A stretch of 64,000 nucleotides of DNA from a virus (IMGVR_UViG_3300009161_000021); one strand, 5' to 3'; positions 1 to 64,000 are shown, counted from the stretch's first letter. Notes: generated from the letters alone by a model not told the origin. Translations and numbers: made by a program.

Positions 1-689
1 CGCTGTATAGAAACACCGGTCGCTCCTCCGTTCAGAGTGACGCTGGATCCGCTGATGAAGATCTTTTGTCCAGCGGGAACTCCCAGGACAAGGTCTCTTG
101 ATGATGCTGCAATGATCTTTGCTGCATTTGTTGATACAGTTGTTAGAGGGGTATAAGATCCCGACGTGACGTTGAGGTAGCTCGATGGACTACCTGCAAC
201 GTCGTTACTGAAATCAACTCCGCTGGGTGTTCCCGAGTTTGATGACCTTATGTCGATGCAAGATCCGCTCACGGTAACCTGCGTACCCGCCCCCGCCGCG
301 GCAGCGAGAACAAGGCTCTTACCCGACGATGCTTGCAGCGTGGCTTGCTGGAGCGGTCCGCTGGCATCAGAGACGAATGTCGCGAATGATGTTCCACTGC
401 TCTGGAATGCAAGTCCGCTCGAGCCCGCTGATATGTTGAGAGCCGCGGCGGTTGACGTGATGTCACCACCATTGACCGCAAGGTCCCCGCTTAGCAGTGC
501 ATTCGAACCCGTGATATTTCCGGTGACTCGAAGGTCACTGGAGCCACTGATCACGCCGTTGACGAAGAACCTCACACCGGATGGGAGCGTGGGAAAGCTA
601 CCAGGCGGTGAGTCGGATATGATCAACGATCCCGTGACCGCCGTCGTCGAGGTGCCGTTGCTTCCTGATATTGTACCGATGAGTGCCAT
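1..689 (-). CDS. Ser/Gly/Thr-rich structural (tail-fibre-like) protein, partial, runs off the left edge
   Basis: Missing from ORF track. ATG at 689 reads MALIGTISGSNGTSTTAVTGSLIIS... with no stop to base 1; repeated SGS/TGS motifs; ATATTTA motif upstream (709-715). Confidence 0.65.
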   Translation of the reverse strand, partial: MALIGTISGSNGTSTTAVTGSLIISDSPPGSFPTLPSGVRFFVNGVISGSSDLRVTGNITGSNALLSGDLAVNGGDITSTAAALNISAGSSGLAFQSSGTSFATFVSDASGPLQQATLQASSGKSLVLAAAAGAGTQVTVSGSCIDIRSSNSGTPSGVDFSNDVAGSPSSYLNVTSGSYTPLTTVSTNAAKIIAASSRDLVLGVPAGQKIFISGSSVTLNGGATGVSIQ

Positions 690-752
690 GTTCAGCCGTC
701 CTACGGGCTAAATATCGGCTTCGCGGCGCTTCGAGGGCCTATCACCGCATCA

Positions 753-1037
753 TTAATCGACGATCGCTTCGAGGTACTCGATTCGTATCGTGGTGCGATG
801 ACCATCGATGATGACAAGGCACTCCTCGGGATCATCGGGAGGAAAGAGATCATCGGGGTACTCTGGAACGAACCTCGTGTAGGTTGGGTCGATCGCCCCC
901 AGAACCAGCACGATCTTGCCCTCCTCCTTCCACCCGTAACCGGAATCCTTCACGCGTAGGAGATCACCCACACGGACGGGCTGGGAGCAGCCGTACTTCG
1001 GCTCATCGACCCAGAAGAGGGGCTCAGCCCTGTCCAT
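753..1037 (-). CDS. small SH3/KOW-like hypothetical protein
   Basis: VRVGDLLRV...GKIVLVLG pattern; 14-nt overlap with ligase stop. Confidence 0.6.
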   Translation of the reverse strand: MDRAEPLFWVDEPKYGCSQPVRVGDLLRVKDSGYGWKEEGKIVLVLGAIDPTYTRFVPEYPDDLFPPDDPEECLVIIDGHRTTIRIEYLEAIVD

Positions 1038-2349
1038 TCATCCGCTCGTAGGCTGCGAGCACCTTGGGATCGACATCGGCAGCGTCCCTGAACCGGCAGA
1101 AGACCGGGAAACGCATCTTGCCGTCGGGGGTGAACGGGGGCTGGTGCTCGCACTCAGCGATCCGACCGATGTAGGTGTCAGGGCCGTTGCTGAAGATCCT
1201 GTCCTTCAGATCATCGCAGTAGCCCCCGCCGACCCGGGTTGTGACACCGTTGGGGGTCAGGATCACAAACCCACCAAACTGCCCAGCCCGCTTCGTGGAC
1301 TCCTTTGCCTCGTACCAACCGACGATGACTGCCTCTTCTGTCGCGACAGGCTTGAGCTTCAGGATCGCGTCGGAACGCTTCCACCGGTAGGGAGCTGCAG
1401 TATCCTTCAGCATCACCCCCTCGTATCCCTCATCGAGACACCCACTGTAGAACTCACGAAGCTCAGTCTCATTAGCGCAGGTCTTCGACTTGACGTAGCG
1501 GAACGGACCTGCTGCAACAGCAGGACCTGCACCGATCGCCGCCACCAAATTCTGGAGACGCTCTTCATAGGTGAGCTTTGAAGCCTGCGCTTGCCACTCT
1601 GCGAATGGAACGCAGTCGAAGACGTGGTAGCGCATGTCTCCGTCATCTTTCTTCGTCTTTGACGACATCATGACTGACGCAGAGTCCTCCCAGGAGGCAG
1701 CCATCGCCTCACCGTCGAGGACGATGTTGTCAGCCGGAAGCGCCTCGATCGCCGCCTTGATCCTGGGCAGGGTCTCAAGGGGCGTGCCGCTCCGGGTGAA
1801 CATGGTCACCTCACCGTTATGCTTCACGGCGATGCATCGGAGCCCGTCGAGCTTCGCCTCGACCCGGACGGGATACTTGATCGGATCGGTGATCGTGAAG
1901 TCGCCGTTGACGCCCTTCGTGGTCAGCGTGTCCGCGAGCGCCACCGCGAAGGGGACCACCGAGCCGGGCCAGATCTTGTTGATCGTTGTCGCCGAGACGC
2001 CGCACCGGAGGTTGCGCCACAGGAGACGCTCGGCCCATTTCTTGCCCAGATCATCGAAAGCAGAGATGGAGCCCTCGACAGCTCCACGTGCTTTGGAACC
2101 CGTCATCTTCCTGTCGTTGAGGAGGTCCAGGAGGTCCATGAAAGCGTTGAGCATCACGTCCCCGTGACCGTGCGATCCGAAGAAATCGACCTTGTCGTAC
2201 TTGATCACGCCCCAGTTCTTCCAGGGATCGGCCGCCATGACGAGGACCCGCCGCAGGGTCTCATTGTCCTTGTGTTCCCGGAGGAGAGCCTCCTTGAAGA
2301 GTCGGCTGTTGTCGGATTCAAGCGCTTCCAGGATCTCGATGGTATTCAT
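1024..2349 (-). CDS. lig: ATP-dependent DNA ligase
   Basis: Motif I EAKLDGLR, motif III LDGE, EGYEGVMLKD, KLKP, C-terminal OB RFPVF; T4-ligase-like N-terminus. Confidence 0.95.
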   Translation of the reverse strand: MNTIEILEALESDNSRLFKEALLREHKDNETLRRVLVMAADPWKNWGVIKYDKVDFFGSHGHGDVMLNAFMDLLDLLNDRKMTGSKARGAVEGSISAFDDLGKKWAERLLWRNLRCGVSATTINKIWPGSVVPFAVALADTLTTKGVNGDFTITDPIKYPVRVEAKLDGLRCIAVKHNGEVTMFTRSGTPLETLPRIKAAIEALPADNIVLDGEAMAASWEDSASVMMSSKTKKDDGDMRYHVFDCVPFAEWQAQASKLTYEERLQNLVAAIGAGPAVAAGPFRYVKSKTCANETELREFYSGCLDEGYEGVMLKDTAAPYRWKRSDAILKLKPVATEEAVIVGWYEAKESTKRAGQFGGFVILTPNGVTTRVGGGYCDDLKDRIFSNGPDTYIGRIAECEHQPPFTPDGKMRFPVFCRFRDAADVDPKVLAAYERMNGQG

Positions 2350-2370
2350 ATGGTTTGCTCCTTCCAGATT

Positions 2371-2399
2371 ATACTACCACACATCACCTTTTGTTGCAT
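2371..2399 (-). promoter_or_regulatory. sigma70-type early promoter
   Basis: ATGCAA-17nt-TAGTAT with TGG extended -10, upstream of ligase; same architecture recurs at least 14 times. Confidence 0.75.
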
Positions 2400-2599
2400 G
2401 GTTCGAATTCCCACCTGAGCATCTTGTAGAGCTGGTCATTTATCAGGACGATCCAGACGTCGTCCTGCGGTCGATCATGGTCGATCTCGTGGAGCTCAAT
2501 CAGGACTCCATAGAGGATCCCGTCCGATGGTGACTCACGAAGCATGAACGACTCGAGGACGTCCTCGTTCTGAATCACGACGAGATCGCCCGGATTCAT
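2384..2599 (-). CDS. MKPGDL-family small SH3/KOW-like protein
   Basis: MNPGDLVVIQ start at 2599 after GGAGA RBS; ATGA overlap with upstream gene. Confidence 0.7.
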   Translation of the reverse strand: MNPGDLVVIQNEDVLESFMLRESPSDGILYGVLIELHEIDHDRPQDDVWIVLINDQLYKMLRWEFEPCNKR

Positions 2600-2793
2600 A
2601 TCTCCTCTTGGCTCTCGACCCTCACGAGATCGTAGTCGTCCCACATGGATTCAATCTTCGAACCCCATATGACGTCGAGAAACCCGTTGTTGTCACGATC
2701 GAGAACGAGACCCAGATCAACCCATTTCCAGTCAGGGCGACTGATGTGGTACTTTCGACGTACGAGATCACCTGGGCTTATCCTACTCGACAT
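2596..2793 (-). CDS. MKPGDL-family small SH3/KOW-like protein
   Basis: MSSRISPGDLVRRK...GLVLD. Confidence 0.65.
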   Translation of the reverse strand: MSSRISPGDLVRRKYHISRPDWKWVDLGLVLDRDNNGFLDVIWGSKIESMWDDYDLVRVESQEEI

Positions 2794-3034
2794 CTTCTTC
2801 CATGATATCAACGTCATTCACGCTGACGTAGTGTCTCTTACCACCGTGAAGCAGGACGAGGATCTCATCGTAGCGTTCCCCCTCTCCTTCACCGAGCATC
2901 ATGGCATTGAGGGATCGATTTATAACAAGGGCGATCACCCCAACCGGCAGGTCGGGCGACCCGTACTTGACGTGGACGAGGCTGCCATCTTTGATTCCCT
3001 TAAAGTTACCGATCACGACGCGCTTATCCATCAT
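2783..3034 (-). CDS. small SH3/KOW-like hypothetical protein
   Basis: IKDGSLVHV...GVIALV; overlaps both neighbours. Confidence 0.6.
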   Translation of the reverse strand: MMDKRVVIGNFKGIKDGSLVHVKYGSPDLPVGVIALVINRSLNAMMLGEGEGERYDEILVLLHGGKRHYVSVNDVDIMEEDVE

Positions 3035-3398
3035 TGAGCACCTTCAGACACGGGTGACTTGTGTTCGTTGTCCCTCCGTCTCCCCACAGGATGAGAGCTT
3101 CTGGGTAGAGCTTGGGTTCTTTCTTGTCAAAGCGTGCCCAATCCGCGAGCACCCAACGGGTCATAAGGACAAGTCCCGTGTGCTTGTCCTTCCACATGGG
3201 GGTGTACCACCCATCCTTCAACTTTGCGTCCGGGTGCTCCACCCATCCGACGAGATCGCCGGGTCTGAGGGCGGGTTCGCATGATCTCTGGAAATCCGGC
3301 GGGGGCGCGTCGATGGGCCACGCGGTCCTGTACAAGATCTGACGCCAGTCCTCGCGTTGCTCGTATGATTCAAGGTCGGGTACTTCGGTCCGCTGCAT
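3024..3398 (-). CDS. hypothetical protein with internal PGDLV module
   Basis: ALRPGDLVGW; ATG 6 nt after a -10 box (leaderless). Confidence 0.65.
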   Translation of the reverse strand: MQRTEVPDLESYEQREDWRQILYRTAWPIDAPPPDFQRSCEPALRPGDLVGWVEHPDAKLKDGWYTPMWKDKHTGLVLMTRWVLADWARFDKKEPKLYPEALILWGDGGTTNTSHPCLKVLNDG

Positions 3399-3404
3399 GA
3401 TGGA

Positions 3405-3433
3405 ATATTACCACGCCCGTGGGCTGATTGCAC
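3405..3433 (-). promoter_or_regulatory. sigma70-type early promoter
   Basis: GTGCAA-17nt-TAATAT with TGG. Confidence 0.75.
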
Positions 3434-3437
3434 GAGT

Positions 3438-4028
3438 CTAGATTATCCATCCTGCTAGGATGAGCTTCCCGCCCTCGTCAAGGAAGCGCGGGTAAGAAAG
3501 GCGACCCTCACTGAGCATCTCCCTGACAAGAGACCTGATTCTACGTTCGTTCATCCCAAGCGCCGCGTACATGCGGTCTCCCGTTTCACGGCTTCCGTAC
3601 CTCTCGACAAAGTCTCCGACAGTTGTCCGAGAGATGGGACGACCGGGCTGGAGGACCCGCATCTCCCATTCGGTCGGATCACCACGTCCAGGAACCCAGT
3701 TTGGAATCCCACGTTTCTTGTAGTGTATGAGGGCCCCCGCGGTGAAACCAGCCATCGTCTCGAACTGAGCGTCGCGGTCGATCGATCGACCCCTGTGGTC
3801 GCTTCGCTCCCCGCTCCAGAGCATCTCGAACGGATTGCTGACCTTCACGTAGCCGAGTTGGTTGACAGCAAAATTGGAAGGATAATCCTCATCGAGGGGA
3901 ACACCGGGAAAGTAAGCCGAGAGATCATCATGCATCATCTCGTCCGGAACACCCTCGAATTCTCCCGCGGGCGCTATCCACGCTGCCGACTGAGCGCGAC
4001 GAAATGTTTCGGATGGAATGCTAAGCAT
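3438..4028 (-). CDS. hypothetical protein with C-terminal ERRIRSLVREMLSE motif
   Basis: 196-aa ORF; start uncertain. Confidence 0.6.
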   Translation of the reverse strand: MLSIPSETFRRAQSAAWIAPAGEFEGVPDEMMHDDLSAYFPGVPLDEDYPSNFAVNQLGYVKVSNPFEMLWSGERSDHRGRSIDRDAQFETMAGFTAGALIHYKKRGIPNWVPGRGDPTEWEMRVLQPGRPISRTTVGDFVERYGSRETGDRMYAALGMNERRIRSLVREMLSEGRLSYPRFLDEGGKLILAGWII

Positions 4029-4128
4029 CAGTAATCAGACTCCCTTATTACGTTTCGACCATATCCCCTCGAGGATCCTAAGAATCTCGTATGAGAAGTT
4101 GCCGAACATTACGTCCTAACTATGCTGC

Positions 4129-4338
4129 TCAACGAGCGAGTTCCTGTCGTCGCCACTTTCCGTGACCCTCATCGCAGAGGCAGATATTTTCGAATCCAAC
4201 GACGGGAGTAATGGACCGTGCAGGGGCGCAGGCAGCATCGCAAGCCTGCTGCTGCTTTAGATTTGATCCCAAATTAGCGAAGATGAAGACCGATGCCACG
4301 ATCAGGAGGATCGTCGCGAAAATATCATACCTGTCCAT
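4129..4338 (-). CDS. small membrane-anchored hypothetical protein
   Basis: N-terminal hydrophobic helix, CxxxC and CxC motifs. Confidence 0.6.
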   Translation of the reverse strand: MDRYDIFATILLIVASVFIFANLGSNLKQQQACDAACAPARSITPVVGFENICLCDEGHGKWRRQELAR

Positions 4339-4543
4339 CGATCACCTCAAATTCATTCTCGAACATCAGATGCTTCTCATCACGCCACAGGACCCGCCAA
4401 GAGCCGTGTGCTCCTGGATGCAGGCGTCGAGGGGTGGCCACCCGTTCAACGAGAACGCCGGGCGGGCAGTCGATGGGGCAGGGGTGATGAAGCTTGAGAT
4501 ACTGCTCATTCGGCTTCACCAGGAGTCCGGGTCGAAGAGTCAT
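4325..4543 (-). CDS. MKPGDL-like small SH3/KOW protein
   Basis: LRPGLLVK start; C-terminal FEVIDG encoded by the junction-like GAGGTGATCGATG. Confidence 0.6.
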   Translation of the reverse strand: MTLRPGLLVKPNEQYLKLHHPCPIDCPPGVLVERVATPRRLHPGAHGSWRVLWRDEKHLMFENEFEVIDGQV

Positions 4544-5661
4544 ACGATCACCTCACGAAGTCCGATGGCTGCCGTCAGGTTGTCGATGGGAACATCCGCT
4601 AGCCGGCCCCGGATCGTCCCACCCATCCTCCGGACGCCGAAGATGACACCCGACATCCGGAGGTCCTTCACCTGCAGGGCGAAGTCCTTCTGGTTCTCGA
4701 TCCCACGATTCGCCTCCCAGGCAGCCTCGAGCTCGGAGACGAGCGCCTCGAACTTGCCACGGATCTCGTCGAACTGCGGACCGTACTCCGGGAAGTAGGA
4801 GAGGAACTCGCCCTCCTCGCCGGTCCGGATGAGCTCGAGGAGGCGCTTCTTGGAGTTGCCCTCCTTCAGGTGGTGGATGGCGAGGTAGCCTGGGTGCTTC
4901 ACCTTCGCCCGGATCACCCGACCGTCGGGGAGGAACTGGGCCACCACGTAGCCCTCCATCTCGAGAGCCGGGAGCTCCTTGAAGGTCGATTCGATGTCGT
5001 CGATGTTCCCGAGGTCGTAGGACTTGCAGACCTCCAGCCCATCGTCTTCCCATTCCTCAGGCTCGACCTCCCGCCCATTATCGTTGACACGGGCACCAAG
5101 GAGGACGATTCGTTCTTCGGGCTGGGAACAGACGACCCGGTTGTGAAGGGTGCAGAGCTCGAAGCAGAAGGTGAACTGTTCCTCGGTGACTGGAGGAACG
5201 AAGAGCCCCTTACCGTTCCAGACCCGCCAGAAGAGCTCGGCGAAGGTGAACGGGTTGTCGCCGACCAGACCACCGGCGTCCGGGGATCCCTTGGTGGAGA
5301 CGTGCCACTCGTCGCGGTAGAACCACATGTTGAGGAGGGAACCGTCCTCCTTCTTGAAGACGACCGAGCTCCCGATGTCCGGGACCGGAGCACCCTGCTC
5401 GACGCCCTCGCCCCAGTTGAGGAACCGGTCGAAGGGACGGCAGACGTGGTCCCAGTTGAAGTCCTCGTCGAGGATGTGACCGCGCGCTGAGCGGACGATC
5501 GGGTCGAGCTTCGGTGACTCGATCTGGTCGTAGACGAAGAGGACGAGGTTCGGGAACCGGGGGTGGCGCTTCGACTTGATGCCGAGCCGAGCCTCCAGGT
5601 CCTGAAGGTTCCAGCCCGACCGAAGCGCGGCCTGCAGTGGTGATTCGTTGAGATAGCTCAT
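4540..5661 (-). CDS. RNA ligase, T4 Rnl1-like
   Basis: Motif I KEDGSL, TFCFEL, EGYVV, RAKVK; GGAGGAG RBS before ATG 5661. Confidence 0.85.
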   Translation of the reverse strand: MSYLNESPLQAALRSGWNLQDLEARLGIKSKRHPRFPNLVLFVYDQIESPKLDPIVRSARGHILDEDFNWDHVCRPFDRFLNWGEGVEQGAPVPDIGSSVVFKKEDGSLLNMWFYRDEWHVSTKGSPDAGGLVGDNPFTFAELFWRVWNGKGLFVPPVTEEQFTFCFELCTLHNRVVCSQPEERIVLLGARVNDNGREVEPEEWEDDGLEVCKSYDLGNIDDIESTFKELPALEMEGYVVAQFLPDGRVIRAKVKHPGYLAIHHLKEGNSKKRLLELIRTGEEGEFLSYFPEYGPQFDEIRGKFEALVSELEAAWEANRGIENQKDFALQVKDLRMSGVIFGVRRMGGTIRGRLADVPIDNLTAAIGLREVIV

Positions 5662-5678
5662 TTGCTGCTCCTCCAATC

Positions 5679-5707
5679 ATAATACCACGGCCTACCCGGG
5701 TTTGCAC
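5679..5707 (-). promoter_or_regulatory. sigma70-type early promoter
   Basis: GTGCAA-17nt-TATTAT with TGG. Confidence 0.75.
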
Positions 5708-5710
5708 CGT

Positions 5711-5944
5711 TTACCAGATCCCGTCCTCCAGATCCCATTCCTCAACCAGCTCCTCGTTCACCTCGTGCCGCCACTGGCAGACCCTGCAGAGTGAATCGAT
5801 CCGGCATTCATATGTGCCCTCACCCGGACGCGAGACGAGGCAGGGTGCCCCCTGGATGGCACTCTTGAGGTGCTCCACGAGCTCACGCAGATCCTCGATC
5901 TCCTTGGGTCCCCATTCGAGTCGAATCCCAGCGTGCGCGCTCAC
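5711..5944 (-). CDS. hypothetical protein
   Basis: GTG at 5944 coupled (GTGA) to upstream stop; CxxC near C-terminus. Confidence 0.5.
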   Translation of the reverse strand: MSAHAGIRLEWGPKEIEDLRELVEHLKSAIQGAPCLVSRPGEGTYECRIDSLCRVCQWRHEVNEELVEEWDLEDGIW

Positions 5945-6192
5945 TCGTCGTCCCGCTCGAGCCAGGCATGGTACTCCTTCAGCGTGAGGGTCGCGGAGTT
6001 CTTCCCCTTGAAGAGCTTTCGCGGGTTCTGGCACAGCCAACAGTTGCAGCCGAACCGCGACTCCACGAATCGACCCGCACGCTTCTCCAGACCCTCCTCA
6101 CCGTACCCTAGCTTCCGAAGGATCACCTTCGCGCGGGTCTTCTTGGACTCGGTCTTGCTTCTCCGGTATGCCTTGCCTCTTCCCATCACCAA
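5941..6192 (-). CDS. basic hypothetical protein with CxCxxC
   Basis: GCNCWLCQNPRK; coupled to neighbours. Confidence 0.6.
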   Translation of the reverse strand: MVMGRGKAYRRSKTESKKTRAKVILRKLGYGEEGLEKRAGRFVESRFGCNCWLCQNPRKLFKGKNSATLTLKEYHAWLERDDE

Positions 6193-6776
6193 TCTCCCTC
6201 TGGGTTTCCATCAACGATGTGGGCCCGGACGCGGCGACCCTTCTTGTTGTAGAGGATCACGCGCTCCTGGAGCATTCGAACCTCCCACTCGTCCTTGCTG
6301 AGCTTCTTCAGGCTGAAGGGCCCGTAGCCATCGATCCCGATGAACTCTTCCTTCCCATAGTGAACGTTGGTGTGCTCACTCTTGGTGTTCGCCTTCATCG
6401 CAGAGATGATATCACCCAGCTGTCCCACCTCGTCCCGAAGGTCATCGTTCTCGTCCTTCAGGACACGGATGTCCTCACAGAGGGTATTGAGCTCATATCG
6501 GGCATCATCCCGTTCAGCCACCACCTTCTCCGCGTAGACTGGCCCAACGAAACCGGGACCACGCTCGGTCTCAGGTGGGACAAGCTTCCGAAGACGATCA
6601 TTCTCTTCGTCGAGGTCCATTCCGGCCTGATGCGCCTCGTAGCACTCCTTCCGAAGACTATCGATCTCATCGAGGAGGACCCTTACCTGCTCATTGTTGA
6701 GCAGTGTCCCACCGGCATTGATGTGCTCACGGATAGACTCCTCGGTCAACCAGTCTCGTTCAATTCTCTGACTCAT
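6186..6776 (-). CDS. coiled-coil hypothetical protein
   Basis: Acidic heptad-like segments; GGAGA RBS. Confidence 0.65.
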   Translation of the reverse strand: MSQRIERDWLTEESIREHINAGGTLLNNEQVRVLLDEIDSLRKECYEAHQAGMDLDEENDRLRKLVPPETERGPGFVGPVYAEKVVAERDDARYELNTLCEDIRVLKDENDDLRDEVGQLGDIISAMKANTKSEHTNVHYGKEEFIGIDGYGPFSLKKLSKDEWEVRMLQERVILYNKKGRRVRAHIVDGNPEGDW

Positions 6777-6788
6777 GGGTTCTCCTTC

Positions 6789-7001
6789 CTACAAACCATA
6801 CAGTCCGCGGTTCTCGTTTACAAACAGGCGATACTTCTCAAGAGTGGGATGCGACCCATCCCTGTCGCTCGGGTGACGTGTCGCATCAATCATCTTAACG
6901 TGCCGTTCGAGTACATTCCAGAGCTCGATGATCGCCTTGTCACGATCCTGGATGTCCTCATCTCGAATGTCAGCCAGGTCGATCTGTCCCCAGTTTCTCA
7001 T
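6789..7001 (-). CDS. hypothetical protein
   Basis: ATGA coupling to upstream gene. Confidence 0.55.
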   Translation of the reverse strand: MRNWGQIDLADIRDEDIQDRDKAIIELWNVLERHVKMIDATRHPSDRDGSHPTLEKYRLFVNENRGLYGL

Positions 7002-7216
7002 GTGTTCTCCTTGTCTCTATCGTAATCATCAGTGGTATCGTTTACAAGGTTGACTTCGCGAGGTTTGAACCATGCGATACCGACCGGTGTCTGGACTCTC
7101 AACGGGTTCGGGTAGGCCCCAACTTCGATGATAAGACCGATCTGTTCCCAGTATTTCTCGGCATAATCCTTGTCGTATTCCGGCGTGCAGATCCTGACGA
7201 GGTCACCGGCTTTCAT
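6998..7216 (-). CDS. MKPGDL-family cassette (array member 7)
   Basis: MKAGDLVRI; 14-nt overlap 7203-7216. Confidence 0.75.
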   Translation of the reverse strand: MKAGDLVRICTPEYDKDYAEKYWEQIGLIIEVGAYPNPLRVQTPVGIAWFKPREVNLVNDTTDDYDRDKENT

Positions 7217-7412
7217 CGATCACCTCCAGATTCTCCTCCGCCCATGGTTGCATCTCACCATCGATCAGGACCCACCAGTCGCACCAACTGTTGATGGGAT
7301 GGCCGTCCTCGAGTGTGACGGGTTCGACGATCACTCCGGTGTGACCGAGGATATCGTCAGGGAGTTTCTCATCGTCTGAGTGGACAATCCTGACCAGATC
7401 ACCGGGCTTCAT
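7203..7412 (-). CDS. MKPGDL-family cassette (array member 6)
   Basis: MKPGDLVRI...LEVIDESR*. Confidence 0.8.
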   Translation of the reverse strand: MKPGDLVRIVHSDDEKLPDDILGHTGVIVEPVTLEDGHPINSWCDWWVLIDGEMQPWAEENLEVIDESR

Positions 7413-7596
7413 TGATGGGTCTCGAGCTATCGTGGAGAATGTTATACGACCAGCTGGCGCTCAGTTTGCCATTCACCAGGATGGACATGTGATGAGGCGA
7501 CCACCAAGGTAGGACGAGAAAGATAAGTCCGTTGAACTCCTTCTCGTTTGCGAAGAAAGCGTCATCGTGGAAGCGACGGAGATCACCGGGCTTCAT
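7399..7596 (-). CDS. MKPGDL-family cassette (array member 5)
   Basis: MKPGDLRRF...PINEAR*. Confidence 0.8.
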   Translation of the reverse strand: MKPGDLRRFHDDAFFANEKEFNGLIFLVLPWWSPHHMSILVNGKLSASWSYNILHDSSRPINEAR

Positions 7597-7789
7597 GGAT
7601 CACCTCGAGGAACCCCTTCCAGATGTTGCTGATTCCTCTATCTCCCTCATTTAGAACGCGCCAGAATTGGTCTTTTGGTTGAAGGTTCCTGGCATGCGGA
7701 GGAATCTCGATGAGAAGGCAGATCTTGCCGTGAAGGTGGGCCCAGCTCGCATCTGTGTTGTTGATACGCGCAAGATCACCGGGCTTCAT
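7583..7789 (-). CDS. MKPGDL-family cassette (array member 4)
   Basis: MKPGDLARI...LEVIHEAR*. Confidence 0.8.
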   Translation of the reverse strand: MKPGDLARINNTDASWAHLHGKICLLIEIPPHARNLQPKDQFWRVLNEGDRGISNIWKGFLEVIHEAR

Positions 7790-7994
7790 CGATCACCTCA
7801 AGCAAGTCACTGTCGCAAGTGTAAACCCTGGAGTTGAGCAGGTAGTCGACGAGAGTCAGATCCATACCGGGTAATCCAGGAAGCTCACCCTTTCTCACGT
7901 CAAGGACGAGGACGTAGATGTCTTCTTGCGCGGGGTGCAGGCCCGCCGCGGTCAAGTGCCGCTTCATAAATTTGGCTAGATCACCGGCTTTCAT
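7776..7994 (-). CDS. MKPGDL-family cassette (array member 3)
   Basis: MKAGDLAKF...LEVIDEAR*. Confidence 0.8.
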   Translation of the reverse strand: MKAGDLAKFMKRHLTAAGLHPAQEDIYVLVLDVRKGELPGLPGMDLTLVDYLLNSRVYTCDSDLLEVIDEAR

Positions 7995-8175
7995 CGATCA
8001 GCTCGAGGTCGCTCTCCAGCATGACCCACCCAGGGTTCCCATTGACCAAGAGTCTGAAGAGCGGCTCATCCATCTGGTGGCCGACCTCTTCGATGATCAC
8101 GCCGACGAGACCCTCATAGCGATCTGGTTCATCGTCCAGGGCTGGAATGATGTGGACGAGGTCACCCGGCTTCAT
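7981..8175 (-). CDS. MKPGDL-family cassette (array member 2)
   Basis: MKPGDLVHI...LELIDESR*. Confidence 0.8.
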   Translation of the reverse strand: MKPGDLVHIIPALDDEPDRYEGLVGVIIEEVGHQMDEPLFRLLVNGNPGWVMLESDLELIDESR

Positions 8176-8401
8176 CGATATTCACCGAGAAGATCGGTTG
8201 GACCCAGAGGGCATTACCGTTGACAAGGAAGCGGGCTTTTCCGTCTGGAATTCGTGCAGGCTCCAGGAACATTGCGACTGAACCGTCGGGAATGAAGACA
8301 TGATCGTCTGAGTCGGTGTGTGGCTCGGCATCTAACCAACCGTAGATTCCAGCGAGACTGACGTGCTTGCTCCTGATCCTGACGAGGTCACCGGGTTTCA
8401 T
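8162..8401 (-). CDS. MKPGDL-family cassette (array member 1)
   Basis: MKPGDLVRI from ATG 8401 ...NIDEAG*; directly behind promoter 8426-8454. Confidence 0.8.
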   Translation of the reverse strand: MKPGDLVRIRSKHVSLAGIYGWLDAEPHTDSDDHVFIPDGSVAMFLEPARIPDGKARFLVNGNALWVQPIFSVNIDEAG

Positions 8402-8425
8402 GATGCTATTGTTCCTCATGGTCCT

Positions 8426-8454
8426 ATTGTACCATACCCTCGCCCCTGTTGCGC
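8426..8454 (-). promoter_or_regulatory. sigma70-type early promoter driving the cassette array
   Basis: GCGCAA-17nt-TACAAT with TGG. Confidence 0.7.
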
Positions 8455-8458
8455 GGGA

Positions 8459-8755
8459 TCACTCGACCCCACCATGTTCTACTGCCCATCGAGGGTTGAA
8501 TTTGTGCTCTTCGCTCTCATGACACAGCATAAAATCCAATCTGCCGCCAAAATTTGCCAAGATGGAACCGTCAGGTTTAAACTTCAAGTCTACTTCATCG
8601 AGTGCTTTATCAAAGCGATCTATGTGAAAGATGATATCGAAGGCTGACTCTTTTTCAATTCTGACGCGAAGGGCATCGATTGAGGAATAAGAGTGATAGA
8701 AAGCTACGTCTTTGATCAGTTCACTTGAAACTACGCAGTTGTATGATTCATTCAT
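8459..8755 (-). CDS. hypothetical protein
   Basis: ATG 8755 (MNESY) after AGGAG. Confidence 0.55.
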   Translation of the reverse strand: MNESYNCVVSSELIKDVAFYHSYSSIDALRVRIEKESAFDIIFHIDRFDKALDEVDLKFKPDGSILANFGGRLDFMLCHESEEHKFNPRWAVEHGGVE

Positions 8756-8839
8756 CGTTGTCTGTCTCCTTGTTGAATCCTGCCAGTCTGGCAATCTCAC
8801 GCCATCCTGGACGACCGTTGGTGTCAATGATGTTCTGGG

Positions 8840-9022
8840 TCATTCAGTCCTCCCATCATTCATCCTCTTCAGGATATTCTCCCTCTTCTTCTTGAGGGAC
8901 CGGATGTTCGCACGGTAGATCTTCACATTGTTGAGAACGACCTCCAGGAAACGCTCCTCTTCCCGAAGATCGGCCTCACAGACCTGCAGAGCCGTCTTCA
9001 GCTGCCAGTCGTCCATGGGCAT
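8840..9022 (-). CDS. small coiled-coil hypothetical protein
   Basis: TGATG coupling. Confidence 0.55.
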   Translation of the reverse strand: MPMDDWQLKTALQVCEADLREEERFLEVVLNNVKIYRANIRSLKKKRENILKRMNDGRTE

Positions 9023-9360
9023 CAGGTCATCTCACTGAGGAGTTTCAGGATCTTCTGGTCTTCCACATGTTGAATCTCTTCCTTCATCGCTGACATGATC
9101 GCCTCCATGTTACTAGGGGGAGGCTTTGCCGTTCCGGTCCTGAAGATCCTGCCTGCCCTCTGGGTGATCAGGATCCCATCGACCAGCACCTCCCAGATCT
9201 CGATGTGGTCCAGGTGGTCTGGGATTCGACTGATCGCGATGGTGGGCTTTGGATGGACATCGAGTGTCCGCCAGATCTCGTAGAGACCGCCGGGCTCGAT
9301 GTCCATGTGATAACCACGATCGGTGTGGTCAATCGACCAAGTTGCTTTGAGCTTCGGCAT
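9022..9360 (-). CDS. hypothetical protein
   Basis: Coupled ORF in an early operon. Confidence 0.6.
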   Translation of the reverse strand: MPKLKATWSIDHTDRGYHMDIEPGGLYEIWRTLDVHPKPTIAISRIPDHLDHIEIWEVLVDGILITQRAGRIFRTGTAKPPPSNMEAIMSAMKEEIQHVEDQKILKLLSEMT

Positions 9361-9572
9361 TATCGACCCATCGCACTGACAAGTCGAAAGTCTCGCTCAT
9401 CTTCATACTCACACTCGTGATCCTCTTTCGGAGCCAGGCCCTCGAGGCAAACCACGGCGCACCCGCATGTGTCGTTCAGCCAGAGGACTCGGTTGAAATC
9501 GTGGACGAGGTTCTCTCGTTTTAGCCACTTGGAAAACAGAGGATCGGTCTCAGGAATCTTATCCCAGCTCAT
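9360..9572 (-). CDS. hypothetical protein
   Basis: Coupled ORF, CGC..C. Confidence 0.55.
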   Translation of the reverse strand: MSWDKIPETDPLFSKWLKRENLVHDFNRVLWLNDTCGCAVVCLEGLAPKEDHECEYEDERDFRLVSAMGR

Positions 9573-10861
9573 TCCACACTCCCAATCTTCTTGGTGATCT
9601 GATGGTAACCGACGTAGTAGGTCATTCTGTTGATGGAGTCCTTGATGGCGTACTGGATGGGCTCGAAATCGTTTCCGTCCTCGTCCTGAAAGATGCCTGC
9701 TCTCTGTCGTTCCTTGATGACCCCCTCGATCTCGAATCGGACATGATCGCCGGGCTTCAGGTCCTGTCGGGGATCGCGTGGTCGAGGCGGAAGATGCTCG
9801 TAGGTCTCATTCATGACTCGAGTGAACTCATCCTCCTCGACCAGTCGTTGGGTTTGACAGTCACAGCGCTTCATTCCGCGGGTACCTGGGCCATATGAGA
9901 TGAGACCGGTGTCACCACACTTGGGACAGTTGGGTGCCCCGCGCATTCCTGCCGTGTCCTTGTCAAACTTCTTGCGGAGCTCCTGTCCCTCATCGACGAG
10001 ATCCTTGAAGCTCTTCGCGTCATCAAGGGCATTGTCACGGAGGTTCAACTGGCCAACTGTGTACCGAAGACGATGCTCATCAAGCGTTCTCAATGTCACC
10101 CGGAGGAGCGCGCCGTGCGAGACGTCCATCTCATCAGCATAGTGCAGAAGGAGTTTCTTGATGTGCTTCTTCATCGAATGATCATGGACATCGATGACCA
10201 CGCCTACATCGTTTGATGTGTTCACCTTGACAAACTCCAGGGCCTTGATCACCATCGCCGTGGTCCGGCCTGTCCGTCGCTGGTAGTTGCACTCGGAGTG
10301 ACCGCATTCCTTGTTGTCCTCGATTCGAATCCTGGAGAACTCAGCAGCTGGGAGGAATGGATTGCCTTCGGGTGTCTTGATGGCTCGGGTTGGATTGCAG
10401 CGCTTGCATTCCGTGTTGCCATGGAGGCATTTCTTGGGACCCTCATCATCGTCCATCAGGTCATCGAAGATCCGATCGAGTGCCTTGGCGTTCCTGATGT
10501 CCCGAGCCTTCAGTTCATCGCAGGTGCACATTGCCCATCCGTTCTGTCCGTGTGGGCAGTCCTTGTGGTGACCAGGGAGCGGAAGCTTTCGACCCATGTG
10601 ATCGATGACGCCATCGGCCTCAAGATCCGAGAGCTTCGCCTGCAGCGTGTGGGTGTGGAGCTCAGAGGCGCGGAGCTGAAGAGAGAGTCGACCGATCTCG
10701 GCAAGGAGGTCTTTTTCACGGTCCTGGGCCTGAATGCGATCAATGATGGGTAGCGGGATTTCCTTACAGGGATTGGTCATGTTTCCAAACTTGGGCATTG
10801 GGTGGAGGTTGCAGTTGAGGTTGGGACCTGCGACACCGCAGTTTGGACAGGGATTGGTCAT
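9569..10861 (-). CDS. mosaic protein: several Zn-ribbon motifs, degenerate P-loop-like segment, C-terminal KPGD SH3-like module
   Basis: CPNC, CPHG..CTC, CLHG..CKRC, CPKC..CDC; QRRTGRTT; DLKPGDHVRF; GAGGAG RBS. Confidence 0.7.
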   Translation of the reverse strand: MTNPCPNCGVAGPNLNCNLHPMPKFGNMTNPCKEIPLPIIDRIQAQDREKDLLAEIGRLSLQLRASELHTHTLQAKLSDLEADGVIDHMGRKLPLPGHHKDCPHGQNGWAMCTCDELKARDIRNAKALDRIFDDLMDDDEGPKKCLHGNTECKRCNPTRAIKTPEGNPFLPAAEFSRIRIEDNKECGHSECNYQRRTGRTTAMVIKALEFVKVNTSNDVGVVIDVHDHSMKKHIKKLLLHYADEMDVSHGALLRVTLRTLDEHRLRYTVGQLNLRDNALDDAKSFKDLVDEGQELRKKFDKDTAGMRGAPNCPKCGDTGLISYGPGTRGMKRCDCQTQRLVEEDEFTRVMNETYEHLPPRPRDPRQDLKPGDHVRFEIEGVIKERQRAGIFQDEDGNDFEPIQYAIKDSINRMTYYVGYHQITKKIGSVE

Positions 10862-10865
10862 GTTT
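10766..10865. repeat. 19-bp perfect direct repeat ACAGGGATTGGTCATGTTT
   Basis: Copies at 10766-10784 and 10847-10865, duplicating the start (MTNPC) of the 430-aa gene. Confidence 0.85.
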
Positions 10866-10876
10866 GCTCCTCTTAT

Positions 10877-10905
10877 ATTCTAGCTTGTTGGTTGATCATT
10901 TACAA
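10877..10905 (-). promoter_or_regulatory. sigma70-type early promoter
   Basis: TTGTAA-17nt-TAGAAT. Confidence 0.6.
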
Positions 10906-11173
10906 GAAGTTCTATGTCTTGCTCAGCCACCCAGATCCAAGCGGGCTGCCCGTCGATCAGGAGGTGTGCAGCGTCGGGGCGTATGGTGGTGTCGAGGTCG
11001 TTGCATTCGGCGCAGGCGGTCATGGCGGCTTCGCGGCCAGCGGCAGTGGCATCCAGGATGAGACAGATCCGACCCGGAGCGTTGTCCCAGCCTCGACCTC
11101 CATACCAGAAGAGCTGGGTCTTCAGGCGGATGAGTCCGCCCTTGTGGGACTGGAGCTTATCGAGGAAGGTCAT
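10880..11173 (-). CDS. SH3-like hypothetical protein
   Basis: KGGLIRL...GRICLILD...DIELLV pattern shared with cassette family. Confidence 0.6.
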   Translation of the reverse strand: MTFLDKLQSHKGGLIRLKTQLFWYGGRGWDNAPGRICLILDATAAGREAAMTACAECNDLDTTIRPDAAHLLIDGQPAWIWVAEQDIELLVNDQPTS

Positions 11174-11177
11174 CGGA

Positions 11178-11549
11178 TCACTCGTAACTCGACAGGTTGC
11201 CTTCCCACTTCTTCTCTGTCACGTCCGAAGGATCGATGCCGAACCTGTTCTCCAGTGACTTCATTGCGTCAGCCCGCTTGGGATGGCGAATCTCATCCGT
11301 GTGAATGACCAGCTTCCCGTCAGTCCAGGTGTGCCACCAGACCCGCCAGTGCCACTTCGATCCGGGTGGGTCGATGTTCTTCATCGATGTGATGTAGCCC
11401 ATGGGGCCGCGGGTGACCACCACCTTGGCCCCCTCAACCGGCTCATCTGGGTTTCGGGTGATCCAGCCGATCCCACCGGATGGGAATCCTCGGGGTCCGG
11501 AGAGGTCGAATCGGTTTATTCCGTAGTGCTGTTCCCAGGTGTGTGTCAT
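11178..11549 (-). CDS. hypothetical protein
   Basis: Trp-rich ORF, ATGA coupling. Confidence 0.6.
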   Translation of the reverse strand: MTHTWEQHYGINRFDLSGPRGFPSGGIGWITRNPDEPVEGAKVVVTRGPMGYITSMKNIDPPGSKWHWRVWWHTWTDGKLVIHTDEIRHPKRADAMKSLENRFGIDPSDVTEKKWEGNLSSYE

Positions 11550-11731
11550 ACTCCGATCTCCCTCTCTTCTTTCATCTTGAGCATCCGCCAGGCGTATTCG
11601 AAGCAGTCACGTGCGAGCCACACCGGGATGAACCCGTCCTCCAGCTCCTTGATGATCTTCGTCTGGCTCTTCTCGGACTGGATGGCGCTCCAGAGAGTGC
11701 CAATCTTTTGGGCTTTACGAGTGATCTTCAT
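11546..11731 (-). CDS. hypothetical protein
   Basis: GAGGAG RBS. Confidence 0.55.
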   Translation of the reverse strand: MKITRKAQKIGTLWSAIQSEKSQTKIIKELEDGFIPVWLARDCFEYAWRMLKMKEEREIGV

Positions 11732-11733
11732 GT

Positions 11734-11931
11734 TTACTCCTCGCCAGTGATGATCTTGATGTCTTCGAGTGGAATGCCCTTCACCTTGCTGAGGTATTCC
11801 TTGGCGTCATCGAGACTGTAGAACATTGCTCGGGCAAGCTCGCCGTCCTCGTCCTTGGTGACGATCCAGAAGACGTCTTCCTCGCAGTGGTAGACATCAG
11901 TTGGGCTGACTTCGATGTATGGGATGCTCAT
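11734..11931 (-). CDS. hypothetical protein
   Basis: AAGGAG RBS then ATG 11931. Confidence 0.55.
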   Translation of the reverse strand: MSIPYIEVSPTDVYHCEEDVFWIVTKDEDGELARAMFYSLDDAKEYLSKVKGIPLEDIKIITGEE

Positions 11932-11954
11932 GTTGTCTCGCTCCTTATGCACTA

Positions 11955-11983
11955 ATCATACCACATCACCCGCCCGTTTGCAT
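11955..11983 (-). promoter_or_regulatory. sigma70-type early promoter
   Basis: ATGCAA-17nt-TATGAT with TGG. Confidence 0.75.
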
Positions 11984-12179
11984 GGGACTCGACCAGCGCT
12001 CGAGCATGCTCTCGCTGAGATGGCAGCGCCAATCCCCGATGAGAGCACCCCAGTACGGCTCCTCGGGCACCCAGCGATCACCCTCAAGATTGAGGAGGAG
12101 GACGAGCTTCCCTGAGAACATGTCAGTCCCCAGATGCTCGTCATCTGTGTCGAAGCGTCGGAGGTCACCGGGGTTTCAT
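11966..12179 (-). pseudogene. frameshifted MKPGDL-family cassette
   Basis: ATGAAACCCCGGTGA has one extra C versus the family motif, giving MKPR*; removing it gives MKPGDLRRFDTDDE...GKLVLLL, paralogous to 7399-7596. Confidence 0.7.
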
Positions 12180-12397
12180 TCGACAGGCTCCAGCCCGGAC
12201 TCATAGACCCAGCCCTGTATGCCATCGACGAGGACACGGATCTTGCGCTCACCACGTAGGTGAGCCACCTCGTGAAGGCCGAGGACGATCGCAGGGGTCC
12301 CTTCCGGGTACGGTTGTGACATTGCGTAGCCCGTCGAGAGATTGACAACATAAGTCCCCTCAGGATCGGAGATCTGCATGAGATCACCCGGTTTCAC
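12176..12397 (-). CDS. MKPGDL-family cassette
   Basis: GTG start inside junction 12381-12407; MKPGDLMQI. Confidence 0.75.
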   Translation of the reverse strand: MKPGDLMQISDPEGTYVVNLSTGYAMSQPYPEGTPAIVLGLHEVAHLRGERKIRVLVDGIQGWVYESGLEPVE

Positions 12398-12761
12398 TGA
12401 TCACCTCCGAGTTGTCCTCGACGTACCTGTGAGAGACGTCAAACTTTCCATCAGGGCCCATGCTGCTGCAACCGCGGGAGTCGATGCTGATAACAACGAA
12501 GGGTGCCGCACGCCCGTCCTTCCAGCGACGGAGCTCTCCGACCCGGACCGGGATGAACGCCCAGTCGTTTGCTGAGAGGGTGTAGATCTGGTCCCCGACG
12601 ATCGCTCTCGGACGCAAGTTGTACCACTTGTCCCTTCTGACGCTGACAACCTCGGCGCATGTGTTTAGAGGCAGGGTCTCGAAGTTCTTGTACGAGACCC
12701 TGTTCTTCCAGGCCTGCGAGCCCCGGTGCAGGGCGACGGCGGTGTATCCTTTCTTGATCAT
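12384..12761 (-). CDS. hypothetical protein with C-terminal VGELRRW SH3-like module
   Basis: ATG 12761 is 6 nt after a -10 box; ends EVISETG* in the junction motif. Confidence 0.65.
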   Translation of the reverse strand: MIKKGYTAVALHRGSQAWKNRVSYKNFETLPLNTCAEVVSVRRDKWYNLRPRAIVGDQIYTLSANDWAFIPVRVGELRRWKDGRAAPFVVISIDSRGCSSMGPDGKFDVSHRYVEDNSEVISETG

Positions 12762-12767
12762 GATACC

Positions 12768-12796
12768 ATCATACCCTATAGCGGGTCGGGTTGCAC
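12768..12796 (-). promoter_or_regulatory. sigma70-type early promoter
   Basis: GTGCAA-17nt-TATGAT. Confidence 0.7.
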
Positions 12797-12961
12797 GGGT
12801 TCGAGCTCGTCCCCAAAATAGTACATGCACTTCCCGTCCAGCGTCATCACGTAGAAAGCGCACCCGGGAAGATCCTCATGTGGGTGTGCCAGGATGAGAC
12901 CGAGACCGAAGTAGAAATTGTCAGCCGTCACGTGAACGAGATCACCGGGCCTCAGCTGCAC
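12776..12961 (-). CDS. MKPGDL-family protein
   Basis: LRPGDLVHV...GLGLIL. Confidence 0.65.
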   Translation of the reverse strand: MQLRPGDLVHVTADNFYFGLGLILAHPHEDLPGCAFYVMTLDGKCMYYFGDELEPVQPDPL

Positions 12962-13149
12962 GAGAGGTTTTCCAGCTCGTACTCGAAAGCAGCGACACGC
13001 TCACCCCCGATCAGGACATCGAAGAGAATGCTTTTGGGACCCAGCGCGCAGCCCTCGGAGACTATCATGCCGATCTTACCCGAGAATTGCTCCCAGTCCT
13101 CCATTCTGACGTGATCAGCCTTGATGCGAACGAGATCACCCGGTTTCAT
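12952..13149 (-). CDS. MKPGDL-family cassette
   Basis: MKPGDLVRI; 14-nt overlap 13136-13149. Confidence 0.75.
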   Translation of the reverse strand: MKPGDLVRIKADHVRMEDWEQFSGKIGMIVSEGCALGPKSILFDVLIGGERVAAFEYELENLSCS

Positions 13150-13309
13150 TGATCACCCTGGTCCTGTGCTTTCCAATATCGAATACAACCCCGCCCTGCA
13201 GGACCCTGATACGAGGTCCGCTGAAATACGATGGTGCCTCGGAGATGTAGATCGCAGGTGTGAGTTTTCCCATGTCATCTCGAAGCCAGATCAGATCACC
13301 GGGTTTCAT
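13136..13309 (-). CDS. MKPGDL-family cassette
   Basis: MKPGDLIWL from ATG 13309 ...RVINETG*. Confidence 0.7.
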   Translation of the reverse strand: MKPGDLIWLRDDMGKLTPAIYISEAPSYFSGPRIRVLQGGVVFDIGKHRTRVINETG

Positions 13310-13503
13310 GCTTTCTCCGACCCCTGCCCATCGGGCTCCTGGAGGTTGTAGGGGTGCATGCGACGAAGACCATCGTGGAACAGGACCACGAGGAGGGTGA
13401 AGCTGCTGTTCCATTGGTGATCCTCGACCTCGCCGATCACGACTCCGACCTCACCCCGGCCTTGGACACCCTTCTTGATCTGGACAAGATCACCTGGTTT
13501 CAT
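13306..13503 (-). CDS. MKPGDL-family protein
   Basis: MKPGDLVQIKKG...GEVGVVI, the most KOW-like member. Confidence 0.75.
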   Translation of the reverse strand: MKPGDLVQIKKGVQGRGEVGVVIGEVEDHQWNSSFTLLVVLFHDGLRRMHPYNLQEPDGQGSEKA

Positions 13504-14177
13504 CAGACCTCCAGGATGTTGCCGTGGCTCGTCACCGTGCCCATCCGCCCATCGTCGCAGCAGGACCCGTTGCTGAAGACCGTCGGCAGGCCGCCCACCG
13601 TCCGGGTGCCTGCGTTCCGGATGTCATCCGTCGAGTGGACGTGACCAAACAGCATGAACCGTGGTGGGGCCTTAGCAACACGCTTCCGGAGGGCGCTGCA
13701 GCCCACCAGCTCCACCTTATTGTGGTGGTCGTAGGTGGCATCCAGAACCCCATACGGGGGCCCGTGCGTGATCAGGATGTCAAGTCCCTCCGGAATGTTG
13801 TCCCAGATCCGGTTGATCGTCCCACGATCCTTCATGTACGCCCAGTCGCCGTAGCGCGGGCTGAAGGGAGATCCCCAGATCCGGAGCCCGTCGATGACGA
13901 TCTCCTCGTTGATGAGGAGGTGGATCTTCCGGTGCTCGACGAGCTCACGGGTGATGAGACCCTTCTCGAGGGATGTGTCGTGGTTACCCGGGACGAAGAT
14001 CTTCGTCGGGATCGGGAGCGTCGCGAACCAGTCGATGAAGGCACGGAGCTCCGACTCGTTGCGGTACGGGTCACGCCAGTTCGAGGCGTCCCCGCTGTGG
14101 ATGACGCAGTCGACCCCTTCGGGTACGATGAGTTGACCATGCGAACCATGTGTATCAGAGATGTGCCAGACCTTCAT
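13503..14177 (-). CDS. calcineurin-like metallophosphoesterase
   Basis: SDTHG, HSGD, PGNHD, THGPP, FGHVH motifs; start MKVWH at 14177. Confidence 0.9.
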   Translation of the reverse strand: MKVWHISDTHGSHGQLIVPEGVDCVIHSGDASNWRDPYRNESELRAFIDWFATLPIPTKIFVPGNHDTSLEKGLITRELVEHRKIHLLINEEIVIDGLRIWGSPFSPRYGDWAYMKDRGTINRIWDNIPEGLDILITHGPPYGVLDATYDHHNKVELVGCSALRKRVAKAPPRFMLFGHVHSTDDIRNAGTRTVGGLPTVFSNGSCCDDGRMGTVTSHGNILEV

Positions 14178-14392
14178 TCGCTCTCCTTGACGGGTCGGCA
14201 CCAAGTGCTGGGGACCGACCATCGTTCATTTTTATGTAGTACCAACCATTCATCACCGTACTTCTCATCGCCCGGACGGCGGGCGGTGACCTCCAGAAAG
14301 AGCCCGATCTTGGCCCTCTCCCAGTTGGGATGTTCACCGATCTCTTCCATTAGATTCGGCCGTGCAAACATGATGAGATCACCCGGCTTCAT
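14174..14392 (-). CDS. MKPGDL-family protein
   Basis: MKPGDLIMF. Confidence 0.7.
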   Translation of the reverse strand: MKPGDLIMFARPNLMEEIGEHPNWERAKIGLFLEVTARRPGDEKYGDEWLVLHKNERWSVPSTWCRPVKESE

Positions 14393-14401
14393 TCCGTCTC
14401 C

Positions 14402-14611
14402 TTACTCCTGAATCATACCAGGTTCAGTCCCGTCTTGCACAGGTTGCAGGGCGAGATCCGTCAGGGACAGAACACCGTCCTCCGGAGTGAGGACCTCGTA
14501 CACCACACCCTGACCAGTGATACTAAGGTTCTCGAGTCTGGTACCGATGACGAGCCCGATGATGGAGGGGCGTGTGCCTATGTAGAACCTGACGAGATCT
14601 CCGGGTTTCAC
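14402..14611 (-). CDS. MKPGDL-family protein
   Basis: MKPGDLVRF...IGLVIG (GTG start). Confidence 0.7.
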   Translation of the reverse strand: MKPGDLVRFYIGTRPSIIGLVIGTRLENLSITGQGVVYEVLTPEDGVLSLTDLALQPVQDGTEPGMIQE

Positions 14612-14614
14612 CGC

Positions 14615-14833
14615 TCACTCCTTTCCTACGATCTCACTTTCGTTCTCTATGTCATCAGCGAAGAACCACCTCTCCCCACCATTAGAGAGGACCCACCAGA
14701 TCTTGTCGGTGACTGTTGAGGAGAATGTCATCTGATCGGGACGGACCGTCATGAAGAGCAGGGACTCCGCCGGAGTTCCGACTCCTGCAAGACCGTCGGA
14801 CTTCCAGCGTCGAAGCTGCCCTGGCTCAATCAT
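14615..14833 (-). CDS. SH3-like cassette-family protein
   Basis: MIEPGQLRRW. Confidence 0.65.
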   Translation of the reverse strand: MIEPGQLRRWKSDGLAGVGTPAESLLFMTVRPDQMTFSSTVTDKIWWVLSNGGERWFFADDIENESEIVGKE

Positions 14834-14836
14834 CGC

Positions 14837-15088
14837 TCAACCGCCGCATCGGCTCTCAACGAGGAGCACCTCACCCTCGACCAGGCCGTAGCTCGAGTAC
14901 TCGATGAATCGCTTCGTCTGAGGGTTCCAGCCGCTGGTGGCGGGTTGAGTGGCGTACCAGAGGTTCTCACCCTTCCACGTCACGTCGAAGATCTGCTGGT
15001 CGCAGGGAACCTGCACCGCCATCGAACCGCCGAGGACCTTGGTTCGCTGGTTATCGGTGCAGGAGAGAAGGAGAAGGAGCGCGATCAT
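14837..15088 (-). CDS. putative lipoprotein
   Basis: MIALLLLLSC lipobox-like signal. Confidence 0.6.
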   Translation of the reverse strand: MIALLLLLSCTDNQRTKVLGGSMAVQVPCDQQIFDVTWKGENLWYATQPATSGWNPQTKRFIEYSSYGLVEGEVLLVESRCGG

Positions 15089-16272
15089 ACGTCGATCCGA
15101 CCGACGGAGTAGCCCGTCCCCCAGGCATTGTGGTTCCGTTCCTCGGAGATCTGAACGAGGAACTCGACCCCGTCGTCCTCGATCTTGAAGAGGAAGGTTC
15201 CCGAGTAAGGGTCGACCTTGAACAGGTGCTCGCTTCTGAGCTGGAGCCAGAACTGACGACCGCTGGGGACATCATCCTCCTCATCAGCCTCGTCAACGGA
15301 ACGGGCTCGCAAGCTTGCCCTCTTCGCCTCCAGGTTCTTACGACCGAGATCCTCGACCGCTCGGACACTGAGCCCTCCGTAGCGCTCGCTGTTGATCATG
15401 ATGAGCGGCGAGACGCTGAGACTCGAGTTGTGCGTGACCTTCCACGTGCGCTTGGGATCATCCGGGGTAGCCACGGTGACGATCCACTTGCCCCCAGCGG
15501 GGCCCCCGAAAGGCTTCACGTTGAGGACCTCAAGGTTCTCATCGAAATCACCACCGTATCGGTTGAGCTCGTCGACAAGGGTCTGCAGCATGTCGAAGTT
15601 GAACTCCTCGCAGGTCCCGCTCACACCGAGGATCTTGTCGAGGTAGCTGCTGTCCTGAAGGACATCACCGCAGTACTCCTCGATGAATTCAGCCGTGAGA
15701 CCGGTGAAGCTGATCGCGTACCGGAGGCGCCCAGGTCGGTTGTGGAAGAAGTCCCGGACGGAGTACTTGTCGTTGCAGGTGATGATCATCACCTTGTTCC
15801 GAGCCGTGAATACACCATCGAAGAGGGTGAGGATCGATTCCTGCGCGTCCTTGTCGTACATCTTCTCGAACTCATCGAAGATGATGACGGCGGGCTGCTC
15901 GATGCCCTGGATCGTCCGCATGAAGCGTTCATCCGAGAACGGGGTATTGACGATGATTGTCGGCAGGCCAGAGGTCTTCGCGACGTACTTCGCCAGGAGA
16001 GTCTTGCCCGAGCCCTTCGTCCCGCTCAGGAAGACGCCCACCTGCTCGTCCCGGGAACGATTCTGGAAGGTCTCGAGGATCCGATCTCCGTGTCGACGGG
16101 TCTTACCGTAGAGCTTCCGCGGAAGGGTGAATGCCTCGCTCTCCTCGAGGAAGTACTCCTTCGTGAGTGGATTCTGGCAGACAGTGTAGTTTCCAACCGG
16201 AAGGGCATCCCGGACATCTAGCTGGGCATCGGGGGTGAGGGACCAGCGGTCCTCGTTCTTCAGGTACTTCAT
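15085..16272 (-). CDS. AAA+ ATPase
   Basis: Walker A GTKGSGKT, Walker B IIFDE, sensor TCN, arginine finger NRPGR. Confidence 0.9.
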   Translation of the reverse strand: MKYLKNEDRWSLTPDAQLDVRDALPVGNYTVCQNPLTKEYFLEESEAFTLPRKLYGKTRRHGDRILETFQNRSRDEQVGVFLSGTKGSGKTLLAKYVAKTSGLPTIIVNTPFSDERFMRTIQGIEQPAVIIFDEFEKMYDKDAQESILTLFDGVFTARNKVMIITCNDKYSVRDFFHNRPGRLRYAISFTGLTAEFIEEYCGDVLQDSSYLDKILGVSGTCEEFNFDMLQTLVDELNRYGGDFDENLEVLNVKPFGGPAGGKWIVTVATPDDPKRTWKVTHNSSLSVSPLIMINSERYGGLSVRAVEDLGRKNLEAKRASLRARSVDEADEEDDVPSGRQFWLQLRSEHLFKVDPYSGTFLFKIEDDGVEFLVQISEERNHNAWGTGYSVGRIDV

Positions 16273-16306
16273 GTTTATCTCTTTTTGTTGCGGACGTTAC
16301 TTTGCT

Positions 16307-16335
16307 ATCTTACGGGAGGTTTCAGGAGTTTGCAA
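16307..16335 (-). promoter_or_regulatory. sigma70-type early promoter
   Basis: TTGCAA-17nt-TAAGAT. Confidence 0.65.
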
Positions 16336-17374
16336 TCAGGATCTGCATCGCCTCGGCAATGTGAGCCGCCGGGCCACTCGTGTGCATCATGACGCGGATG
16401 CGACCGCCCACGCCACGAGACCAGGTCGGGTCAACGACAGCCGCGAGGCCCAGATGGCTGAGGTGATTGTTCACGGTGCTGACGATGCTAGGAAAGCAAG
16501 CCTGCATCGCTGCCTGCTGCTGGGTCGGTTGGGATCCCTTCGGGACCTCAATGTGTAGCTCAGCCGAGATCGTGTTCCCGCGGACGAGGAACTCGTAATG
16601 GATCTCGCCCTTGCTCTTCGGGTACTTGCTGACGTTGGTGTACTTGTACGTCGCCCGGGCCGATGGGCTTGCGAAGGTCACCCCGCAACCCAGAGCGTTG
16701 AAAGCTGCGATCGCATCAGCGAGGTGCGGACCCTGCGCGACCGATGCGCCAACCTTCGACGGGGTCGCCGGACTGGTCGGGCTTGAGCTCTGTGGGATGA
16801 CCGTGAAGCCGCCCGCGCCGTCCGTTGTCCGCGGGAACCAGGTGTAGCCGATCGAGAGGCCACGACGCCGGGCGAAGGTGACGATCCGCGAGAGGTCGAG
16901 GACCTCCTCGTCGAGAGCAAGGTGAACGTTCACATCGCCCGCCGCCAGACGGGCACGGGCGGTCTCCTCGAGGCTCTCCCGAAGTGCCTCATCACTGCCA
17001 CACAGACGATCGATCGCCCCGCAGAGCCGGCCACCCGTGGCGTCATCGAGATCGTAGAAGTCGTACTCGGCGAGAGCCGACGCGTAGTCGAGTCCCTGCG
17101 CCACGATCTCACGCCGGCTCTCACCGTTCCGGGCGAGCTTCGCCTCGACGACGGTCAGCAGGCCCGATCGGTCGATCAGGAGGACATCGATCTTCAGGCT
17201 GCCACCGTTGAGGTGGATCTGCTGGCCCACGACCTCGACATCACCCCGGCTGAACCCAGGGACGATGTCAGGGTTCTGGACGATCATCGACTCGAGCTCA
17301 GCCTCGTTCGTGTATCCTGCGGTGACCTGCTGCACTGCGACTCCGTTGGATCCGATGCTGTATACCTGACTCAT
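16322..17374 (-). CDS. PD-(D/E)xK nuclease, NucS/EndoMS-like N-domain plus unknown C-domain
   Basis: EAELESMI...IDVLLID...VVEAKL...QGLDY. Confidence 0.75.
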   Translation of the reverse strand: MSQVYSIGSNGVAVQQVTAGYTNEAELESMIVQNPDIVPGFSRGDVEVVGQQIHLNGGSLKIDVLLIDRSGLLTVVEAKLARNGESRREIVAQGLDYASALAEYDFYDLDDATGGRLCGAIDRLCGSDEALRESLEETARARLAAGDVNVHLALDEEVLDLSRIVTFARRRGLSIGYTWFPRTTDGAGGFTVIPQSSSPTSPATPSKVGASVAQGPHLADAIAAFNALGCGVTFASPSARATYKYTNVSKYPKSKGEIHYEFLVRGNTISAELHIEVPKGSQPTQQQAAMQACFPSIVSTVNNHLSHLGLAAVVDPTWSRGVGGRIRVMMHTSGPAAHIAEAMQILIANS

Positions 17375-17393
17375 TCGCGCTCCTTATGATACC

Positions 17394-17422
17394 AGTATAC
17401 CACATCCCGTCATGGGTTGCAT
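17394..17422 (-). promoter_or_regulatory. sigma70-type early promoter
   Basis: ATGCAA-17nt-TATACT with TGG. Confidence 0.75.
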
Positions 17423-17640
17423 GAATCGGGATCGGCCGGAATGAGGGTCCAGTTGCTCGTGTTCAGGTATCTCAGCTCTCCCTTCTCATCGATGACGCTG
17501 AAGTGCCAGAAGAGGTCGAGGGTCTTTCCGTTTGCCAGATCCGAGTGCGGCGGGTGGAGATCCATGAAGACAGCGAGACCTGTGTCACGCCCCCACTCAT
17601 CGATAAGGCGCACGAGAGCGCCCTTCTCCGGGGGTCTCAC
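17410..17640 (-). CDS. SH3-like hypothetical protein
   Basis: EKGALVRL...GLAVF. Confidence 0.55.
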   Translation of the reverse strand: MRPPEKGALVRLIDEWGRDTGLAVFMDLHPPHSDLANGKTLDLFWHFSVIDEKGELRYLNTSNWTLIPADPDSCNP

Positions 17641-17819
17641 ACTATCACATCGCTGACAATCTCGGACGCGTGGACAGCGTGGACAGAGATCTGTCGGATC
17701 GATCCGTACTCATTGATGAGCAGCGTGCGATCTGTGATCTCAAGGACGAGGAAGAGGCCATCCTTGAAGGCGCCATCCTTCCAGCGACGGAGCTGACCGA
17801 GCTTGATGTTCATGGCCAA
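17637..17819 (-). CDS. SH3-like cassette-family protein
   Basis: IKLGQLRRW...LFLVLE; ends SEIVSDV. Confidence 0.6.
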   Translation of the reverse strand: MAMNIKLGQLRRWKDGAFKDGLFLVLEITDRTLLINEYGSIRQISVHAVHASEIVSDVIV

Positions 17820-17835
17820 TCCTACGGCTGGAGGT

Positions 17836-18117
17836 TCAGCTTTGCACCTTGTGGAGGAAACGAAACGGGATCCCGAGCCTGCGCTCCCCTACGACCACCA
17901 CGTAATGGACATCGAAGTCCTCGACGCCGTGGTGGTCGAAGGAGACGACCATGCCGAGTGAGCCGGGCGGGAGCTTGACCCTGTTCGCGCGTCTCATTTT
18001 CTTCGACTTCATGTCCAGGATGGAGGTGTGATCCCATCCCCACGGCGGCTCGACACCCTCGCAGTCCCAGGGTTCGATCGATACGAGATCGCCGCCCTTC
18101 AGCTTGTGCTCAGACAT
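17836..18117 (-). CDS. SH3-like hypothetical protein
   Basis: MSEHKLKGGDLVSI from ATG 18117. Confidence 0.6.
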   Translation of the reverse strand: MSEHKLKGGDLVSIEPWDCEGVEPPWGWDHTSILDMKSKKMRRANRVKLPPGSLGMVVSFDHHGVEDFDVHYVVVVGERRLGIPFRFLHKVQS

Positions 18118-18355
18118 TCTGGAGATCCTCGATATCGCAGCGAACGAAGTAACCAGCAAGCGTCTCACCGACGATCCCTCCACCGGAGAAACGAACCTTG
18201 TCACGACCAAATTTGTCGTGGTCACCGGGGTCCCTCTCGACCCCGAGGATCATGAAGACGGTGTCCTTTTTCGTGATCCAACCGCGGACCTCATCGAGGT
18301 CGCGCATGAACACGAGATCACCTGGATTCAGCTGCTGATACGATTCGCCTTCCAT
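18110..18355 (-). CDS. MKPGDL-like protein
   Basis: LNPGDLVF; leaderless start. Confidence 0.6.
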   Translation of the reverse strand: MEGESYQQLNPGDLVFMRDLDEVRGWITKKDTVFMILGVERDPGDHDKFGRDKVRFSGGGIVGETLAGYFVRCDIEDLQNV

Positions 18356-18378
18356 GGTATCACTATACCATGGAAGGC
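18347..18378. repeat. perfect 14-bp inverted repeat over a -10 box and start codon
   Basis: GCCTTCCATGGTAT-cact-ATACCATGGAAGGC. Confidence 0.85.
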
Positions 18379-18390
18379 TAGTGTTTGCAC
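18362..18390 (-). promoter_or_regulatory. sigma70-type early promoter
   Basis: GTGCAA-17nt-TATAGT with TGG. Confidence 0.75.
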
Positions 18391-18394
18391 GGGA

Positions 18395-19189
18395 TCAGTA
18401 CAGGCTACCCTGGTAGAGATCGACGAGCTTATGCGAACGACGTGAGCGGCGAATCGTCGATTCGGAAAGGGCCTCTTCTGAGGAGCTGTCGGAACCCTTT
18501 CGTCCCGAGAACTTCGTGACAGTCTCATCGTCGACGTCCACCCCCGCCTCACGTGCAGCGATCTTGAGCCCCGACTCCTTGGCAAGCTGAATCATCTTCT
18601 CCTTGTCACCGGATGTGAGAGAACCCACGGCAGCGACGATGTCGTCATGATGCTCCTCTGCGCCTGGGAGGTGCTCAGCGGCGACCTTGGCGATCGCGGC
18701 CGAGCTCGTCTGGATCTTCTTGATGGATTCCCTGTGGGTCCCAGCCCATTTAGCGATCCTGCTGATAACGTTCATCGTGGCCTTTCCACCGCCCACCAAA
18801 AGTTTCTCGCCCTCGATGAAAGCAGCGGCAGCGTCTCCAGCGAATGGAATCGCGCAGATAAGTGAGAGCGCCCCGTTGAATTTGTCACCGCGTGCGAAAC
18901 GACGGAACGCGTTGACAAGATCAGGTATCATCGCGATGATCGCCGTGAGGCCGAGAGACTCTGGTGCGAGGAAAGAGCCGATCGCGCCCCCGAAGAGACC
19001 CAGCAGATCCAGTCCGAGATCGACGAGGCTGCTGTCGCGGAACTTCTCCCACAGCTTCTCCATGAATCCCTTCTTGCTTTTCTCGTCGCTCTCGACCGCC
19101 TCGTAGAGCTGACGCATCCCCATGCTCTCGAGCATGAGACCGGGGACACCTACGCGGGACTCGCGTATGATGGTGATGCTTCGGCTCAT
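18395..19189 (-). CDS. putative virion protein with pre-toxin-TG-like hydrophobic segment
   Basis: DLGLDLLG...IPDLVNA...GDKFNGALSLICAIPFAGD. Confidence 0.6.
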   Translation of the reverse strand: MSRSITIIRESRVGVPGLMLESMGMRQLYEAVESDEKSKKGFMEKLWEKFRDSSLVDLGLDLLGLFGGAIGSFLAPESLGLTAIIAMIPDLVNAFRRFARGDKFNGALSLICAIPFAGDAAAAFIEGEKLLVGGGKATMNVISRIAKWAGTHRESIKKIQTSSAAIAKVAAEHLPGAEEHHDDIVAAVGSLTSGDKEKMIQLAKESGLKIAAREAGVDVDDETVTKFSGRKGSDSSSEEALSESTIRRSRRSHKLVDLYQGSLY

Positions 19190-19623
19190 TAGTCTATGAT
19201 GTCCTTCGCAAGATGAAGCGCGATCTTGGCAGCAAGCTCCTTGATCCTCTTTCCCTCTTCCTTGGTGATGTGAACCTTTCCGTCGACGTCCTTCTTGAGG
19301 GCCTCGGTCAGGGCCTTGACGAGGGCTTCTGCCTCGGGGACGAGTGTGATAAGTTCTGAAGCGGTGAGTCCCATTTGTTCGTTCTCCTCATCCATTAGAT
19401 ATCTCTCATCTCGGAATTTTATCGGTCTTATCCACCTCGAAGCGAGAATTCCGACCTGATTTTCGAAAAGAACCTGCCAGCATGGGAGGTACCAGCCCGT
19501 CGGCTCATTCTTCAGGAGCAGCACGAGATCGCCTGACCTTATAACCTTCACGGGATCACCGTGAATGGGTTCAAAGATTGACGGGATCGGTATCACGACG
19601 TGTGCAAGGTCACCTGGTCTCAT
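19189..19623 (-). CDS. MRPGDL module joined to a helical C-terminal module (possibly two genes)
   Basis: MRPGDLAHV start; internal ATATCTA-ATG near 19395 could start a second gene. Confidence 0.55.
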   Translation of the reverse strand: MRPGDLAHVVIPIPSIFEPIHGDPVKVIRSGDLVLLLKNEPTGWYLPCWQVLFENQVGILASRWIRPIKFRDERYLMDEENEQMGLTASELITLVPEAEALVKALTEALKKDVDGKVHITKEEGKRIKELAAKIALHLAKDIID

Positions 19624-19747
19624 GGAGAATTCTAACGTCTTTTCAAGGAAATGTCCTTTAATCTAGATATTTACGAGCAGCGGTCATGCGTCGCTGTTGT
19701 ACTCCTCCGGGTACGTTAGAGCTGAATTTTAACGTTAAGGAGTAAAA

Positions 19748-20224
19748 ATGGAACCCATTATCGGAAATCCCGAGGCGCAGCCCACTGAAGAGGCTCACAT
19801 CGTGGATCAGGTTGTCAACGAACCAACCGCCGCCGGACACTCGATCAGCACCACTGCCGAGGTTGTCGCGGATCCACCGAAAGAGAAGACCTATCCGAGC
19901 CTCTACGATACGCTTCCAACCACGGTGGCTGCGATCGCGATCGGTATCGGTATCATCGGCGGCATCCAGTGGATCGTCAGGAGAATCTTCTCGACCGAGA
20001 AGGCGGAGCATAAGGCCCTCACCCAGTTCGTCACCGCGATGTTTGCCCTCATCGTCGGAGTCTGGATCGCGGACAAGCTCATCGCTGGCCCCTCCACAGA
20101 GCTGATCTCCCCAGAGGAGAGCTCGCAGCTCCTCACGTTCATCAAGGACATCACGCTCATGGTGTTCAGCTACTACTTCGGTACGAAGGCGAACGTGCCG
20201 ACCGACGTGGCCCCGGAGGAGTAA
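19748..20224 (+). CDS. multi-pass membrane protein (holin-like candidate)
   Basis: Three hydrophobic segments; AGGAG RBS; ATATTTA at 19667-19673. Confidence 0.6.
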   Translation: MEPIIGNPEAQPTEEAHIVDQVVNEPTAAGHSISTTAEVVADPPKEKTYPSLYDTLPTTVAAIAIGIGIIGGIQWIVRRIFSTEKAEHKALTQFVTAMFALIVGVWIADKLIAGPSTELISPEESSQLLTFIKDITLMVFSYYFGTKANVPTDVAPEE

Positions 20225-20565
20225 TGAGTGACAATAAACAGCTTTCTGTCAGCGAAGACAGCGCAATTTCGATACCCCTACGTAACCTCATCTCACTGCT
20301 GGGCGCAGTTGGTGCAGCCGTCTGGGGATACTCTGAGCTGAACGGTCGCATCGCCGCGCTTGAAAACGAGAATACGATGACGAAGCAAGCCATCACCGAC
20401 CTCCAACAAGCGAATCGAGACGCTGCGACCGGCATCGATCCATGGGCAACAGACGTCCAGCAGACTACTCGAATCGATCGGGCAGAGCAGGACATCAAAC
20501 GTATTGAAGAGCTGTATCTTCAGTCACATAGCAAGAACGCATGTTATCAAAAGGATGGTGAGTGA
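20224..20565 (+). CDS. single-TM coiled-coil protein
   Basis: IPLRNLISLLGAVGAAVWGY then coiled coil; TAATG coupling. Confidence 0.6.
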   Translation: MSDNKQLSVSEDSAISIPLRNLISLLGAVGAAVWGYSELNGRIAALENENTMTKQAITDLQQANRDAATGIDPWATDVQQTTRIDRAEQDIKRIEELYLQSHSKNACYQKDGE

Positions 20566-21032
20566 TGGCTGATCCATTAGCGCAGGTCCTTGAGGCCTCT
20601 GGCGGTGGCAATATCTGGGCAGTCCTCGGGCTCGCGGTCTCCGGAGCGTTGGGTAAGTACGCCTGGGACTTCTATAAGAAGAAGGCTGAGCTCGGCTTCA
20701 AGGAGAAGGACAACGTCCGTAAGGATACGAAGGAGGAGAAGCTCCTCGATCGCAAGGAGAGGAACGAGTTCAAGGATGACCTGAAGGAGCGTGTTACCGC
20801 TCTTGAAGTGAAGCTCGAGGCGGCGGTGAAGGCAAAGGAGGACCTCCTCGAGCAGGTTGGTGAGCTCCGCGCAAAGCTCGCAAAGATCGAGACGAAGCTC
20901 GAGATCCTCCTCGCGGGTGGGAAGGTGGCGCCGGAACCACCGGCTCCGGAACCGCCACCCAAGAAATCGAAGTCAGCTCCGCCACCAGCTCCAGCCAAGA
21001 AGGCGGCCGGCAGGCCGAAGAAGAATGGCTGA
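20562..21032 (+). CDS. single-TM coiled-coil protein with Pro/Lys-rich tail
   Basis: IWAVLGLAVSGALG then heptads. Confidence 0.6.
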   Translation: MMADPLAQVLEASGGGNIWAVLGLAVSGALGKYAWDFYKKKAELGFKEKDNVRKDTKEEKLLDRKERNEFKDDLKERVTALEVKLEAAVKAKEDLLEQVGELRAKLAKIETKLEILLAGGKVAPEPPAPEPPPKKSKSAPPPAPAKKAAGRPKKNG

Positions 21033-21624
21033 TTGCGTCATCAGGTCTGGGGAGTCGGTCGATCCGATCGACCCCCGTCTCTCTGACACTGCGTGCACCA
21101 TAGAGACGGGAGTCATCATCAGACCCCCACCAGATCTAACCGTTGTGGCGGAGATTCCAAAGAAGATAAAGCCTGCACGGGTCTCCGCCCCAGTTGTGCC
21201 CGTGGTCGCTCCCACGCCGGTTATCGAGACCCCTAAACCCAGTACCCCAGCTGTGGTTGTCGCTCATACGGCGGTGGTTGAAAAGGAGATCCCAATTCCG
21301 CCCGTTGAACCAGCGACTGGTGTTAACCCGACGACGATCGCTCTCGTCGGTGCCGCAGCTGTCGTCGCTGGAACTGCAGCGGCTGGAAGCGCTATGGGTG
21401 GATTCTCGGCCCTGCAAGCGAAGGTTGCGGCGGCGCTCGGAACCTCGAAAGGAGCTGCCGCAGGGGCGGCAGTCGTGACGGTTGGAACCGTCGTAGCCGT
21501 GAAAGCCATCGAATCCAAGATGGCGAAGCTTGAGAAGGACCTGGAAAAGACGAAGCAGGACATCGGCGAGACGTCCTCCTCGGCCGACAGGATCGACGCC
21601 CTACTTGACCGGCTTGGACGCTGA
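21025..21624 (+). CDS. Pro-rich membrane protein
   Basis: ATG 21025 (MADCVI); two Ala/Val-rich hydrophobic segments and C-terminal coiled coil. Confidence 0.55.
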   Translation: MADCVIRSGESVDPIDPRLSDTACTIETGVIIRPPPDLTVVAEIPKKIKPARVSAPVVPVVAPTPVIETPKPSTPAVVVAHTAVVEKEIPIPPVEPATGVNPTTIALVGAAAVVAGTAAAGSAMGGFSALQAKVAAALGTSKGAAAGAAVVTVGTVVAVKAIESKMAKLEKDLEKTKQDIGETSSSADRIDALLDRLGR

Positions 21625-22122
21625 AACGACGAACTCGACACGGCGGTTCCGAGCATGTCCCTCCGCCGTGTCGTGGCTGTCGATCCGACCATCAGCGCCA
21701 GCTGCCTCAACGGTGATGCGAGCTGGATCGATTCCCTCGGAGACAAGGTAAGCGCCCGTGACCTGGGCGCGACGAAGCGAGAGATCAAGCAGGTCACCCT
21801 GCTCAGCTGAATCGGCGTAACCCACGACCTTGATGCTAAGTTGCTTCCTCAGACTCATGATCGTGGCAACTCCGTCGATGGTCTGCTTCCCGCCGTCGGT
21901 AAGAGCGCTGTCGTTGCTGTGAAAACCGATACCGGGTTGCGTCTCAGCCGGGGTGACCTCCTCCACCCGAAGGGTGATCACGCTTCCGACCGGAAGGACG
22001 CACGTCTTCATGGCCTCACGGAGCTCGCCCATTGAGACAGGTCCCTCGAAGTGACAAGTCTCAGGATCCTGAGCTCTCGACGTGGACGATAGGAGCAAAA
22101 AAGCTAATGATGTTAGTGACAT
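21601..22122 (-). CDS. OmpA-like C-terminal peptidoglycan-binding domain protein with signal peptide
   Basis: VVGYADS...LSLRRAQV...L...GID..RI...NRRVEF. Confidence 0.85.
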   Translation of the reverse strand: MSLTSLAFLLLSSTSRAQDPETCHFEGPVSMGELREAMKTCVLPVGSVITLRVEEVTPAETQPGIGFHSNDSALTDGGKQTIDGVATIMSLRKQLSIKVVGYADSAEQGDLLDLSLRRAQVTGAYLVSEGIDPARITVEAAGADGRIDSHDTAEGHARNRRVEFVVSASKPVK

Positions 22123-22149
22123 GGAGCACCTCCCCCTGCCATCTAAGTA

Positions 22150-22587
22150 TCACTCATCTCCGTGCTTCCGTCCCCTTCCGTGACAGGTGTCGCAAAGCGT
22201 CTGGATCCATCCGCCGGAACGCCTATGACCCTTATTACCGCAGTCCTCGCAGGTTCGATAGCTCACGCTCTCGGCCATCGAGACCGCACCGCGAATGTAA
22301 TCATCGCAGTTATCAACGTAGAAGCGCAGGCCGCCGAATTTCTCCTTCACCTGAACAGCGATCGTCTGGTGCTCAGCATCGAACTCCTCATCGGTGAGCT
22401 CGGGATGCTGGCGACGCTTCCAATCTACGTGGTTCTGAATGTTCGCGCAGAGCGACTCGATGATGTCGTACCAGCCATCGCCGTGCTCGAATCCCCAGCA
22501 CATGCAGGTCTCCTGCATCGAACGGTTGCGATCCCGAAAGATCTTCGGGAACTTCTCGCAGAGAATCTTGTCGAGATCTTCTCTCAC
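22150..22587 (-). CDS. conserved phage hypothetical protein
   Basis: GWYDII...QVKEKFGGLRFY...CEDCG...TLCDTC. Confidence 0.7.
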   Translation of the reverse strand: MREDLDKILCEKFPKIFRDRNRSMQETCMCWGFEHGDGWYDIIESLCANIQNHVDWKRRQHPELTDEEFDAEHQTIAVQVKEKFGGLRFYVDNCDDYIRGAVSMAESVSYRTCEDCGNKGHRRSGGWIQTLCDTCHGRGRKHGDE

Positions 22588-22790
22588 CTGGAACCTCCCT
22601 TCACGAAATTGTTGATCGTCTCAATCACAAGAGCCTCGAAACCCGCCTCGTCACCGGGCTTGAGACCGAACTTTGCGAAGAACTCATCGCTACGATCGTC
22701 ATCGATATCGAACACGAAACGGGTCTTTCCATCGGGGGTGGTCTCCTCGATGATCTGCTTGAGGCCCGGAATTTCACTCTGTGTTGCCAT
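22584..22790 (-). CDS. hypothetical protein
   Basis: ATG 22790. Confidence 0.55.
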   Translation of the reverse strand: MATQSEIPGLKQIIEETTPDGKTRFVFDIDDDRSDEFFAKFGLKPGDEAGFEALVIETINNFVKGGSR

Positions 22791-23112
22791 CTTGTTTGTT
22801 CCTGTTGTATTCTTCGAGCCATTTGAGCGTGGATTTGGGATCAAAATCTGGCTTCTCGTGATCGCGTGACAGATCCTTCCCCCACTCGGAAGCTAGCCAA
22901 CCCTCGACGATCATGCGCCAGAGGGTGACATCGATCCGAAGTCCGAGCTTCGGGCGGGGACCGGTGTCCTCCCGCCAGTCGACGTTCGCTGTGTCGAGGG
23001 AGGCTGCCCACCCATCGCCATCAAGTTGAAGGTAGACGTTGTCGTTCTCGAAGCATTCCTGGTAGAGATGGAAGTCCTTCTGATCGAAAGCTATCGTGCA
23101 TCGTGTGCTCAT
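22774..23112 (-). CDS. hypothetical protein
   Basis: TATAAT (23119-23124) 6 nt before ATG. Confidence 0.6.
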   Translation of the reverse strand: MSTRCTIAFDQKDFHLYQECFENDNVYLQLDGDGWAASLDTANVDWREDTGPRPKLGLRIDVTLWRMIVEGWLASEWGKDLSRDHEKPDFDPKSTLKWLEEYNRNKQDGNTE

Positions 23113-23140
23113 ATAGAGATTATACGAGCACCTCGATTAT

Positions 23141-24511
23141 TTACAGGCCCGCGGCGGCTTCCGCGTTGGGAACCTCTCCAGCTCCCGCTGACAAGCCACG
23201 GATAAGACCACGAGAGATCTGTTGAGCCCTTGCGGGAGAAATTCCCTGATTCAAAAGAATTTGTGACCATCTTTTAGTTTTCATTAGTTCACTGGGAGTA
23301 GCTCTCGTCGCAGATTTTCCAGGCACCTGACGGAAAATCTTACCTTCCGCGTCCATCCAGATTCTGGCAGCTTCCTTTCCCGCTTTGTCCGTGTAGATGA
23401 TCGGGTCTGCGCCTCTGAGGGCGTTGAGAGCTTGTTTCGTCTGCATCGCCTCAACTTTACTTACCAGCTTCCCAGCCTGGGCATCGAGGAAGGAGTTAAA
23501 AGCGCGTAGATCTGCCATCGCAGCTGATCCGAGATTCTTCAATGCGCCGGCCGTCTGGGTAAGCGGTTCGGCCGCAGCTGCTGCGGCGCCAGCCTCAGCG
23601 CCTGCTGCCTTCGCTTCAGCGCCAGCCGCGGTGCTGAAGCCTTGCTTACCAGCTGTCGTGATGAAAGTCTTCAGGTTCGTGATGAACTTTGACATCATCT
23701 CGGCGGCGGTGCCAACTTTCTTGGAAAGGAAACCGGCGACGGTCCCGAGCTGACCTTCAGCCGTCCCGGCAGCCGCCTTCGCCGCGCCCTTTTTGGCCAA
23801 CCACTCTGCGAGACTAGCTGTGTTCTTAGAAAGCCATCCGCCTGCCTGCTCGAGGGCGGGCAGTCCCGCCTTTCCAACCCACTCGATGAACGCTGCCAGC
23901 GCTTTATTCTTCATGAGCAGCTTGGCGACAGGACCGAAAGCTCCCTTGATGATAAGTCCGAGGAACGATTCGAACGCTTGCCCGAGCTTCGTGAGGGGTC
24001 CAAGTGCGGTGACGATTGGACCCACGAAAGCAGTCGCGCCGAGGGGTTCAATCGCAGCAGCGGAGAGAAGGGTCAGGAAGAGATTTCCGACGCCGCCAAG
24101 CGTTGAACCGCCGTTGAAACTATCGTATGCCTGATAGGCGTAGTAAGCGACGCCGGCGATTCCGGCGAAAGTTTTCACGCCGGGAATCATCTGACCTATG
24201 CCCAGGGCGAGATCCATCCCGAAGCTCTCATCGAGCTTCTTATGAGCCAGATCGCCCGCTTCGGTCGTCGCAAGACGGAGGGCTATGACGTCGTTAGACT
24301 CAAGCAAGTTCAGGTAGTGCTTCGGATAGTACCCCGACCTGATACCGAACCGGATGATGGACTTCGCCTCAAGAAGAGCATACGGTCTCATGACAGGGTC
24401 GACTATGTACGCTGACTCGCTCAACGACATCAAACCGTATCTCGCGCACTGGACTCTCTTTATCTCCTCCGACAGGAGATCGATATCACGAGAAACTCTC
24501 GAACTTCTCAT
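23141..24511 (-). CDS. Ala/Gly-rich putative virion protein with pre-toxin-TG-like segment
   Basis: DLALGIGQMIPGV...; repeated LxE motifs in the N-terminus; ATATTTA upstream. Confidence 0.6.
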   Translation of the reverse strand: MRSSRVSRDIDLLSEEIKRVQCARYGLMSLSESAYIVDPVMRPYALLEAKSIIRFGIRSGYYPKHYLNLLESNDVIALRLATTEAGDLAHKKLDESFGMDLALGIGQMIPGVKTFAGIAGVAYYAYQAYDSFNGGSTLGGVGNLFLTLLSAAAIEPLGATAFVGPIVTALGPLTKLGQAFESFLGLIIKGAFGPVAKLLMKNKALAAFIEWVGKAGLPALEQAGGWLSKNTASLAEWLAKKGAAKAAAGTAEGQLGTVAGFLSKKVGTAAEMMSKFITNLKTFITTAGKQGFSTAAGAEAKAAGAEAGAAAAAAEPLTQTAGALKNLGSAAMADLRAFNSFLDAQAGKLVSKVEAMQTKQALNALRGADPIIYTDKAGKEAARIWMDAEGKIFRQVPGKSATRATPSELMKTKRWSQILLNQGISPARAQQISRGLIRGLSAGAGEVPNAEAAAGL

Positions 24512-24554
24512 TTGCTGGTAATCCTCTCACCCTAAATATAGGATGCGAGTGCAA

Positions 24555-25040
24555 TTACGCCTTGAAACTCGTCGGTTCGATCTTAATTTCCGTCGCCGAG
24601 AAGGCGACCTGCGTCGCCCAGGGGGCGTCGTCCTGGATGTCGAGCTCTGCGAAACCCATCGCTCCCGGAACCGCGGTCATCGTCCACTGCTCGACGTCCA
24701 GTCCAGCACCGTCAAGCATCTTGAGGGTCACACGACGGGGCTTCGGGGTCATGAGCCAGCCGCGGAAGTAGCTGTTGAGGGCGATCTCCGGGACGTTGAT
24801 CGTCTCGATCGTGATATCGCCCCGATCGATCATGCCAGTCGTGAACATCGGCAGCTTGACACCCGTCAGTGGGATGTCGAGATCGAGCCCCTCGACCCGC
24901 ATGATCCAGGGCGGACGCTTCACCACGAAGCCACCCTCATGCTCGGCATCAGCCTCGAGCTCCTCCGGCTCAGGGAGCTCGACGGGTGCGGTCTCAACGG
25001 GCTCCTTGATCTTACGCTTACGCTTCTTCTCTTCGCTCAT
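24555..25040 (-). CDS. T4 gp19-like tail-tube-fold protein
   Basis: RRVTLKMLDGAGLDVEQWTM...GFAELD...QVAFS resembles the gp19 C-terminal pattern; acidic N-terminal extension. Confidence 0.5.
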   Translation of the reverse strand: MSEEKKRKRKIKEPVETAPVELPEPEELEADAEHEGGFVVKRPPWIMRVEGLDLDIPLTGVKLPMFTTGMIDRGDITIETINVPEIALNSYFRGWLMTPKPRRVTLKMLDGAGLDVEQWTMTAVPGAMGFAELDIQDDAPWATQVAFSATEIKIEPTSFKA

Positions 25041-25059
25041 TTGATCTCCACTGTTAATT

Positions 25060-25305
25060 CTAGTTAACGTGTTGGGTGTTTACAAGAACAAGCTCATCCA
25101 GTACGCAGGTCACGTGGCCGTACTTCGGGTGGAGGACCCGCACCGTGTGCAACCCTGGGATAACCTCCAGGGTTTCAGTGTCGCAGAGTAGCAGGAGATC
25201 CCCGCGACGAACCGGTAGATCGCGTGGAAAAGCTCCATCTCGTTCCCTCCAACAGACCGTAGCCTCCCTCGGCTTCAGCAGCGAACCAATGACCAGTGTT
25301 TCCAT
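25060..25305 (-). CDS. SH3-like hypothetical protein
   Basis: IGSLLKP, RRGDLLL; leaderless start. Confidence 0.55.
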   Translation of the reverse strand: METLVIGSLLKPREATVCWRERDGAFPRDLPVRRGDLLLLCDTETLEVIPGLHTVRVLHPKYGHVTCVLDELVLVNTQHVN

Positions 25306-25310
25306 GGTTA

Positions 25311-25339
25311 ATCATACCACACAACTGGTCTTGTTGCAC
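25311..25339 (-). promoter_or_regulatory. sigma70-type early promoter
   Basis: GTGCAA-17nt-TATGAT with TGG. Confidence 0.75.
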
Positions 25340-26032
25340 CTAAATGGACAGATTCCTGTCCACAATATCGTGAACCATGTCCCAGGCGTCCTGCAGCTCA
25401 CCCGTGCGGCGGAGAACCCTGTACGCGAGGTTCTCGCTCGAGAGCTCACCGTCACGTTCGAGGCCCGCCTTCCTCATCTTCGTGATCCGCTTCATGGCCG
25501 ACATCATCGGACCCTCTTTCCGTGAACTCTCCGCCCTTCTGATGACCTCTCGGAAGTCGGACACCTTTCTTATCACCTTCGACTCGTCGTATGACGGACC
25601 GTCGTCCGGGGGCTCGAGAAGCCATTCATTTCCCGGGATGCTCCAGCGACCTGTCACCTCCGGTGGGTCATCGTTGGTGTCCTCGACGTAGACCTCGACG
25701 GGAATACCGCGGATCGTGATGTCGTGCTCCTCCTCCCACTTGAACTTCGCAAGCTTGCAAGCCTGCTTGATCGCCTCCGGGTCATCGTAGGAGCTGAGAT
25801 CTGCGATGATGTGAAGGTCGAGATCGCTGCCCGGACCCCACGTCCGACCCGCGTACGATCCAGTGAGGACGATGTCCTCAACATCGAGATCTATCTCGAT
25901 CTCCTCGAGGAATTTCTTCGCTATCTTCGCGAGCGCGTTTGCGATCTCCGGTCTGAGCTCATCGTCGCTCCAGATCTTGTCGCTCAGCTGCGATTTCGGT
26001 CGCACCGATGCTATCGCGGCGCGGGTCTCCAC
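25340..26032 (-). CDS. Pol-beta superfamily nucleotidyltransferase
   Basis: IVLTGSY...SDLDLHII and downstream VEVYVED. Confidence 0.75.
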   Translation of the reverse strand: METRAAIASVRPKSQLSDKIWSDDELRPEIANALAKIAKKFLEEIEIDLDVEDIVLTGSYAGRTWGPGSDLDLHIIADLSSYDDPEAIKQACKLAKFKWEEEHDITIRGIPVEVYVEDTNDDPPEVTGRWSIPGNEWLLEPPDDGPSYDESKVIRKVSDFREVIRRAESSRKEGPMMSAMKRITKMRKAGLERDGELSSENLAYRVLRRTGELQDAWDMVHDIVDRNLSI

Positions 26033-26034
26033 TC

Positions 26035-26346
26035 TCAGCTCTCTTCGGGACGACCCATCGGGGCGCGCTCGACGTCGTCGAGCTCCGGTTCCTCGAGGTT
26101 GCGATAGAGAGTTCGGCTTGAGACCCCCAGCTTTTCCGCAGCATCAGGAACTCGTCCACCCGACTTCGCCATCGCGTTATAGACGTTGTTTCTCCAATCA
26201 AGCGGGTCCTTGATTCGGGTCGCGAGAAGATCAGTGATGTTCTGCGGCTTGAACGAGCGACCGCGGCGTTTCTTACGAGACTTCCGCTTCTCAAGAAGGT
26301 TCTCGACGTCAGCTATTTCACGAAGTAGTTCCTGAATCTTGTCCAT
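26035..26346 (-). CDS. Fis-like HTH protein
   Basis: GRVPDAAEKLGVSSRTLYRNL. Confidence 0.75.
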   Translation of the reverse strand: MDKIQELLREIADVENLLEKRKSRKKRRGRSFKPQNITDLLATRIKDPLDWRNNVYNAMAKSGGRVPDAAEKLGVSSRTLYRNLEEPELDDVERAPMGRPEES

Positions 26347-26350
26347 ACGC

Positions 26351-26716
26351 TTAAGTATTTCGATCGTGTAATACTGACGCGAGCAACCTCAACGAGGCAA
26401 AAACTTCCGCCTCATGTCGCGGGTGATCACGTTCAATAATCTCGAAGTAGTTCCTGTCGCTGGATGACTTAAACCGCTGCTTGATCCAGCATCCCTCGGA
26501 GTCGATGCCCCACTCGACGTCCTCCCAGAGGAGAGCATCCTTCGCCGCCTCCGCAGCGTACTCGACTATCCGAAGCGGGTTCTGCGGGATCTCCAGGAAC
26601 ATATAATCTCGGGGACCGTGCTTCACCCACTTCGGATTTCGAAGCCGACGAATCTTGAGTCGATGCTCGGAAGGAATCTCCCCCAGAACATGGTAGAAAC
26701 GATCGTTGGTTATCAT
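26351..26716 (-). CDS. hypothetical protein
   Basis: 121-aa ORF filling the gap. Confidence 0.55.
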   Translation of the reverse strand: MITNDRFYHVLGEIPSEHRLKIRRLRNPKWVKHGPRDYMFLEIPQNPLRIVEYAAEAAKDALLWEDVEWGIDSEGCWIKQRFKSSSDRNYFEIIERDHPRHEAEVFASLRLLASVLHDRNT

Positions 26717-26719
26717 CTT

Positions 26720-26956
26720 CTAGGCCTTCTCAAGCGACTTGTCAAGAGCCTGCTTACGAGTCTTGATCTCTCGATCAATATACCATCGAGCCTTTTCAAG
26801 ATCCAAGATGTACTCGTCTGGGTCCTTTTTACCATTGCGACTGATGTACTTCACGGTGTTTCCCAGGTTGAAATTGAGATCCCACGCTTCGATAACGTCG
26901 ATCGCCTCGAAACCGGTGTCCTTACGATAGTGCGACGGATGGTCGACCTTGCTCAT
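26720..26956 (-). CDS. DUF3310 / T7 gp1.7-like nucleotide-kinase-family protein
   Basis: VDHPSHY...EAIDVI...GNTVKYISRNGKK...DLEKARWYI. Confidence 0.85.
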   Translation of the reverse strand: MSKVDHPSHYRKDTGFEAIDVIEAWDLNFNLGNTVKYISRNGKKDPDEYILDLEKARWYIDREIKTRKQALDKSLEKA

Positions 26957-27050
26957 TCGAACCACTCCTTCGTCGCGACAAGCGGGTCGCCCCCGGCGAC
27001 GAGGAATTGAGCCCAGAGCGCCCTCTCGTATGCCATCTTCTCGTTTGTCG

Positions 27051-27515
27051 TCATGCGTGCCCCACAAGCCACTCTGCGTACGATTTTAGATCACGATTTC
27101 GTGCCTTGTAGTAGGCCTGATAATCGATCTCGAGCCCCATCCGGCGGGAGAGCGTCTCTCCAAGTGCCCAAGCCTCCCATTCCTCGCCGAGGGTCTCGGC
27201 CCGGACGCAGAGCTTCTCCCGGCTCTTCTCGCGTCGGTTCTTGAACTCATCCGAGTTCGCGAAACGAACGATGTAATCGGGCGACTCGTAGAGCATGATG
27301 TGACCGATCTCATGGATGATACCGAAGATCTGGCTCTGGGGCGTCCGATTGGAGTTGATCACGATCTGACGATCGGTAAAATCGACGTGATCGTCCTGGG
27401 AGTAGCTCCAGTTGAGACTCCAGCGACGCTCGTCAAGCCACTTCTCAAGCTTTTTGAGCGCAGTCGGGAGGGGACCCTCACTGTACTGAGGGTCCCTGAA
27501 GATGAGTGGGCGCAT
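27051..27515 (-). CDS. HExxH metallopeptidase-like (ImmA/IrrE-like) protein
   Basis: IIHEIGH...EEWEAW. Confidence 0.6.
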   Translation of the reverse strand: MRPLIFRDPQYSEGPLPTALKKLEKWLDERRWSLNWSYSQDDHVDFTDRQIVINSNRTPQSQIFGIIHEIGHIMLYESPDYIVRFANSDEFKNRREKSREKLCVRAETLGEEWEAWALGETLSRRMGLEIDYQAYYKARNRDLKSYAEWLVGHA

Positions 27516-27516
27516 G

Positions 27517-27720
27517 TTACTCCCGCATGAGATCGTTAGTGGCAGCCGTGAACGTCTCCTGACCGTCGATGGGCTTGTCCAGCCTCACGACAGCAAAAAA
27601 CTTCTTCGCTGAGGTTCCACCCTCGAAATGCTCCGTTCCAGCCTGCTCGAGGAGCTGGACTACAGTCCCCAAAAGACGCATATTGTAGACGTGATTGACT
27701 CTATCACCTGGCTTGATCAT
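27517..27720 (-). CDS. MKPGD-like SH3/KOW protein
   Basis: MIKPGDRV...LGTVV; AGGAG RBS. Confidence 0.65.
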   Translation of the reverse strand: MIKPGDRVNHVYNMRLLGTVVQLLEQAGTEHFEGGTSAKKFFAVVRLDKPIDGQETFTAATNDLMRE

Positions 27721-27735
27721 TGTTGCTCCTGGTTG

Positions 27736-27981
27736 TTAAGCAGATATCCTCTGCGTTGTTTGTATTATAGCGTCCGCCGCCACCAGATTACCAACGACAA
27801 AATCATTTTCCATTAATTCGTCGATCGTGATAGAAGTTGGGAGGGGCACGGACTGCAGCTTCAGAATGTAATTGTTGAGGGTTAACGTGTAATAGAGGTT
27901 GTTGGCTAACGTCTCGACGTTTGCCCTTGCCTTCTCGAACGGTCCCTTCTGTTGTTGCTTTGATGATAAGCTCAGTGTCAT
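27736..27981 (-). CDS. hypothetical protein
   Basis: CTATTTA late-like motif upstream. Confidence 0.45.
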   Translation of the reverse strand: MTLSLSSKQQQKGPFEKARANVETLANNLYYTLTLNNYILKLQSVPLPTSITIDELMENDFVVGNLVAADAIIQTTQRISA

Positions 27982-28008
27982 GCTGGCCTCCCAAAGCTAA
28001 ATAGGACG

Positions 28009-28551
28009 TCAGGAATCCTCCCAGTAGACAACGTCACCGCGTTTGTAATGTTTGAGATTTTCCTTCGCAGCTTCCTCCACGAAGTGAGAATCGTGGAGTG
28101 TGAAGTAGTTGTTGGGCAGAAGCGCGAACTGACCTGACTCAAGATTCACCAAGCTCAGGGGCTTGTGCTCCTGTGGGTATCGGGAGAATCCATCGCTCCA
28201 ATCGATCACGATCCCAGTGTGACGACCCTTCTCCTTGATCGGTTTTAGTGTGGAGACAACAAGGCCCTCTAGGTATCGAGCGTGCCAGACGTCAAGGTTC
28301 TCACCCATTCCACCCCACGGGACCAGGGCGTGCTCGTCATGCTCGAAGCTCGACGTCGAAATTGCATGGAGTGGTAGACCGCTCCAGTGCGCACCACTTT
28401 CAAGAAGTACGTGAGCGGAAGGTATCTGACCAGGTCTGCAGTGGATGCCGTGCCAGATAGCGGGCGTGTGACCTGCGGGCATTCCGCTCCCCAGGAAGTC
28501 ATTCCTGACATTCACGTAAAAATGATATGGTAGGCTAGCGTGTCTGCTCAT
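28009..28551 (-). CDS. conserved phage hypothetical protein
   Basis: 180-aa ORF with LLESGAHW, ALLPNN. Confidence 0.65.
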   Translation of the reverse strand: MSRHASLPYHFYVNVRNDFLGSGMPAGHTPAIWHGIHCRPGQIPSAHVLLESGAHWSGLPLHAISTSSFEHDEHALVPWGGMGENLDVWHARYLEGLVVSTLKPIKEKGRHTGIVIDWSDGFSRYPQEHKPLSLVNLESGQFALLPNNYFTLHDSHFVEEAAKENLKHYKRGDVVYWEDS

Positions 28552-28611
28552 TTTTTTCCATGATCTATTAGATTGTAAGAGCTTTAATTCGACTTTTCAT
28601 TGATATTTACG

Positions 28612-29187
28612 ATGAGGCTTATCATGGACGAAAGATCGCAGCAGAAGAACAATCCTGGGTATTACCGCGGGCTCGGTGGTAAGACGCGCTCCGCCCGTGA
28701 GAAGCACTTCAAGAGACAGAGCAAGATGCACTGGGGTGACCCGGACGCTTATGAGCCCGCTCCGGGCGATGAGAAGCCGACGAAGACGTCGAAGTGGACC
28801 AAGATTGCAAACAAGCGTTTTCCCAAGAAGGACGAAGGAGAATCGATGGAACTGGATGAATCTGCTATTCGTGAGATAATCAGGGAAGCCATCGAGCTTC
28901 TTGAGACCGACGAGCTTGAAGAGCTTGAAGAGCTCGATGAGGCAAAGTCGAATGCCAGCCAGGCCCTCAAGAACAAGGCGAAGTCAGCCAATGCTCCTCT
29001 CGGAGCGCTCCGAGCGATCTACAACAAGGGCCTTGCAGCCTGGAGAACCGGACATCGTCCCGGAGCTGGTCAGCACCAGTGGGCGATGGCCCGCGTGAAC
29101 TCGGTCCTCGCCGGTGGCCCAGCGAGGAAGGTCGACGCCGCACAGTGGAAGAGGATTCAGCAGCACAGGAAGAAGAAGCGGGGCTGA
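28612..29187 (+). CDS. conserved phage protein (DUF5824-like C-domain) with internal IREIIRE motif
   Basis: AAWRTGHRPG...QWAMARVNS; ATATTTA immediately upstream; family name recalled, not searched. Confidence 0.6.
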   Translation: MRLIMDERSQQKNNPGYYRGLGGKTRSAREKHFKRQSKMHWGDPDAYEPAPGDEKPTKTSKWTKIANKRFPKKDEGESMELDESAIREIIREAIELLETDELEELEELDEAKSNASQALKNKAKSANAPLGALRAIYNKGLAAWRTGHRPGAGQHQWAMARVNSVLAGGPARKVDAAQWKRIQQHRKKKRG

Positions 29188-29188
29188 G

Positions 29189-30205
29189 TCAGGCGACCTT
29201 GCGCTTCTCAGCCCGGGCAGCAGCCTTCTTCTCCTTGTCCTTCCGGGCGATCTCGTTGAGCTTCTCGTCGGTCGTCCCACGCTGCTCATCGTAGAAAGCT
29301 GACATGTTCCGGCCAGTGACGAGCTGGATGACCGCGAGCTCCTTCGCCTTTGCCTCGACGACGCAGTCGATCTCGAGACCGTGAGGATCGACGGGGCCGT
29401 CGACGAAGTTGGAGTGGGCGGTGGCGGAGACGTCGCGACCTTCACGGTCCTTGGCTGACTCGGAGTAGTGAGTGCAGGGGCGGATACCAATCGGCCAGGT
29501 GCTGGCTGCCAGATGGAGGGCATCGCGTTCGGAGAGGCCGCCATCGCAGAACTTGTGGTGATGGTAATCGAAGACGATTGGGACGCCGGTACGCTCGTGA
29601 ACCTTGTGAAGATCGACGACGCTGTAGCAGTTCGCCTTGTCATCATTCTCGACGGTGAGCCGCCGCTTGACGTTCTCGGGTACACGCTCGAAGTTGCGGC
29701 ACCAGCGATCCATCGACTCGTCCTTCTGGCCGAAGGCGCCGCCGAGGTGGATGTTGATCTTCGCCTCAGGGGTGTTGGGTAGGCCGATGGCGTCCATGAT
29801 CTCGCCGTGGATACGGAGGTCGCGGATGCAGTTGGCGACGACGTGCTCACGGGGAGAGGTCAGGCAGTTGAACTGACCGGGGTGGAACGAGAGACGTTGA
29901 CCACCTGCCGCGGCGAGCTTGCCAGCCTGCTCGAGGCCAGCCCGGATGGCGGGCCAATCGGGTAGCTGCTCGAACTCGTATTCCGAGGCCCACGGGGCCA
30001 GGTCGGAGGTCATCCGATACACTTGAATCCCGTTGGTGTTGTTCCATTGGATGATACCGCAGAGTGTCTCCACATTCTCCAGGGTGAGGCGGGATGCATG
30101 CTGCACGCCCTTCTCGGCGAAAGTGCGCTTGATCATCGAGCGGAAGCCACCGCGTTTGGGACCAAGGGTCATGTTGAGACAGGCGTAGCCGAAACGAGTT
30201 GCCAT
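29189..30205 (-). CDS. uvsE: UV-damage endonuclease
   Basis: FGYAC, YRMTSDL, RLSFHPGQF, INIHLGG, TVENDD, FDYHHH, HYSE, EAKAKE. Confidence 0.95.
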   Translation of the reverse strand: MATRFGYACLNMTLGPKRGGFRSMIKRTFAEKGVQHASRLTLENVETLCGIIQWNNTNGIQVYRMTSDLAPWASEYEFEQLPDWPAIRAGLEQAGKLAAAGGQRLSFHPGQFNCLTSPREHVVANCIRDLRIHGEIMDAIGLPNTPEAKINIHLGGAFGQKDESMDRWCRNFERVPENVKRRLTVENDDKANCYSVVDLHKVHERTGVPIVFDYHHHKFCDGGLSERDALHLAASTWPIGIRPCTHYSESAKDREGRDVSATAHSNFVDGPVDPHGLEIDCVVEAKAKELAVIQLVTGRNMSAFYDEQRGTTDEKLNEIARKDKEKKAAARAEKRKVA

Positions 30206-30222
30206 TGATAACCTCCAATCCT

Positions 30223-30251
30223 ATAGTACCACAGGACGGAGGCTATTGCAC
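30223..30251 (-). promoter_or_regulatory. sigma70-type early promoter
   Basis: GTGCAA-17nt-TACTAT with TGG; GGAGG RBS follows. Confidence 0.75.
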
Positions 30252-30265
30252 GGGTTCAGGATCGA

Positions 30266-30640
30266 CTAGCGGTCCTCAGCCATATCACGCTCGTGCTCAC
30301 CGCGGTCCGCCTCATTTTCCATGAGGTATGAACGAAGCCACATGTGCATCGAGTCCTTCAACTCCTCGCAGAGATCATCGATCAGGCCCTCAGCCTCTGA
30401 CATCGAGTCCTCGTGATCGTAGCCACCGACAAAAAGGTCCTCGATGTTCGTCATGTACTTCTCGACGAGTCCCACGGGGTCCATCGTGTTCGAAGAATGG
30501 AAGCTCGAGAACTCGTCCTCCATCTCGGGAGGAGGCTTTCCGTAGACGGCCTCAACCTCCTCAGGAAATGCTCCCTCACGAAGGACCCTCTTTGCTTCTT
30601 CGCTGATGATTCTGCGGATCTTTGACTCAGACAAACTCAT
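30266..30640 (-). CDS. acidic protein with N-terminal SESKIRRIISEE motif
   Basis: Motif family member. Confidence 0.7.
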   Translation of the reverse strand: MSLSESKIRRIISEEAKRVLREGAFPEEVEAVYGKPPPEMEDEFSSFHSSNTMDPVGLVEKYMTNIEDLFVGGYDHEDSMSEAEGLIDDLCEELKDSMHMWLRSYLMENEADRGEHERDMAEDR

Positions 30641-30660
30641 AATTTTCTCCGTTCTCTAAA

Positions 30661-31371
30661 TTAGGTAGGTTTTGCAGCGGCGCCCATGCTGGTGCCGAAA
30701 TCCTCGACAGCCTTTCCGGCGCCCTGGACTAGATTCGTAAGGGTGGTTCCGATGTCACCAGCTGACTTCGCGGATCCTATTCCCGGAAGAAGGCTGCTAA
30801 GGTTGATCTTGCAGACAGTGTCGGTTATCGCCTTCACGATCGGGCCGCCCTCGATAAATTGTGACTTTAGGGCTTCTACGATCGTCTTCCCGAGGAGGGT
30901 CGAGGGTTCGAGCCCGTTCGGAGACGTGATGAATTCCTCGAAAAGTGATTCCTGGATTGCGCCTGCGAGACGGGAGGCGACCGTCTTGCACTTGTCTCCG
31001 CCACCGAAGAGTCCGATGAGCTCAGTGGCAGTGATGTTCTCGACAAAGTTTGCTATGACCCGACCGAGAAACGATCCAGGCTGGAGTCCCATCATCCCGA
31101 CGAGCTTCTCGCCGAGCATACCCTTGAGACCCTGGGAAAGGCTCGAGTCTCCGATTGTCGTCAGGAACCCACCGAGAGCATCCATCAACCCCTCATCAAT
31201 ACGACCGCTTTCGAGCTGCAGAAGAACACGCCCGACGTACCTGTCACACTGCTGTGTGGTGTATCCTCGTGCTTCCATCAGCGCCACTTTATTTCCGAGG
31301 TGATGCCACATGAGTCGAGCTTTGTGCTCACGAGACTCGGAGATTCTTGTTTTAATCGTGTACGTACGCAT
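30661..31371 (-). CDS. putative virion protein
   Basis: ATG 31371; ISE, LME, IDE motifs then hydrophobic Gly-rich helices; ATATTTA upstream. Confidence 0.6.
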   Translation of the reverse strand: MRTYTIKTRISESREHKARLMWHHLGNKVALMEARGYTTQQCDRYVGRVLLQLESGRIDEGLMDALGGFLTTIGDSSLSQGLKGMLGEKLVGMMGLQPGSFLGRVIANFVENITATELIGLFGGGDKCKTVASRLAGAIQESLFEEFITSPNGLEPSTLLGKTIVEALKSQFIEGGPIVKAITDTVCKINLSSLLPGIGSAKSAGDIGTTLTNLVQGAGKAVEDFGTSMGAAAKPT

Positions 31372-31394
31372 GTTCCTCTCGCTCTCTAAATATA

Positions 31395-31661
31395 TCAAGA
31401 TTCCGATATCAGAATCTTAAGATTCTCCGTGCCTTTTAACACTCTGTGCCAGCTTTCTTTTGGAATCGAATACTCTTCTCCGACCTTCATCTCGAATGGA
31501 AGACCGCTCTCGAGCTGTAGTTTCCAGCCAGAACCCTCGATGACCTTGATTCGTCGATCTCGACGGTCCATGTGCCATTCAAGCTCCTCACTTGAGATGC
31601 TCTTCGAAAACTCTCTGAGAATTAGATCCTCTGAAATCTTTGACTGCGTGTATGGTTGCAT
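31395..31661 (-). CDS. small cupin-like conserved phage protein
   Basis: REF...EELEWHMDRRDR...IPKESWHRVLKG. Confidence 0.65.
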   Translation of the reverse strand: MQPYTQSKISEDLILREFSKSISSEELEWHMDRRDRRIKVIEGSGWKLQLESGLPFEMKVGEEYSIPKESWHRVLKGTENLKILISES

Positions 31662-31662
31662 T

Positions 31663-33012
31663 CTACCACCAGCCGGGAACGTTCCTTCCGAAAAGTTTCG
31701 TCGCTCGACACGCCCAGTAGCCAGCTTTCGTCTTGTCCTTCTTGTCGGAGCAGCCGTGACGCTCGCCGAAGCTCTTTCGACGAGCCTTCGCCTTCGGCCC
31801 GGATCCCATCGCATCGGGCATGCTCGATCCGAACGACACCTTCCTGATGTTTCCGGACTTCGGGTCACGAACGAACACGTGAGCACGGCCGCCTGACTTC
31901 GAGGCACCAGCCTTTCCAAGCTTCACCGTCCGTCCCTTGTACTTTGCCTCATTCATGCCGCCGACGTTGGGAAGACCAACCATTATTTTTACGTGATCTT
32001 CCCCACCGATGTTCCTTCTGTACCACCCGTAGGTTCCCGGGAACTTGCCGTCAGGATGCTCACCGAACCACTCTATTTCCTTTCCGTCCAGCACTTGTCT
32101 GACGACCTTCTCGTCAGAGACGGTCTTCGCTCCACGGCCCAGGGCAACTTTTGCCATCGCGTCACTCACCTCGGCGTAGTATCCTGGAGTGGTGAGCTCT
32201 TCACCAACCCGAGCTTTCAATGCTGACTTAGCGAGCCCGGTGCCATCCGTCGCGGATGCGACATTCTTCAGACCGAAATTGGTCCTCTTTCTCATGCTGG
32301 CAGCGTCGACCTCGCGGTCATCATCAAGATCGATAAGAGCGAAAATCGATGTGTCTGATGCTTTCACGGCTGCGACAGACTTGTAGTTCGCGTGACCGCC
32401 GATGTAAGCGTATGATTGATCGATGATGCTGAAGATCTCGTCGTAAATCTCCGGATTCTCGATGAGATCATCGTGGGAGAGCTCGATCCATCTTCCATGC
32501 TGGTCTCCGTAGTGATCGGCGAACGATTCTCTCAAGCCCTCATCCCACATCGGGAAGTCGAGTGGGACCATCCGACCCTCGTGCATCGCCCACCTTCCCA
32601 GATCGCTCTCGAAAATCTCGTACTCTTCCTCGGTCGCAGCGTACCTTCCCTCTAGCCAGAGATGACGAGCTTCATTGACAAGTCGAAAGAACTCCTTCGT
32701 TCCTGGACGGTAAACGTTCTCGCTAAGCGGAATCCTGTTCTTCAGGTGGTAGTTTAACCCTTCCGAGAGAGTCTTCGCTTTCTTGTAAGCGGGAGTATTA
32801 TTGTAAACGTCACGGGTTCCAAGCTTCTTCGGATTGTTGGGATTGCCCTCAACGTCCAGGTCGAGCGTCGCCCCACCGTAAATCTTGCTTTCCGTGTCAT
32901 GACCGGGTAGGATCTTGTCCGTTACCTGTGGGGGACGAACGGAACCGGGACCCTTCTCGATGAGCCTGCTGATTTCTTCTCTGACAAGTATTTTAAGAGC
33001 TCTTGAGTTCAT
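31663..33012 (-). CDS. multi-module putative head-associated protein
   Basis: Modules separated by LIE/LSE/LRE/MNE; C-terminal RRKSFGERHGC...AGYWAC domain typical of large myovirus proteins. Confidence 0.65.
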   Translation of the reverse strand: MNSRALKILVREEISRLIEKGPGSVRPPQVTDKILPGHDTESKIYGGATLDLDVEGNPNNPKKLGTRDVYNNTPAYKKAKTLSEGLNYHLKNRIPLSENVYRPGTKEFFRLVNEARHLWLEGRYAATEEEYEIFESDLGRWAMHEGRMVPLDFPMWDEGLRESFADHYGDQHGRWIELSHDDLIENPEIYDEIFSIIDQSYAYIGGHANYKSVAAVKASDTSIFALIDLDDDREVDAASMRKRTNFGLKNVASATDGTGLAKSALKARVGEELTTPGYYAEVSDAMAKVALGRGAKTVSDEKVVRQVLDGKEIEWFGEHPDGKFPGTYGWYRRNIGGEDHVKIMVGLPNVGGMNEAKYKGRTVKLGKAGASKSGGRAHVFVRDPKSGNIRKVSFGSSMPDAMGSGPKAKARRKSFGERHGCSDKKDKTKAGYWACRATKLFGRNVPGWW

Positions 33013-33013
33013 G

Positions 33014-33690
33014 TTACCTGTGCTTCTTGTAAATGTCGAAGTTCTTCAACTTCTTACCTTTCATCGGTCTACCGAGATAATCCTCATCGTTGCTCAAAGA
33101 GACGCCAGTGAAAGATTTTCCCTCGTCCTCCGGATGTCCGAGAAGTGTGTCGCTTTTCGTGTCCTGGGGCGGACGAACAGTTCCAGGACCCTTGGCCTCA
33201 CCTATCTCTTTTTTTTTACGGCGCGTGACTTCTTCTTGGGAATGTCATACCACTCCGACTCGTTGGTCTTCTTCATGTTGCGGCGCTTCTTCATGTACCA
33301 CGGCTTCTTTGCCTCGTTCATGTCACCACGTGCCGTCTCTGCATTGAGGTAATCGTAAATTACGTCTATCATCTCGGAGGCAACAGCGATCTTCTCCTGA
33401 ACCCATTCAGGGAGATCATCGCCGTCCTCAAGGGCGTCGTGAAGCTCTTGAGCCTGCTGAGCCATGTTGTAGAGGTTTCCCTTTATCATCGAGGATTCCT
33501 CATACTCGTCAGAGTCCTCGAAGGTCATGTGACCTTCCTCATCCTCATAGGGAGCTGCGCCGTCCATGTGACCGTATCCGAGAATGTCGAGCATCGGCAT
33601 CGCTGCCGCAAGAGCATTGGGAAGCTGTCCCTCACGAGCCATGCAGCCGCACTCTTGCAGGATCATATTACGAAGTGCTTTCTTGTCCAT
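33014..33690 (-). CDS. hypothetical protein with candidate -1 frameshift extension (short form 33202-33690)
   Basis: A9 run at 33209-33217 (A_AAA_AAG); the -1 frame is open to 33014 and reads EAKGPGTVRPPQ, paralogous to EKGPGSVRPPQ in the next gene. Confidence 0.6.
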
Positions 33691-33959
33691 TATTTCTTTC
33701 CCTTCTTGATCTTAACTTCAACGGCGGGTGTCTTCGGTACCATACGCGCAGTTTCTGAGATTCTTGCAATTTCAATCGCAGCCATCCTGACGACGGTCTC
33801 TGCCTGCTCGAGTGTTAGTCCTGAGCTCAGTAAGTCGACAACGCTCATGTCGGCGATCTCCTTCAGCTCCTGCTCACCAGCGCGTCCACCGTGCTGAAGT
33901 GAACTTATCGCAAGTCGCGTTGGATCTTTTATGCTAATACTATGTGCCTTCGGATTCAT
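33690..33959 (-). CDS. hypothetical protein
   Basis: TAATG coupling to downstream gene. Confidence 0.55.
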   Translation of the reverse strand: MNPKAHSISIKDPTRLAISSLQHGGRAGEQELKEIADMSVVDLLSSGLTLEQAETVVRMAAIEIARISETARMVPKTPAVEVKIKKGKK

Positions 33960-34024
33960 AACTCTCCTCGCCTGCTATAGATATGATGCAGGTGGTGAGT
34001 TTAATGAGACAGGCCGCAGTTAAA

Positions 34025-34480
34025 ATGACGATTCTCGAGTACATCAGCTTCCTGCGTATGATGGAGCTATGGTTCCACGGTGCCCATCATCTCACCCGCG
34101 GAGACAGCTTCTCCGGGGATCATGTGAACCTCTACGGTAAGATCTACGGGGCGATCGGTGACCAGGTTGATCCGGCTGTCGAGAAGGGCATCGGTCTCTT
34201 TGGGGATGAGTGCGGTGATCCGATGATGATCACCGCGCAGGCGACGATGATCATGTCCGAGTACCCGAGTCCACGTGAGCTCCCGCCGGCTGGCATCGCG
34301 GCGATCGGGTTTCAGATCGAGAAGGATTTCCTGAAGTTCTCACAAAGCATCTACGAGTCGCTCAAGCAGAGCGGCGCGATGACCCTGGGGCTTGACGATA
34401 TGATCATGGCGAATGCAAACGCTCATGAGGGTCATGTCTACCTGCTCCAGCAGAGGATCAAGCGCTCACTCGACAGGTAA
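34025..34480 (+). CDS. Dps/ferritin-like protein
   Basis: WFHGAHHLTRGDSFSGDH..LY..IY...D..VEK, four-helix-bundle pattern. Confidence 0.6.
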   Translation: MTILEYISFLRMMELWFHGAHHLTRGDSFSGDHVNLYGKIYGAIGDQVDPAVEKGIGLFGDECGDPMMITAQATMIMSEYPSPRELPPAGIAAIGFQIEKDFLKFSQSIYESLKQSGAMTLGLDDMIMANANAHEGHVYLLQQRIKRSLDR

Positions 34481-34765
34481 GCAGCAGACTCTCAGCTCTT
34501 GGAAAAGCTCCGGTGACTCGATCAACCGGAGCTTTTTTTGCCTTGAGAGCCGCTTTACCTTTCTCTCCGTCCTCAGGGAGCATGAGAGGCAACACACAAG
34601 CCATGATGCTAGAAAACGGACGGGCCGCCGGGAGCGTGTGTATTTTGCTCCTCGGCGGCCGCCGTTATGCTCTTCCACCCTTCTCCCGACGTCCGTCGAG
34701 ATACCACAGTAGAGTGTGCCATCAGCGCACTCCACAAGGTAGAGGTGGTAGGATCTACTCGTCAA
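34466..34765 (-). CDS. GIY-YIG nuclease (YhbQ/UPF0213-like)
   Basis: LYLVECADGTLYCGISTDVGRRVEEHN..GAKYTRSRRPV. Confidence 0.9.
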   Translation of the reverse strand: MTSRSYHLYLVECADGTLYCGISTDVGRRVEEHNGGRRGAKYTRSRRPVRFLASWLVCCLSCSLRTERKVKRLSRQKKLRLIESPELFQELRVCCLPVE

Positions 34766-34982
34766 TGTACTCGAGCATCTGATCAGCCTCGTGGCTCGAG
34801 TCGCCCAGGCGAGCCCGAATCTTCGCGATGCGGAGCGCAGCCTTGAGAGCCTTCACATCGACCCCGTGACCCTCCTCATACTCGGAGAGGATCTCCTTCT
34901 GGGTCTCACGAAGGAGTCCCATCTCGTTCTCGATCGAGGTGAGCTTGTCAACCAGTTCCTTAACAACTTCCTTGGTAGCCAT
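34755..34982 (-). CDS. GapR/DUF2312-like DNA-binding protein
   Basis: LVDKLTSIENE...KEILSE...GVDVKALKAALR. Confidence 0.6.
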   Translation of the reverse strand: MATKEVVKELVDKLTSIENEMGLLRETQKEILSEYEEGHGVDVKALKAALRIAKIRARLGDSSHEADQMLEYIDE

Positions 34983-35014
34983 CTTGAATCTCCTTTACTT
35001 TGATATTAATGATC

Positions 35015-35230
35015 TCAGTCTCTTTTTTCAAGCTCATCATCCCAGGCATGAAGAACTTGGTCGTTTACCAACACTTCAAAATACTCGTGATCGTTCGGAT
35101 CCTTGCCCACGCTCTTGATGATCAATGCCAGGTTACCGTCGCAGCTATTAGGCGCGTGCTTCGTGGACACAAAGCGCGGACTGCGTGAGAGATTGAGACG
35201 GACCAGAGATCCTGGTATGAGAGCTGACAT
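35015..35230 (-). CDS. SH3-like hypothetical protein
   Basis: LIPGSLVRL...LALII. Confidence 0.55.
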   Translation of the reverse strand: MSALIPGSLVRLNLSRSPRFVSTKHAPNSCDGNLALIIKSVGKDPNDHEYFEVLVNDQVLHAWDDELEKRD

Positions 35231-35439
35231 TAGGCTAAATCCTCGCCCTCGGGCTCCTCGTAATCGAGTTCCTCGATCTCAGTTCCGCATGACTTGCAGG
35301 TGTGCATCGTTACTTTCGTGTTTGACTTCAGAACGGTCGAGATGTCGTCGATGATATTTGAGAATTCGTCGAACTCATCAAACTGAAACTTTAGAAGAAC
35401 GTTTCCCGTTGGTAGACACACCAGACCCGTCTCCTTCAT
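35230..35439 (-). CDS. hypothetical protein with CxxC
   Basis: Start uncertain (35439 or 35499). Confidence 0.5.
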   Translation of the reverse strand: MKETGLVCLPTGNVLLKFQFDEFDEFSNIIDDISTVLKSNTKVTMHTCKSCGTEIEELDYEEPEGEDLA

Positions 35440-35665
35440 CAGCCAGGCTCCGTGCGGCAGACGGATCGATCCCTTCGGGGGTGACGGTAACTGATTCATT
35501 CTTCATCTCCGTTGGGAACATAATCGAGATCTGCTCGTCACTCGGCGGCTCAACTTCCAATTCTGACAGAAGACCCAGAAATTGCTCTCTGCTGACGACT
35601 CCCTTTGAAAGGAGCCACATTTGCTCATCAATTCGACGACGGAGCTTGTATTCATTCCAATTCAT
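35378..35665 (-). CDS. hypothetical protein
   Basis: ATGA coupling upstream. Confidence 0.55.
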   Translation of the reverse strand: MNWNEYKLRRRIDEQMWLLSKGVVSREQFLGLLSELEVEPPSDEQISIMFPTEMKNESVTVTPEGIDPSAARSLADEGDGSGVSTNGKRSSKVSV

Positions 35666-35898
35666 TCTTCAATTATCCTCATTTCTTTTCGAATGTTTTG
35701 GTCGAGAACTCTAAAAATGAGCCTCGCCCCCTCTTCGCTTATGCTGCTTCTGAGGTGCGAAATCAGAAGTCTCTCCAGCGAACCGATGTCGCTCGTTGTT
35801 TGGCTCTCCAGAAATTTAGCAGCTTTCTCGTAAACTCTTTCGAGTCGGGCTTCATCCCAATCGAGAATCTCCAGCAGTCTGGTTTCGGTGTCTATCAC
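35662..35898 (-). CDS. hypothetical protein
   Basis: GTGA coupling; ATATTTA at 35911-35917. Confidence 0.55.
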   Translation of the reverse strand: MIDTETRLLEILDWDEARLERVYEKAAKFLESQTTSDIGSLERLLISHLRSSISEEGARLIFRVLDQNIRKEMRIIEE

Positions 35899-36194
35899 GG
35901 CGATCCAGTGTAAATATCTCCCAGCATCGAAGCCATCGACTCCTGGAATCGCGGGTCGAGAGAGACCCGCTTCGACTCCTCATCGAGCTTGTCCGTGGGA
36001 GTTCCCTGCAGGATGCAAACCTCACGAGCGATCTTCTCGAGAGCTCGCAGGACCAGATTACGTGCGGTCGAGATCGAGATGTCGTCTCCACCCTCAGCCA
36101 TCTTCTCGACAATAGCTCGATACTCCATGCCTCCGAAATCGGAGCTCACGGTCGCGTAGCCATTCTTGAACTTGGAACCAGTGGGCATGCTCAT
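35895..36194 (-). CDS. sigma region-4.2-like HTH protein
   Basis: GMEYRAIVEKM...ISISTARNLVLRALEKIAR resembles the sigma4 HTH; in frame directly after the sigma stop. Confidence 0.55.
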   Translation of the reverse strand: MSMPTGSKFKNGYATVSSDFGGMEYRAIVEKMAEGGDDISISTARNLVLRALEKIAREVCILQGTPTDKLDEESKRVSLDPRFQESMASMLGDIYTGSP

Positions 36195-36980
36195 TTACTT
36201 GATCTCCGAGCTGATGGTAAGAGCGTGAAGCTCTTCATGGGTGATGGGGAAATTGACATGATCGGTGGAGCTTTCGGTGATCCCGAAGCGGAGTCGAAGG
36301 ATCTTCTCCTCACGAGCCGTGAGCTTCGAGAGTCCGCGACGGATCGCTGCTGCGATCTTCTCTCGGTCGATGTTGTCATTGATCTCATCGGCGCCGGTTC
36401 CCGGGATCATCTCGCCGAGAGTGGGACCGTCGCCATCATCGCCTGCCATTCCGGGAGCATCGATCGAGAGAGTGTACTTCGAAGTCTGGAGAAGAATGTC
36501 CAGAGACCCGGAACCCACGCCCAGGAGGTCGGCGAGCTCCTCCACGGTCGGCTGCACACCGAACTGTCGATTGTACTCCTCCGTAACCCGACGGGCACGC
36601 CACACGAGGTTATTCGCGCCCGCCGGGAGACGGATGGAAGAGGACTGGAGAGTGATATGCCGCATGACCGCCTGGCGGATCCACCACGTCGCGTAGGTCG
36701 AGAACTTGAAGCCTCGACGCCAATCGAAGCGATCGACCGCCTTCATGAGACCGAGAGTCGACTCCTGGATGAGATCCTCGAAGTCACAACCACGGTTCTG
36801 GTACTTCTTCGCGATCGAGATCGCCAGTCGAATGTTCGACTGAACCATGCGATTTCGGGCCGCAGCCCGAACTGCCTCGTCCTTGCTCTCCATCTGCTGA
36901 GCGAGCTCAACCTCACCCTCACGATCGAGAAGCTTGTGGCGACCAACTTCCTTGAAGAATGACTGCATCATGTCCGGCAT
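36195..36980 (-). CDS. phage RNA polymerase sigma70-family factor with truncated region 4
   Basis: NIRLAISIAKKYQNRG..FEDLIQE...GLMKAVDRFD..RGFKFSTYATWWIRQA; region 4.1 LTAREEKILRLRFGI present, 4.2 helix absent. Confidence 0.92.
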   Translation of the reverse strand: MPDMMQSFFKEVGRHKLLDREGEVELAQQMESKDEAVRAAARNRMVQSNIRLAISIAKKYQNRGCDFEDLIQESTLGLMKAVDRFDWRRGFKFSTYATWWIRQAVMRHITLQSSSIRLPAGANNLVWRARRVTEEYNRQFGVQPTVEELADLLGVGSGSLDILLQTSKYTLSIDAPGMAGDDGDGPTLGEMIPGTGADEINDNIDREKIAAAIRRGLSKLTAREEKILRLRFGITESSTDHVNFPITHEELHALTISSEIK

Positions 36981-36995
36981 GTTTACTCCTTTCCC

Positions 36996-37256
36996 TTAGT
37001 TGTCGTCGTAGTAGTAGTCGTCGAAGGCCTGCGGATTACGCCGCATGAACTCCATGTGATTACGCTTGCGCGTCTCACGGAGCTGAAGCTCTTCGGCGAG
37101 ATAGCAATACTCGACCTCGAGGGCGTGCGTGTCCTGACCACGGCGGCGATCGGCTTCGATCCAACCACGGTACTGGACTACCTTCCCACGAAGGTCATCC
37201 TCGGGGATGACCGCAATATAGTCACGGTCGTGAACGGGTACATTCCTACCTGCCAT
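36996..37256 (-). CDS. hypothetical protein
   Basis: ATG 37256; EVEYCYLAEELQLR. Confidence 0.55.
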   Translation of the reverse strand: MAGRNVPVHDRDYIAVIPEDDLRGKVVQYRGWIEADRRRGQDTHALEVEYCYLAEELQLRETRKRNHMEFMRRNPQAFDDYYYDDN

Positions 37257-37337
37257 TTTCTTTCTCTTTGCTTGATGTTCCGTTGGAGGGATATCCGCCA
37301 CCGGTGGGGAGGAAGCTTCCTTCCTTCACCCTTTATT

Positions 37338-37366
37338 ACTATACCACGCCTTACCGGGGTTTGCAC
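37338..37366 (-). promoter_or_regulatory. sigma70-type early promoter upstream of the sigma operon
   Basis: GTGCAA-17nt-TATAGT with TGG. Confidence 0.75.
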
Positions 37367-37389
37367 GTTTCCCGCGCGTTATTTTCACA

Positions 37390-37674
37390 TCAGGTAATTT
37401 TTTCTTTGATCTGCTTGACGTCGTCCTCTACGTTATCGAGGCGCTGGGTCAATCCCGAGATGGCAGCTTCAAACGTCCGGCGATCAGCCTCGTGACTGTC
37501 GACGGTCTTCTCGAGAGCCTTGACGAGATCTCCGAACTTCTCGTTCTGACCCTCGAGGTACTTCTGGAGTACGGGTAGAATCTTACTCGCCAGCCAATAA
37601 AGAATTCCAGTTGAAAGAACCAAAGCCCCCAGGGGACCAGTAACCAAGCTCACAAGAGGGGCTGCGTCCATCAT
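37390..37674 (-). CDS. single-TM coiled-coil protein
   Basis: GPLGALVLSTGILYW. Confidence 0.6.
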   Translation of the reverse strand: MMDAAPLVSLVTGPLGALVLSTGILYWLASKILPVLQKYLEGQNEKFGDLVKALEKTVDSHEADRRTFEAAISGLTQRLDNVEDDVKQIKEKIT

Positions 37675-37697
37675 TACTCCACGATGCCTGTCGCTAA

Positions 37698-39293
37698 CTA
37701 TTCCGCAGGAGAGTCATCTGTGATCGTGCAACCCACAGAAAGCAACATGCTCGCAGCGGAGTGCGCGTTCTCTAGAGCGGAGCGAACCACCTTCAGAGGA
37801 TCAACGATCCCGGACTCGAGAGTATCAACGTAGCGCTCCGTGGCAGCATCGTATCCCATGTTATCGCGGAGACGTTCAACCTTCGAGAGGACAAGCTCGG
37901 GATTGCGTCCAGCGTTCAAGACAATCTGACGGAGAGGGGCGCAGCATGATTGAAAGATGACCTCAGCGCCCTGTTTGAATGAATCGCTGCGATTCTTCGT
38001 GAGTCGGCGGCGAACCTTGGCTGCGGCACGGACAAGAGCAGTTCCACCGCCCGGGAGAATTCCCTCCTCGACGGCAGCTTTCGTGGCATGTAGAGCGTCA
38101 TCAACACGATCCCTGCGTTCCTTCAGCTCCGGTTCAGTTGCACCGCCGACCCTCAGGACAGCGACACCGCCAGAGAGCCGTGCAAGTCGACGACGTAGGA
38201 CCTCACGCTCCTGCTGATCGAGTGAGTTATCATCGATCTGGGATCTAATCTCCTTCGAGCGATCCTCGATCTCCTCTTTCTTGCCGGCTGCATCGATCAG
38301 GATCGTCCTGTATCGACCGACAATCGCGCGCTTGCAACGGCCCAGATCCTGGATCGTGACCTTGGCTAGCTCTGACTCTCCAACAATGACTCGCGTCCCC
38401 AGCAGCGCCGCGAGATCCTGAAGAGCGTGGAGACGGTTCTCACCGAACTCTGGACCCTTTATGGCACAAACCTGCAGGATACCCTTTGTTCGATTAACGA
38501 CAAGACCCTGCATCGCCTCGCCCTCGATATCATCAGCGACGATTAGGACGGGCTTCTGGGCATTATGAATCTTCTCGAGAAGTGGGAGGATCTCCTTCAG
38601 AGCCGTGATCCTATTGTTAGTTAGGAGCACGTATGGTGACTCAAGTGAGGAGACCATCTTCTCACTGTCTGTCACGAAGTAGGGAGAGAGGTACCCACGA
38701 TCGAGCTCAGCGCCCTCGACAACGTGAAGACTTGTGCTGAAACCCTTTGCCTCCTCAACAGTGATCGTGCCATCGCGACCGACAGCTCTCATCGCTCGCG
38801 AGAGAAGCTCTCCGATCTCACGTTCTCCATTGGCTGAGATCGTTCCAACCTGGATGATCTCCTCATCCGAGGAGACAGGTTTCGACATCGAGCGAAGCTC
38901 ATCGATAACGGAACCAACTGCCCACGACATGCCCGCGCGTACCTCGGGGCTGCTATGATCACCCGAAAGCACCCTAAGCCCACCGTTGAAAATCGCGTGG
39001 GTCAGCACGGTGGCTGTCGTCGTTCCGTCACCAGCAGCATCGCAGGTGCGATTTGCAGCCTCCTTGACGATCTGAGCACCGAGATTCATGTTACGATCCC
39101 GGAAATCGATCGCACGGGCGACGGAGACTCCATCCTTCGTGACGACCGGTGGTGCGCCCGGTATCTCAATTATCACGTTCTGACCTGAGGGTCCCATGGT
39201 GACCCTAACAGCCTGAGCGAGGGAATCGACCCCGCGTCTCAGACCCTCTCGTGCCTCATCATCAAATATGAGTGCCTTGAAACCCTCGGTCAT
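37698..39293 (-). CDS. groEL: group I chaperonin GroEL-like
   Basis: VTKDGVSVA, AGDGTTTAT, GGVAVLRVGG, EGILPGGG; no GGM tail. Confidence 0.95.
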   Translation of the reverse strand: MTEGFKALIFDDEAREGLRRGVDSLAQAVRVTMGPSGQNVIIEIPGAPPVVTKDGVSVARAIDFRDRNMNLGAQIVKEAANRTCDAAGDGTTTATVLTHAIFNGGLRVLSGDHSSPEVRAGMSWAVGSVIDELRSMSKPVSSDEEIIQVGTISANGEREIGELLSRAMRAVGRDGTITVEEAKGFSTSLHVVEGAELDRGYLSPYFVTDSEKMVSSLESPYVLLTNNRITALKEILPLLEKIHNAQKPVLIVADDIEGEAMQGLVVNRTKGILQVCAIKGPEFGENRLHALQDLAALLGTRVIVGESELAKVTIQDLGRCKRAIVGRYRTILIDAAGKKEEIEDRSKEIRSQIDDNSLDQQEREVLRRRLARLSGGVAVLRVGGATEPELKERRDRVDDALHATKAAVEEGILPGGGTALVRAAAKVRRRLTKNRSDSFKQGAEVIFQSCCAPLRQIVLNAGRNPELVLSKVERLRDNMGYDAATERYVDTLESGIVDPLKVVRSALENAHSAASMLLSVGCTITDDSPAE

Positions 39294-39296
39294 CCG

Positions 39297-39506
39297 TTAG
39301 TCCCTCAGGATGCGGCGCTGAGGCGCCTCGGTAACGATGTTCTCGGTCGTGATGGAGCGTCGGACGCCCGTGAGGGTGTTCACAGCGACGAGCAGATCGC
39401 CAGCTCGAACAGCGACCTCCTCGGTCTGGAGAACACCACGCGAACGAAGCCCAGCCTGCTCGGCATCGGGGAGGGGTTGATCGAAAGAAAGACCGTTGTT
39501 TGCCAT
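39297..39506 (-). CDS. hypothetical protein
   Basis: AGGAG RBS, ATG 39506. Confidence 0.55.
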   Translation of the reverse strand: MANNGLSFDQPLPDAEQAGLRSRGVLQTEEVAVRAGDLLVAVNTLTGVRRSITTENIVTEAPQRRILRD

Positions 39507-39532
39507 TTTGACTCCTTGTGTTGAAATTATAA

Positions 39533-40363
39533 TCACGCAGCCTGGGATGGAAACTGGATCCACATTCGATCGAATGATCCAACCCACTTCGGCCATGTCT
39601 TGTCATTGGTGAGGGATGCGATACCGAGACCCTGCATGCGCTCACGGAGCTCATCATTTCGACGTGATGGTGCGCTGAAGGTTGTCCCGTGCCAGGTCTC
39701 ATCCAGATTCTCGAAACCGATCATGGAGAGGTTATGCTCAAAGATCTGCCGAGTCTCTGGCTTCTTAAGGAAGAATGCTTCCAGAGCTCCCGCTTCGGTG
39801 ACGAGCGTAGTGGCTCGCTTGTCGCCGATGCCAGGAATGCCAGGGATATTGTCGGCCCCGTCACCACGAAGCGCCTTCCATCGAACATAGTCGTAGGGAG
39901 GAGCTTCGACGAAGATGTCCTTCACGGGAGAGTAGAGGGTGATACGTCGATCATCCGGACGGATGAGCTGGGTAAAGTCGGTGTCGGTCGAAACGATCGT
40001 CACTCGATCATCACGATGGTGCTTCTCTGCAAGATGAGCGATGACATCGTCAGCCTCGTAGTCCGCATGCCTCGTCACGATGACCGGTAGGTGGCGTGAG
40101 ATGATGTCTGTGATCTGTCGCTTCTGATTCCGGAAGGCGTCATCCATTCCAGTGCGCTGTGCCTTGTAGGTGCCCTCGGAGGCCTCGATGCGCCTGCGAG
40201 GAACTCCCTCCATGACGAAGTAAGCGACATCAGGCTTGAAGCGCTCAACGAGGGAGCGGACAGAGCGTAGTGCTGCGAATGTGCAGCCGTGCTCGGCATC
40301 CTGCATCGCGACGCGGGCCCGGTGAATGAGATTGAGACCATCGATAACGAGAACGTGCTTCAC
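39533..40363 (-). CDS. 5'-3' exonuclease / flap endonuclease (T4 RNase H / PolI 5'-exo type)
   Basis: IDGLNL, YEADDVI, STDTDF, GDGADNIPGIPGIG. Confidence 0.92.
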   Translation of the reverse strand: MKHVLVIDGLNLIHRARVAMQDAEHGCTFAALRSVRSLVERFKPDVAYFVMEGVPRRRIEASEGTYKAQRTGMDDAFRNQKRQITDIISRHLPVIVTRHADYEADDVIAHLAEKHHRDDRVTIVSTDTDFTQLIRPDDRRITLYSPVKDIFVEAPPYDYVRWKALRGDGADNIPGIPGIGDKRATTLVTEAGALEAFFLKKPETRQIFEHNLSMIGFENLDETWHGTTFSAPSRRNDELRERMQGLGIASLTNDKTWPKWVGSFDRMWIQFPSQAA

Positions 40364-40779
40364 GGGATCTTAACCTTCGCCCGAGTTCCATCAGGCAGTA
40401 CGATTGTTGCAGTGTGTTCAGCGAGAGACTCATTCGCTACTTGAGGAATCAAGTCATCGACAGGAGGGCTCGAGCTCGGAAATGCCTCGGCAGCGGCCGC
40501 GACGACCCTATCAACCATCGAATTAACCTGCTGGGTGGTTCGTTCGATCAGCGTAGATCTCAGATCAGAGATGCTGACATAGTACTCAGCAGCCTCCGGA
40601 TCGAGGGGAACGCTCTTCTGGCTTCCGGCGAGCTGGATCATCCAGACCGTCTCCGTGCCATTAAGAGTTCTTCGAAGGATCTCCTCGGTGACCTGCGCAG
40701 GCATCACGCGCCTCTCTCCCGAGGGGATCAAATAAATGACTTGACCGACTTGAAATGGTGGTAGAGCTGTTGTACTCAT
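40360..40779 (-). CDS. hypothetical protein with SH3-like N-terminus
   Basis: FQVGQVIY; leaderless start. Confidence 0.6.
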   Translation of the reverse strand: MSTTALPPFQVGQVIYLIPSGERRVMPAQVTEEILRRTLNGTETVWMIQLAGSQKSVPLDPEAAEYYVSISDLRSTLIERTTQQVNSMVDRVVAAAAEAFPSSSPPVDDLIPQVANESLAEHTATIVLPDGTRAKVKIP

Positions 40780-40785
40780 ACCACC

Positions 40786-40814
40786 ATTATAAGTCGGTCA
40801 GGAAGTTATTGCAC
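40786..40814 (-). promoter_or_regulatory. sigma70-type early promoter
   Basis: GTGCAA-17nt-TATAAT. Confidence 0.75.
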
Positions 40815-40828
40815 GAATTCGTGCGCGT

Positions 40829-41248
40829 TTAGCGTCGGAATCCGGGGCCGACGCCGCCCATGGTCACGCCACGTGAACGAAGAACAGAGCGGATCTCCTT
40901 GCGGACAGCCTCACGAACAGACTGCTCCTCCTGCTTCTCATCGTCCATAGCCCTCTTCGCCTTGCGGAGCTCGGTGCGGATCATCTCGCGAACAGCACCT
41001 TCCTCATCGTCCTCGCCCTTCTTGCGACGAGCTTCCATGGGCTCCTCTTCCATCTCGTCCATGGCGTCTTCAGGCTCATCGCCCTCGTGAAGATCGTGAT
41101 CGGCAGTGCTGACGTCGCCGTCGAGCCAGGGATCACCCTCTTCCTTGCCACCGCCGAACTGATCAGCCTTCGCGTCCTTGATACCCTTGTGCGAACCCTC
41201 GACCATGAGACCCGAGAGCTTTGCCATTCTGTTCTTATCGAAAATCAT
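40829..41248 (-). CDS. acidic protein with two VREMIR/VREAVRKEIR motifs
   Basis: ATG 41248; ATATTTA at 41267-41273. Confidence 0.65.
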   Translation of the reverse strand: MIFDKNRMAKLSGLMVEGSHKGIKDAKADQFGGGKEEGDPWLDGDVSTADHDLHEGDEPEDAMDEMEEEPMEARRKKGEDDEEGAVREMIRTELRKAKRAMDDEKQEEQSVREAVRKEIRSVLRSRGVTMGGVGPGFRR

Positions 41249-41351
41249 TTTAGTTGCCTCCGCATGTAAATATTCCTGACTCTGCAAATCATCCTGAACA
41301 AAGAGGTTCAAGGACTCACCTGCTACAAACTAACTATTATGCAGGCAACCA

Positions 41352-41705
41352 TTATTCATTAGATCCGACATTTTCTCTAACAGCTTGCGTGATCTTTTTG
41401 CCCTTCTCGACCGCCTGACGAAGCGGCTCAAGCCCAAGAACGCTACGAACCTTGTCATATTCCTGCTCATTTAACCCCGTCTTCAAAAGACCGAGATCAA
41501 CAAACTGCTTCAGGTCCATGTCGATGACGGGAACATCTTCGCCCTCGGATCCAGGCTCAAACTCACCCGTCTGATGAGCGACGAAGATGAAGAGCATCTT
41601 CGGGTCCTCCTGATCGGGAGGTACGTGAATGAAAGGAAGCTGTCCCTCGCCCTCTTCATATACAATCTCTGGGATCCAATTCTTAGGTTGCTTTTTCTTG
41701 CTCAT
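41352..41705 (-). CDS. conserved phage hypothetical protein
   Basis: WIPEIVYEE...LPFIHVP. Confidence 0.65.
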   Translation of the reverse strand: MSKKKQPKNWIPEIVYEEGEGQLPFIHVPPDQEDPKMLFIFVAHQTGEFEPGSEGEDVPVIDMDLKQFVDLGLLKTGLNEQEYDKVRSVLGLEPLRQAVEKGKKITQAVRENVGSNE

Positions 41706-41735
41706 GGGAAATTTATAAATCGTCTATCGTAGTAG

Positions 41736-42905
41736 TTAAACGTTCGAAGGAACTTGCAGCTGCCTTTCTCCAGTCTCTAGCTGCTGCTCAAAGCTTGTGA
41801 GATAAGAGAGGTACTGCTGTCCAACAGGGAAAGTGGAAAGTTGGGACTTCATCTCTTCGCTAAGGGGCAAAAACATAGTTTGCTTCGCCGACTGTATCAT
41901 TTCTTCGAAAGAGTTGGAAAGCTCCTGCTGAATGCTCGACTTCGAGAGCCTAAAAGAGAGTTCGGTAACAGCTTTTAGATCATCCCTCTTGTCAATGTCG
42001 GGAAACTGTGATCTCGCTTTCGCAATGAAGGCGGCGAAATCCTCAGGCTTTTCGCTCATCATCTTTTTCGCTTCCTGCTCAATCTTCGATTTGGCAGTAA
42101 CGATCTCATTCGTGGACATCTTTATTCCTTGAGCCTGGGCACCCGTTGCGGCAGCCTCGAACTCCTCCACGGATTTCGCGTCCACGATCTTCTTGAAGAA
42201 AGCTATACGACCGAGGATCATATCCAATAGCTGCTGACCGCGAGCTTTCTCTCCCTCCACGAAGGATTGGGCGATCTTCTGCAGCTTTAATTTCTCCTGT
42301 TGGATTTCAGGATTCATGGCTTGCGTAGCTGGGACTACGGGTGCCTTCTGCTCCGAGATATTTGATTCCCTACCAAATTCAAAGAAACTCAACGCTCTTT
42401 CAAGACGATCTGAGGCTACGCTGGTGGTCTTTACGTTGGTTTTCTTTGAGGTAGGAACGTCGATGAGATTGTCAATTTCTCCGTCAAATCCCCGTCCCGG
42501 TTGATACGCCATCACGGGCAGAAGCATCGGGTTCCCAATGCCCACAAGGAGCGCTGGTCCGATCTTCATCTTCTGGATTGTTCGGCCATCCTTCGTCTGA
42601 GACTTTTCGTAAAAAGCGTCTCGAAAATAGCGTAAGTTCTCGTCGGACTCTTTCGCAAATTCCTCTCTAGCGTCCGCGAATTTCTTGAAGGCGTCCTTCA
42701 TCTTCTCGCGATCGCCGTCCATCGCTGCGACAGCCATTCTCGCGTTGAACATGAGGTTGTTACCGAGAAGCTTCGTTGACGACCAGATCGATTTGAAAAT
42801 GTTCCCAAAGCTGCTGACCAGCTTCTCTCGCATCTCCGGACTCGCGCGCATCGACGCGGGAACAGAGCCTATTCTCTCGGCGAGAATCCTACGAGAGTGA
42901 GGCAT
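41736..42905 (-). CDS. helical hypothetical protein
   Basis: 389-aa ORF. Confidence 0.65.
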   Translation of the reverse strand: MPHSRRILAERIGSVPASMRASPEMREKLVSSFGNIFKSIWSSTKLLGNNLMFNARMAVAAMDGDREKMKDAFKKFADAREEFAKESDENLRYFRDAFYEKSQTKDGRTIQKMKIGPALLVGIGNPMLLPVMAYQPGRGFDGEIDNLIDVPTSKKTNVKTTSVASDRLERALSFFEFGRESNISEQKAPVVPATQAMNPEIQQEKLKLQKIAQSFVEGEKARGQQLLDMILGRIAFFKKIVDAKSVEEFEAAATGAQAQGIKMSTNEIVTAKSKIEQEAKKMMSEKPEDFAAFIAKARSQFPDIDKRDDLKAVTELSFRLSKSSIQQELSNSFEEMIQSAKQTMFLPLSEEMKSQLSTFPVGQQYLSYLTSFEQQLETGERQLQVPSNV

Positions 42906-42910
42906 CGGTA

Positions 42911-43408
42911 TTACGCTCCGCCAACCTTGATGGGAACGGGACCCGTCGAAGGGGCTGCTGCGGGTGCAGAGACAGAGGGACTCGGGGCTCGAGTCGCGTT
43001 CGCAGTGCTTGCTCCCAGCGACTTCTTGATCTGCAAAGAGTAAGGGTCAGCTGGATCAGCGGCATCAGCAGAGTCTACACCACTCGTCAGGATCTGGCCC
43101 AGACCCTGGAGGAAGGCCACTAGGGCCATCTTCTCGTCCTCATTGAATTGGCCGATGTACTCCTCGAGTTCTCTCTTCACGTCAGCGTCTTTGGTCGACC
43201 GACCCGCTCGAACGATGTTGAGTTTCTCTATAATATCATCAACCGTTATGGGCTGCTGGGCGCCGGGTTGTGAAGCATCGGGCGTGGGCCCGGCTGCAGA
43301 AGCAGGAGCTGCTGGATCTGCCGCGGGTGCGGGCGCGGGTGGTGTAGCCTGCTCCCTCAGACCACGTAAGAAGCTGATAAGCTCCCTTTCGCTTTTGATC
43401 GTTTTCAT
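42911..43408 (-). CDS. Pro/Ala-rich hypothetical protein with SERELISFLRGLRE motif
   Basis: IIEKLNIVRAGRS core. Confidence 0.65.
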   Translation of the reverse strand: MKTIKSERELISFLRGLREQATPPAPAPAADPAAPASAAGPTPDASQPGAQQPITVDDIIEKLNIVRAGRSTKDADVKRELEEYIGQFNEDEKMALVAFLQGLGQILTSGVDSADAADPADPYSLQIKKSLGASTANATRAPSPSVSAPAAAPSTGPVPIKVGGA

Positions 43409-43584
43409 CACTCACCGTCCTGGGTGTAGCGTATCCTGTTATGAGTCTTCTCACGATATCTCTCGTTGTACCTACGCGCTGGGCTGTCAGCGTGATTCTC
43501 TGCGTACTCCTTGATCTTCTCGCGGGCGTTGTCCTCGCGCTGAACGATGTCCTTCATAAACTTATCGAATTCAAATTCTTGCAT
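43408..43584 (-). CDS. small hypothetical protein
   Basis: 58-aa MQEFEFDKFMKDI..., below ORF-track cutoff; CTATTTA upstream. Confidence 0.55.
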   Translation of the reverse strand: MQEFEFDKFMKDIVQREDNAREKIKEYAENHADSPARRYNERYREKTHNRIRYTQDGE

Positions 43585-43590
43585 GTTTGA

Positions 43591-43947
43591 TTACCTCAAC
43601 AATCTTAAATAGCATCGTCCTGACTCTACTTTCAAAACTTGGGACTTAAACTCTTTACCCGAAAGAGTCACGGGAAGATTCGACTTTTCGAGAAGAGCGT
43701 TTATCATTGAATCGATCTTTCCGAAGCAATCAACGCAGAGAGTTATGAGATGATCATCCGTGAGCTCGACAGAAATGAACTGAAGGTTCACGGCCCTTCC
43801 ATCGATCTTTACTGTGACTCCTTTCCTATTCTCACGCTCATCTTCCAGCTGAATCTCGCTTTCGAGACCCTCTGACATCATCACGTACGATTTCGAGTCA
43901 TCTATACCCGTAAGAGCAGACGTCGTTGTAGATGCCCTCTGCCTCAT
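43591..43947 (-). CDS. hypothetical protein
   Basis: ORF fills the gap; start uncertain. Confidence 0.5.
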   Translation of the reverse strand: MRQRASTTTSALTGIDDSKSYVMMSEGLESEIQLEDERENRKGVTVKIDGRAVNLQFISVELTDDHLITLCVDCFGKIDSMINALLEKSNLPVTLSGKEFKSQVLKVESGRCYLRLLR

Positions 43948-44284
43948 TCGCGTACTCCTTGTCGATCTCGGTTACGCACTCGACACCGTGAGTGAAAACT
44001 TCCACTGTCACAACCGGACCCTTACACTTGATCTCGGCGTGATGATCTCTCTGGTCTTCGTAGTTCATTAGCTCTTCGATAAAAGAGCGGGCCGATCTTC
44101 TGTCTCCAAATGTGTATGTCCGGCAGAGTCGCTCAGGTGACTGCTTCACGTGCCATTTGTTCTCAGACTTCGGAACAACGGGAAGAGCGCGAGTATCGAA
44201 AGAGAACTCACGTGGAAAGTACTGCGGGGGTACCTCATGCTCGAAGTACTCCCGCAGCAGGTTCGAGACCCGAGGGGTCCTCAT
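43898..44284 (-). CDS. pterin-4-alpha-carbinolamine dehydratase-like protein
   Basis: W...LCRTYTF...F...DHHAEI...VTVEVFTH...VTEID. Confidence 0.75.
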   Translation of the reverse strand: MRTPRVSNLLREYFEHEVPPQYFPREFSFDTRALPVVPKSENKWHVKQSPERLCRTYTFGDRRSARSFIEELMNYEDQRDHHAEIKCKGPVVTVEVFTHGVECVTEIDKEYANEAEGIYNDVCSYGYR

Positions 44285-44287
44285 GAT

Positions 44288-45823
44288 TTACTTCCTCGCA
44301 GCCTTACGAGCCGCCCTATCCGCTGCCTTGATCTGACCGACCATCGGCTCGTCCTTGCCCATGTAATCCGCAACGTGAAGTTCGGGGGGCTTGGAAACAG
44401 ACGCCGCCTTCTTCATCGTTGAGAATGCGGGTGAGGCATAGCTGCCGTACTCTTCCTTATCGGCATCATCTGCGGTCATCGCAGCAGCCGCGGTGAGAAG
44501 GCCTCTGTGACCATTCTCCTCCGAAGTTTCCAGGACATCGTTCACGAAGTCGGCGTATTCACCGCGCTGTGCCATCTGCTCGAGCTGATCCTCTTCGAAA
44601 GATTGCAGCTTCTTATTCTCTTCTCCAAACTCAGTCATGAACGCCTTACCGATCTGTCGACCTGGCTGTCCACGATGCGGCTTGAAGTTGAGCTCAGCGA
44701 TAGAAGCGAGTGCCTCGTAAGTTATGGCTCCAGCGAAATTCTGAAATAGAGCTGAGTGGTTGAGAGCGGCCTGATCCTTCATGATTGCCTTGTACTCATC
44801 GAGACCTTCCTCGTCGAAGAGCGTCTTCAGGAACTCCTGGTTCTCAGGAAGTTCGAAAGCGTCCTCGAAAGCCTCACGGATGGAGTTGTAGACGTAACGC
44901 TGAATCCTTCTAGGAGCGACGAACGCGTTGAGTCCCCGGACGCCGAGCACGTCGCGGATGAACGACTGACGGAGTCCGGATGCGGCTGCATACCCGTAAG
45001 GCTTTGCAGCGGTCTGGTACTCGAACTTGGGCGACGCCTTTTCGGCGGCGGCGGCGGCGTCACGAGTGACCTGGTCCTCGTAATCGTCCTTGAACCTGCT
45101 GATGAATGCGACGAGACCACGATCGTTCGGGTTCCGGAGACGAGCTCCGACCCTGTCAACGATCGCAGGATCATTCTGAAGAGCACCAAGAAGCTCGAAG
45201 AAATCCTCGATGTCGCTCGTCGAAATACGACCATCGCGAGTGGAGCGTATGATGTTGTCGAAGTGTATACGCCCAAGACCATATGCCTGAAGAACGCGCT
45301 CATACTTGAAGTACATCGCGTCGGGACCGGTGGCCTCCTGACGCTCGATCGCAGCAAGCTCAGCCTCTTCCTCGGGGGTGAGCTCTTCGTCATCGTCATC
45401 ATCGATCCCCTCAGATTCGCGAAGGCGTGCCTTCAGGCGGGCGTTCGCTCGACGAAGTGATTCGATCTGCATGTCCTTATTGTCGGACGCTTCGCTCTCT
45501 AGCTTCTCAATGACTCTCTGGAACTCTGAGTAAGCCTGGTCCACTTGATCATCGGGTACCATCTCTGCGAGAGCCTGAAGCGCGAAACCGAGCTCCTTTG
45601 AATTCGCTGGAATGTACTCAGGATCCTCAACGGGCGGACGCTCAACATCGAGCTGAGTCGACATCCTGTCGCTCGGAGAAAGCGGCAGCATTGAGGGTAA
45701 AGATGAGCTTTCGGGTCCAACCGTGAGACGTCTTGAAACGTCGCTATGCTTGCCGCCCGACTCGCTTAATGACTTTTTGATGATGCTCTGAAGCACAGAC
45801 TTTTTGATCTTGACATTTGACAT
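44288..45823 (-). CDS. acidic putative virion protein
   Basis: KSVLQSIIKKSLSE leader; ATATTTA upstream. Confidence 0.65.
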   Translation of the reverse strand: MSNVKIKKSVLQSIIKKSLSESGGKHSDVSRRLTVGPESSSLPSMLPLSPSDRMSTQLDVERPPVEDPEYIPANSKELGFALQALAEMVPDDQVDQAYSEFQRVIEKLESEASDNKDMQIESLRRANARLKARLRESEGIDDDDDEELTPEEEAELAAIERQEATGPDAMYFKYERVLQAYGLGRIHFDNIIRSTRDGRISTSDIEDFFELLGALQNDPAIVDRVGARLRNPNDRGLVAFISRFKDDYEDQVTRDAAAAAEKASPKFEYQTAAKPYGYAAASGLRQSFIRDVLGVRGLNAFVAPRRIQRYVYNSIREAFEDAFELPENQEFLKTLFDEEGLDEYKAIMKDQAALNHSALFQNFAGAITYEALASIAELNFKPHRGQPGRQIGKAFMTEFGEENKKLQSFEEDQLEQMAQRGEYADFVNDVLETSEENGHRGLLTAAAAMTADDADKEEYGSYASPAFSTMKKAASVSKPPELHVADYMGKDEPMVGQIKAADRAARKAARK

Positions 45824-45878
45824 GCGTTGTTCTTCCGTGGAATCTACACTAAATATCATATAACGCGAATAGAAATCG

Positions 45879-45903
45879 AAAAGGCCGCATGATGCGGCCT
45901 TTT
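45879..45903 (-). terminator. rho-independent terminator (potentially bidirectional)
   Basis: AAAAGGCCGCAT-g-ATGCGGCCTTTT downstream of 45930-46196. Confidence 0.8.
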
Positions 45904-45929
45904 CTTTTTAAGAAGCTATCTAGATTAGA

Positions 45930-46196
45930 TTACTTCTTCTCGACAGCAGGAGCGGCGGGGGCCGTCTCCGCAGGCTTAGCCTCAGCAGCGTCGGCCGGGG
46001 CAGCGTCGGCAGGCTTGACCTCGGGAGCAACCTCGGGGGTCGCGGGGGCCGTCTCTGCTGCGACAGGCGTCGTCTCTGCTGCGGGAGCAGCCTCAACCTT
46101 CTCATCGTCCTTCATGGTCGCGAGGAAAGCGGTGAGTCCAGCGATGAGAGCTGCGATGAGAGCTGCGACGAGCTTGTTGTTCTTGATCATTTCCAT
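45930..46196 (-). CDS. secreted/membrane-anchored Ala/Pro/Glu-rich small protein
   Basis: Signal-like helix then low complexity; AGGAG RBS. Confidence 0.65.
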   Translation of the reverse strand: MEMIKNNKLVAALIAALIAGLTAFLATMKDDEKVEAAPAAETTPVAAETAPATPEVAPEVKPADAAPADAAEAKPAETAPAAPAVEKK

Positions 46197-46209
46197 TTTT
46201 GTCTTCTCC

Positions 46210-46476
46210 TTAGTTGATTATATCATCATCGTTCGATTTTCTTCTTAGAGGAGCAGGTCCTGCTTTACCCTTGTTTAGCATGGAGATTTCCATGAGAGCA
46301 ACATGGGACGCGACCCTTCTAATGTCATTAGCCATCTGTTCGTCGAACGTAGCTAAAATATTAAACATCTCGATCAATTTTTCAATTTTTTTATCACTTT
46401 CGTCGAGTCGAGCTCGAAGAGACTCAATCTCCTTTCGATCATCTGGGAAACCCAGAATTGAACGTAGAAATTTCAC
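46210..46476 (-). CDS. coiled-coil hypothetical protein
   Basis: GTGA coupling. Confidence 0.55.
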   Translation of the reverse strand: MKFLRSILGFPDDRKEIESLRARLDESDKKIEKLIEMFNILATFDEQMANDIRRVASHVALMEISMLNKGKAGPAPLRRKSNDDDIIN

Positions 46477-46796
46477 GGCTCGCGACCCGTCTGGTTGGCG
46501 ATGAAATCGTAAATGTCATTCGAATCTTTCTCTGTCAGCTTCTTGATCCGATTCTCTTTCTTACGCTTCGCTAAATCGTCCATCTTTTTTTGGATACTCA
46601 TGTCGCCGTCAACTATCAATTGGCAAAATTCTACGAACATCTCTTGCAGAGAGAGTTTTTTTCTCAATCCAAAAACGCGCATCTCAGCGTGGAGCTCGGC
46701 GGGAAGTTTGATATGAACGCACTTCCGCGGATCGATGATAAAATCGATCTGCTTACGCAGCTCCTCCGCCGCCTCCTGCTCCTGCTCCGACTGCAT
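46473..46796 (-). CDS. ribbon-helix-helix-like DNA-binding protein
   Basis: VHIKLPAELHAEMRVFGLRKKLSLQEMFVEFC. Confidence 0.55.
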   Translation of the reverse strand: MQSEQEQEAAEELRKQIDFIIDPRKCVHIKLPAELHAEMRVFGLRKKLSLQEMFVEFCQLIVDGDMSIQKKMDDLAKRKKENRIKKLTEKDSNDIYDFIANQTGREP

Positions 46797-47532
46797 ATGA
46801 ATCCGGTGGTGCCTCTGGACGTTCCAATGATATGTTGTAATCCTTTCGAAGTAAATCCTTCAGCTGCTTCTTGAGACTGTCGGTCTCATTGGGAAAATCG
46901 TTGTCGAGATATTCCTCCGCCTGAGTGATCACATTCTTCTTAACATCGACAAGGGACGTGTAGTTCTTAATCAGCTTCGCAATTTCGCCGGCATACACCT
47001 CCATATCGATCTTGGGCTTCTTGTCTTCCTGCTCGATGAGGAATCGAAGAGACTTCCTACGAAGACTTTCATTCGCGGCAGACTCTGAGTCTTCTTCGGC
47101 GGATGAGGTCGCTTTCATAAGTGCCTTGTTAACCTGCGATTTGACGGGCTCCTTAACGGGATCAGGCGCTTTCGCTTTCTTTTTTGCAGTCGCTCCGGCT
47201 GCAGCGGCTCCCGGAGCGGGTGCTGGGGTCCCTGGAATTGCGGGGGCAGCTCCGGGGGCAGCTGCGGGAGCGGGAGCGGGGACTGCTGGCGTGGCAGGCG
47301 CAGCGGGAGCTGCAGGCACTGCAGGAGCTCCGGGAGCCGCTGCAGCCGGGTCAACTGCGGGGGCAGTGCCTGCAGCAGCCGGATCGGTCGCTGGAGCTGT
47401 GGCAGCTGGATCTGCTGCGGGAGCAGTTGCGGCCGGATCAGCAGGAGGCGCCTGCTCGTAAAGATTTGACAACTTTGTGTTATACATTTCCTGAATAACA
47501 AGTCGTCTTAGCACCGAACGGCTTGTGGTCAT
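46753..47532 (-). CDS. Ala/Pro-rich putative virion protein
   Basis: RSVLRRLVIQEM leader; APAADPAA repeats. Confidence 0.6.
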   Translation of the reverse strand: MTTSRSVLRRLVIQEMYNTKLSNLYEQAPPADPAATAPAADPAATAPATDPAAAGTAPAVDPAAAAPGAPAVPAAPAAPATPAVPAPAPAAAPGAAPAIPGTPAPAPGAAAAGATAKKKAKAPDPVKEPVKSQVNKALMKATSSAEEDSESAANESLRRKSLRFLIEQEDKKPKIDMEVYAGEIAKLIKNYTSLVDVKKNVITQAEEYLDNDFPNETDSLKKQLKDLLRKDYNISLERPEAPPDSYAVGAGAGGGGGAA

Positions 47533-48254
47533 TTTGCAGCCTCCATCATTCTCTCGACCTTCCTGATTCGATCTTCAATGATTGACCACTTGAGCTCTTT
47601 CATCATCGAGAAGATGTACGATTTTCTATCCTTCAGGTAATCTCGATAATAAGAGTGTTCCCAGCAATCGAGAACAATCACTGGGTAGCTCGAAAATGGA
47701 ACTCCCGAGTTATGAAGATCCACCACAACGTTGACGTAGCGCTTGAGGAACATGTTGTACGCCATAACGACCCAACCGTTCCTTGAGCTCATCGCGCAGG
47801 CGATAAAGTCTCTTTGCCACGCGTCGAAGCTGCCCCAGTCACGTTCGATGCGCATGTAGGCGAGCGAGTCCATCGCCAGGGTCGATCTCACATCAGAGAT
47901 GTTCTCAAAGAACATTCCATGGAGAAATGCTGCATTTAGATTGTGTGTCTCGTCCATCTTCATGTTTCTGAAGGTGGAGTTGTTTGGGTTCGCGTTCTCA
48001 CGATCCGCAGAGTCTAGACCCGCAGATATCTCATTGAGGGATTTTATGTACCCGTCCATGAGCTCCTGGTGCGCAGCCTTGTTTTCCTCGCTAAGCTTCT
48101 CAGTCCTCAGGTCGAATTTGGTTGTCGACACGACGTAAGCTTCGTTCAAAGGCTTCGGGCTTTGCTCCTGCTTCTTCGGAAGAGTCAGAGATTCGCGAAT
48201 CACGTCAACGATCTCTTTCTCAGATAGACCTGCGATCTTTAATGGGTCTTTCAT
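47529..48254 (-). CDS. Fe/Mn superoxide dismutase-family protein with N-terminal leader
   Basis: HQELMDGY, LHGMFFEN, WGSFDAW, GWV, DCWEHSYYRDY. Confidence 0.88.
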   Translation of the reverse strand: MKDPLKIAGLSEKEIVDVIRESLTLPKKQEQSPKPLNEAYVVSTTKFDLRTEKLSEENKAAHQELMDGYIKSLNEISAGLDSADRENANPNNSTFRNMKMDETHNLNAAFLHGMFFENISDVRSTLAMDSLAYMRIERDWGSFDAWQRDFIACAMSSRNGWVVMAYNMFLKRYVNVVVDLHNSGVPFSSYPVIVLDCWEHSYYRDYLKDRKSYIFSMMKELKWSIIEDRIRKVERMMEAAK

Positions 48255-48263
48255 TTTATGTCC

Positions 48264-48593
48264 TTAAACCTTGAATTTCTTTTCGAAATCTTCGATGCTG
48301 TAAGAGTGTGAGTTCTGTCCAGGTGAAACTAATGTTTGAGCGCCATTTGAAGTTATCGGACCAGTGATGTTCTCGGGTGATATCAGATTGACCGTGATAT
48401 CGCTTCCATTCTTCTGCACGCTCTGGACGGTGAATTTTTCGCCTGTCTTAACATCAGTAACCTCAAGACCCGCATCGATCCGGACCTTTCCACCTGACCC
48501 GATGACTTCCATCTCAAGAAGCGTCGTGTAAATGCGTTGCTCGTAGCTCTCTCTCATCAGACGAATGATCTTTTTATCAGAGGACGTTCTCAT
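48264..48593 (-). CDS. hypothetical protein with DKKIIRLMRES leader
   Basis: ATGA coupling. Confidence 0.6.
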   Translation of the reverse strand: MRTSSDKKIIRLMRESYEQRIYTTLLEMEVIGSGGKVRIDAGLEVTDVKTGEKFTVQSVQKNGSDITVNLISPENITGPITSNGAQTLVSPGQNSHSYSIEDFEKKFKV

Positions 48594-50023
48594 TTTCCTT
48601 CCTTGATTCCTGCAAGCTCGCACCATCTGTCGATCGTGCCTTCGGTAAATACTACGTTCGGGGCAACGAATCTGTTAAGTTCCTGTCTCATCGAGTCCCT
48701 GTCTATCAGCCCTAGAACGGTGCTCAGATTTGCAGCGCGTTCAGTTGGCGTAGCCCCCTTGACGATCGAGGGAGTATTTATGAAGTTGTTGAAAGAATGG
48801 GATCGAGAGGCACCACGAACTGCACCAGCGCTGCCGCCAGAACCACCGGCGCTGCCTGTGCCTCGTCCACCTCCAGCTGATGCACCGCCGCCCGCAACTG
48901 ATCCATCTTCGCGACCGCCCTCTGGTCGAGTCAAACCCAGCATCCCCGAGATTGACGCAAGCCCTCCGAACACGAGAGTGTCAGCGATATCGTAAGAGAC
49001 CATGTCTCCTGTCGAGTTCGTAGTTTTTTCAACGAGAGCTTCGAAGTATTTCCTAAAAGCATCGAGTGTGATTCCCTCGATATCGGATGTTAGTTCGATC
49101 GGAGTTAACGTGGTAGGTTGTATCGCCTGCTTCTTTCTTATCGCCCTGTATATGCTGACGATGGTTCCCTCAACTGGTTGAGGAACTCGCAAGTTATCCT
49201 TCACGACTTTTCCAAGGTCGAAGGTCTTGTTTCCTCGTGAAGGATCCGTTGCAAGGAAGTCAATAGTCTTGTCAAGAACACCACGATCGGCGGGCTTAAC
49301 GACGCGGAGGAACAGGGTCTTAAACCCGTCCGGTACGGGCGTGGGCTCTCCATCAGAACCTCGACCGACGAGGTACATCTTACCGAGTGAGAGGTTCGAG
49401 ATTGCGAAGCTTCCGACGCCAGGGATATTCCAGGTGGCAGTTCTACCCGCACCGGCGCTTTCCGGACCGATCAGCATATAGTTGTTTCCCTGCTCGTATA
49501 TCTCATACGAGCCCAGCTCTTTAACCTTCGAGATGGGAACTCTTTGTGGCGTTGAGAGTCTCGCAGCCCCAGGGCCCGCGTCCACCACATTGTAAACCAC
49601 AGCTTCCTCTTCGAAGAATTTTAGGTTATTCTTCTTGAAGTCAGTTATGAACATCATCCTGACAGCATCCATCGCGTTGAGGATCGAGAACTTCAGAACC
49701 TCGGCGGTCGTGATAGCGTTGAGCAGATCCCTCTGCGGGTCAGCGAGACCCATGGCGCTGAGAATCGGATTCGGCTTCGCCGAGATGGAATCGTTGACGG
49801 ATTTAATGACGTCTCTGATTGCCTTCGCAGTATTCGGCATCTCGTTTGAACCTGCAGTTATTAGATCCTCGAGCTCAGAAAGAGGTTCGATCGTCCTAAG
49901 TGCAGTGTCGAACATGGACCTGTCGACAGCCTCGTCGAGCAGAAAGCTCATGCTCATCTCGTTCAGAGAGTAAATGTCGTGATCACTCATGGAGTTTTTC
50001 ATTTTCTTCTCAGCGGTCCTCAT
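48590..50023 (-). CDS. putative virion protein
   Basis: LNE/LDE motifs, Gly-rich linker, C-terminal RWCELAGIKE; ATACTTA upstream. Confidence 0.6.
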   Translation of the reverse strand: MRTAEKKMKNSMSDHDIYSLNEMSMSFLLDEAVDRSMFDTALRTIEPLSELEDLITAGSNEMPNTAKAIRDVIKSVNDSISAKPNPILSAMGLADPQRDLLNAITTAEVLKFSILNAMDAVRMMFITDFKKNNLKFFEEEAVVYNVVDAGPGAARLSTPQRVPISKVKELGSYEIYEQGNNYMLIGPESAGAGRTATWNIPGVGSFAISNLSLGKMYLVGRGSDGEPTPVPDGFKTLFLRVVKPADRGVLDKTIDFLATDPSRGNKTFDLGKVVKDNLRVPQPVEGTIVSIYRAIRKKQAIQPTTLTPIELTSDIEGITLDAFRKYFEALVEKTTNSTGDMVSYDIADTLVFGGLASISGMLGLTRPEGGREDGSVAGGGASAGGGRGTGSAGGSGGSAGAVRGASRSHSFNNFINTPSIVKGATPTERAANLSTVLGLIDRDSMRQELNRFVAPNVVFTEGTIDRWCELAGIKEGK

Positions 50024-50048
50024 CCCGAGAGTATACCTCTACTAGGGA

Positions 50049-50474
50049 CTAAGTATCTTCCACTTCGCATAACTGACGAACCTTGATGCCAGCATTTGTA
50101 AGAAGAGTGATTCCAGACTCGTCTCGATACCTGTCGATGTAGATGACCTCGTCTATCTTCGCGTTTATGATCGCTTTCGCGCACATGCGACAAGGGTTGA
50201 GGCTCACATACATCTTCTTCCGTTTCGGGCTGTTGAAGTCAAGCTTGATAAGAGCGTTCACTTCAGCGTGAATGAATCCAGAATCTCCAGGATTGTCGGA
50301 CTCCCGACAATTCGGTCCTCCGGCATGATCGCCATTGTACCCGAGTGATAGGAGCTGCGTGTTGTCATCAGCTACAATTATCGCCGCAACTTTGAATGAG
50401 GGATCTGAGGATCTCTTGGAGATCGTAAAAACGACATCGGACCAGATCCGATCCCAGGAGGGTCGTGAGCTCAA
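50049..50474 (-). CDS. dCMP deaminase
   Basis: LGYNG, HAEVNAL, PCRMC zinc motifs. Confidence 0.9.
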   Translation of the reverse strand: MSSRPSWDRIWSDVVFTISKRSSDPSFKVAAIIVADDNTQLLSLGYNGDHAGGPNCRESDNPGDSGFIHAEVNALIKLDFNSPKRKKMYVSLNPCRMCAKAIINAKIDEVIYIDRYRDESGITLLTNAGIKVRQLCEVEDT

Positions 50475-51319
50475 GTGTTCACCGCGTCGAAGATTGTTTC
50501 AATGCTAACGTTGGGAGGCAAGCTGAATCCAGCAGCTTTCCGATGACCGCCACCGCCGAACTTCTTCGCGACCTCGCTCACGTCAGCGTCATCATGGTGC
50601 GCTCGAAGGCTTGCCTTAACACGGCGGCTCTCATGATCGTAGTACCAGATCACGGAGAAATCGCACTTTGGAGAGAGAGCAGCGCCGATTTCAGACATCC
50701 AATGTGAAGAGTTAACCACGAGCACGCTCTTTCCAGCGATCTTCCGATGTGAGGCGTTCTTCGTAATCTTGGAGATAACGGTCTTGGAGTAGGCAAGGAT
50801 GTAAGCACCGCGCTCCTGGGCACTGTCCACTTCGGAATCGTCGAGATACTTGTCGAACTCCTCAAAATCAAACTTTACCATGTCGAAGGCCGCAGCGAAC
50901 TCCTTGGAGTAGGGGATCTCCCACTTCCAAAGGTCACGATCCTCGATGAACTTGATGAGTCGAGGAGCTTCCTTCCCGGGATGGAAGAACTTCCAGGCGA
51001 GCATCGCTCCGCTGTGGTTCATGTCGAAACGCGTGCATGAGACATCATGGAGCTCGACCATAGCTGACTTGTGGTGGTCGATGATGAGGAGGTTCTTGGC
51101 CTCCTGCATCATACGCTTCGTGGTGGCGTTATCGTAGGAGAAGTCCAGGACGACCACATTCTTTCCTGTCACGTCAGGTGGAGGCTCTCCGTGCTTCGCA
51201 GCGAGGTACTCCGCCCGATCACCGAGCAGCTTCCAGGCTGCGTAAGCAGCCCCAAAACCATCGGTGCAGTTTTCATGATAGATGACGAGATCGACGCTGG
51301 ACGGTTCTAGCATATTCAC
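50471..51319 (-). CDS. DHH/DHHA1 phosphoesterase
   Basis: YHENCTDG, VLDF, IDHH, GGGGHRKAAGF. Confidence 0.88.
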   Translation of the reverse strand: MNMLEPSSVDLVIYHENCTDGFGAAYAAWKLLGDRAEYLAAKHGEPPPDVTGKNVVVLDFSYDNATTKRMMQEAKNLLIIDHHKSAMVELHDVSCTRFDMNHSGAMLAWKFFHPGKEAPRLIKFIEDRDLWKWEIPYSKEFAAAFDMVKFDFEEFDKYLDDSEVDSAQERGAYILAYSKTVISKITKNASHRKIAGKSVLVVNSSHWMSEIGAALSPKCDFSVIWYYDHESRRVKASLRAHHDDADVSEVAKKFGGGGHRKAAGFSLPPNVSIETIFDAVNT

Positions 51320-51339
51320 GTAAGCTCCGGACTAAACTA

Positions 51340-51915
51340 TTATCCCACGTTCTCGTTCGGATTGCACATTATCGGGTGATGCCTGAAACACCTTGGTTCG
51401 TAGAGATTCTTCCCACCGACCTCGATCTCCTTGTCATCGTTTGTGAGCTTCGCTGTGTAGTACGCATCGCTTCCGCAAGCTGGGCACACAGCAGGGCACT
51501 TTTCGACCTTCGTAGCGAACGGTAGAAGTGAGGTCACCTCCTCGAAGGGACGACACTTCGCGCTCAGATCAAGGGTCGCGATCAGCACGTCAACACCACT
51601 CCGCATGATCTCCAGGGCCGCTGGTGCCACCCCGTCTATCATGAAGGCTTCGTCTATGGCCACCGCATCAATATCACCCTTGATGCTTCTGAAGTGGTTC
51701 AGAAGGGCAGCTCCCGAGCTGACGCAGGTAGCAGGCCACTTGGCACCTGAGTGGGTGCAGATCTGAGATTGCTCGTATCTCGCGTCCATCGAGGGCTTGT
51801 ACGCTATCACCGTCCGACCCTGAAGCTTAAGACGCTCGATGGACGCGATCAGACGTGATGTCTTGGAGCCCCACATCGGACCACAGAAAATAACAAGATT
51901 TGGATTACCCTGCAT
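51340..51915 (-). CDS. tdk: thymidine kinase (type II)
   Basis: GPMWGSKTS, AIDEAF, CPAC lasso, YEPRC. Confidence 0.9.
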   Translation of the reverse strand: MQGNPNLVIFCGPMWGSKTSRLIASIERLKLQGRTVIAYKPSMDARYEQSQICTHSGAKWPATCVSSGAALLNHFRSIKGDIDAVAIDEAFMIDGVAPAALEIMRSGVDVLIATLDLSAKCRPFEEVTSLLPFATKVEKCPAVCPACGSDAYYTAKLTNDDKEIEVGGKNLYEPRCFRHHPIMCNPNENVG

Positions 51916-52309
51916 TCGTTCTCCCGTAATCATCCTCTATTATGATCGAACCGTCGTTCGACTTGTCGCCGATCTCAATGACAACACTTTCTTCGAGAGC
52001 CTCAAGTCTGTATGGACACTCGGATTGCACGTTGAAGACATCGCCTGGAGAAAGAATTCTCTCTTCCCAGGGATACTTCTCTGGCTTTTCAATCGTCCGC
52101 GAGCTGCCAAACGTCACCTTAACAAGTCCGCTCATTATCAGGAAGAACTCATTCTTAATCTTATGAAACTTCAGGCTCGTTCTATGGCCCTTCCTGATCG
52201 TGATGAGCTTTCCCTGAAAGTCAGCAGTGGAGCTCCAAACCTGAGCAGTGCCCCACGGCTTTATCTCGTTCGATGACTTGGTGACCCAAGCATGCTTAGG
52301 AGCCCTCAT
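51905..52309 (-). CDS. cupin, sugar isomerase/epimerase-like
   Basis: KPWG...GKLITI..G.RTSLKFH..KNE...SG...PGDVF. Confidence 0.75.
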   Translation of the reverse strand: MRAPKHAWVTKSSNEIKPWGTAQVWSSTADFQGKLITIRKGHRTSLKFHKIKNEFFLIMSGLVKVTFGSSRTIEKPEKYPWEERILSPGDVFNVQSECPYRLEALEESVVIEIGDKSNDGSIIIEDDYGRTNAG

Positions 52310-53312
52310 TAAAATCCCACCAATCAAGAGTCATCTTAAGACCATCCACAAACTTGACCTGCGGCTTCCACCCAAGAACCTGCTCAATGATCGTCACGTC
52401 CGCAAGAGTATCCCGCACATCGCCCGCGCGGACCGGTGCACTGTTCACCTCGAGGTTCGGAAACTTGAGACGAAGGAGGTCGAGGACTTCATTGTTCGAA
52501 AGTGACTCGCCCGACCCAACGTTGAAAGCGTGCCCGCGGAAGTCATGCTGAGATTCAGCTGCCAAACGATTCGCCCGAGCAACGTCCTTGACGAAGACAA
52601 GATCTCGAGTCTGGTATCCATCACCGTCAGAGCGAAGTGGACGTCCCTCCTTCAGAGCTGAGCACCACGCGGCGACTGCTGTCGAGTAGGGAGACTTGCC
52701 GTCCTGGCCGGGACCGTAGACGTTGAAGTAACGTAGGCAGACACTCTTCTGCTGGTAGAGTCGCCCGAAGAGGGTCAGGTAATCCTCGATCATCCGCTTC
52801 TGCAGACCGTACGGAGACTGAGGGTTGGAGGGCGAGAACTCGGTGGTTGGCAGCTGGTCGATCTCGCCGTAGACGGACGAAGACGAGGAGAACACGAACT
52901 TGGTGCTTCCACCACGAATCGCATCGAGGAGAGCAAGGGTGCGAGTGACGTTGAGATCGTTCGATTCGAAAGGAAGCTGGACGGAGTACTCAACGCGTGG
53001 CATCGCAGCGAGATGGAAGATGACATCGTAGAGCCCAGCCTTGGAGCGAGACAGAATCTCACGATGAGCGAAATCGCCCTCGATCACGAGAACAGAGCCA
53101 GCGACCCTTTCGGACTCAGGGTGCTTCAGCTCGAAAGCCCCAATAAGATCGGCAGGAACTGCTCGAAATGAGATTCCGTTGAGAGAATCAAGTGAGCCGT
53201 TGGACATGTCGTCGATAACGTCGACGATGTAATCGTTCATGATGAGCTCACGAACAACATGAGAACCGATAAAACCACATCCGCCCGTTACAAGGGCACG
53301 CTTGTTATTCAT
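52296..53312 (-). CDS. NAD-dependent NDP-sugar epimerase/dehydratase (extended SDR; GalE/WbpP-like)
   Basis: GGCGFIGSH, FHLAA, SSSSVYG, YGLQK (YxxxK), RYFNVYGP, RDLVFV. Confidence 0.92.
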   Translation of the reverse strand: MNNKRALVTGGCGFIGSHVVRELIMNDYIVDVIDDMSNGSLDSLNGISFRAVPADLIGAFELKHPESERVAGSVLVIEGDFAHREILSRSKAGLYDVIFHLAAMPRVEYSVQLPFESNDLNVTRTLALLDAIRGGSTKFVFSSSSSVYGEIDQLPTTEFSPSNPQSPYGLQKRMIEDYLTLFGRLYQQKSVCLRYFNVYGPGQDGKSPYSTAVAAWCSALKEGRPLRSDGDGYQTRDLVFVKDVARANRLAAESQHDFRGHAFNVGSGESLSNNEVLDLLRLKFPNLEVNSAPVRAGDVRDTLADVTIIEQVLGWKPQVKFVDGLKMTLDWWDFNEGS

Positions 53313-53314
53313 TT

Positions 53315-54313
53315 TTACCTCTTGAAGAAATGATAGCCCTGATGATTTGTCGAGAGAAGGTATCTCTGGGCAAGCTTTTGATCCTTCATCTTTCTAGCCC
53401 TAAACGAGCAGAGAATGTTTCTCCAGTCATTAACAAGCTGGTAGAAGGCTGGATCATCCATCTCGTCGCTGAGCTTGGGACTGATAAGCATGAAACCGTC
53501 GAGGAATTCGCCATCGGTCATCTTGTGAACCCGCTCCTCAACTCGCATCAGATCATGGATCGGAAAAGATCGAGGATATGCTGGCATCGGACGGCCAAGA
53601 TTGTCGCTTGAATTCGCAATCGCGTCCAGCATCTCGAAATCACGTTCATAGCAGTGGAGAGAATTTGATGTGTGTACGTACTCGCCAAGTTCGACGTTAA
53701 GCTCATTCGCCAGAACCTCCTGCATAGTTGTGAAAGCTGGAACATCGTATGCGATCCCAAGGATGATGTCGCTGGATCGCATGTTGACGTGAAGGTGGAG
53801 CTTACCCTCGCGAATGAAGAATTGGAGCGCGAGAGTGCATGGAACGTCCTTCACGGCGTAGATCGAATCGTCAGGGGTCCTGATATGAATAACAGCGCGG
53901 CGACTGTCAGGATCGCGCTTGAGCTCGCTCTTGACGTACTCCCACTGATTCAGCCCACCATCAGCGATCCTCGGATGAAGCTTGAAGATTCGAGCGCCGT
54001 ACGCGGAGTTTGCAGTCTTTCCATCATCGCTGATGTCCTTCCAAAAGGAAGCGTATCTCGAGATCCATTCGGTGGAGTTGCTTCCGCTCATGTACCAGAG
54101 AGTCTCAGCCACAAAGTAGGAGAGCGAGAAGTTGCGAGCTTCGATGTAAGGAAGGCGATCTCGAACGTTCTTGATCCTGAACTGAACCCCCAGCTTCTCC
54201 TTGATCTTCATGCCACGAGGAGAAGAGATGAAATCGGACTCATCTCGAATCAAACGGCAAAGATCGACGTAAGCATGTGAGAAATTTCCGTAAGTCTTCA
54301 TACCTTCAGCCAC
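53315..54313 (-). CDS. thymidylate-synthase-fold enzyme, dCMP hydroxymethylase-like
   Basis: NSAYG, DSRRA, catalytic DVPCT, MRSSD..LGIAYD with Asp at the ThyA Asn177 position as in T4 gp42, SLHCYER. Confidence 0.85.
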   Translation of the reverse strand: MAEGMKTYGNFSHAYVDLCRLIRDESDFISSPRGMKIKEKLGVQFRIKNVRDRLPYIEARNFSLSYFVAETLWYMSGSNSTEWISRYASFWKDISDDGKTANSAYGARIFKLHPRIADGGLNQWEYVKSELKRDPDSRRAVIHIRTPDDSIYAVKDVPCTLALQFFIREGKLHLHVNMRSSDIILGIAYDVPAFTTMQEVLANELNVELGEYVHTSNSLHCYERDFEMLDAIANSSDNLGRPMPAYPRSFPIHDLMRVEERVHKMTDGEFLDGFMLISPKLSDEMDDPAFYQLVNDWRNILCSFRARKMKDQKLAQRYLLSTNHQGYHFFKR

Positions 54314-54813
54314 TCCCTAATTTCGAGCGTCTCGCGCTCAAGATTCTCGTCATCAACCCAGATCGTGAGAACCTCGCACTTCGTCCAGCCCTCGAACTCC
54401 TGATAGAGGCTGTCAAGCCCCTCGAGCGCGTGAGCGTCAATGTAACTGTGGAGGTCGTCGCGTATCCCATTATAGCTCTTCCGGCGACAAATGACAATCT
54501 TACCGCCGGCTTCAGCAAACTTCTCGTCAACCTTGCGAAGGACGACGTCATCCGTCTCACGATTGAAGTGCCTCGAGTAGACCCATTCCGATGCATAGTT
54601 CCTGTCCATGATGGCGCTAGCCTTTGTCTGGCAGAGAAAATCTGCTAGAAACGTCGCTCCGTACGTCAGCAGATTCTTGAAGTAGCTTGGATCACGAAGG
54701 TCGGTGAACCACTCACCCGAGTTCTTAAAAACAGGAATCCCGAGCTGCCGAGAAAGCTCGGCTGCCATCTCCGACTTTCCGCATCGATCTGGACCCTCGA
54801 ATGTGATAAGCAT
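54298..54813 (-). CDS. dNMP kinase (thymidylate-kinase-like)
   Basis: FEGPDRCGKS P-loop, MDR...SEWVY. Confidence 0.85.
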   Translation of the reverse strand: MLITFEGPDRCGKSEMAAELSRQLGIPVFKNSGEWFTDLRDPSYFKNLLTYGATFLADFLCQTKASAIMDRNYASEWVYSRHFNRETDDVVLRKVDEKFAEAGGKIVICRRKSYNGIRDDLHSYIDAHALEGLDSLYQEFEGWTKCEVLTIWVDDENLERETLEIREWLKV

Positions 54814-54814
54814 C

Positions 54815-55870
54815 TTAACCTCGCTTTGCGTGTTGCTCGATCAAATCAATCTTATGCGACGGGCTGAAATCTACAACCTGGCGAAGCGCTTCCTCCTGAC
54901 GATTGATGATATCGGTCCGCTCAGCAACGCTCATCTTGGAGAGACGGGTCACAGCTCGAACGACGTCCTCTGGATCGTTGACGAGGAAATCGCCCAGACC
55001 GACCGGACGAGCGTGAACGTACTCGTTCGGGATGAGAGACACAACCCCCGCCTGAATCGCTTCCGTGAATCGCATCGTGATGTTACCGTAGGGTGTGTAA
55101 TCGTCGCGGGTGATGTGAGTCACAGCGATGGAGTTGTTGATGACTCCGAAGATCTCCTTGTAAGCGAGGCGGGTACCAAAAGCGACGTGAGGATTCTCCT
55201 GCAGAAGAACGCTCGGGTCCTTACGTTCCGGGCTCCTTTCGAGCCAGTTACCCCACACCTTCGTCTGAATCCCGCGAGTCCTGAGGGAGTGACTCGGGAC
55301 GGAGTAGTACTTTCGGAACTGCGGATCGCGATCGTAGTTGTTACCGACGTAAGTGTAGTTGTACGAGTACTCAACGGGCTTGAAGAGACGCCGAGCCGAA
55401 GAAGCCCATGGCATCGAGATCCTGGCTCGGGTCTGTTCACGCGGCTTGATGCAAGCATCAGCGAGTTGCGCGTTGGGCCATCGAAGCTCCTCCTCCGGAG
55501 TCATCTTCAGATCACCGTCATGGATGATGATGGGAACTCCCTTCGCGTGATAGTGATCGAGGAGCTCGCACTGACGCTTGTAATCGGGCTCAGTAGCACG
55601 CTCGCCGCCGATGGACTCGTCGTTCTTCCAGGTAGGCCAACGCCACTCGACGAAGAGAACGTCTCCCTCGGGGAATCCAGCGTCATCGTACTCGACGCCA
55701 GGGTATGGCTCATCATCACGACGCTTCTGCACCTGAACAACAGTATGTCCGTGACGATGCATCTCGTCCACGAGATCGACTCGACCACCACGATAGTGGT
55801 CAGGAGTGTTCGAAACTGTCTGCTTCTCGAATGGGGTCACGAAACCCCAGAATGAATATAGAATTCGCAT
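54815..55870 (-). CDS. T4 beta-glucosyltransferase-like DNA glycosyltransferase (GT-B)
   Basis: SIAVTHITRDDY..GNITMRFTEAIQAGVVSLI matches BGT AIAALIIGDKNY..NFITLRVWETMASDAVMLI; HDGDL at the BGT catalytic Asp region; YVGN, VWGN, LVND motifs. Confidence 0.8.
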   Translation of the reverse strand: MRILYSFWGFVTPFEKQTVSNTPDHYRGGRVDLVDEMHRHGHTVVQVQKRRDDEPYPGVEYDDAGFPEGDVLFVEWRWPTWKNDESIGGERATEPDYKRQCELLDHYHAKGVPIIIHDGDLKMTPEEELRWPNAQLADACIKPREQTRARISMPWASSARRLFKPVEYSYNYTYVGNNYDRDPQFRKYYSVPSHSLRTRGIQTKVWGNWLERSPERKDPSVLLQENPHVAFGTRLAYKEIFGVINNSIAVTHITRDDYTPYGNITMRFTEAIQAGVVSLIPNEYVHARPVGLGDFLVNDPEDVVRAVTRLSKMSVAERTDIINRQEEALRQVVDFSPSHKIDLIEQHAKRG

Positions 55871-55878
55871 CTTTTACC

Positions 55879-58800
55879 TCACATAACCTTGATTTTCTTA
55901 CCCTTTGTCGACAACCCGAAGTCAGACCGATCGACCTCGGCAACGCAGAGCGTGTATGGTTCAAAAGCAATCTTACCGTCCCAGTCCCACATGAACATCT
56001 TTTCCGTGTTTCCAGCCTCACCCATCACCTGAAGCATGAGATAGGGCTTCCCGTTCTTCGTCTTCTTCTCGACAGAGCTCACGATAACGAACCAGTAGAC
56101 ATCAAGTCTCTCCCAGTTATCGATGGAGTAAACCTCCTTGTCCTTAAATTTCTGACGAAGTTCGGTGGAGACCAGGGAGATTGGATCCATCTTGCCCGAG
56201 AGCTCGATCTGCATCAGGGCAATCTCGCGACGGGTCCACTCGGGCATGCCCTCGGTCTCGACAGTGAGCTCGCGGAACTTCTTGATGCCGCGCTGTGGAT
56301 CCTTCTTCGCCCACTTCTTGATGTCGTCAGCATTCTCGATGATGACGTGGTGCATCTGCTTCCAGGACGAGAACTGCTTTCCGCTTCCAACGATTCCCAT
56401 CGAATCGAACGCGTTTGCCTTGATGAGTGCCTCGAGAGCGCGCTTGTTGAACTTGGAGGGTCGCCACTGACCGTCCTCCTTCCAGAGCATCTCCTCGATG
56501 CTGCGGTAAGGTCGGCATGCCACGATCTCCTCGATTGCTGTCTCACCGACTCCCTTGATAGTGTTGAAGGATGGGATGAGGAGCTTACGCTCAGAGTCGA
56601 CCGACCACTGATTCGTGGAGAGGTTGATGTCGACGTTGCCGATATCGTACCCCATCTTCTTCACATCGGAGATCGCCTGGGCACGATCGTCAGGGTTACC
56701 GATCATCGACTCCATGTAGGCGCAGAGCCACTCGGATTCGAAGTACGTGAGGAGCCAGGCGCAGTAGAAGGAATCGATAGCGTAGGCCAGGGCGTGGGAG
56801 AGGTTGAACCCGTACCCCGCGAAGAAGAGGATGTCGTCCCAGAGCTTAGAGGCGACGGATTCCCTGATGCCATTGCCCACCGCGCCGTTGACGAAGTTGT
56901 CCTTCATCGCTTTCGCCTTCTTCATCGACTCCTCAGGGTTACCGCCCTGACGCTTCAGGATGTTCTTTCGAACCTTGTCGCACTCGGACTTTGGGAACCC
57001 AGCCACCACGTTGCAGAGCTGCATGAGCTGCTCCTGGAAGATGATGCATCCGAATGTCGGCTCGAGGACCTGCTTGATGAGTGGATGCTTGTAGTCGATG
57101 TCTCGCGGGTTCGCCTTCGCCTCGAGGTAGAGCTTGTCAACCTTCGCCGCGAGCGGACCAGGTCGGAAGACCGAAGTCAGGGTGGCGATGTCGATGATCG
57201 ATCGTGGCTTGGCGTTCTGGAAGAGACGCTGGGCACCCTTGCTGGTGAGCTGAAAGACACCTGGCGTTCGGGATGTTGCCTCGTGGTAGACGTTCTCATA
57301 CACCTTCTGATCATCGAAGTTGATAACGTCGGTTGCCATGTGCTCATCGAACCACTTCTTGACCTCCTGGAACGTCGGGTTCTTGATCCCATGATGACGC
57401 TGAAGAATTAGCTCGATCGTTCGATGGATCGTTCGAAGCGTTTCAAGCCCCAGCAGGTCGAACTTAACCCACCCCAGCATCTCGAGATGCTTGTAGTTCA
57501 TGCCCTCGACCCAGGGGGTCTGCTGCTCTCCCTTCGCCATGATGAGTGGCATCCGCTCGGCAATACGTTCCGAGATGATGACACCACCAGCGTGTCGCCC
57601 CAGAGCCTTGTTCTGCTTGAACAGGACCTTGATGGATTCCGAGACCTGTGGGTGGCGATCGATGAAGTTTCGGAAGCTCTCGCAGTGCTCGTAGCTGTCC
57701 TCATAGGTCAGGACGAACAGGTTCTTGTCATCCCCAACCTTCTTCGTTGCGTTCATGACCTCACGTTCGACGGTCTTCAGGGCCTCGTTAACCTCCTCGA
57801 GCGGAATGTCATAGAGACGGGAGACGTCGCGGATGAGTGTCTTCAGCTTGAAGGTGTTGTAGTTCGAGATTGGAACGATGTTCTCGCCGCCAAACTTCTC
57901 ACGTAGGATCGAGAGTAGGAGATCTCGGTTCTCGACGTCGGTGTCGATGTCGGGTAGACCCTCGCGGTCAGGGGATAGGAATCGCTCGAAGAGCAGACCG
58001 TACTTGATCGGATCAACGTCAGTGATGCCGAGGACGTAGCAGACGAGGGAGCCCGCACCGGAACCTCGACCGACGCCGACGAACATCTGCTCCTTCGCAG
58101 CGGAGATGATCTCCTTCATCGTGAGGAAGTAGGACGAGAAGTCCTTCTGCTTGATGACATCGAGCTCGTACTTCGCACGTTCGACGTACACAGGATCGGT
58201 GTGGAAACCCTTCGCGATGAGGCCCTGCTTCACGGATTCGACAAGAGCCTGGTTCGCCGTCTTACCCTCAGGGATGACGTAGCTCGGAAGCTTGACGGAG
58301 CGATCAGGTTGGACGTCACCGATCTCCTCATGGGCGAGATGCCAGGTTCTCTCGACCGCCTTGCGAATGAGCTCCTCCTCACCACGGTAGAAATCATCGG
58401 TCCCGCGGGAGATCATGAACTCATCCCACACCTGCGATGCGTTCTTCGGGTAGAGCTCACACTTCAGCTGATCCTTGCTCTTTGGGATGGAATCCGCCGA
58501 GAGGTCAGCGTAGTTGAGCCAGCCGAGCTTCTTGTAGATCTCGCGCTCCTTCCAGTGCTCAGGGCGGGCATAGTGGGAGTCGCAGGTAACAACGAGCTGG
58601 TCGGTCATGCCCTGACGCTTCGCGAACTCCATGATCGCGCGGTTGACGATGTGCTGGGCTGGGAGACGGTTGAACTGCAGCTCGAGCATCACGTTCTTGC
58701 GACCTACAGCCCAAGCAAGACCATCGAACGAGTTACCGACTCGGTTGATGACGCGCTCCATGATCGACGGATCATTGAGAAGCCGGCTGTTCAGGCTCTC

Positions 58801-59502
58801 GAAGCTGTGCTCCTGCAGCTCGCGGAAGACCTCGAAGGCGAGCGGACCACCGATGCAGGCAGTGGAGACGATGAAGTTATCGTCCTCCTGTGCCTCCTTT
58901 AGCATCGCGAGGTCGACACGTGGGAACTTGTAGAAGCCCTCCGAGTAACCACGGCTCACGAGACCGAAAAGCCGTTCGAGACCCTTGCTGTGACGCGGTA
59001 GGACAACGAGGTGATGACGACGGTTGATTGGGTTGAAGTGCTTCGTGGACTTCGTCTCGTCCTCGTTCTCGATCGTGAGGGCGGAGGCGTCGGTGTCGAT
59101 GCCGATAGTCTCATCGTTCTCGTCGGTGACAGCGACGATCGGAGTCACGATGCTCTCGGGCTTCTCCTTCGCCTTCGCGTGGCTCTTGCGGTCTCGCTTG
59201 AGCTGCTGCCACTCGTGGTACTCAGCCTGCCAGGCATTGAGATCCGGGTGGATGTACATCTCACAACCCGGGATGAACTTCAGGTCCTTCCCCGCTTTTT
59301 TCAGCTTGTCAGCGTGAAGCCACGCGTGACCGAAGCCGTTCATCTGACCGTGATCGGTCAGGCTCCAACCATCGAGACCGTTCTCGAGGCAGAAGTCAAT
59401 GTGCTCTTGTGGGTAACCAAGTCCATCAAACGTCGAAAACCCCGAGTGCGAATGAATTCCAAAGAACTTTTCTGGACGTTTAAGTTCGCTAAGGTCTGAC
59501 AT
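55879..59502 (-). CDS. dnaE: DNA polymerase III alpha subunit (family C)
   Basis: PHP HSHSGFS.FDG, TDHG; GRGSGAGS, PDIDTD, HAGG, KFDLLGL, FAGYGFN.SH; C-terminal OB; no intein seen. Confidence 0.97.
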   Translation of the reverse strand: MSDLSELKRPEKFFGIHSHSGFSTFDGLGYPQEHIDFCLENGLDGWSLTDHGQMNGFGHAWLHADKLKKAGKDLKFIPGCEMYIHPDLNAWQAEYHEWQQLKRDRKSHAKAKEKPESIVTPIVAVTDENDETIGIDTDASALTIENEDETKSTKHFNPINRRHHLVVLPRHSKGLERLFGLVSRGYSEGFYKFPRVDLAMLKEAQEDDNFIVSTACIGGPLAFEVFRELQEHSFESLNSRLLNDPSIMERVINRVGNSFDGLAWAVGRKNVMLELQFNRLPAQHIVNRAIMEFAKRQGMTDQLVVTCDSHYARPEHWKEREIYKKLGWLNYADLSADSIPKSKDQLKCELYPKNASQVWDEFMISRGTDDFYRGEEELIRKAVERTWHLAHEEIGDVQPDRSVKLPSYVIPEGKTANQALVESVKQGLIAKGFHTDPVYVERAKYELDVIKQKDFSSYFLTMKEIISAAKEQMFVGVGRGSGAGSLVCYVLGITDVDPIKYGLLFERFLSPDREGLPDIDTDVENRDLLLSILREKFGGENIVPISNYNTFKLKTLIRDVSRLYDIPLEEVNEALKTVEREVMNATKKVGDDKNLFVLTYEDSYEHCESFRNFIDRHPQVSESIKVLFKQNKALGRHAGGVIISERIAERMPLIMAKGEQQTPWVEGMNYKHLEMLGWVKFDLLGLETLRTIHRTIELILQRHHGIKNPTFQEVKKWFDEHMATDVINFDDQKVYENVYHEATSRTPGVFQLTSKGAQRLFQNAKPRSIIDIATLTSVFRPGPLAAKVDKLYLEAKANPRDIDYKHPLIKQVLEPTFGCIIFQEQLMQLCNVVAGFPKSECDKVRKNILKRQGGNPEESMKKAKAMKDNFVNGAVGNGIRESVASKLWDDILFFAGYGFNLSHALAYAIDSFYCAWLLTYFESEWLCAYMESMIGNPDDRAQAISDVKKMGYDIGNVDINLSTNQWSVDSERKLLIPSFNTIKGVGETAIEEIVACRPYRSIEEMLWKEDGQWRPSKFNKRALEALIKANAFDSMGIVGSGKQFSSWKQMHHVIIENADDIKKWAKKDPQRGIKKFRELTVETEGMPEWTRREIALMQIELSGKMDPISLVSTELRQKFKDKEVYSIDNWERLDVYWFVIVSSVEKKTKNGKPYLMLQVMGEAGNTEKMFMWDWDGKIAFEPYTLCVAEVDRSDFGLSTKGKKIKVM

Positions 59503-59519
59503 GTTATCTCCTGTGTCTA

Positions 59520-59548
59520 ATCATATTACAAGACCCGTGCGTTTGCAT
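59520..59548 (-). promoter_or_regulatory. sigma70-type promoter for the dnaE-modification operon
   Basis: ATGCAA-17nt-TATGAT; AGGAG RBS follows. Confidence 0.7.
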
Positions 59549-59552
59549 GAAT

Positions 59553-60260
59553 TCAATTTTTTTCCCAATTCGGTATTTTTTCAGCGAACTCAACACTAAT
59601 TCTCTCGTATTCATCTCGTTGGATAAGTGTTACGCCAAAGTTGTATTCTTTGATAAAGTCCTCTACTTTCTCTTTAGCGCGACCGGTCCACAGTCCTTTT
59701 ACTTCATAAAATCTTTCGTCGTCCTCGACCCAGAAATCCGGAACGTATTGAAGACCTGATTTCAGAGAAAAACGTGAAGGTTCGTATTTCCACTTTTTTC
59801 CGATATACGTCAAATACCTCGCAAAGTTTGCCTCCCACGAACTTCTGAAAGTTGTTGATAAGTCATCTCGGAATCCAAATTTTGCAAATGACATTTTCTT
59901 AATTGACTCGATGTAACTTTCTCTTTGCGTGTGATGATTGCATTTGTATTTCCGTGAGCATGTTTCTTTTGTCTTACGTTCCATCTCGCCAGAAGACCAC
60001 CGTTCTTTCATTGATCGTGATAGCTTCTCACGATGCTCGGGCGTGTTTGGGTCCCACCCACTTTCATAGCGTCTTTTCATGGACTCGCTCTTCTTAAGGC
60101 GCTGGGCTTCATTCTGAACGTATGAACCGCGCTCGCGACGCAGCTTCACCATATTCGACTTTACACAAGTCGGGCAATTTCTGGATGTTTGGCGGCGAGT
60201 TACGTCAACGAACACCTCGAAACACGTTTCGCAATTCTTTTGAACACCCTCAGTTTTCAC
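59553..60260 (-). mobile_element. putative free-standing homing endonuclease (Zn-finger + NUMOD3-like repeats + PD-(D/E)xK domain)
   Basis: GTG 60260; CETC..CPTC; KKSESMK/EKLSRSMK; FRSSWEANFA...YEP...YVPDF...EVKG; visibly more AT-rich than flanks. Confidence 0.7.
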
Positions 60261-60286
60261 TAAAGTTTCAGCTTTTCTTTGTGATC

Positions 60287-60376
60287 TTAAAGCGGCAGCT
60301 TTCCGTCGAGGTGATCCCCCGCGTCCTTCGCCGCCGCCCTTACGATCTCCAAACTTTCTTTCGATAGTGCCATCAT
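60287..60376 (-). pseudogene. 29-codon ORF, possible truncated remnant
   Basis: TAGGAG RBS, MMALSKESLEIVRAAAKDAGDHLDGKLPL* ends where the AT-rich insert begins. Confidence 0.35.
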
Positions 60377-60420
60377 CGCTCCTACCGAAATTTAAGGACG
60401 ACCGTCCTTTTTTACTGGCC

Positions 60421-60705
60421 TCAGCCGCGGCCCGGACGCTTTCCACGATGACGCAGCTTGGAACGAGACATTCTCTCAGCGTCGTCATCGGAGACTCCAG
60501 ACGCTTTCAAACGAGCGAGTCGAATCTTCTGAAAGTCGTCCTCGTTTGTTGCTCCAGGAATGTCACCGAATTCGGTGCTATATCCACCACCGAACTCTTG
60601 CTCCTCAAGCTCGTCTGATTGGACTATGAGCTTCTTCTTGTCATGATCAACGCTCTCGATTTCCTCACGGATGATACGACGGAGCTGTGACTCGGTGATC
60701 TTCAT
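60421..60705 (-). CDS. small protein with MKITESQLRRIIREEIE leader
   Basis: Canonical motif copy; ATACTTA at 60722-60728. Confidence 0.75.
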   Translation of the reverse strand: MKITESQLRRIIREEIESVDHDKKKLIVQSDELEEQEFGGGYSTEFGDIPGATNEDDFQKIRLARLKASGVSDDDAERMSRSKLRHRGKRPGRG

Positions 60706-60720
60706 TGTAACCTCTGACGG

Positions 60721-61164
60721 TTAAGTATCATCCCAGTCATCATCCTGGAGTTCGATCTTCTGCTTCTTTTCAGTTTTCTGAGCGTCCAGCTCCTCCAGCT
60801 GGGCATTAGCGAAGTTGACCATCGTTTCGATGGATCGCTTCATGCCGTTTTGAGTCGCCTCGAGGCTAATGATTTCCTCTCTCTGAGCTCTTGGTAGATC
60901 CTTCAGAGATTGAATCAATGACTTAACGACCTCATTGACGTTTTGAATCTTAGATTCAGCATCCTGATTTTGGTCCTCTAAATTTTCGTGGATCTTATCC
61001 ATGAAATTTAGGATATCGCTGGAGAAAGTCGTTACAGCAGCCAGCGCGATCTTACGATCTTCGATCATCTTTTCATTTTGCGCCAGTTGTTCATTGAAGC
61101 CATTCGCGACTTCGACAAGATACTGCGCGGCAAATCTCTTCTTCTCAGTTTCTGTAGTACTCAT
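60721..61164 (-). CDS. coiled-coil hypothetical protein
   Basis: TAAAAT 6 nt before ATG. Confidence 0.6.
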   Translation of the reverse strand: MSTTETEKKRFAAQYLVEVANGFNEQLAQNEKMIEDRKIALAAVTTFSSDILNFMDKIHENLEDQNQDAESKIQNVNEVVKSLIQSLKDLPRAQREEIISLEATQNGMKRSIETMVNFANAQLEELDAQKTEKKQKIELQDDDWDDT

Positions 61165-61205
61165 GGTGTCATTTTATCGTGACGCCCAGGAAAAGAAAAC
61201 GAAGT

Positions 61206-61427
61206 TTAGGATCCGTAAAGCGCTTTTTTCAGCGCACGAACCTGAGCGTCATAAGCGCTGAACTCTCCATTGACGAATTCAAGGGCGAGCTCACTGCAGG
61301 TTCCGTCATCCTCAAATGTGAACTCGAACTTTCCGCCCAGAAGCTTACCCGCGGATAGCAGCTTGCGCCCGCGCATCTTTAGGAATGCAGCGAGCGCAAG
61401 GTCTGATGTTCTGTAGTTCGTTGCCAT
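61206..61427 (-). CDS. DUF5659-like small protein
   Basis: YRTSDLALAAFL...FEFTF; family name recalled, not searched. Confidence 0.6.
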   Translation of the reverse strand: MATNYRTSDLALAAFLKMRGRKLLSAGKLLGGKFEFTFEDDGTCSELALEFVNGEFSAYDAQVRALKKALYGS

Positions 61428-61444
61428 AACCTAAATTATGGCGA

Positions 61445-61828
61445 TCAGTAGCCGTTCTTGAGCCTCTCGCAGATCTTGTTGTGCTTCTTGACGTAGGCTG
61501 CATGCAGCTCATCGGGAGTGACACCGACTAGCTTCAGGGTCGTAAAAAAGTACTTCATCGCGTCCACGATCTCCTCGAGGAATGCCTCCCGATCGAGATG
61601 TGGGACCTCGGTCTGCCGGTGGGACTTCGCGTTCTTCAGCTCCTGGAGAGCTTCGAACATCTCCTCGACACCCTTCAGCGTGACGTCCCTGAGAAGGATC
61701 TGTGACTCCTTCTTAGTCACATCGACGGGCCACTGGGGATAGTAACCCTGGAAACGCTCGCAGAGAAGTTGCATGAACTCCTCGCGGAGCTCAAACATCT
61801 CCTCTAGCTTGTCAGTTGACGTCGGCAT
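61445..61828 (-). CDS. all-alpha (dimeric dUTPase / T4 gp56 dCTPase-like) dNTP pyrophosphatase
   Basis: EEMFEALQE...LEEIVDAMKYF...YVKKHNKICERLKNGY; ATG 61828. Confidence 0.8.
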   Translation of the reverse strand: MPTSTDKLEEMFELREEFMQLLCERFQGYYPQWPVDVTKKESQILLRDVTLKGVEEMFEALQELKNAKSHRQTEVPHLDREAFLEEIVDAMKYFFTTLKLVGVTPDELHAAYVKKHNKICERLKNGY

Positions 61829-62051
61829 TCTGCATGCCCTCAGCCGCGAGCTCGTCAGCCTTATCCGAGAGACGCCTGACGGCATCGAGGAAAGCTTGGT
61901 TGTCATCCTCGTTGATGGTGAGCTTGTCACCATCGACCGTGAGTCGAAGAGTCCTGAGGTTGTCAATGATGTCGGTACCAGTCAGCAGAGCGAGCTGGAG
62001 GAGGTCAACGACACGGACGATAGCATGATCTGAAAGAGTGTATGTGCTCAT
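61812..62051 (-). CDS. conserved phage hypothetical protein
   Basis: LSD..I..VV.LLQLALLTGTDIIDNLRTL. Confidence 0.65.
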   Translation of the reverse strand: MSTYTLSDHAIVRVVDLLQLALLTGTDIIDNLRTLRLTVDGDKLTINEDDNQAFLDAVRRLSDKADELAAEGMQNADVN

Positions 62052-62103
62052 ATGTTCTTACTCCGTTGAGATTATAGTTCAGCGCCTGAGAAGTTTATAG
62101 GAA

Positions 62104-62913
62104 TCAGCTCTGTCGAGCTGGGACCCACCAAGTGGTTCTTCCGTCGAGGGTCTCCTCCTTTATGATCTCCTCTCCGTCTTCGTCAGTCTTTCTTCCGTAG
62201 CAGAGAAGTTCATTTCCGTAACCACCCGACTCATCATCAAACCCCTTATATGATTTGATTGTTGCCCCCTGAGACTCGTATGAGGCTCTGAGCACTCTCT
62301 TAACGCTTTCGTTGAGCGCCTCGAACTCCTCCAGACTCAGTGAGTCGACCTTGCGATGGGGAGAGAGCCGGGCGAGCCAGAGGGAATCAGCCTTCACGTA
62401 GTTACCGACCCCAGCGACCACACCTTGATCCATGAGCGCCTGGGCGAGTGTCCACTTCGGTTTCCTCAGCATCGCAGTCTGGAATCGCTCGTGGCTCACG
62501 TCCTCAGCCAGCATATCAGGTCCGAGAGTCTTCAACTTCGCAGCCAGCGTCCGCCGGCCCTGGGACCACTTCAGAGTCCCGAAGTTCCGGGTGTCATTGT
62601 AGTATACGTCCGTCCCATCATCGAGGCTCAGACGCACTCTGGCGTGGCGCGATGCACTTCTGGACCAGTGACCTGTCATGCCCAGCGTCGACCAGATCGA
62701 TGAGTCACCGCCGTCGAGCAGGATGTAGATGAACTTGCCGTGGCATCCAGCTCCGACGACCCGTTTGGGCAGTTCGGAGACAAGATCGGCATGACCCTCG
62801 AAAGGCTTCCTGGCGTAACGACCCGACAGGATCTGGACACCGGTGATCGTTCGATCGGTGAGAGCTCGAGCGAGCCCTTCGGCAGCTAACTTGCACTCTG
62901 CACCCTCTGGAAT
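62104..62913 (-). CDS. Fpg/Nei DNA glycosylase with ATT start and zincless finger
   Basis: AGGAGG RBS then ATT-CCA-GAG (xPEG); HGKFIY, LGMTG, H2TH GVGNYVKADSLWLARLSP; C-terminus lacks the Cys ligands. Confidence 0.88.
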   Translation of the reverse strand: MPEGAECKLAAEGLARALTDRTITGVQILSGRYARKPFEGHADLVSELPKRVVGAGCHGKFIYILLDGGDSSIWSTLGMTGHWSRSASRHARVRLSLDDGTDVYYNDTRNFGTLKWSQGRRTLAAKLKTLGPDMLAEDVSHERFQTAMLRKPKWTLAQALMDQGVVAGVGNYVKADSLWLARLSPHRKVDSLSLEEFEALNESVKRVLRASYESQGATIKSYKGFDDESGGYGNELLCYGRKTDEDGEEIIKEETLDGRTTWWVPARQS

Positions 62914-62954
62914 TTCGCACCTCCTAATTCATATTGTATAGGAAGTTCCCGATT

Positions 62955-64000
62955 TTACAGCATCTGCCTGATGAGTTGCCGGAGCCTGGATTCACTCATT
63001 GTTTTCTCTCGTTTTTTCAGAGCTTCACCGGCGAGCTGGGTGACACGGAGGTCATCGTCATTCAACATCGAGCGGATAACCTCCGTCGGAGTATTCGAAT
63101 GCTGCACGACCCATCTACGAACCTGATCCTCATCATCTCTTGCGAGCTTAGAGAGGATCTCTGGCGGGGTGTTCAGGTTCCACGCGACGCTTCTGCGCTT
63201 TATAGGGTCGGGATCGCTGGAAAATGACACGAGCATCTCTTGGGGCAGATTTCTGTTTGCGATCGCGCTCATATACACAGCTTCTCTTTTGTCATTTGAC
63301 AGCTTGACCAAGACATCTGGTGGTGTGTGCAGATTTTGTGCGACTCTTTCCCTGACGCCATCCGCGCGATCGCTCGCAAGCTTGGCGAGAACGACATGAT
63401 CTCTTGTCGAGCGCGCTGCTCTCCCGCGATCATCTTTGTTTTTGCTTCGTGATAGGTCCTCAAAGAAAGCGTTGATACTTTCTTTAGGGATCGATGGGTG
63501 CTTAGCGATCATGTACTTGTTGTCATTATCAGGATCGTTCCATAATTTTAGAGCCAGCCAGGCGGGTACGGCTTCTCTTCGTTTTTCAAAGTAATACAAG
63601 ATTGCTCGCCGAACGCTGGCGTCAGGATCGGAAACTACTCTATCGAGCATCTCATCTGAGAGCGTTAGATTCGATCCGCCGACAACCTGAGCTCGAACGC
63701 CTACGTTTCCTCTATCGAGCATCAACTTGAGAACGCCATCATCAACTCCTGGCTCTCTCAGAATGAGATGCATGAGGTCGCTCGCCTCGTCCTTTGAGAT
63801 CCCCTTCGTCACGTGATTAAAATCTTCAACGCTTCTCGCAGCGAGTTGAACTTTCAAACTAGCAGGATGCCTTCCACCCAAGCTTCGATTCTTTTCCTTG
63901 AATATCACCATGATCTCATCGTGATAAGGACCGAGAATATCTCGCAACCTTGTTTGAGTGAGACCTTTATTGGCTCTATCGACCGACAGCCCACCATCTT
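62955..64000 (-). CDS. HEAT/LRV-repeat protein, partial (start beyond right edge)
   Basis: Repeats L..L..D....VR..VA.N..TP; frame open to 64000; C-terminal SESRLRQLIRQML. Confidence 0.75.
   Translation of the reverse strand, partial: DGGLSVDRANKGLTQTRLRDILGPYHDEIMVIFKEKNRSLGGRHPASLKVQLAARSVEDFNHVTKGISKDEASDLMHLILREPGVDDGVLKLMLDRGNVGVRAQVVGGSNLTLSDEMLDRVVSDPDASVRRAILYYFEKRREAVPAWLALKLWNDPDNDNKYMIAKHPSIPKESINAFFEDLSRSKNKDDRGRAARSTRDHVVLAKLASDRADGVRERVAQNLHTPPDVLVKLSNDKREAVYMSAIANRNLPQEMLVSFSSDPDPIKRRSVAWNLNTPPEILSKLARDDEDQVRRWVVQHSNTPTEVIRSMLNDDDLRVTQLAGEALKKREKTMSESRLRQLIRQML

What the first reader, a model, noticed from the sequence alone, without database searches (positions are those of the whole stretch)
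50049..59548. Complete cytosine hypermodification pathway with its own sugar-remodelling enzymes, coupled to a DnaE replicase
Seen: a contiguous minus-strand run dnaE - BGT-like glycosyltransferase - dNMP kinase - TS-fold enzyme - NDP-sugar epimerase - cupin - TK - DHH - dCMP deaminase, with small or overlapping gaps. Known: in T4 gp42 an Asp at the ThyA Asn177 position confers dCMP specificity, and this enzyme has MRSSDIILGIAYD. T4 uses kinase, dCTPase and BGT to make glucosyl-hmC. Inference: the phage substitutes C with hmC (or 5-hydroxy-C) and glycosylates it. The adjacent GalE/WbpP-like epimerase and cupin suggest a non-glucose sugar (e.g. galactose or GalNAc). A T4-type pathway paired with a family C polymerase is unusual.
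Basis: partly seen in the sequence, partly recalled or inferred. Interest (0 to 1): 0.88.

Follow-up and report, generated by a model that had tools for sequence, protein, structure and literature searches.

The report
Phage sugar-coated hydroxymethylcytosine DNA pathway
An uncultured freshwater giant phage carries, beside its DnaE-type DNA polymerase, a T4-like gene set that most likely replaces cytosine in its DNA with hydroxymethylcytosine and then attaches a sugar, probably of the galactose type; it is a new variant of a known anti-restriction strategy.

Summary
The observed gene run is real: dnaE, GT, Tmk-like kinase, TS-fold enzyme, GalE-like epimerase, cupin, TK, DHH and dCMP deaminase lie head to tail on the minus strand.

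- **TS homologue.** It matches T4 gp42 at 14 of 15 active-site positions (D143, D169, G173, D177, R126, S167). It lacks the D169N, W80A and G173V changes of 5-hydroxy-dCMP synthases and the K/A pair of the ribo-specific MilA. This predicts 5-hydroxymethyl-dCMP.
- **Glycosyltransferase.** Its family is a specific remote homologue of T4 beta-glucosyltransferase (hhalign 96.6%; best structural Z 22.9). It lies within 7.1 kb of such a TS in 58 of 62 related contigs. In one contig the TS is replaced by a true gp42 orthologue.
- **Sugar.** The epimerase keeps the GalE catalytic residues, and relatives insert UDP-galactopyranose mutase beside the GT. This points to a galactose-type sugar.
- **Cupin.** It is unassigned and found in only part of the lineage.

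Nothing here is biochemically shown. The general concept (GT-B with ThyS and epimerase; a kinase-GT-TS triad) is published, and this scan noted a similar cassette in another genome (e1-4041967). I rate it a new variant of a known kind.

The parts
61445..61828 (-). gp56-like (MazG/all-alpha) NTP pyrophosphatase, the candidate dCTPase/dUTPase. The start is taken at the ATG at 61828 (M47 of the listed ORF).
   Evidence: phrog_12184 nucleotide pyrophosphohydrolase, E 3.4e-12. Weak Pfam dUTPase_2 hit. A 20-sequence family profile against T4 gp56 gives hhalign 94.7%, E 6e-8, over the last 69 residues; both proteins end in NGY. Found close upstream of the cluster in 26 of 62 related loci. Fused to a Tmk-like kinase domain in L060.
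55879..59502 (-). DnaE-type (family C) DNA polymerase III alpha subunit, the replicase that would have to use hm-dCTP.
   Evidence: Pfam PHP, DNA_pol3_alpha, DNA_pol3_finger and HHH_6 domains; phrog_405, E 2.9e-226. Found beside the GT in 60 of 62 related loci.
54815..55870 (-). GT-B glycosyltransferase, remote homologue of T4 beta-glucosyltransferase; the predicted hmC-DNA glycosyltransferase.
   Evidence: AlphaFold model pLDDT 93. Best structural Z 22.9 to T4 BGT, with 306 of 351 residues aligned; other GT-B enzymes score up to 21.5. A 105-sequence family profile against T4 BGT gives 96.6%, E 5e-10, against 0.4% and 0.1% for two other phage DNA GTs. R267 and E270 align with BGT R269 and E272. 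D120 aligns with BGT D100 only in a low-confidence stretch. Lies within 7.1 kb of a gp42-signature TS in 58 of 62 loci.
54298..54813 (-). Tmk-like P-loop nucleotide kinase, the predicted hm-dCMP kinase.
   Evidence: phrog_761 thymidylate kinase, E 2e-11. Pfam AAA_28 hit is weak. 24% identity, E 1e-5, to RB69 gp45, the Tmk-like 'nucleotide kinase' that sits next to the GT and TS homologue in RB69. Present in 55 of 62 related loci.
53315..54313 (-). TS-fold pyrimidine hydroxymethylase, the predicted dCMP hydroxymethylase (5hm-dCMP synthase). It is MilA-like in overall sequence and gp42-like in its active site.
   Evidence: Pfam Thymidylat_synt, E 3.8e-33. Best solved relative is MilA, 5jnh, E 5.6e-45. 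Active-site residues in ThyA numbering are E58, Y94, R126, R127, D143, C146, T147, R166, S167, D169, G173, D177, H207 and Y209, which equals T4 gp42 at 14 of 15 positions. W80 is kept. The meaning of these positions comes from PMC13326640 and PMC5175136.
52296..53312 (-). GalE-like UDP-hexose 4-epimerase (extended SDR), the predicted supplier of the GT's donor sugar (UDP-Gal, possibly UDP-GalNAc).
   Evidence: Pfam Epimerase, E 2.6e-46. TIGR01179 galE is the best NCBIfam hit but below cut-off, 172 against 262 bits. Best solved relatives are T. maritima UDP-Glc 4-epimerase (E 4e-51), then WbgU and WbpP. GalE residues S124, Y149, K153, N179, R231 and R292 are kept, the gatekeeper Y299 is Thr, and there is no Asp-Glu dehydratase pair. 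Present in 49 of 52 closer loci and 0 of 10 distant ones.
51905..52309 (-). Small cupin of the PMI-like type; function unassigned and possibly accessory.
   Evidence: Pfam MannoseP_isomer C-terminal, 29.2 bits against a cut-off of 23.6. Model pLDDT 92.6. Only generic cupin neighbours: mini-PMI 7zvy Z 15.6, CapF cupin Z 15.0, seed vicilins Z 15.6. The canonical His metal ligands are not conserved. Present in only 26 of 62 related loci.
51340..51933 (-). Thymidine kinase (dT salvage).
   Evidence: Pfam TK, E 4.2e-34; NF003296, E 4.3e-40.
50471..51319 (-). Phage-type DHH/DHHA1 phosphoesterase. Inferred role: breaking oligonucleotides down to dNMPs for salvage.
   Evidence: phrog_4771, E 1.2e-79; Pfam DHH and DHHA1. 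Atlas neighbours are all viral DHHA1 clusters. Present in 32 of 62 related loci. The proposed role is inference only.
50049..50474 (-). dCMP deaminase (dUMP supply for dTMP synthesis, as T4 cd).
   Evidence: Pfam dCMP_cyt_deam_1, E 6.3e-19; phrog_174, E 2.4e-39. ThyX was found in all 4 relatives' records searched.

Best explanation
This is a T4-type, pre-replicative cytosine replacement followed by sugar attachment on the DNA, carried by a freshwater jumbo phage that replicates with a DnaE polymerase.

Proposed steps (all inferred; no step is biochemically shown):
1. The gp56-like pyrophosphatase (61445-61828) removes dCTP, yielding dCMP.
2. The DHH phosphoesterase may add dNMPs from degraded DNA.
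3. The TS-fold enzyme hydroxymethylates dCMP to 5hm-dCMP with methylene-tetrahydrofolate.
4. The Tmk-like kinase makes 5hm-dCDP, and host NDP kinase makes the triphosphate.
5. DnaE incorporates the modified nucleotide.
6. dCMP deaminase, TK and a ThyX encoded elsewhere supply dTTP.
7. After replication, the BGT-related GT-B enzyme transfers a hexose from a UDP-sugar onto the hydroxymethyl group.
8. The GalE-like epimerase makes the donor, most likely UDP-galactose (possibly UDP-GalNAc).

Sister phages add UDP-galactopyranose mutase and so probably use galactofuranose. The cupin's role is unknown.
For: **TS homologue**
- It is identical to T4 gp42 at 14 of 15 active-site positions, including D143, D169, G173 and D177. 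All 46 TS homologues linked to this GT family carry D169, G173 and D177.
- The 5hodCMP synthases RB69 gp48 and RL38J1 gp216 differ at positions 80, 169 and 173. The meaning of these positions is taken from PMC13326640.
- R126 and S167 mark deoxyribose substrates (PMC5175136).
- In L041 the same DnaE-GT-kinase module carries a true gp42 orthologue instead: 51% identity, E 1e-85, 100/100 tree support.
- ThyX is present in all 4 relatives' records searched, so the ThyA-fold enzyme is free for another role.

**Glycosyltransferase**
- The family profile against T4 BGT gives 96.6%, E 5e-10. Controls with two other phage DNA GTs give 0.4% and 0.1%.
- T4 BGT is the top structural match by Z, at 22.9.
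- R267 and E270 align with BGT R269 and E272.
- A TS lies within 7.1 kb of the GT in 58 of 62 loci. Three of the four exceptions are cut contigs.

**Supporting genes**
- The kinase is homologous to RB69 gp45. The same kinase-GT-TS triad is seen in RB69, DLP3 and RL38J1.
- The pyrophosphatase family against gp56 gives 94.7%. L060 has a kinase-MazG fusion protein.

**Sugar**
- The epimerase keeps the GalE catalytic residues.
- Glf is inserted next to the GT in 23 loci, including a distant lineage, L058.
- Phage GTs acting on 5hmC that need a partner epimerase have been shown experimentally in other clusters (bioRxiv 10.1101/2023.12.21.572611).
Against: - There is no chemistry: no isolate, and only assembled contigs of the runs were available, so no modification signal could be read.
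- The D169 and L143 diagnostics rest on a limited set of tested enzymes.
- In overall sequence the TS is no closer to gp42 (73 bits) than to the RB69 hydroxylase (88 bits).
- T4 BGT barely tops other GT-B enzymes by Z (22.9 against 21.5), and it is not among the 30 best Swiss-Prot AlphaFold matches.
- The alignment of the catalytic Asp is of low confidence.
- Much of the synteny is backbone collinearity within one phage lineage. The epimerase is absent from the 10 most distant loci.
- The genome reportedly has a separate 24.5-kb glycan island that the epimerase could serve instead (unchecked).
- The dCTPase specificity is unproven.
Confidence: 0.62

Rival explanations
1. hmC is made and incorporated, but the GT, epimerase and cupin serve another glycan (virion protein, host surface or a small molecule). 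The DNA would carry bare hmC, or hmC modified by a different enzyme.
For: - Earlier unchecked notes report a large glycan-synthesis island with 7 GTs and 5 SDRs elsewhere in this genome.
- The epimerase is absent from the 10 most distant GT-TS loci.
- The GT's Swiss-Prot structural neighbours act on lipids and small molecules.
- An earlier agent judged the epimerase of a similar cassette to be a backbone gene.
Against: - The GT stays next to the TS and kinase even at 23-30% identity, in otherwise rearranged loci.
- It shows specific homology to T4 BGT, a DNA enzyme, and not to GT4-type phage GTs.
- T4 itself places beta-gt directly beside gene 42.
Confidence: 0.14
2. The TS homologue is a flavin-dependent 5-hydroxy-dCMP synthase, as in RB69, DLP3 and RL38J1, and the GT attaches the sugar directly to 5-hydroxycytosine through an ether link.
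For: - The gene triad is the same (Tmk-like kinase, GT, TS homologue) as in the 5hoC phages.
- RL38J1 uses galactose and encodes Glf.
- The window TS scores slightly higher against RB69 gp48 than against T4 gp42.
Against: - The diagnostic D169N change is absent.
- W80 and G173, both changed in the two 5hoC synthases compared, are retained throughout the core clade.
- The 5hoC enzymes form their own well-supported clade, away from the window's clade.
- A sister phage uses a true gp42 orthologue in the same module.
Confidence: 0.07
3. The TS homologue makes another C5 product or a uracil derivative. Examples are 5-methyl-dCMP, or 5hm-dCMP that the adjacent deaminase converts to 5hm-dUMP, giving a glycosylated hmU (base-J-like) DNA.
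For: - A dCMP deaminase and a TK are in the same operon.
- Several of the best tblastn hits in phage records are annotated or known hmU phages, such as SP8 and the Agathobaculum phages.
Against: - Asp at the L143 position correlates with non-methyl products.
- T4 also has cd and tk genes alongside hmC, so their presence does not discriminate.
- ThyX in the relatives explains the need for dUMP.
- Asp177 argues for a cytosine substrate.
Confidence: 0.06

Closest known systems
T-even phage glucosyl-hmC system (T4 gp56 dCTPase, gp42 dCMP hydroxymethylase, gp1 kinase, beta-GT and alpha-GT, cd, tk)
   Same: - The logic is the same, and homologues are present for gp56 (profile 94.7%), gp42 (14 of 15 active-site residues), beta-GT (profile 96.6%, top structural Z), cd and tk.
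- As in T4, the polymerase gene, the hydroxymethylase and the GT lie together on one strand.
   Different: - The replicase is a family C DnaE instead of a family B gp43.
- The hydroxymethylase belongs to the long MilA-like branch (about 330 aa, 28% identical to gp42).
- The kinase is Tmk-like, not gp1-like.
- The GT has no BLAST or Pfam-level similarity to BGT.
- The phage encodes its own GalE-like epimerase, and relatives also encode Glf, which implies a sugar other than glucose.
- It is a freshwater jumbo phage with no cultured relative.
Glycosylated 5-hydroxycytosine systems of RB69, DLP3 and Rhizobium phage RL38J1 (PMC13326640)
   Same: - The adjacent triad is the same: Tmk-like nucleotide kinase, GT-B transferase and TS homologue.
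- The window kinase is homologous to RB69 gp45.
- RL38J1 likewise uses galactose and encodes UDP-galactopyranose mutase.
   Different: - The window enzyme keeps D169, W80 and G173, so it is predicted to be a folate-dependent hydroxymethylase rather than a flavin hydroxylase.
- The GT family is unrelated at profile level to RL38J1 gp215 and gp237.
- The sugar-nucleotide route is an epimerase, not the arabinose-5-P pathway.
Metagenomic phage 5hmC-glycan clusters with partner epimerases (bioRxiv 10.1101/2023.12.21.572611)
   Same: - DNA GTs whose activity on 5hmC depends on a co-encoded sugar epimerase.
- That survey already noted GT-B enzymes next to ThyS, epimerases and DNA polymerases in metagenomes.
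   Different: - The clusters tested there make 5hmC after replication, through a methyltransferase and a TET-like dioxygenase.
- The epimerase-dependent GTs there (subclass II) are separate from the GT-B-fold subclass III GTs.
- The pre-replicative DnaE-linked lineage described here was not characterised in that work.
MilA, CMP 5-hydroxymethylase of mildiomycin biosynthesis (PDB 5jnh, 5b6d)
   Same: - It is the closest solved relative of the TS homologue (E 5.6e-45, aligned over residues 6-320, including the C-terminal extension).
- It shares Asp at both the L143 and the N177 positions.
   Different: MilA has Lys133 and Ala176, which select ribo-CMP. The window enzyme has Arg and Ser there, as deoxy-specific enzymes do.

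Membership tests
dCMP hydroxymethylase (T4 gp42 type, thymidylate-synthase superfamily) | TS fold with the catalytic Cys146, and Glu58, Tyr94, Arg166, His207 and Tyr209 | tested here: met
   Pfam PF00303, E 3.8e-33. All listed residues are present.
dCMP hydroxymethylase (T4 gp42 type, thymidylate-synthase superfamily) | Asp at ThyA N177 (cytosine specificity) and an acidic residue at L143 (non-methyl product) | tested here: met
   D177 and D143 are present in the window enzyme. D177 is in all 46 linked homologues and D143 in 44 of them; the two exceptions have Asn. The criteria come from PMC13326640.
dCMP hydroxymethylase (T4 gp42 type, thymidylate-synthase superfamily) | Deoxyribose selectivity: Arg at position 126 and Ser at position 167 | tested here: met
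   R126 and S167 are present. The criterion comes from PMC5175136.
dCMP hydroxymethylase (T4 gp42 type, thymidylate-synthase superfamily) | Makes 5hm-dCMP from dCMP and methylene-tetrahydrofolate | not testable with these tools
   Needs an enzyme assay or the in vivo plasmid LC-MS assay.
5-hydroxy-dCMP synthase (RB69 gp48 type) | Asn at ThyA D169 | tested here: not met
   Asp is retained. Positions 80 and 173 also keep the folate-type residues W and G, whereas RB69 gp48 and RL38J1 gp216 have I or A at 80 and V at 173.
MilA/BcmA CMP hydroxymethylase | Lys at MilA position 133 and Ala at position 176 (ribose preference) | tested here: not met
   The window enzyme has Arg and Ser at these positions.
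T4 beta-glucosyltransferase family (GT63) | GT-B two-Rossmann fold of about 350 residues | tested here: met
   Model pLDDT 93. T4 BGT is the top Z at 22.9 with 306 residues aligned, but other GT-B enzymes reach 21.5.
T4 beta-glucosyltransferase family (GT63) | Detectable sequence homology to BGT | tested here: met
   There is no Pfam, phmmer or tblastn hit. However, the 105-sequence profile gives 96.6%, E 5e-10, over the C-terminal domain, against controls of 0.4% and 0.1%. This makes it a remote relative, not a family member in the curated sense.
T4 beta-glucosyltransferase family (GT63) | UDP-binding Arg269 and Glu272, and the catalytic base Asp100 | tested here: inconclusive
   R267 and E270, invariant or nearly so in the family, align with R269 and E272. 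D120 aligns with D100 only in a low-confidence stretch.
T4 beta-glucosyltransferase family (GT63) | Transfers a sugar to hmC in duplex DNA | not testable with these tools
   The only support is gene linkage: 58 of 62 loci have a TS within 7.1 kb of the GT.
UDP-hexose 4-epimerase (GalE) | Ser-Tyr-Lys catalytic triad and UDP-binding Asn179, Arg231 and Arg292, without the Asp-Glu pair of 4,6-dehydratases | tested here: met
   All are present. The sequence after the catalytic Ser is Ser-Ser. The gatekeeper Y299 is Thr.
UDP-hexose 4-epimerase (GalE) | Score above the curated equivalog cut-off (TIGR01179) | tested here: not met
   172 bits against a cut-off of 262. It is still the best NCBIfam hit.
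T4 gp56 dCTPase/dUTPase (all-alpha NTP pyrophosphatase) | Homology to gp56 | tested here: met
   Profile match of 94.7%, E 6e-8, over the C-terminal 69 residues only. PHROG NTP pyrophosphohydrolase, E 3.4e-12. Specificity for dCTP is not testable here.
Type II phosphomannose isomerase cupin (PF01050) | Pfam score above cut-off, plus the conserved metal-ligand His and Gln residues | tested here: inconclusive
   The score of 29.2 exceeds the cut-off of 23.6. The usual His ligands are replaced or not conserved across 37 homologues. The fold matches are generic.

The most novel reading that the evidence does not exclude
A widespread lineage of DnaE-replicating freshwater and aquatic jumbo phages fully replaces cytosine with galactosyl- or galactofuranosyl-hydroxymethylcytosine. 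Such bases have not been described in any DNA. The transferase would be a large, unannotated family descended from the same stock as T4 beta-glucosyltransferase. The sugar would be switched between lineages by plugging Glf or extra SDR genes into the cassette, and the hydroxymethylase would be freely exchanged between MilA-like and gp42-like forms.
Probability: 0.4. Interest if true: 0.72.

Novelty: new variant of a known kind. Interest (0 to 1): 0.58.

Why it matters
- If confirmed, it extends the T4 paradigm (pre-replicative hmC plus sugar attachment) to a distant, uncultured jumbo-phage lineage that replicates with a bacterial-type DnaE polymerase.
- It names a new DNA glycosyltransferase family: 480 clusters at 50% identity, none annotated.
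- It predicts new DNA sugars (Gal, Galf and possibly HexNAc on hmC).
- Such enzymes are useful for 5hmC labelling and for understanding how phages evade restriction and CRISPR systems.
- The natural exchange of a MilA-like for a gp42-like hydroxymethylase within one cassette is a clean test case for the published active-site rules.

Tried and rejected
- **Close relatives.** Megablast of the 9.5-kb region and tblastn of the GT against 50,697 phage records found nothing. DnaE and GroEL searches found only relatives at 46% identity or less, so no cultured relative exists.
- **Whole genome.** It is not held. ThyX and Glf could therefore be checked only in relatives' records.
- **GT against solved structures.** phmmer against PDB sequences gave nothing. 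Forced global hhalign against BGT failed. The shallow 37-sequence profile gave only 61%. The deeper profile was needed.
- **Cupin.** The PDB sequence search and two fold searches gave only generic cupin matches. I reject any specific sugar role as unsupported.
- **Operon signals.** The promoter and terminator scan was not above chance.
- **Sequencing runs.** Only assembled contigs were available, so no read-level modification signal could be read. Seven short, 100%-identical contigs in a lake metatranscriptome may be DNA carry-over.
- **Rejected readings.** 5hoC (D169 retained), ribo-CMP chemistry (Arg and Ser present), and a 4,6-dehydratase role for the SDR (no Asp-Glu pair).

Full report
**Observation**

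ORF listing and three profile libraries confirm a head-to-tail minus-strand run:
- dnaE, 55879-59502
- a 351-aa protein with a weak Glyco_trans_1_2 hit, 54815-55870
- a P-loop Tmk-like kinase, 54298-54813
- a thymidylate-synthase-fold protein, 53315-54313
- an extended-SDR NDP-sugar epimerase, 52296-53312
- a small cupin, 51905-52309
- thymidine kinase, 51340-51933
- a DHH/DHHA1 phosphoesterase, 50471-51319
- dCMP deaminase, 50049-50474

Junctions range from a 29-nt overlap to a 20-nt gap. The kinase-TS junction is an ATGA overlap if the TS starts at the ATG at 54301. A consensus scan found no promoters or terminators above chance inside the run.

The DNA comes from a freshwater metagenome. 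Earlier notes and the sizes of relatives' contigs (up to 290 kb) mark it as a jumbo phage. No cultured phage is close.

**The TS homologue**

Its best solved relative is MilA, the CMP hydroxymethylase (E 5.6e-45).

A 2026 paper gives tested diagnostics in E. coli ThyA numbering (PMC13326640):
- N177D marks a dCMP substrate.
- L143D/E marks a product other than methyl.
- D169N marks the flavin-dependent 5-hydroxy-dCMP synthases of RB69, DLP3 and RL38J1.

The MilA paper shows that Lys133 and Ala176 select ribo-CMP, while Arg and Ser select deoxy substrates (PMC5175136).

I aligned the window enzyme with E. coli ThyA, T4 gp42, RB69 gp48, RL38J1 gp216 and 45 homologues from related contigs. The window enzyme equals gp42 at 14 of 15 active-site positions: E58, Y94, R126, R127, D143, C146, T147, R166, S167, D169, G173, D177, H207 and Y209. 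W80 is also kept. The two 5hoC synthases differ at positions 80, 169 and 173.

Overall identity does not discriminate: 28% to gp42 and 29% to RB69 gp48. The call therefore rests on the active site and on context. The context is strong. In contig L041 the same DnaE-GT-kinase module (52%, 57% and 53% identity) carries a true gp42 orthologue instead, at 51% identity, E 1e-85 and 100/100 tree support. The two kinds of TS are thus interchangeable in this cassette. ThyX was found in all four relatives' records searched, which leaves the ThyA-fold enzyme free of dTMP duty.

**The glycosyltransferase**

It has no sequence hit in the PDB or in phage records. It does have many metagenomic homologues: 480 clusters at 50% identity with E <= 1e-3.

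- The AlphaFold model is confident (pLDDT 93).
- T4 BGT is the best structural match by Z (22.9, 306 of 351 residues aligned), and T4 AGT scores 21.1. Other GT-B enzymes reach 21.5, and BGT is not among the 30 best Swiss-Prot models.
- A shallow profile gave 61% probability against BGT.
- A 105-sequence profile gave 96.6%, E 5e-10, over the C-terminal domain. Two other phage DNA GT-B enzymes, RL38J1 gp237 and gp215, gave 0.4% and 0.1%.
- The invariant R267 and near-invariant E270 align with BGT R269 and E272. From memory of the BGT structural literature, not checked here, these are its UDP-binding residues.
- In a relaxed, low-confidence alignment the near-invariant D120 falls on BGT D100, within a shared D-x-x-x-P...WPN pattern.

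I therefore treat the family as a specific remote relative of BGT. It is not a curated GT63 member.

**Linkage**

I examined 62 related loci: 58 from IMG/VR and 4 from assemblies.
- A TS homologue lies within 0.9-7.1 kb of the GT in 58 loci.
- Three of the four exceptions are contigs cut short, and the fourth is a distant homologue.
- DnaE is present in 60 loci and the kinase in 55.
- The GT-TS pairing persists in loci where the GT is only 23-30% identical and the surroundings differ.

**The other pathway parts**

- *Kinase.* It is homologous to RB69 gp45 (E 1e-5). gp45 is the Tmk-like 'nucleotide kinase' that lies beside the GT and TS homologue in RB69, DLP3 and RL38J1.
As a family profile it matches the C-terminus of T4 gp56 dCTPase at 94.7%, E 6e-8.
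- *Fusion.* In L060 a Tmk-like domain and a MazG/dUTPase_2 domain are fused in one protein just upstream of the GT and TS. This ties the two activities together.
- *Nucleotide supply.* dCMP deaminase and TK parallel T4 cd and tk. The DHH protein belongs to a phage-specific family. Its salvage role is my inference only.

**The sugar**

- The SDR keeps GalE S124, Y149, K153, N179, R231 and R292, and it lacks the Asp-Glu pair of 4,6-dehydratases.
- It has Thr at the gatekeeper Y299 position. From memory of the GalE literature, not checked here, a small residue there admits N-acetylated substrates.
- Its best solved relatives are UDP-Glc and UDP-GlcNAc 4-epimerases.
- It is present in 49 of 52 closer loci, in varying positions relative to the GT and TS, and in none of the 10 most distant loci.
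- UDP-galactopyranose mutase is inserted directly beside the GT in 23 loci. One is the distant L058, whose order is Glf-kinase-GT-TS.
- Other relatives carry extra or different SDRs.
- The closest relative's record has a Glf about 106 kb away from the cassette.

Together this points to a galactose-type donor: Galp here, and Galf in the Glf lineages. Sugar identity is the weakest link in the chain.

The cupin scores just above the PF01050 cut-off and resembles mini-PMIs and the CapF cupin no more than it resembles seed storage proteins. It lacks conserved metal ligands and occurs in only 26 of 62 loci. I leave it unassigned.

**Comparison with what is known, and novelty**

The logic is that of T-even phages, and T4 likewise has polymerase, gene 42 and beta-gt together on one strand. 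The differences are:
- a family C replicase
- a MilA-like hydroxymethylase
- a Tmk-like kinase
- a GT with no BLAST-level similarity to BGT
- a phage-encoded sugar epimerase

Two papers limit the novelty. The first shows kinase-GT-TS triads and a galactose/Glf system in 5hoC phages (PMC13326640). The second shows 5hmC GTs that depend on partner epimerases, and its metagenome survey noted GT-B enzymes next to ThyS, epimerases and DNA polymerases (bioRxiv 10.1101/2023.12.21.572611). This scan also noted a similar cassette in another genome (e1-4041967). That agent judged the epimerase to be a backbone gene. My data partly agree, since it is absent from the distant loci, and partly qualify that view, because of the Glf insertions and the shuffled positions.

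**Verdict**

I rate it a new variant of a known kind. My confidence in the whole mechanism is about 0.62. Within that, I put hmC synthesis at about 0.8, DNA glycosylation by this GT at about 0.7 given hmC, and a galactose-type sugar at about 0.5.

Noticed in passing
window 62104-62916 (-): A Nei/Fpg-type DNA glycosylase gene is intact over its full length (50% identical to the 267-aa homologue in L003). It appears to start at an ATT codon five bases after AGGAGGT, giving the catalytic N-terminal Pro-Glu. Standard ORF calling reports only a truncated 191-aa ORF from an internal ATG.
   Followed up: partly
L041:11586-12350 (IMG/VR contig of 160 kb): A sister phage with the same DnaE-GT-kinase module carries a true T4 gp42 orthologue (51% identity) in place of the MilA-like TS. 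This is a natural non-orthologous swap of the hydroxymethylase.
   Followed up: yes
L060:7056-7928: One 290-aa protein has an N-terminal Tmk-like P-loop kinase domain and a C-terminal MazG/dUTPase_2 pyrophosphatase domain. It lies just upstream of the GT and TS homologues of a distant relative.
   Followed up: partly
L005:8880-10004; L058:8347-9447; 21 further loci: UDP-galactopyranose mutase (GLF) is inserted directly between or beside the TS and GT genes. L005 also has an NTP_transferase and a HAD hydrolase upstream of dnaE.
   Followed up: partly
L001:11094-11960 and L005:13870-14472: DNA methyltransferase genes (N6_N4_Mtase and MT-A70) are inserted inside the cassette in two relatives. This suggests a second, methyl-type DNA modification in those phages.
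   Followed up: no
L001:1-9659: The dnaE gene of a 257-kb relative is broken into several ORFs. Intein_splicing domains flank the finger domain, so this is an intein- or insert-ridden DnaE.
   Followed up: no
window 47529-48254 (-): A 241-aa protein has only the C-terminal Fe/Mn superoxide dismutase domain. It is conserved 2-4 kb downstream of the cassette in 44 of 62 related loci.
   Followed up: no
window 59553-60488 (-): A 311-aa protein lies between the gp56-like gene and dnaE. It has weak hits to DUF7487 and to Holliday-junction-resolvase and endonuclease families, so it is a possible nuclease.
   Followed up: no
window 29189-30205, 36195-36980, 37698-39293, 39533-40363, 1024-2349, 4540-5676 (all -): The rest of the window encodes a UvdE UV-endonuclease, a sigma-70-type factor, a GroEL chaperonin, a FEN-type 5'-3' exonuclease, an ATP-dependent DNA ligase and a T4-type RNA ligase.
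   Followed up: no
window 51402-60573: Seven short contigs (151-191 nt, 100% identical) from a lake-water metatranscriptome lie on TK, the cupin, the kinase/TS junction, dnaE and the 60.4-kb region. This could be in situ expression or DNA carry-over.
   Followed up: partly
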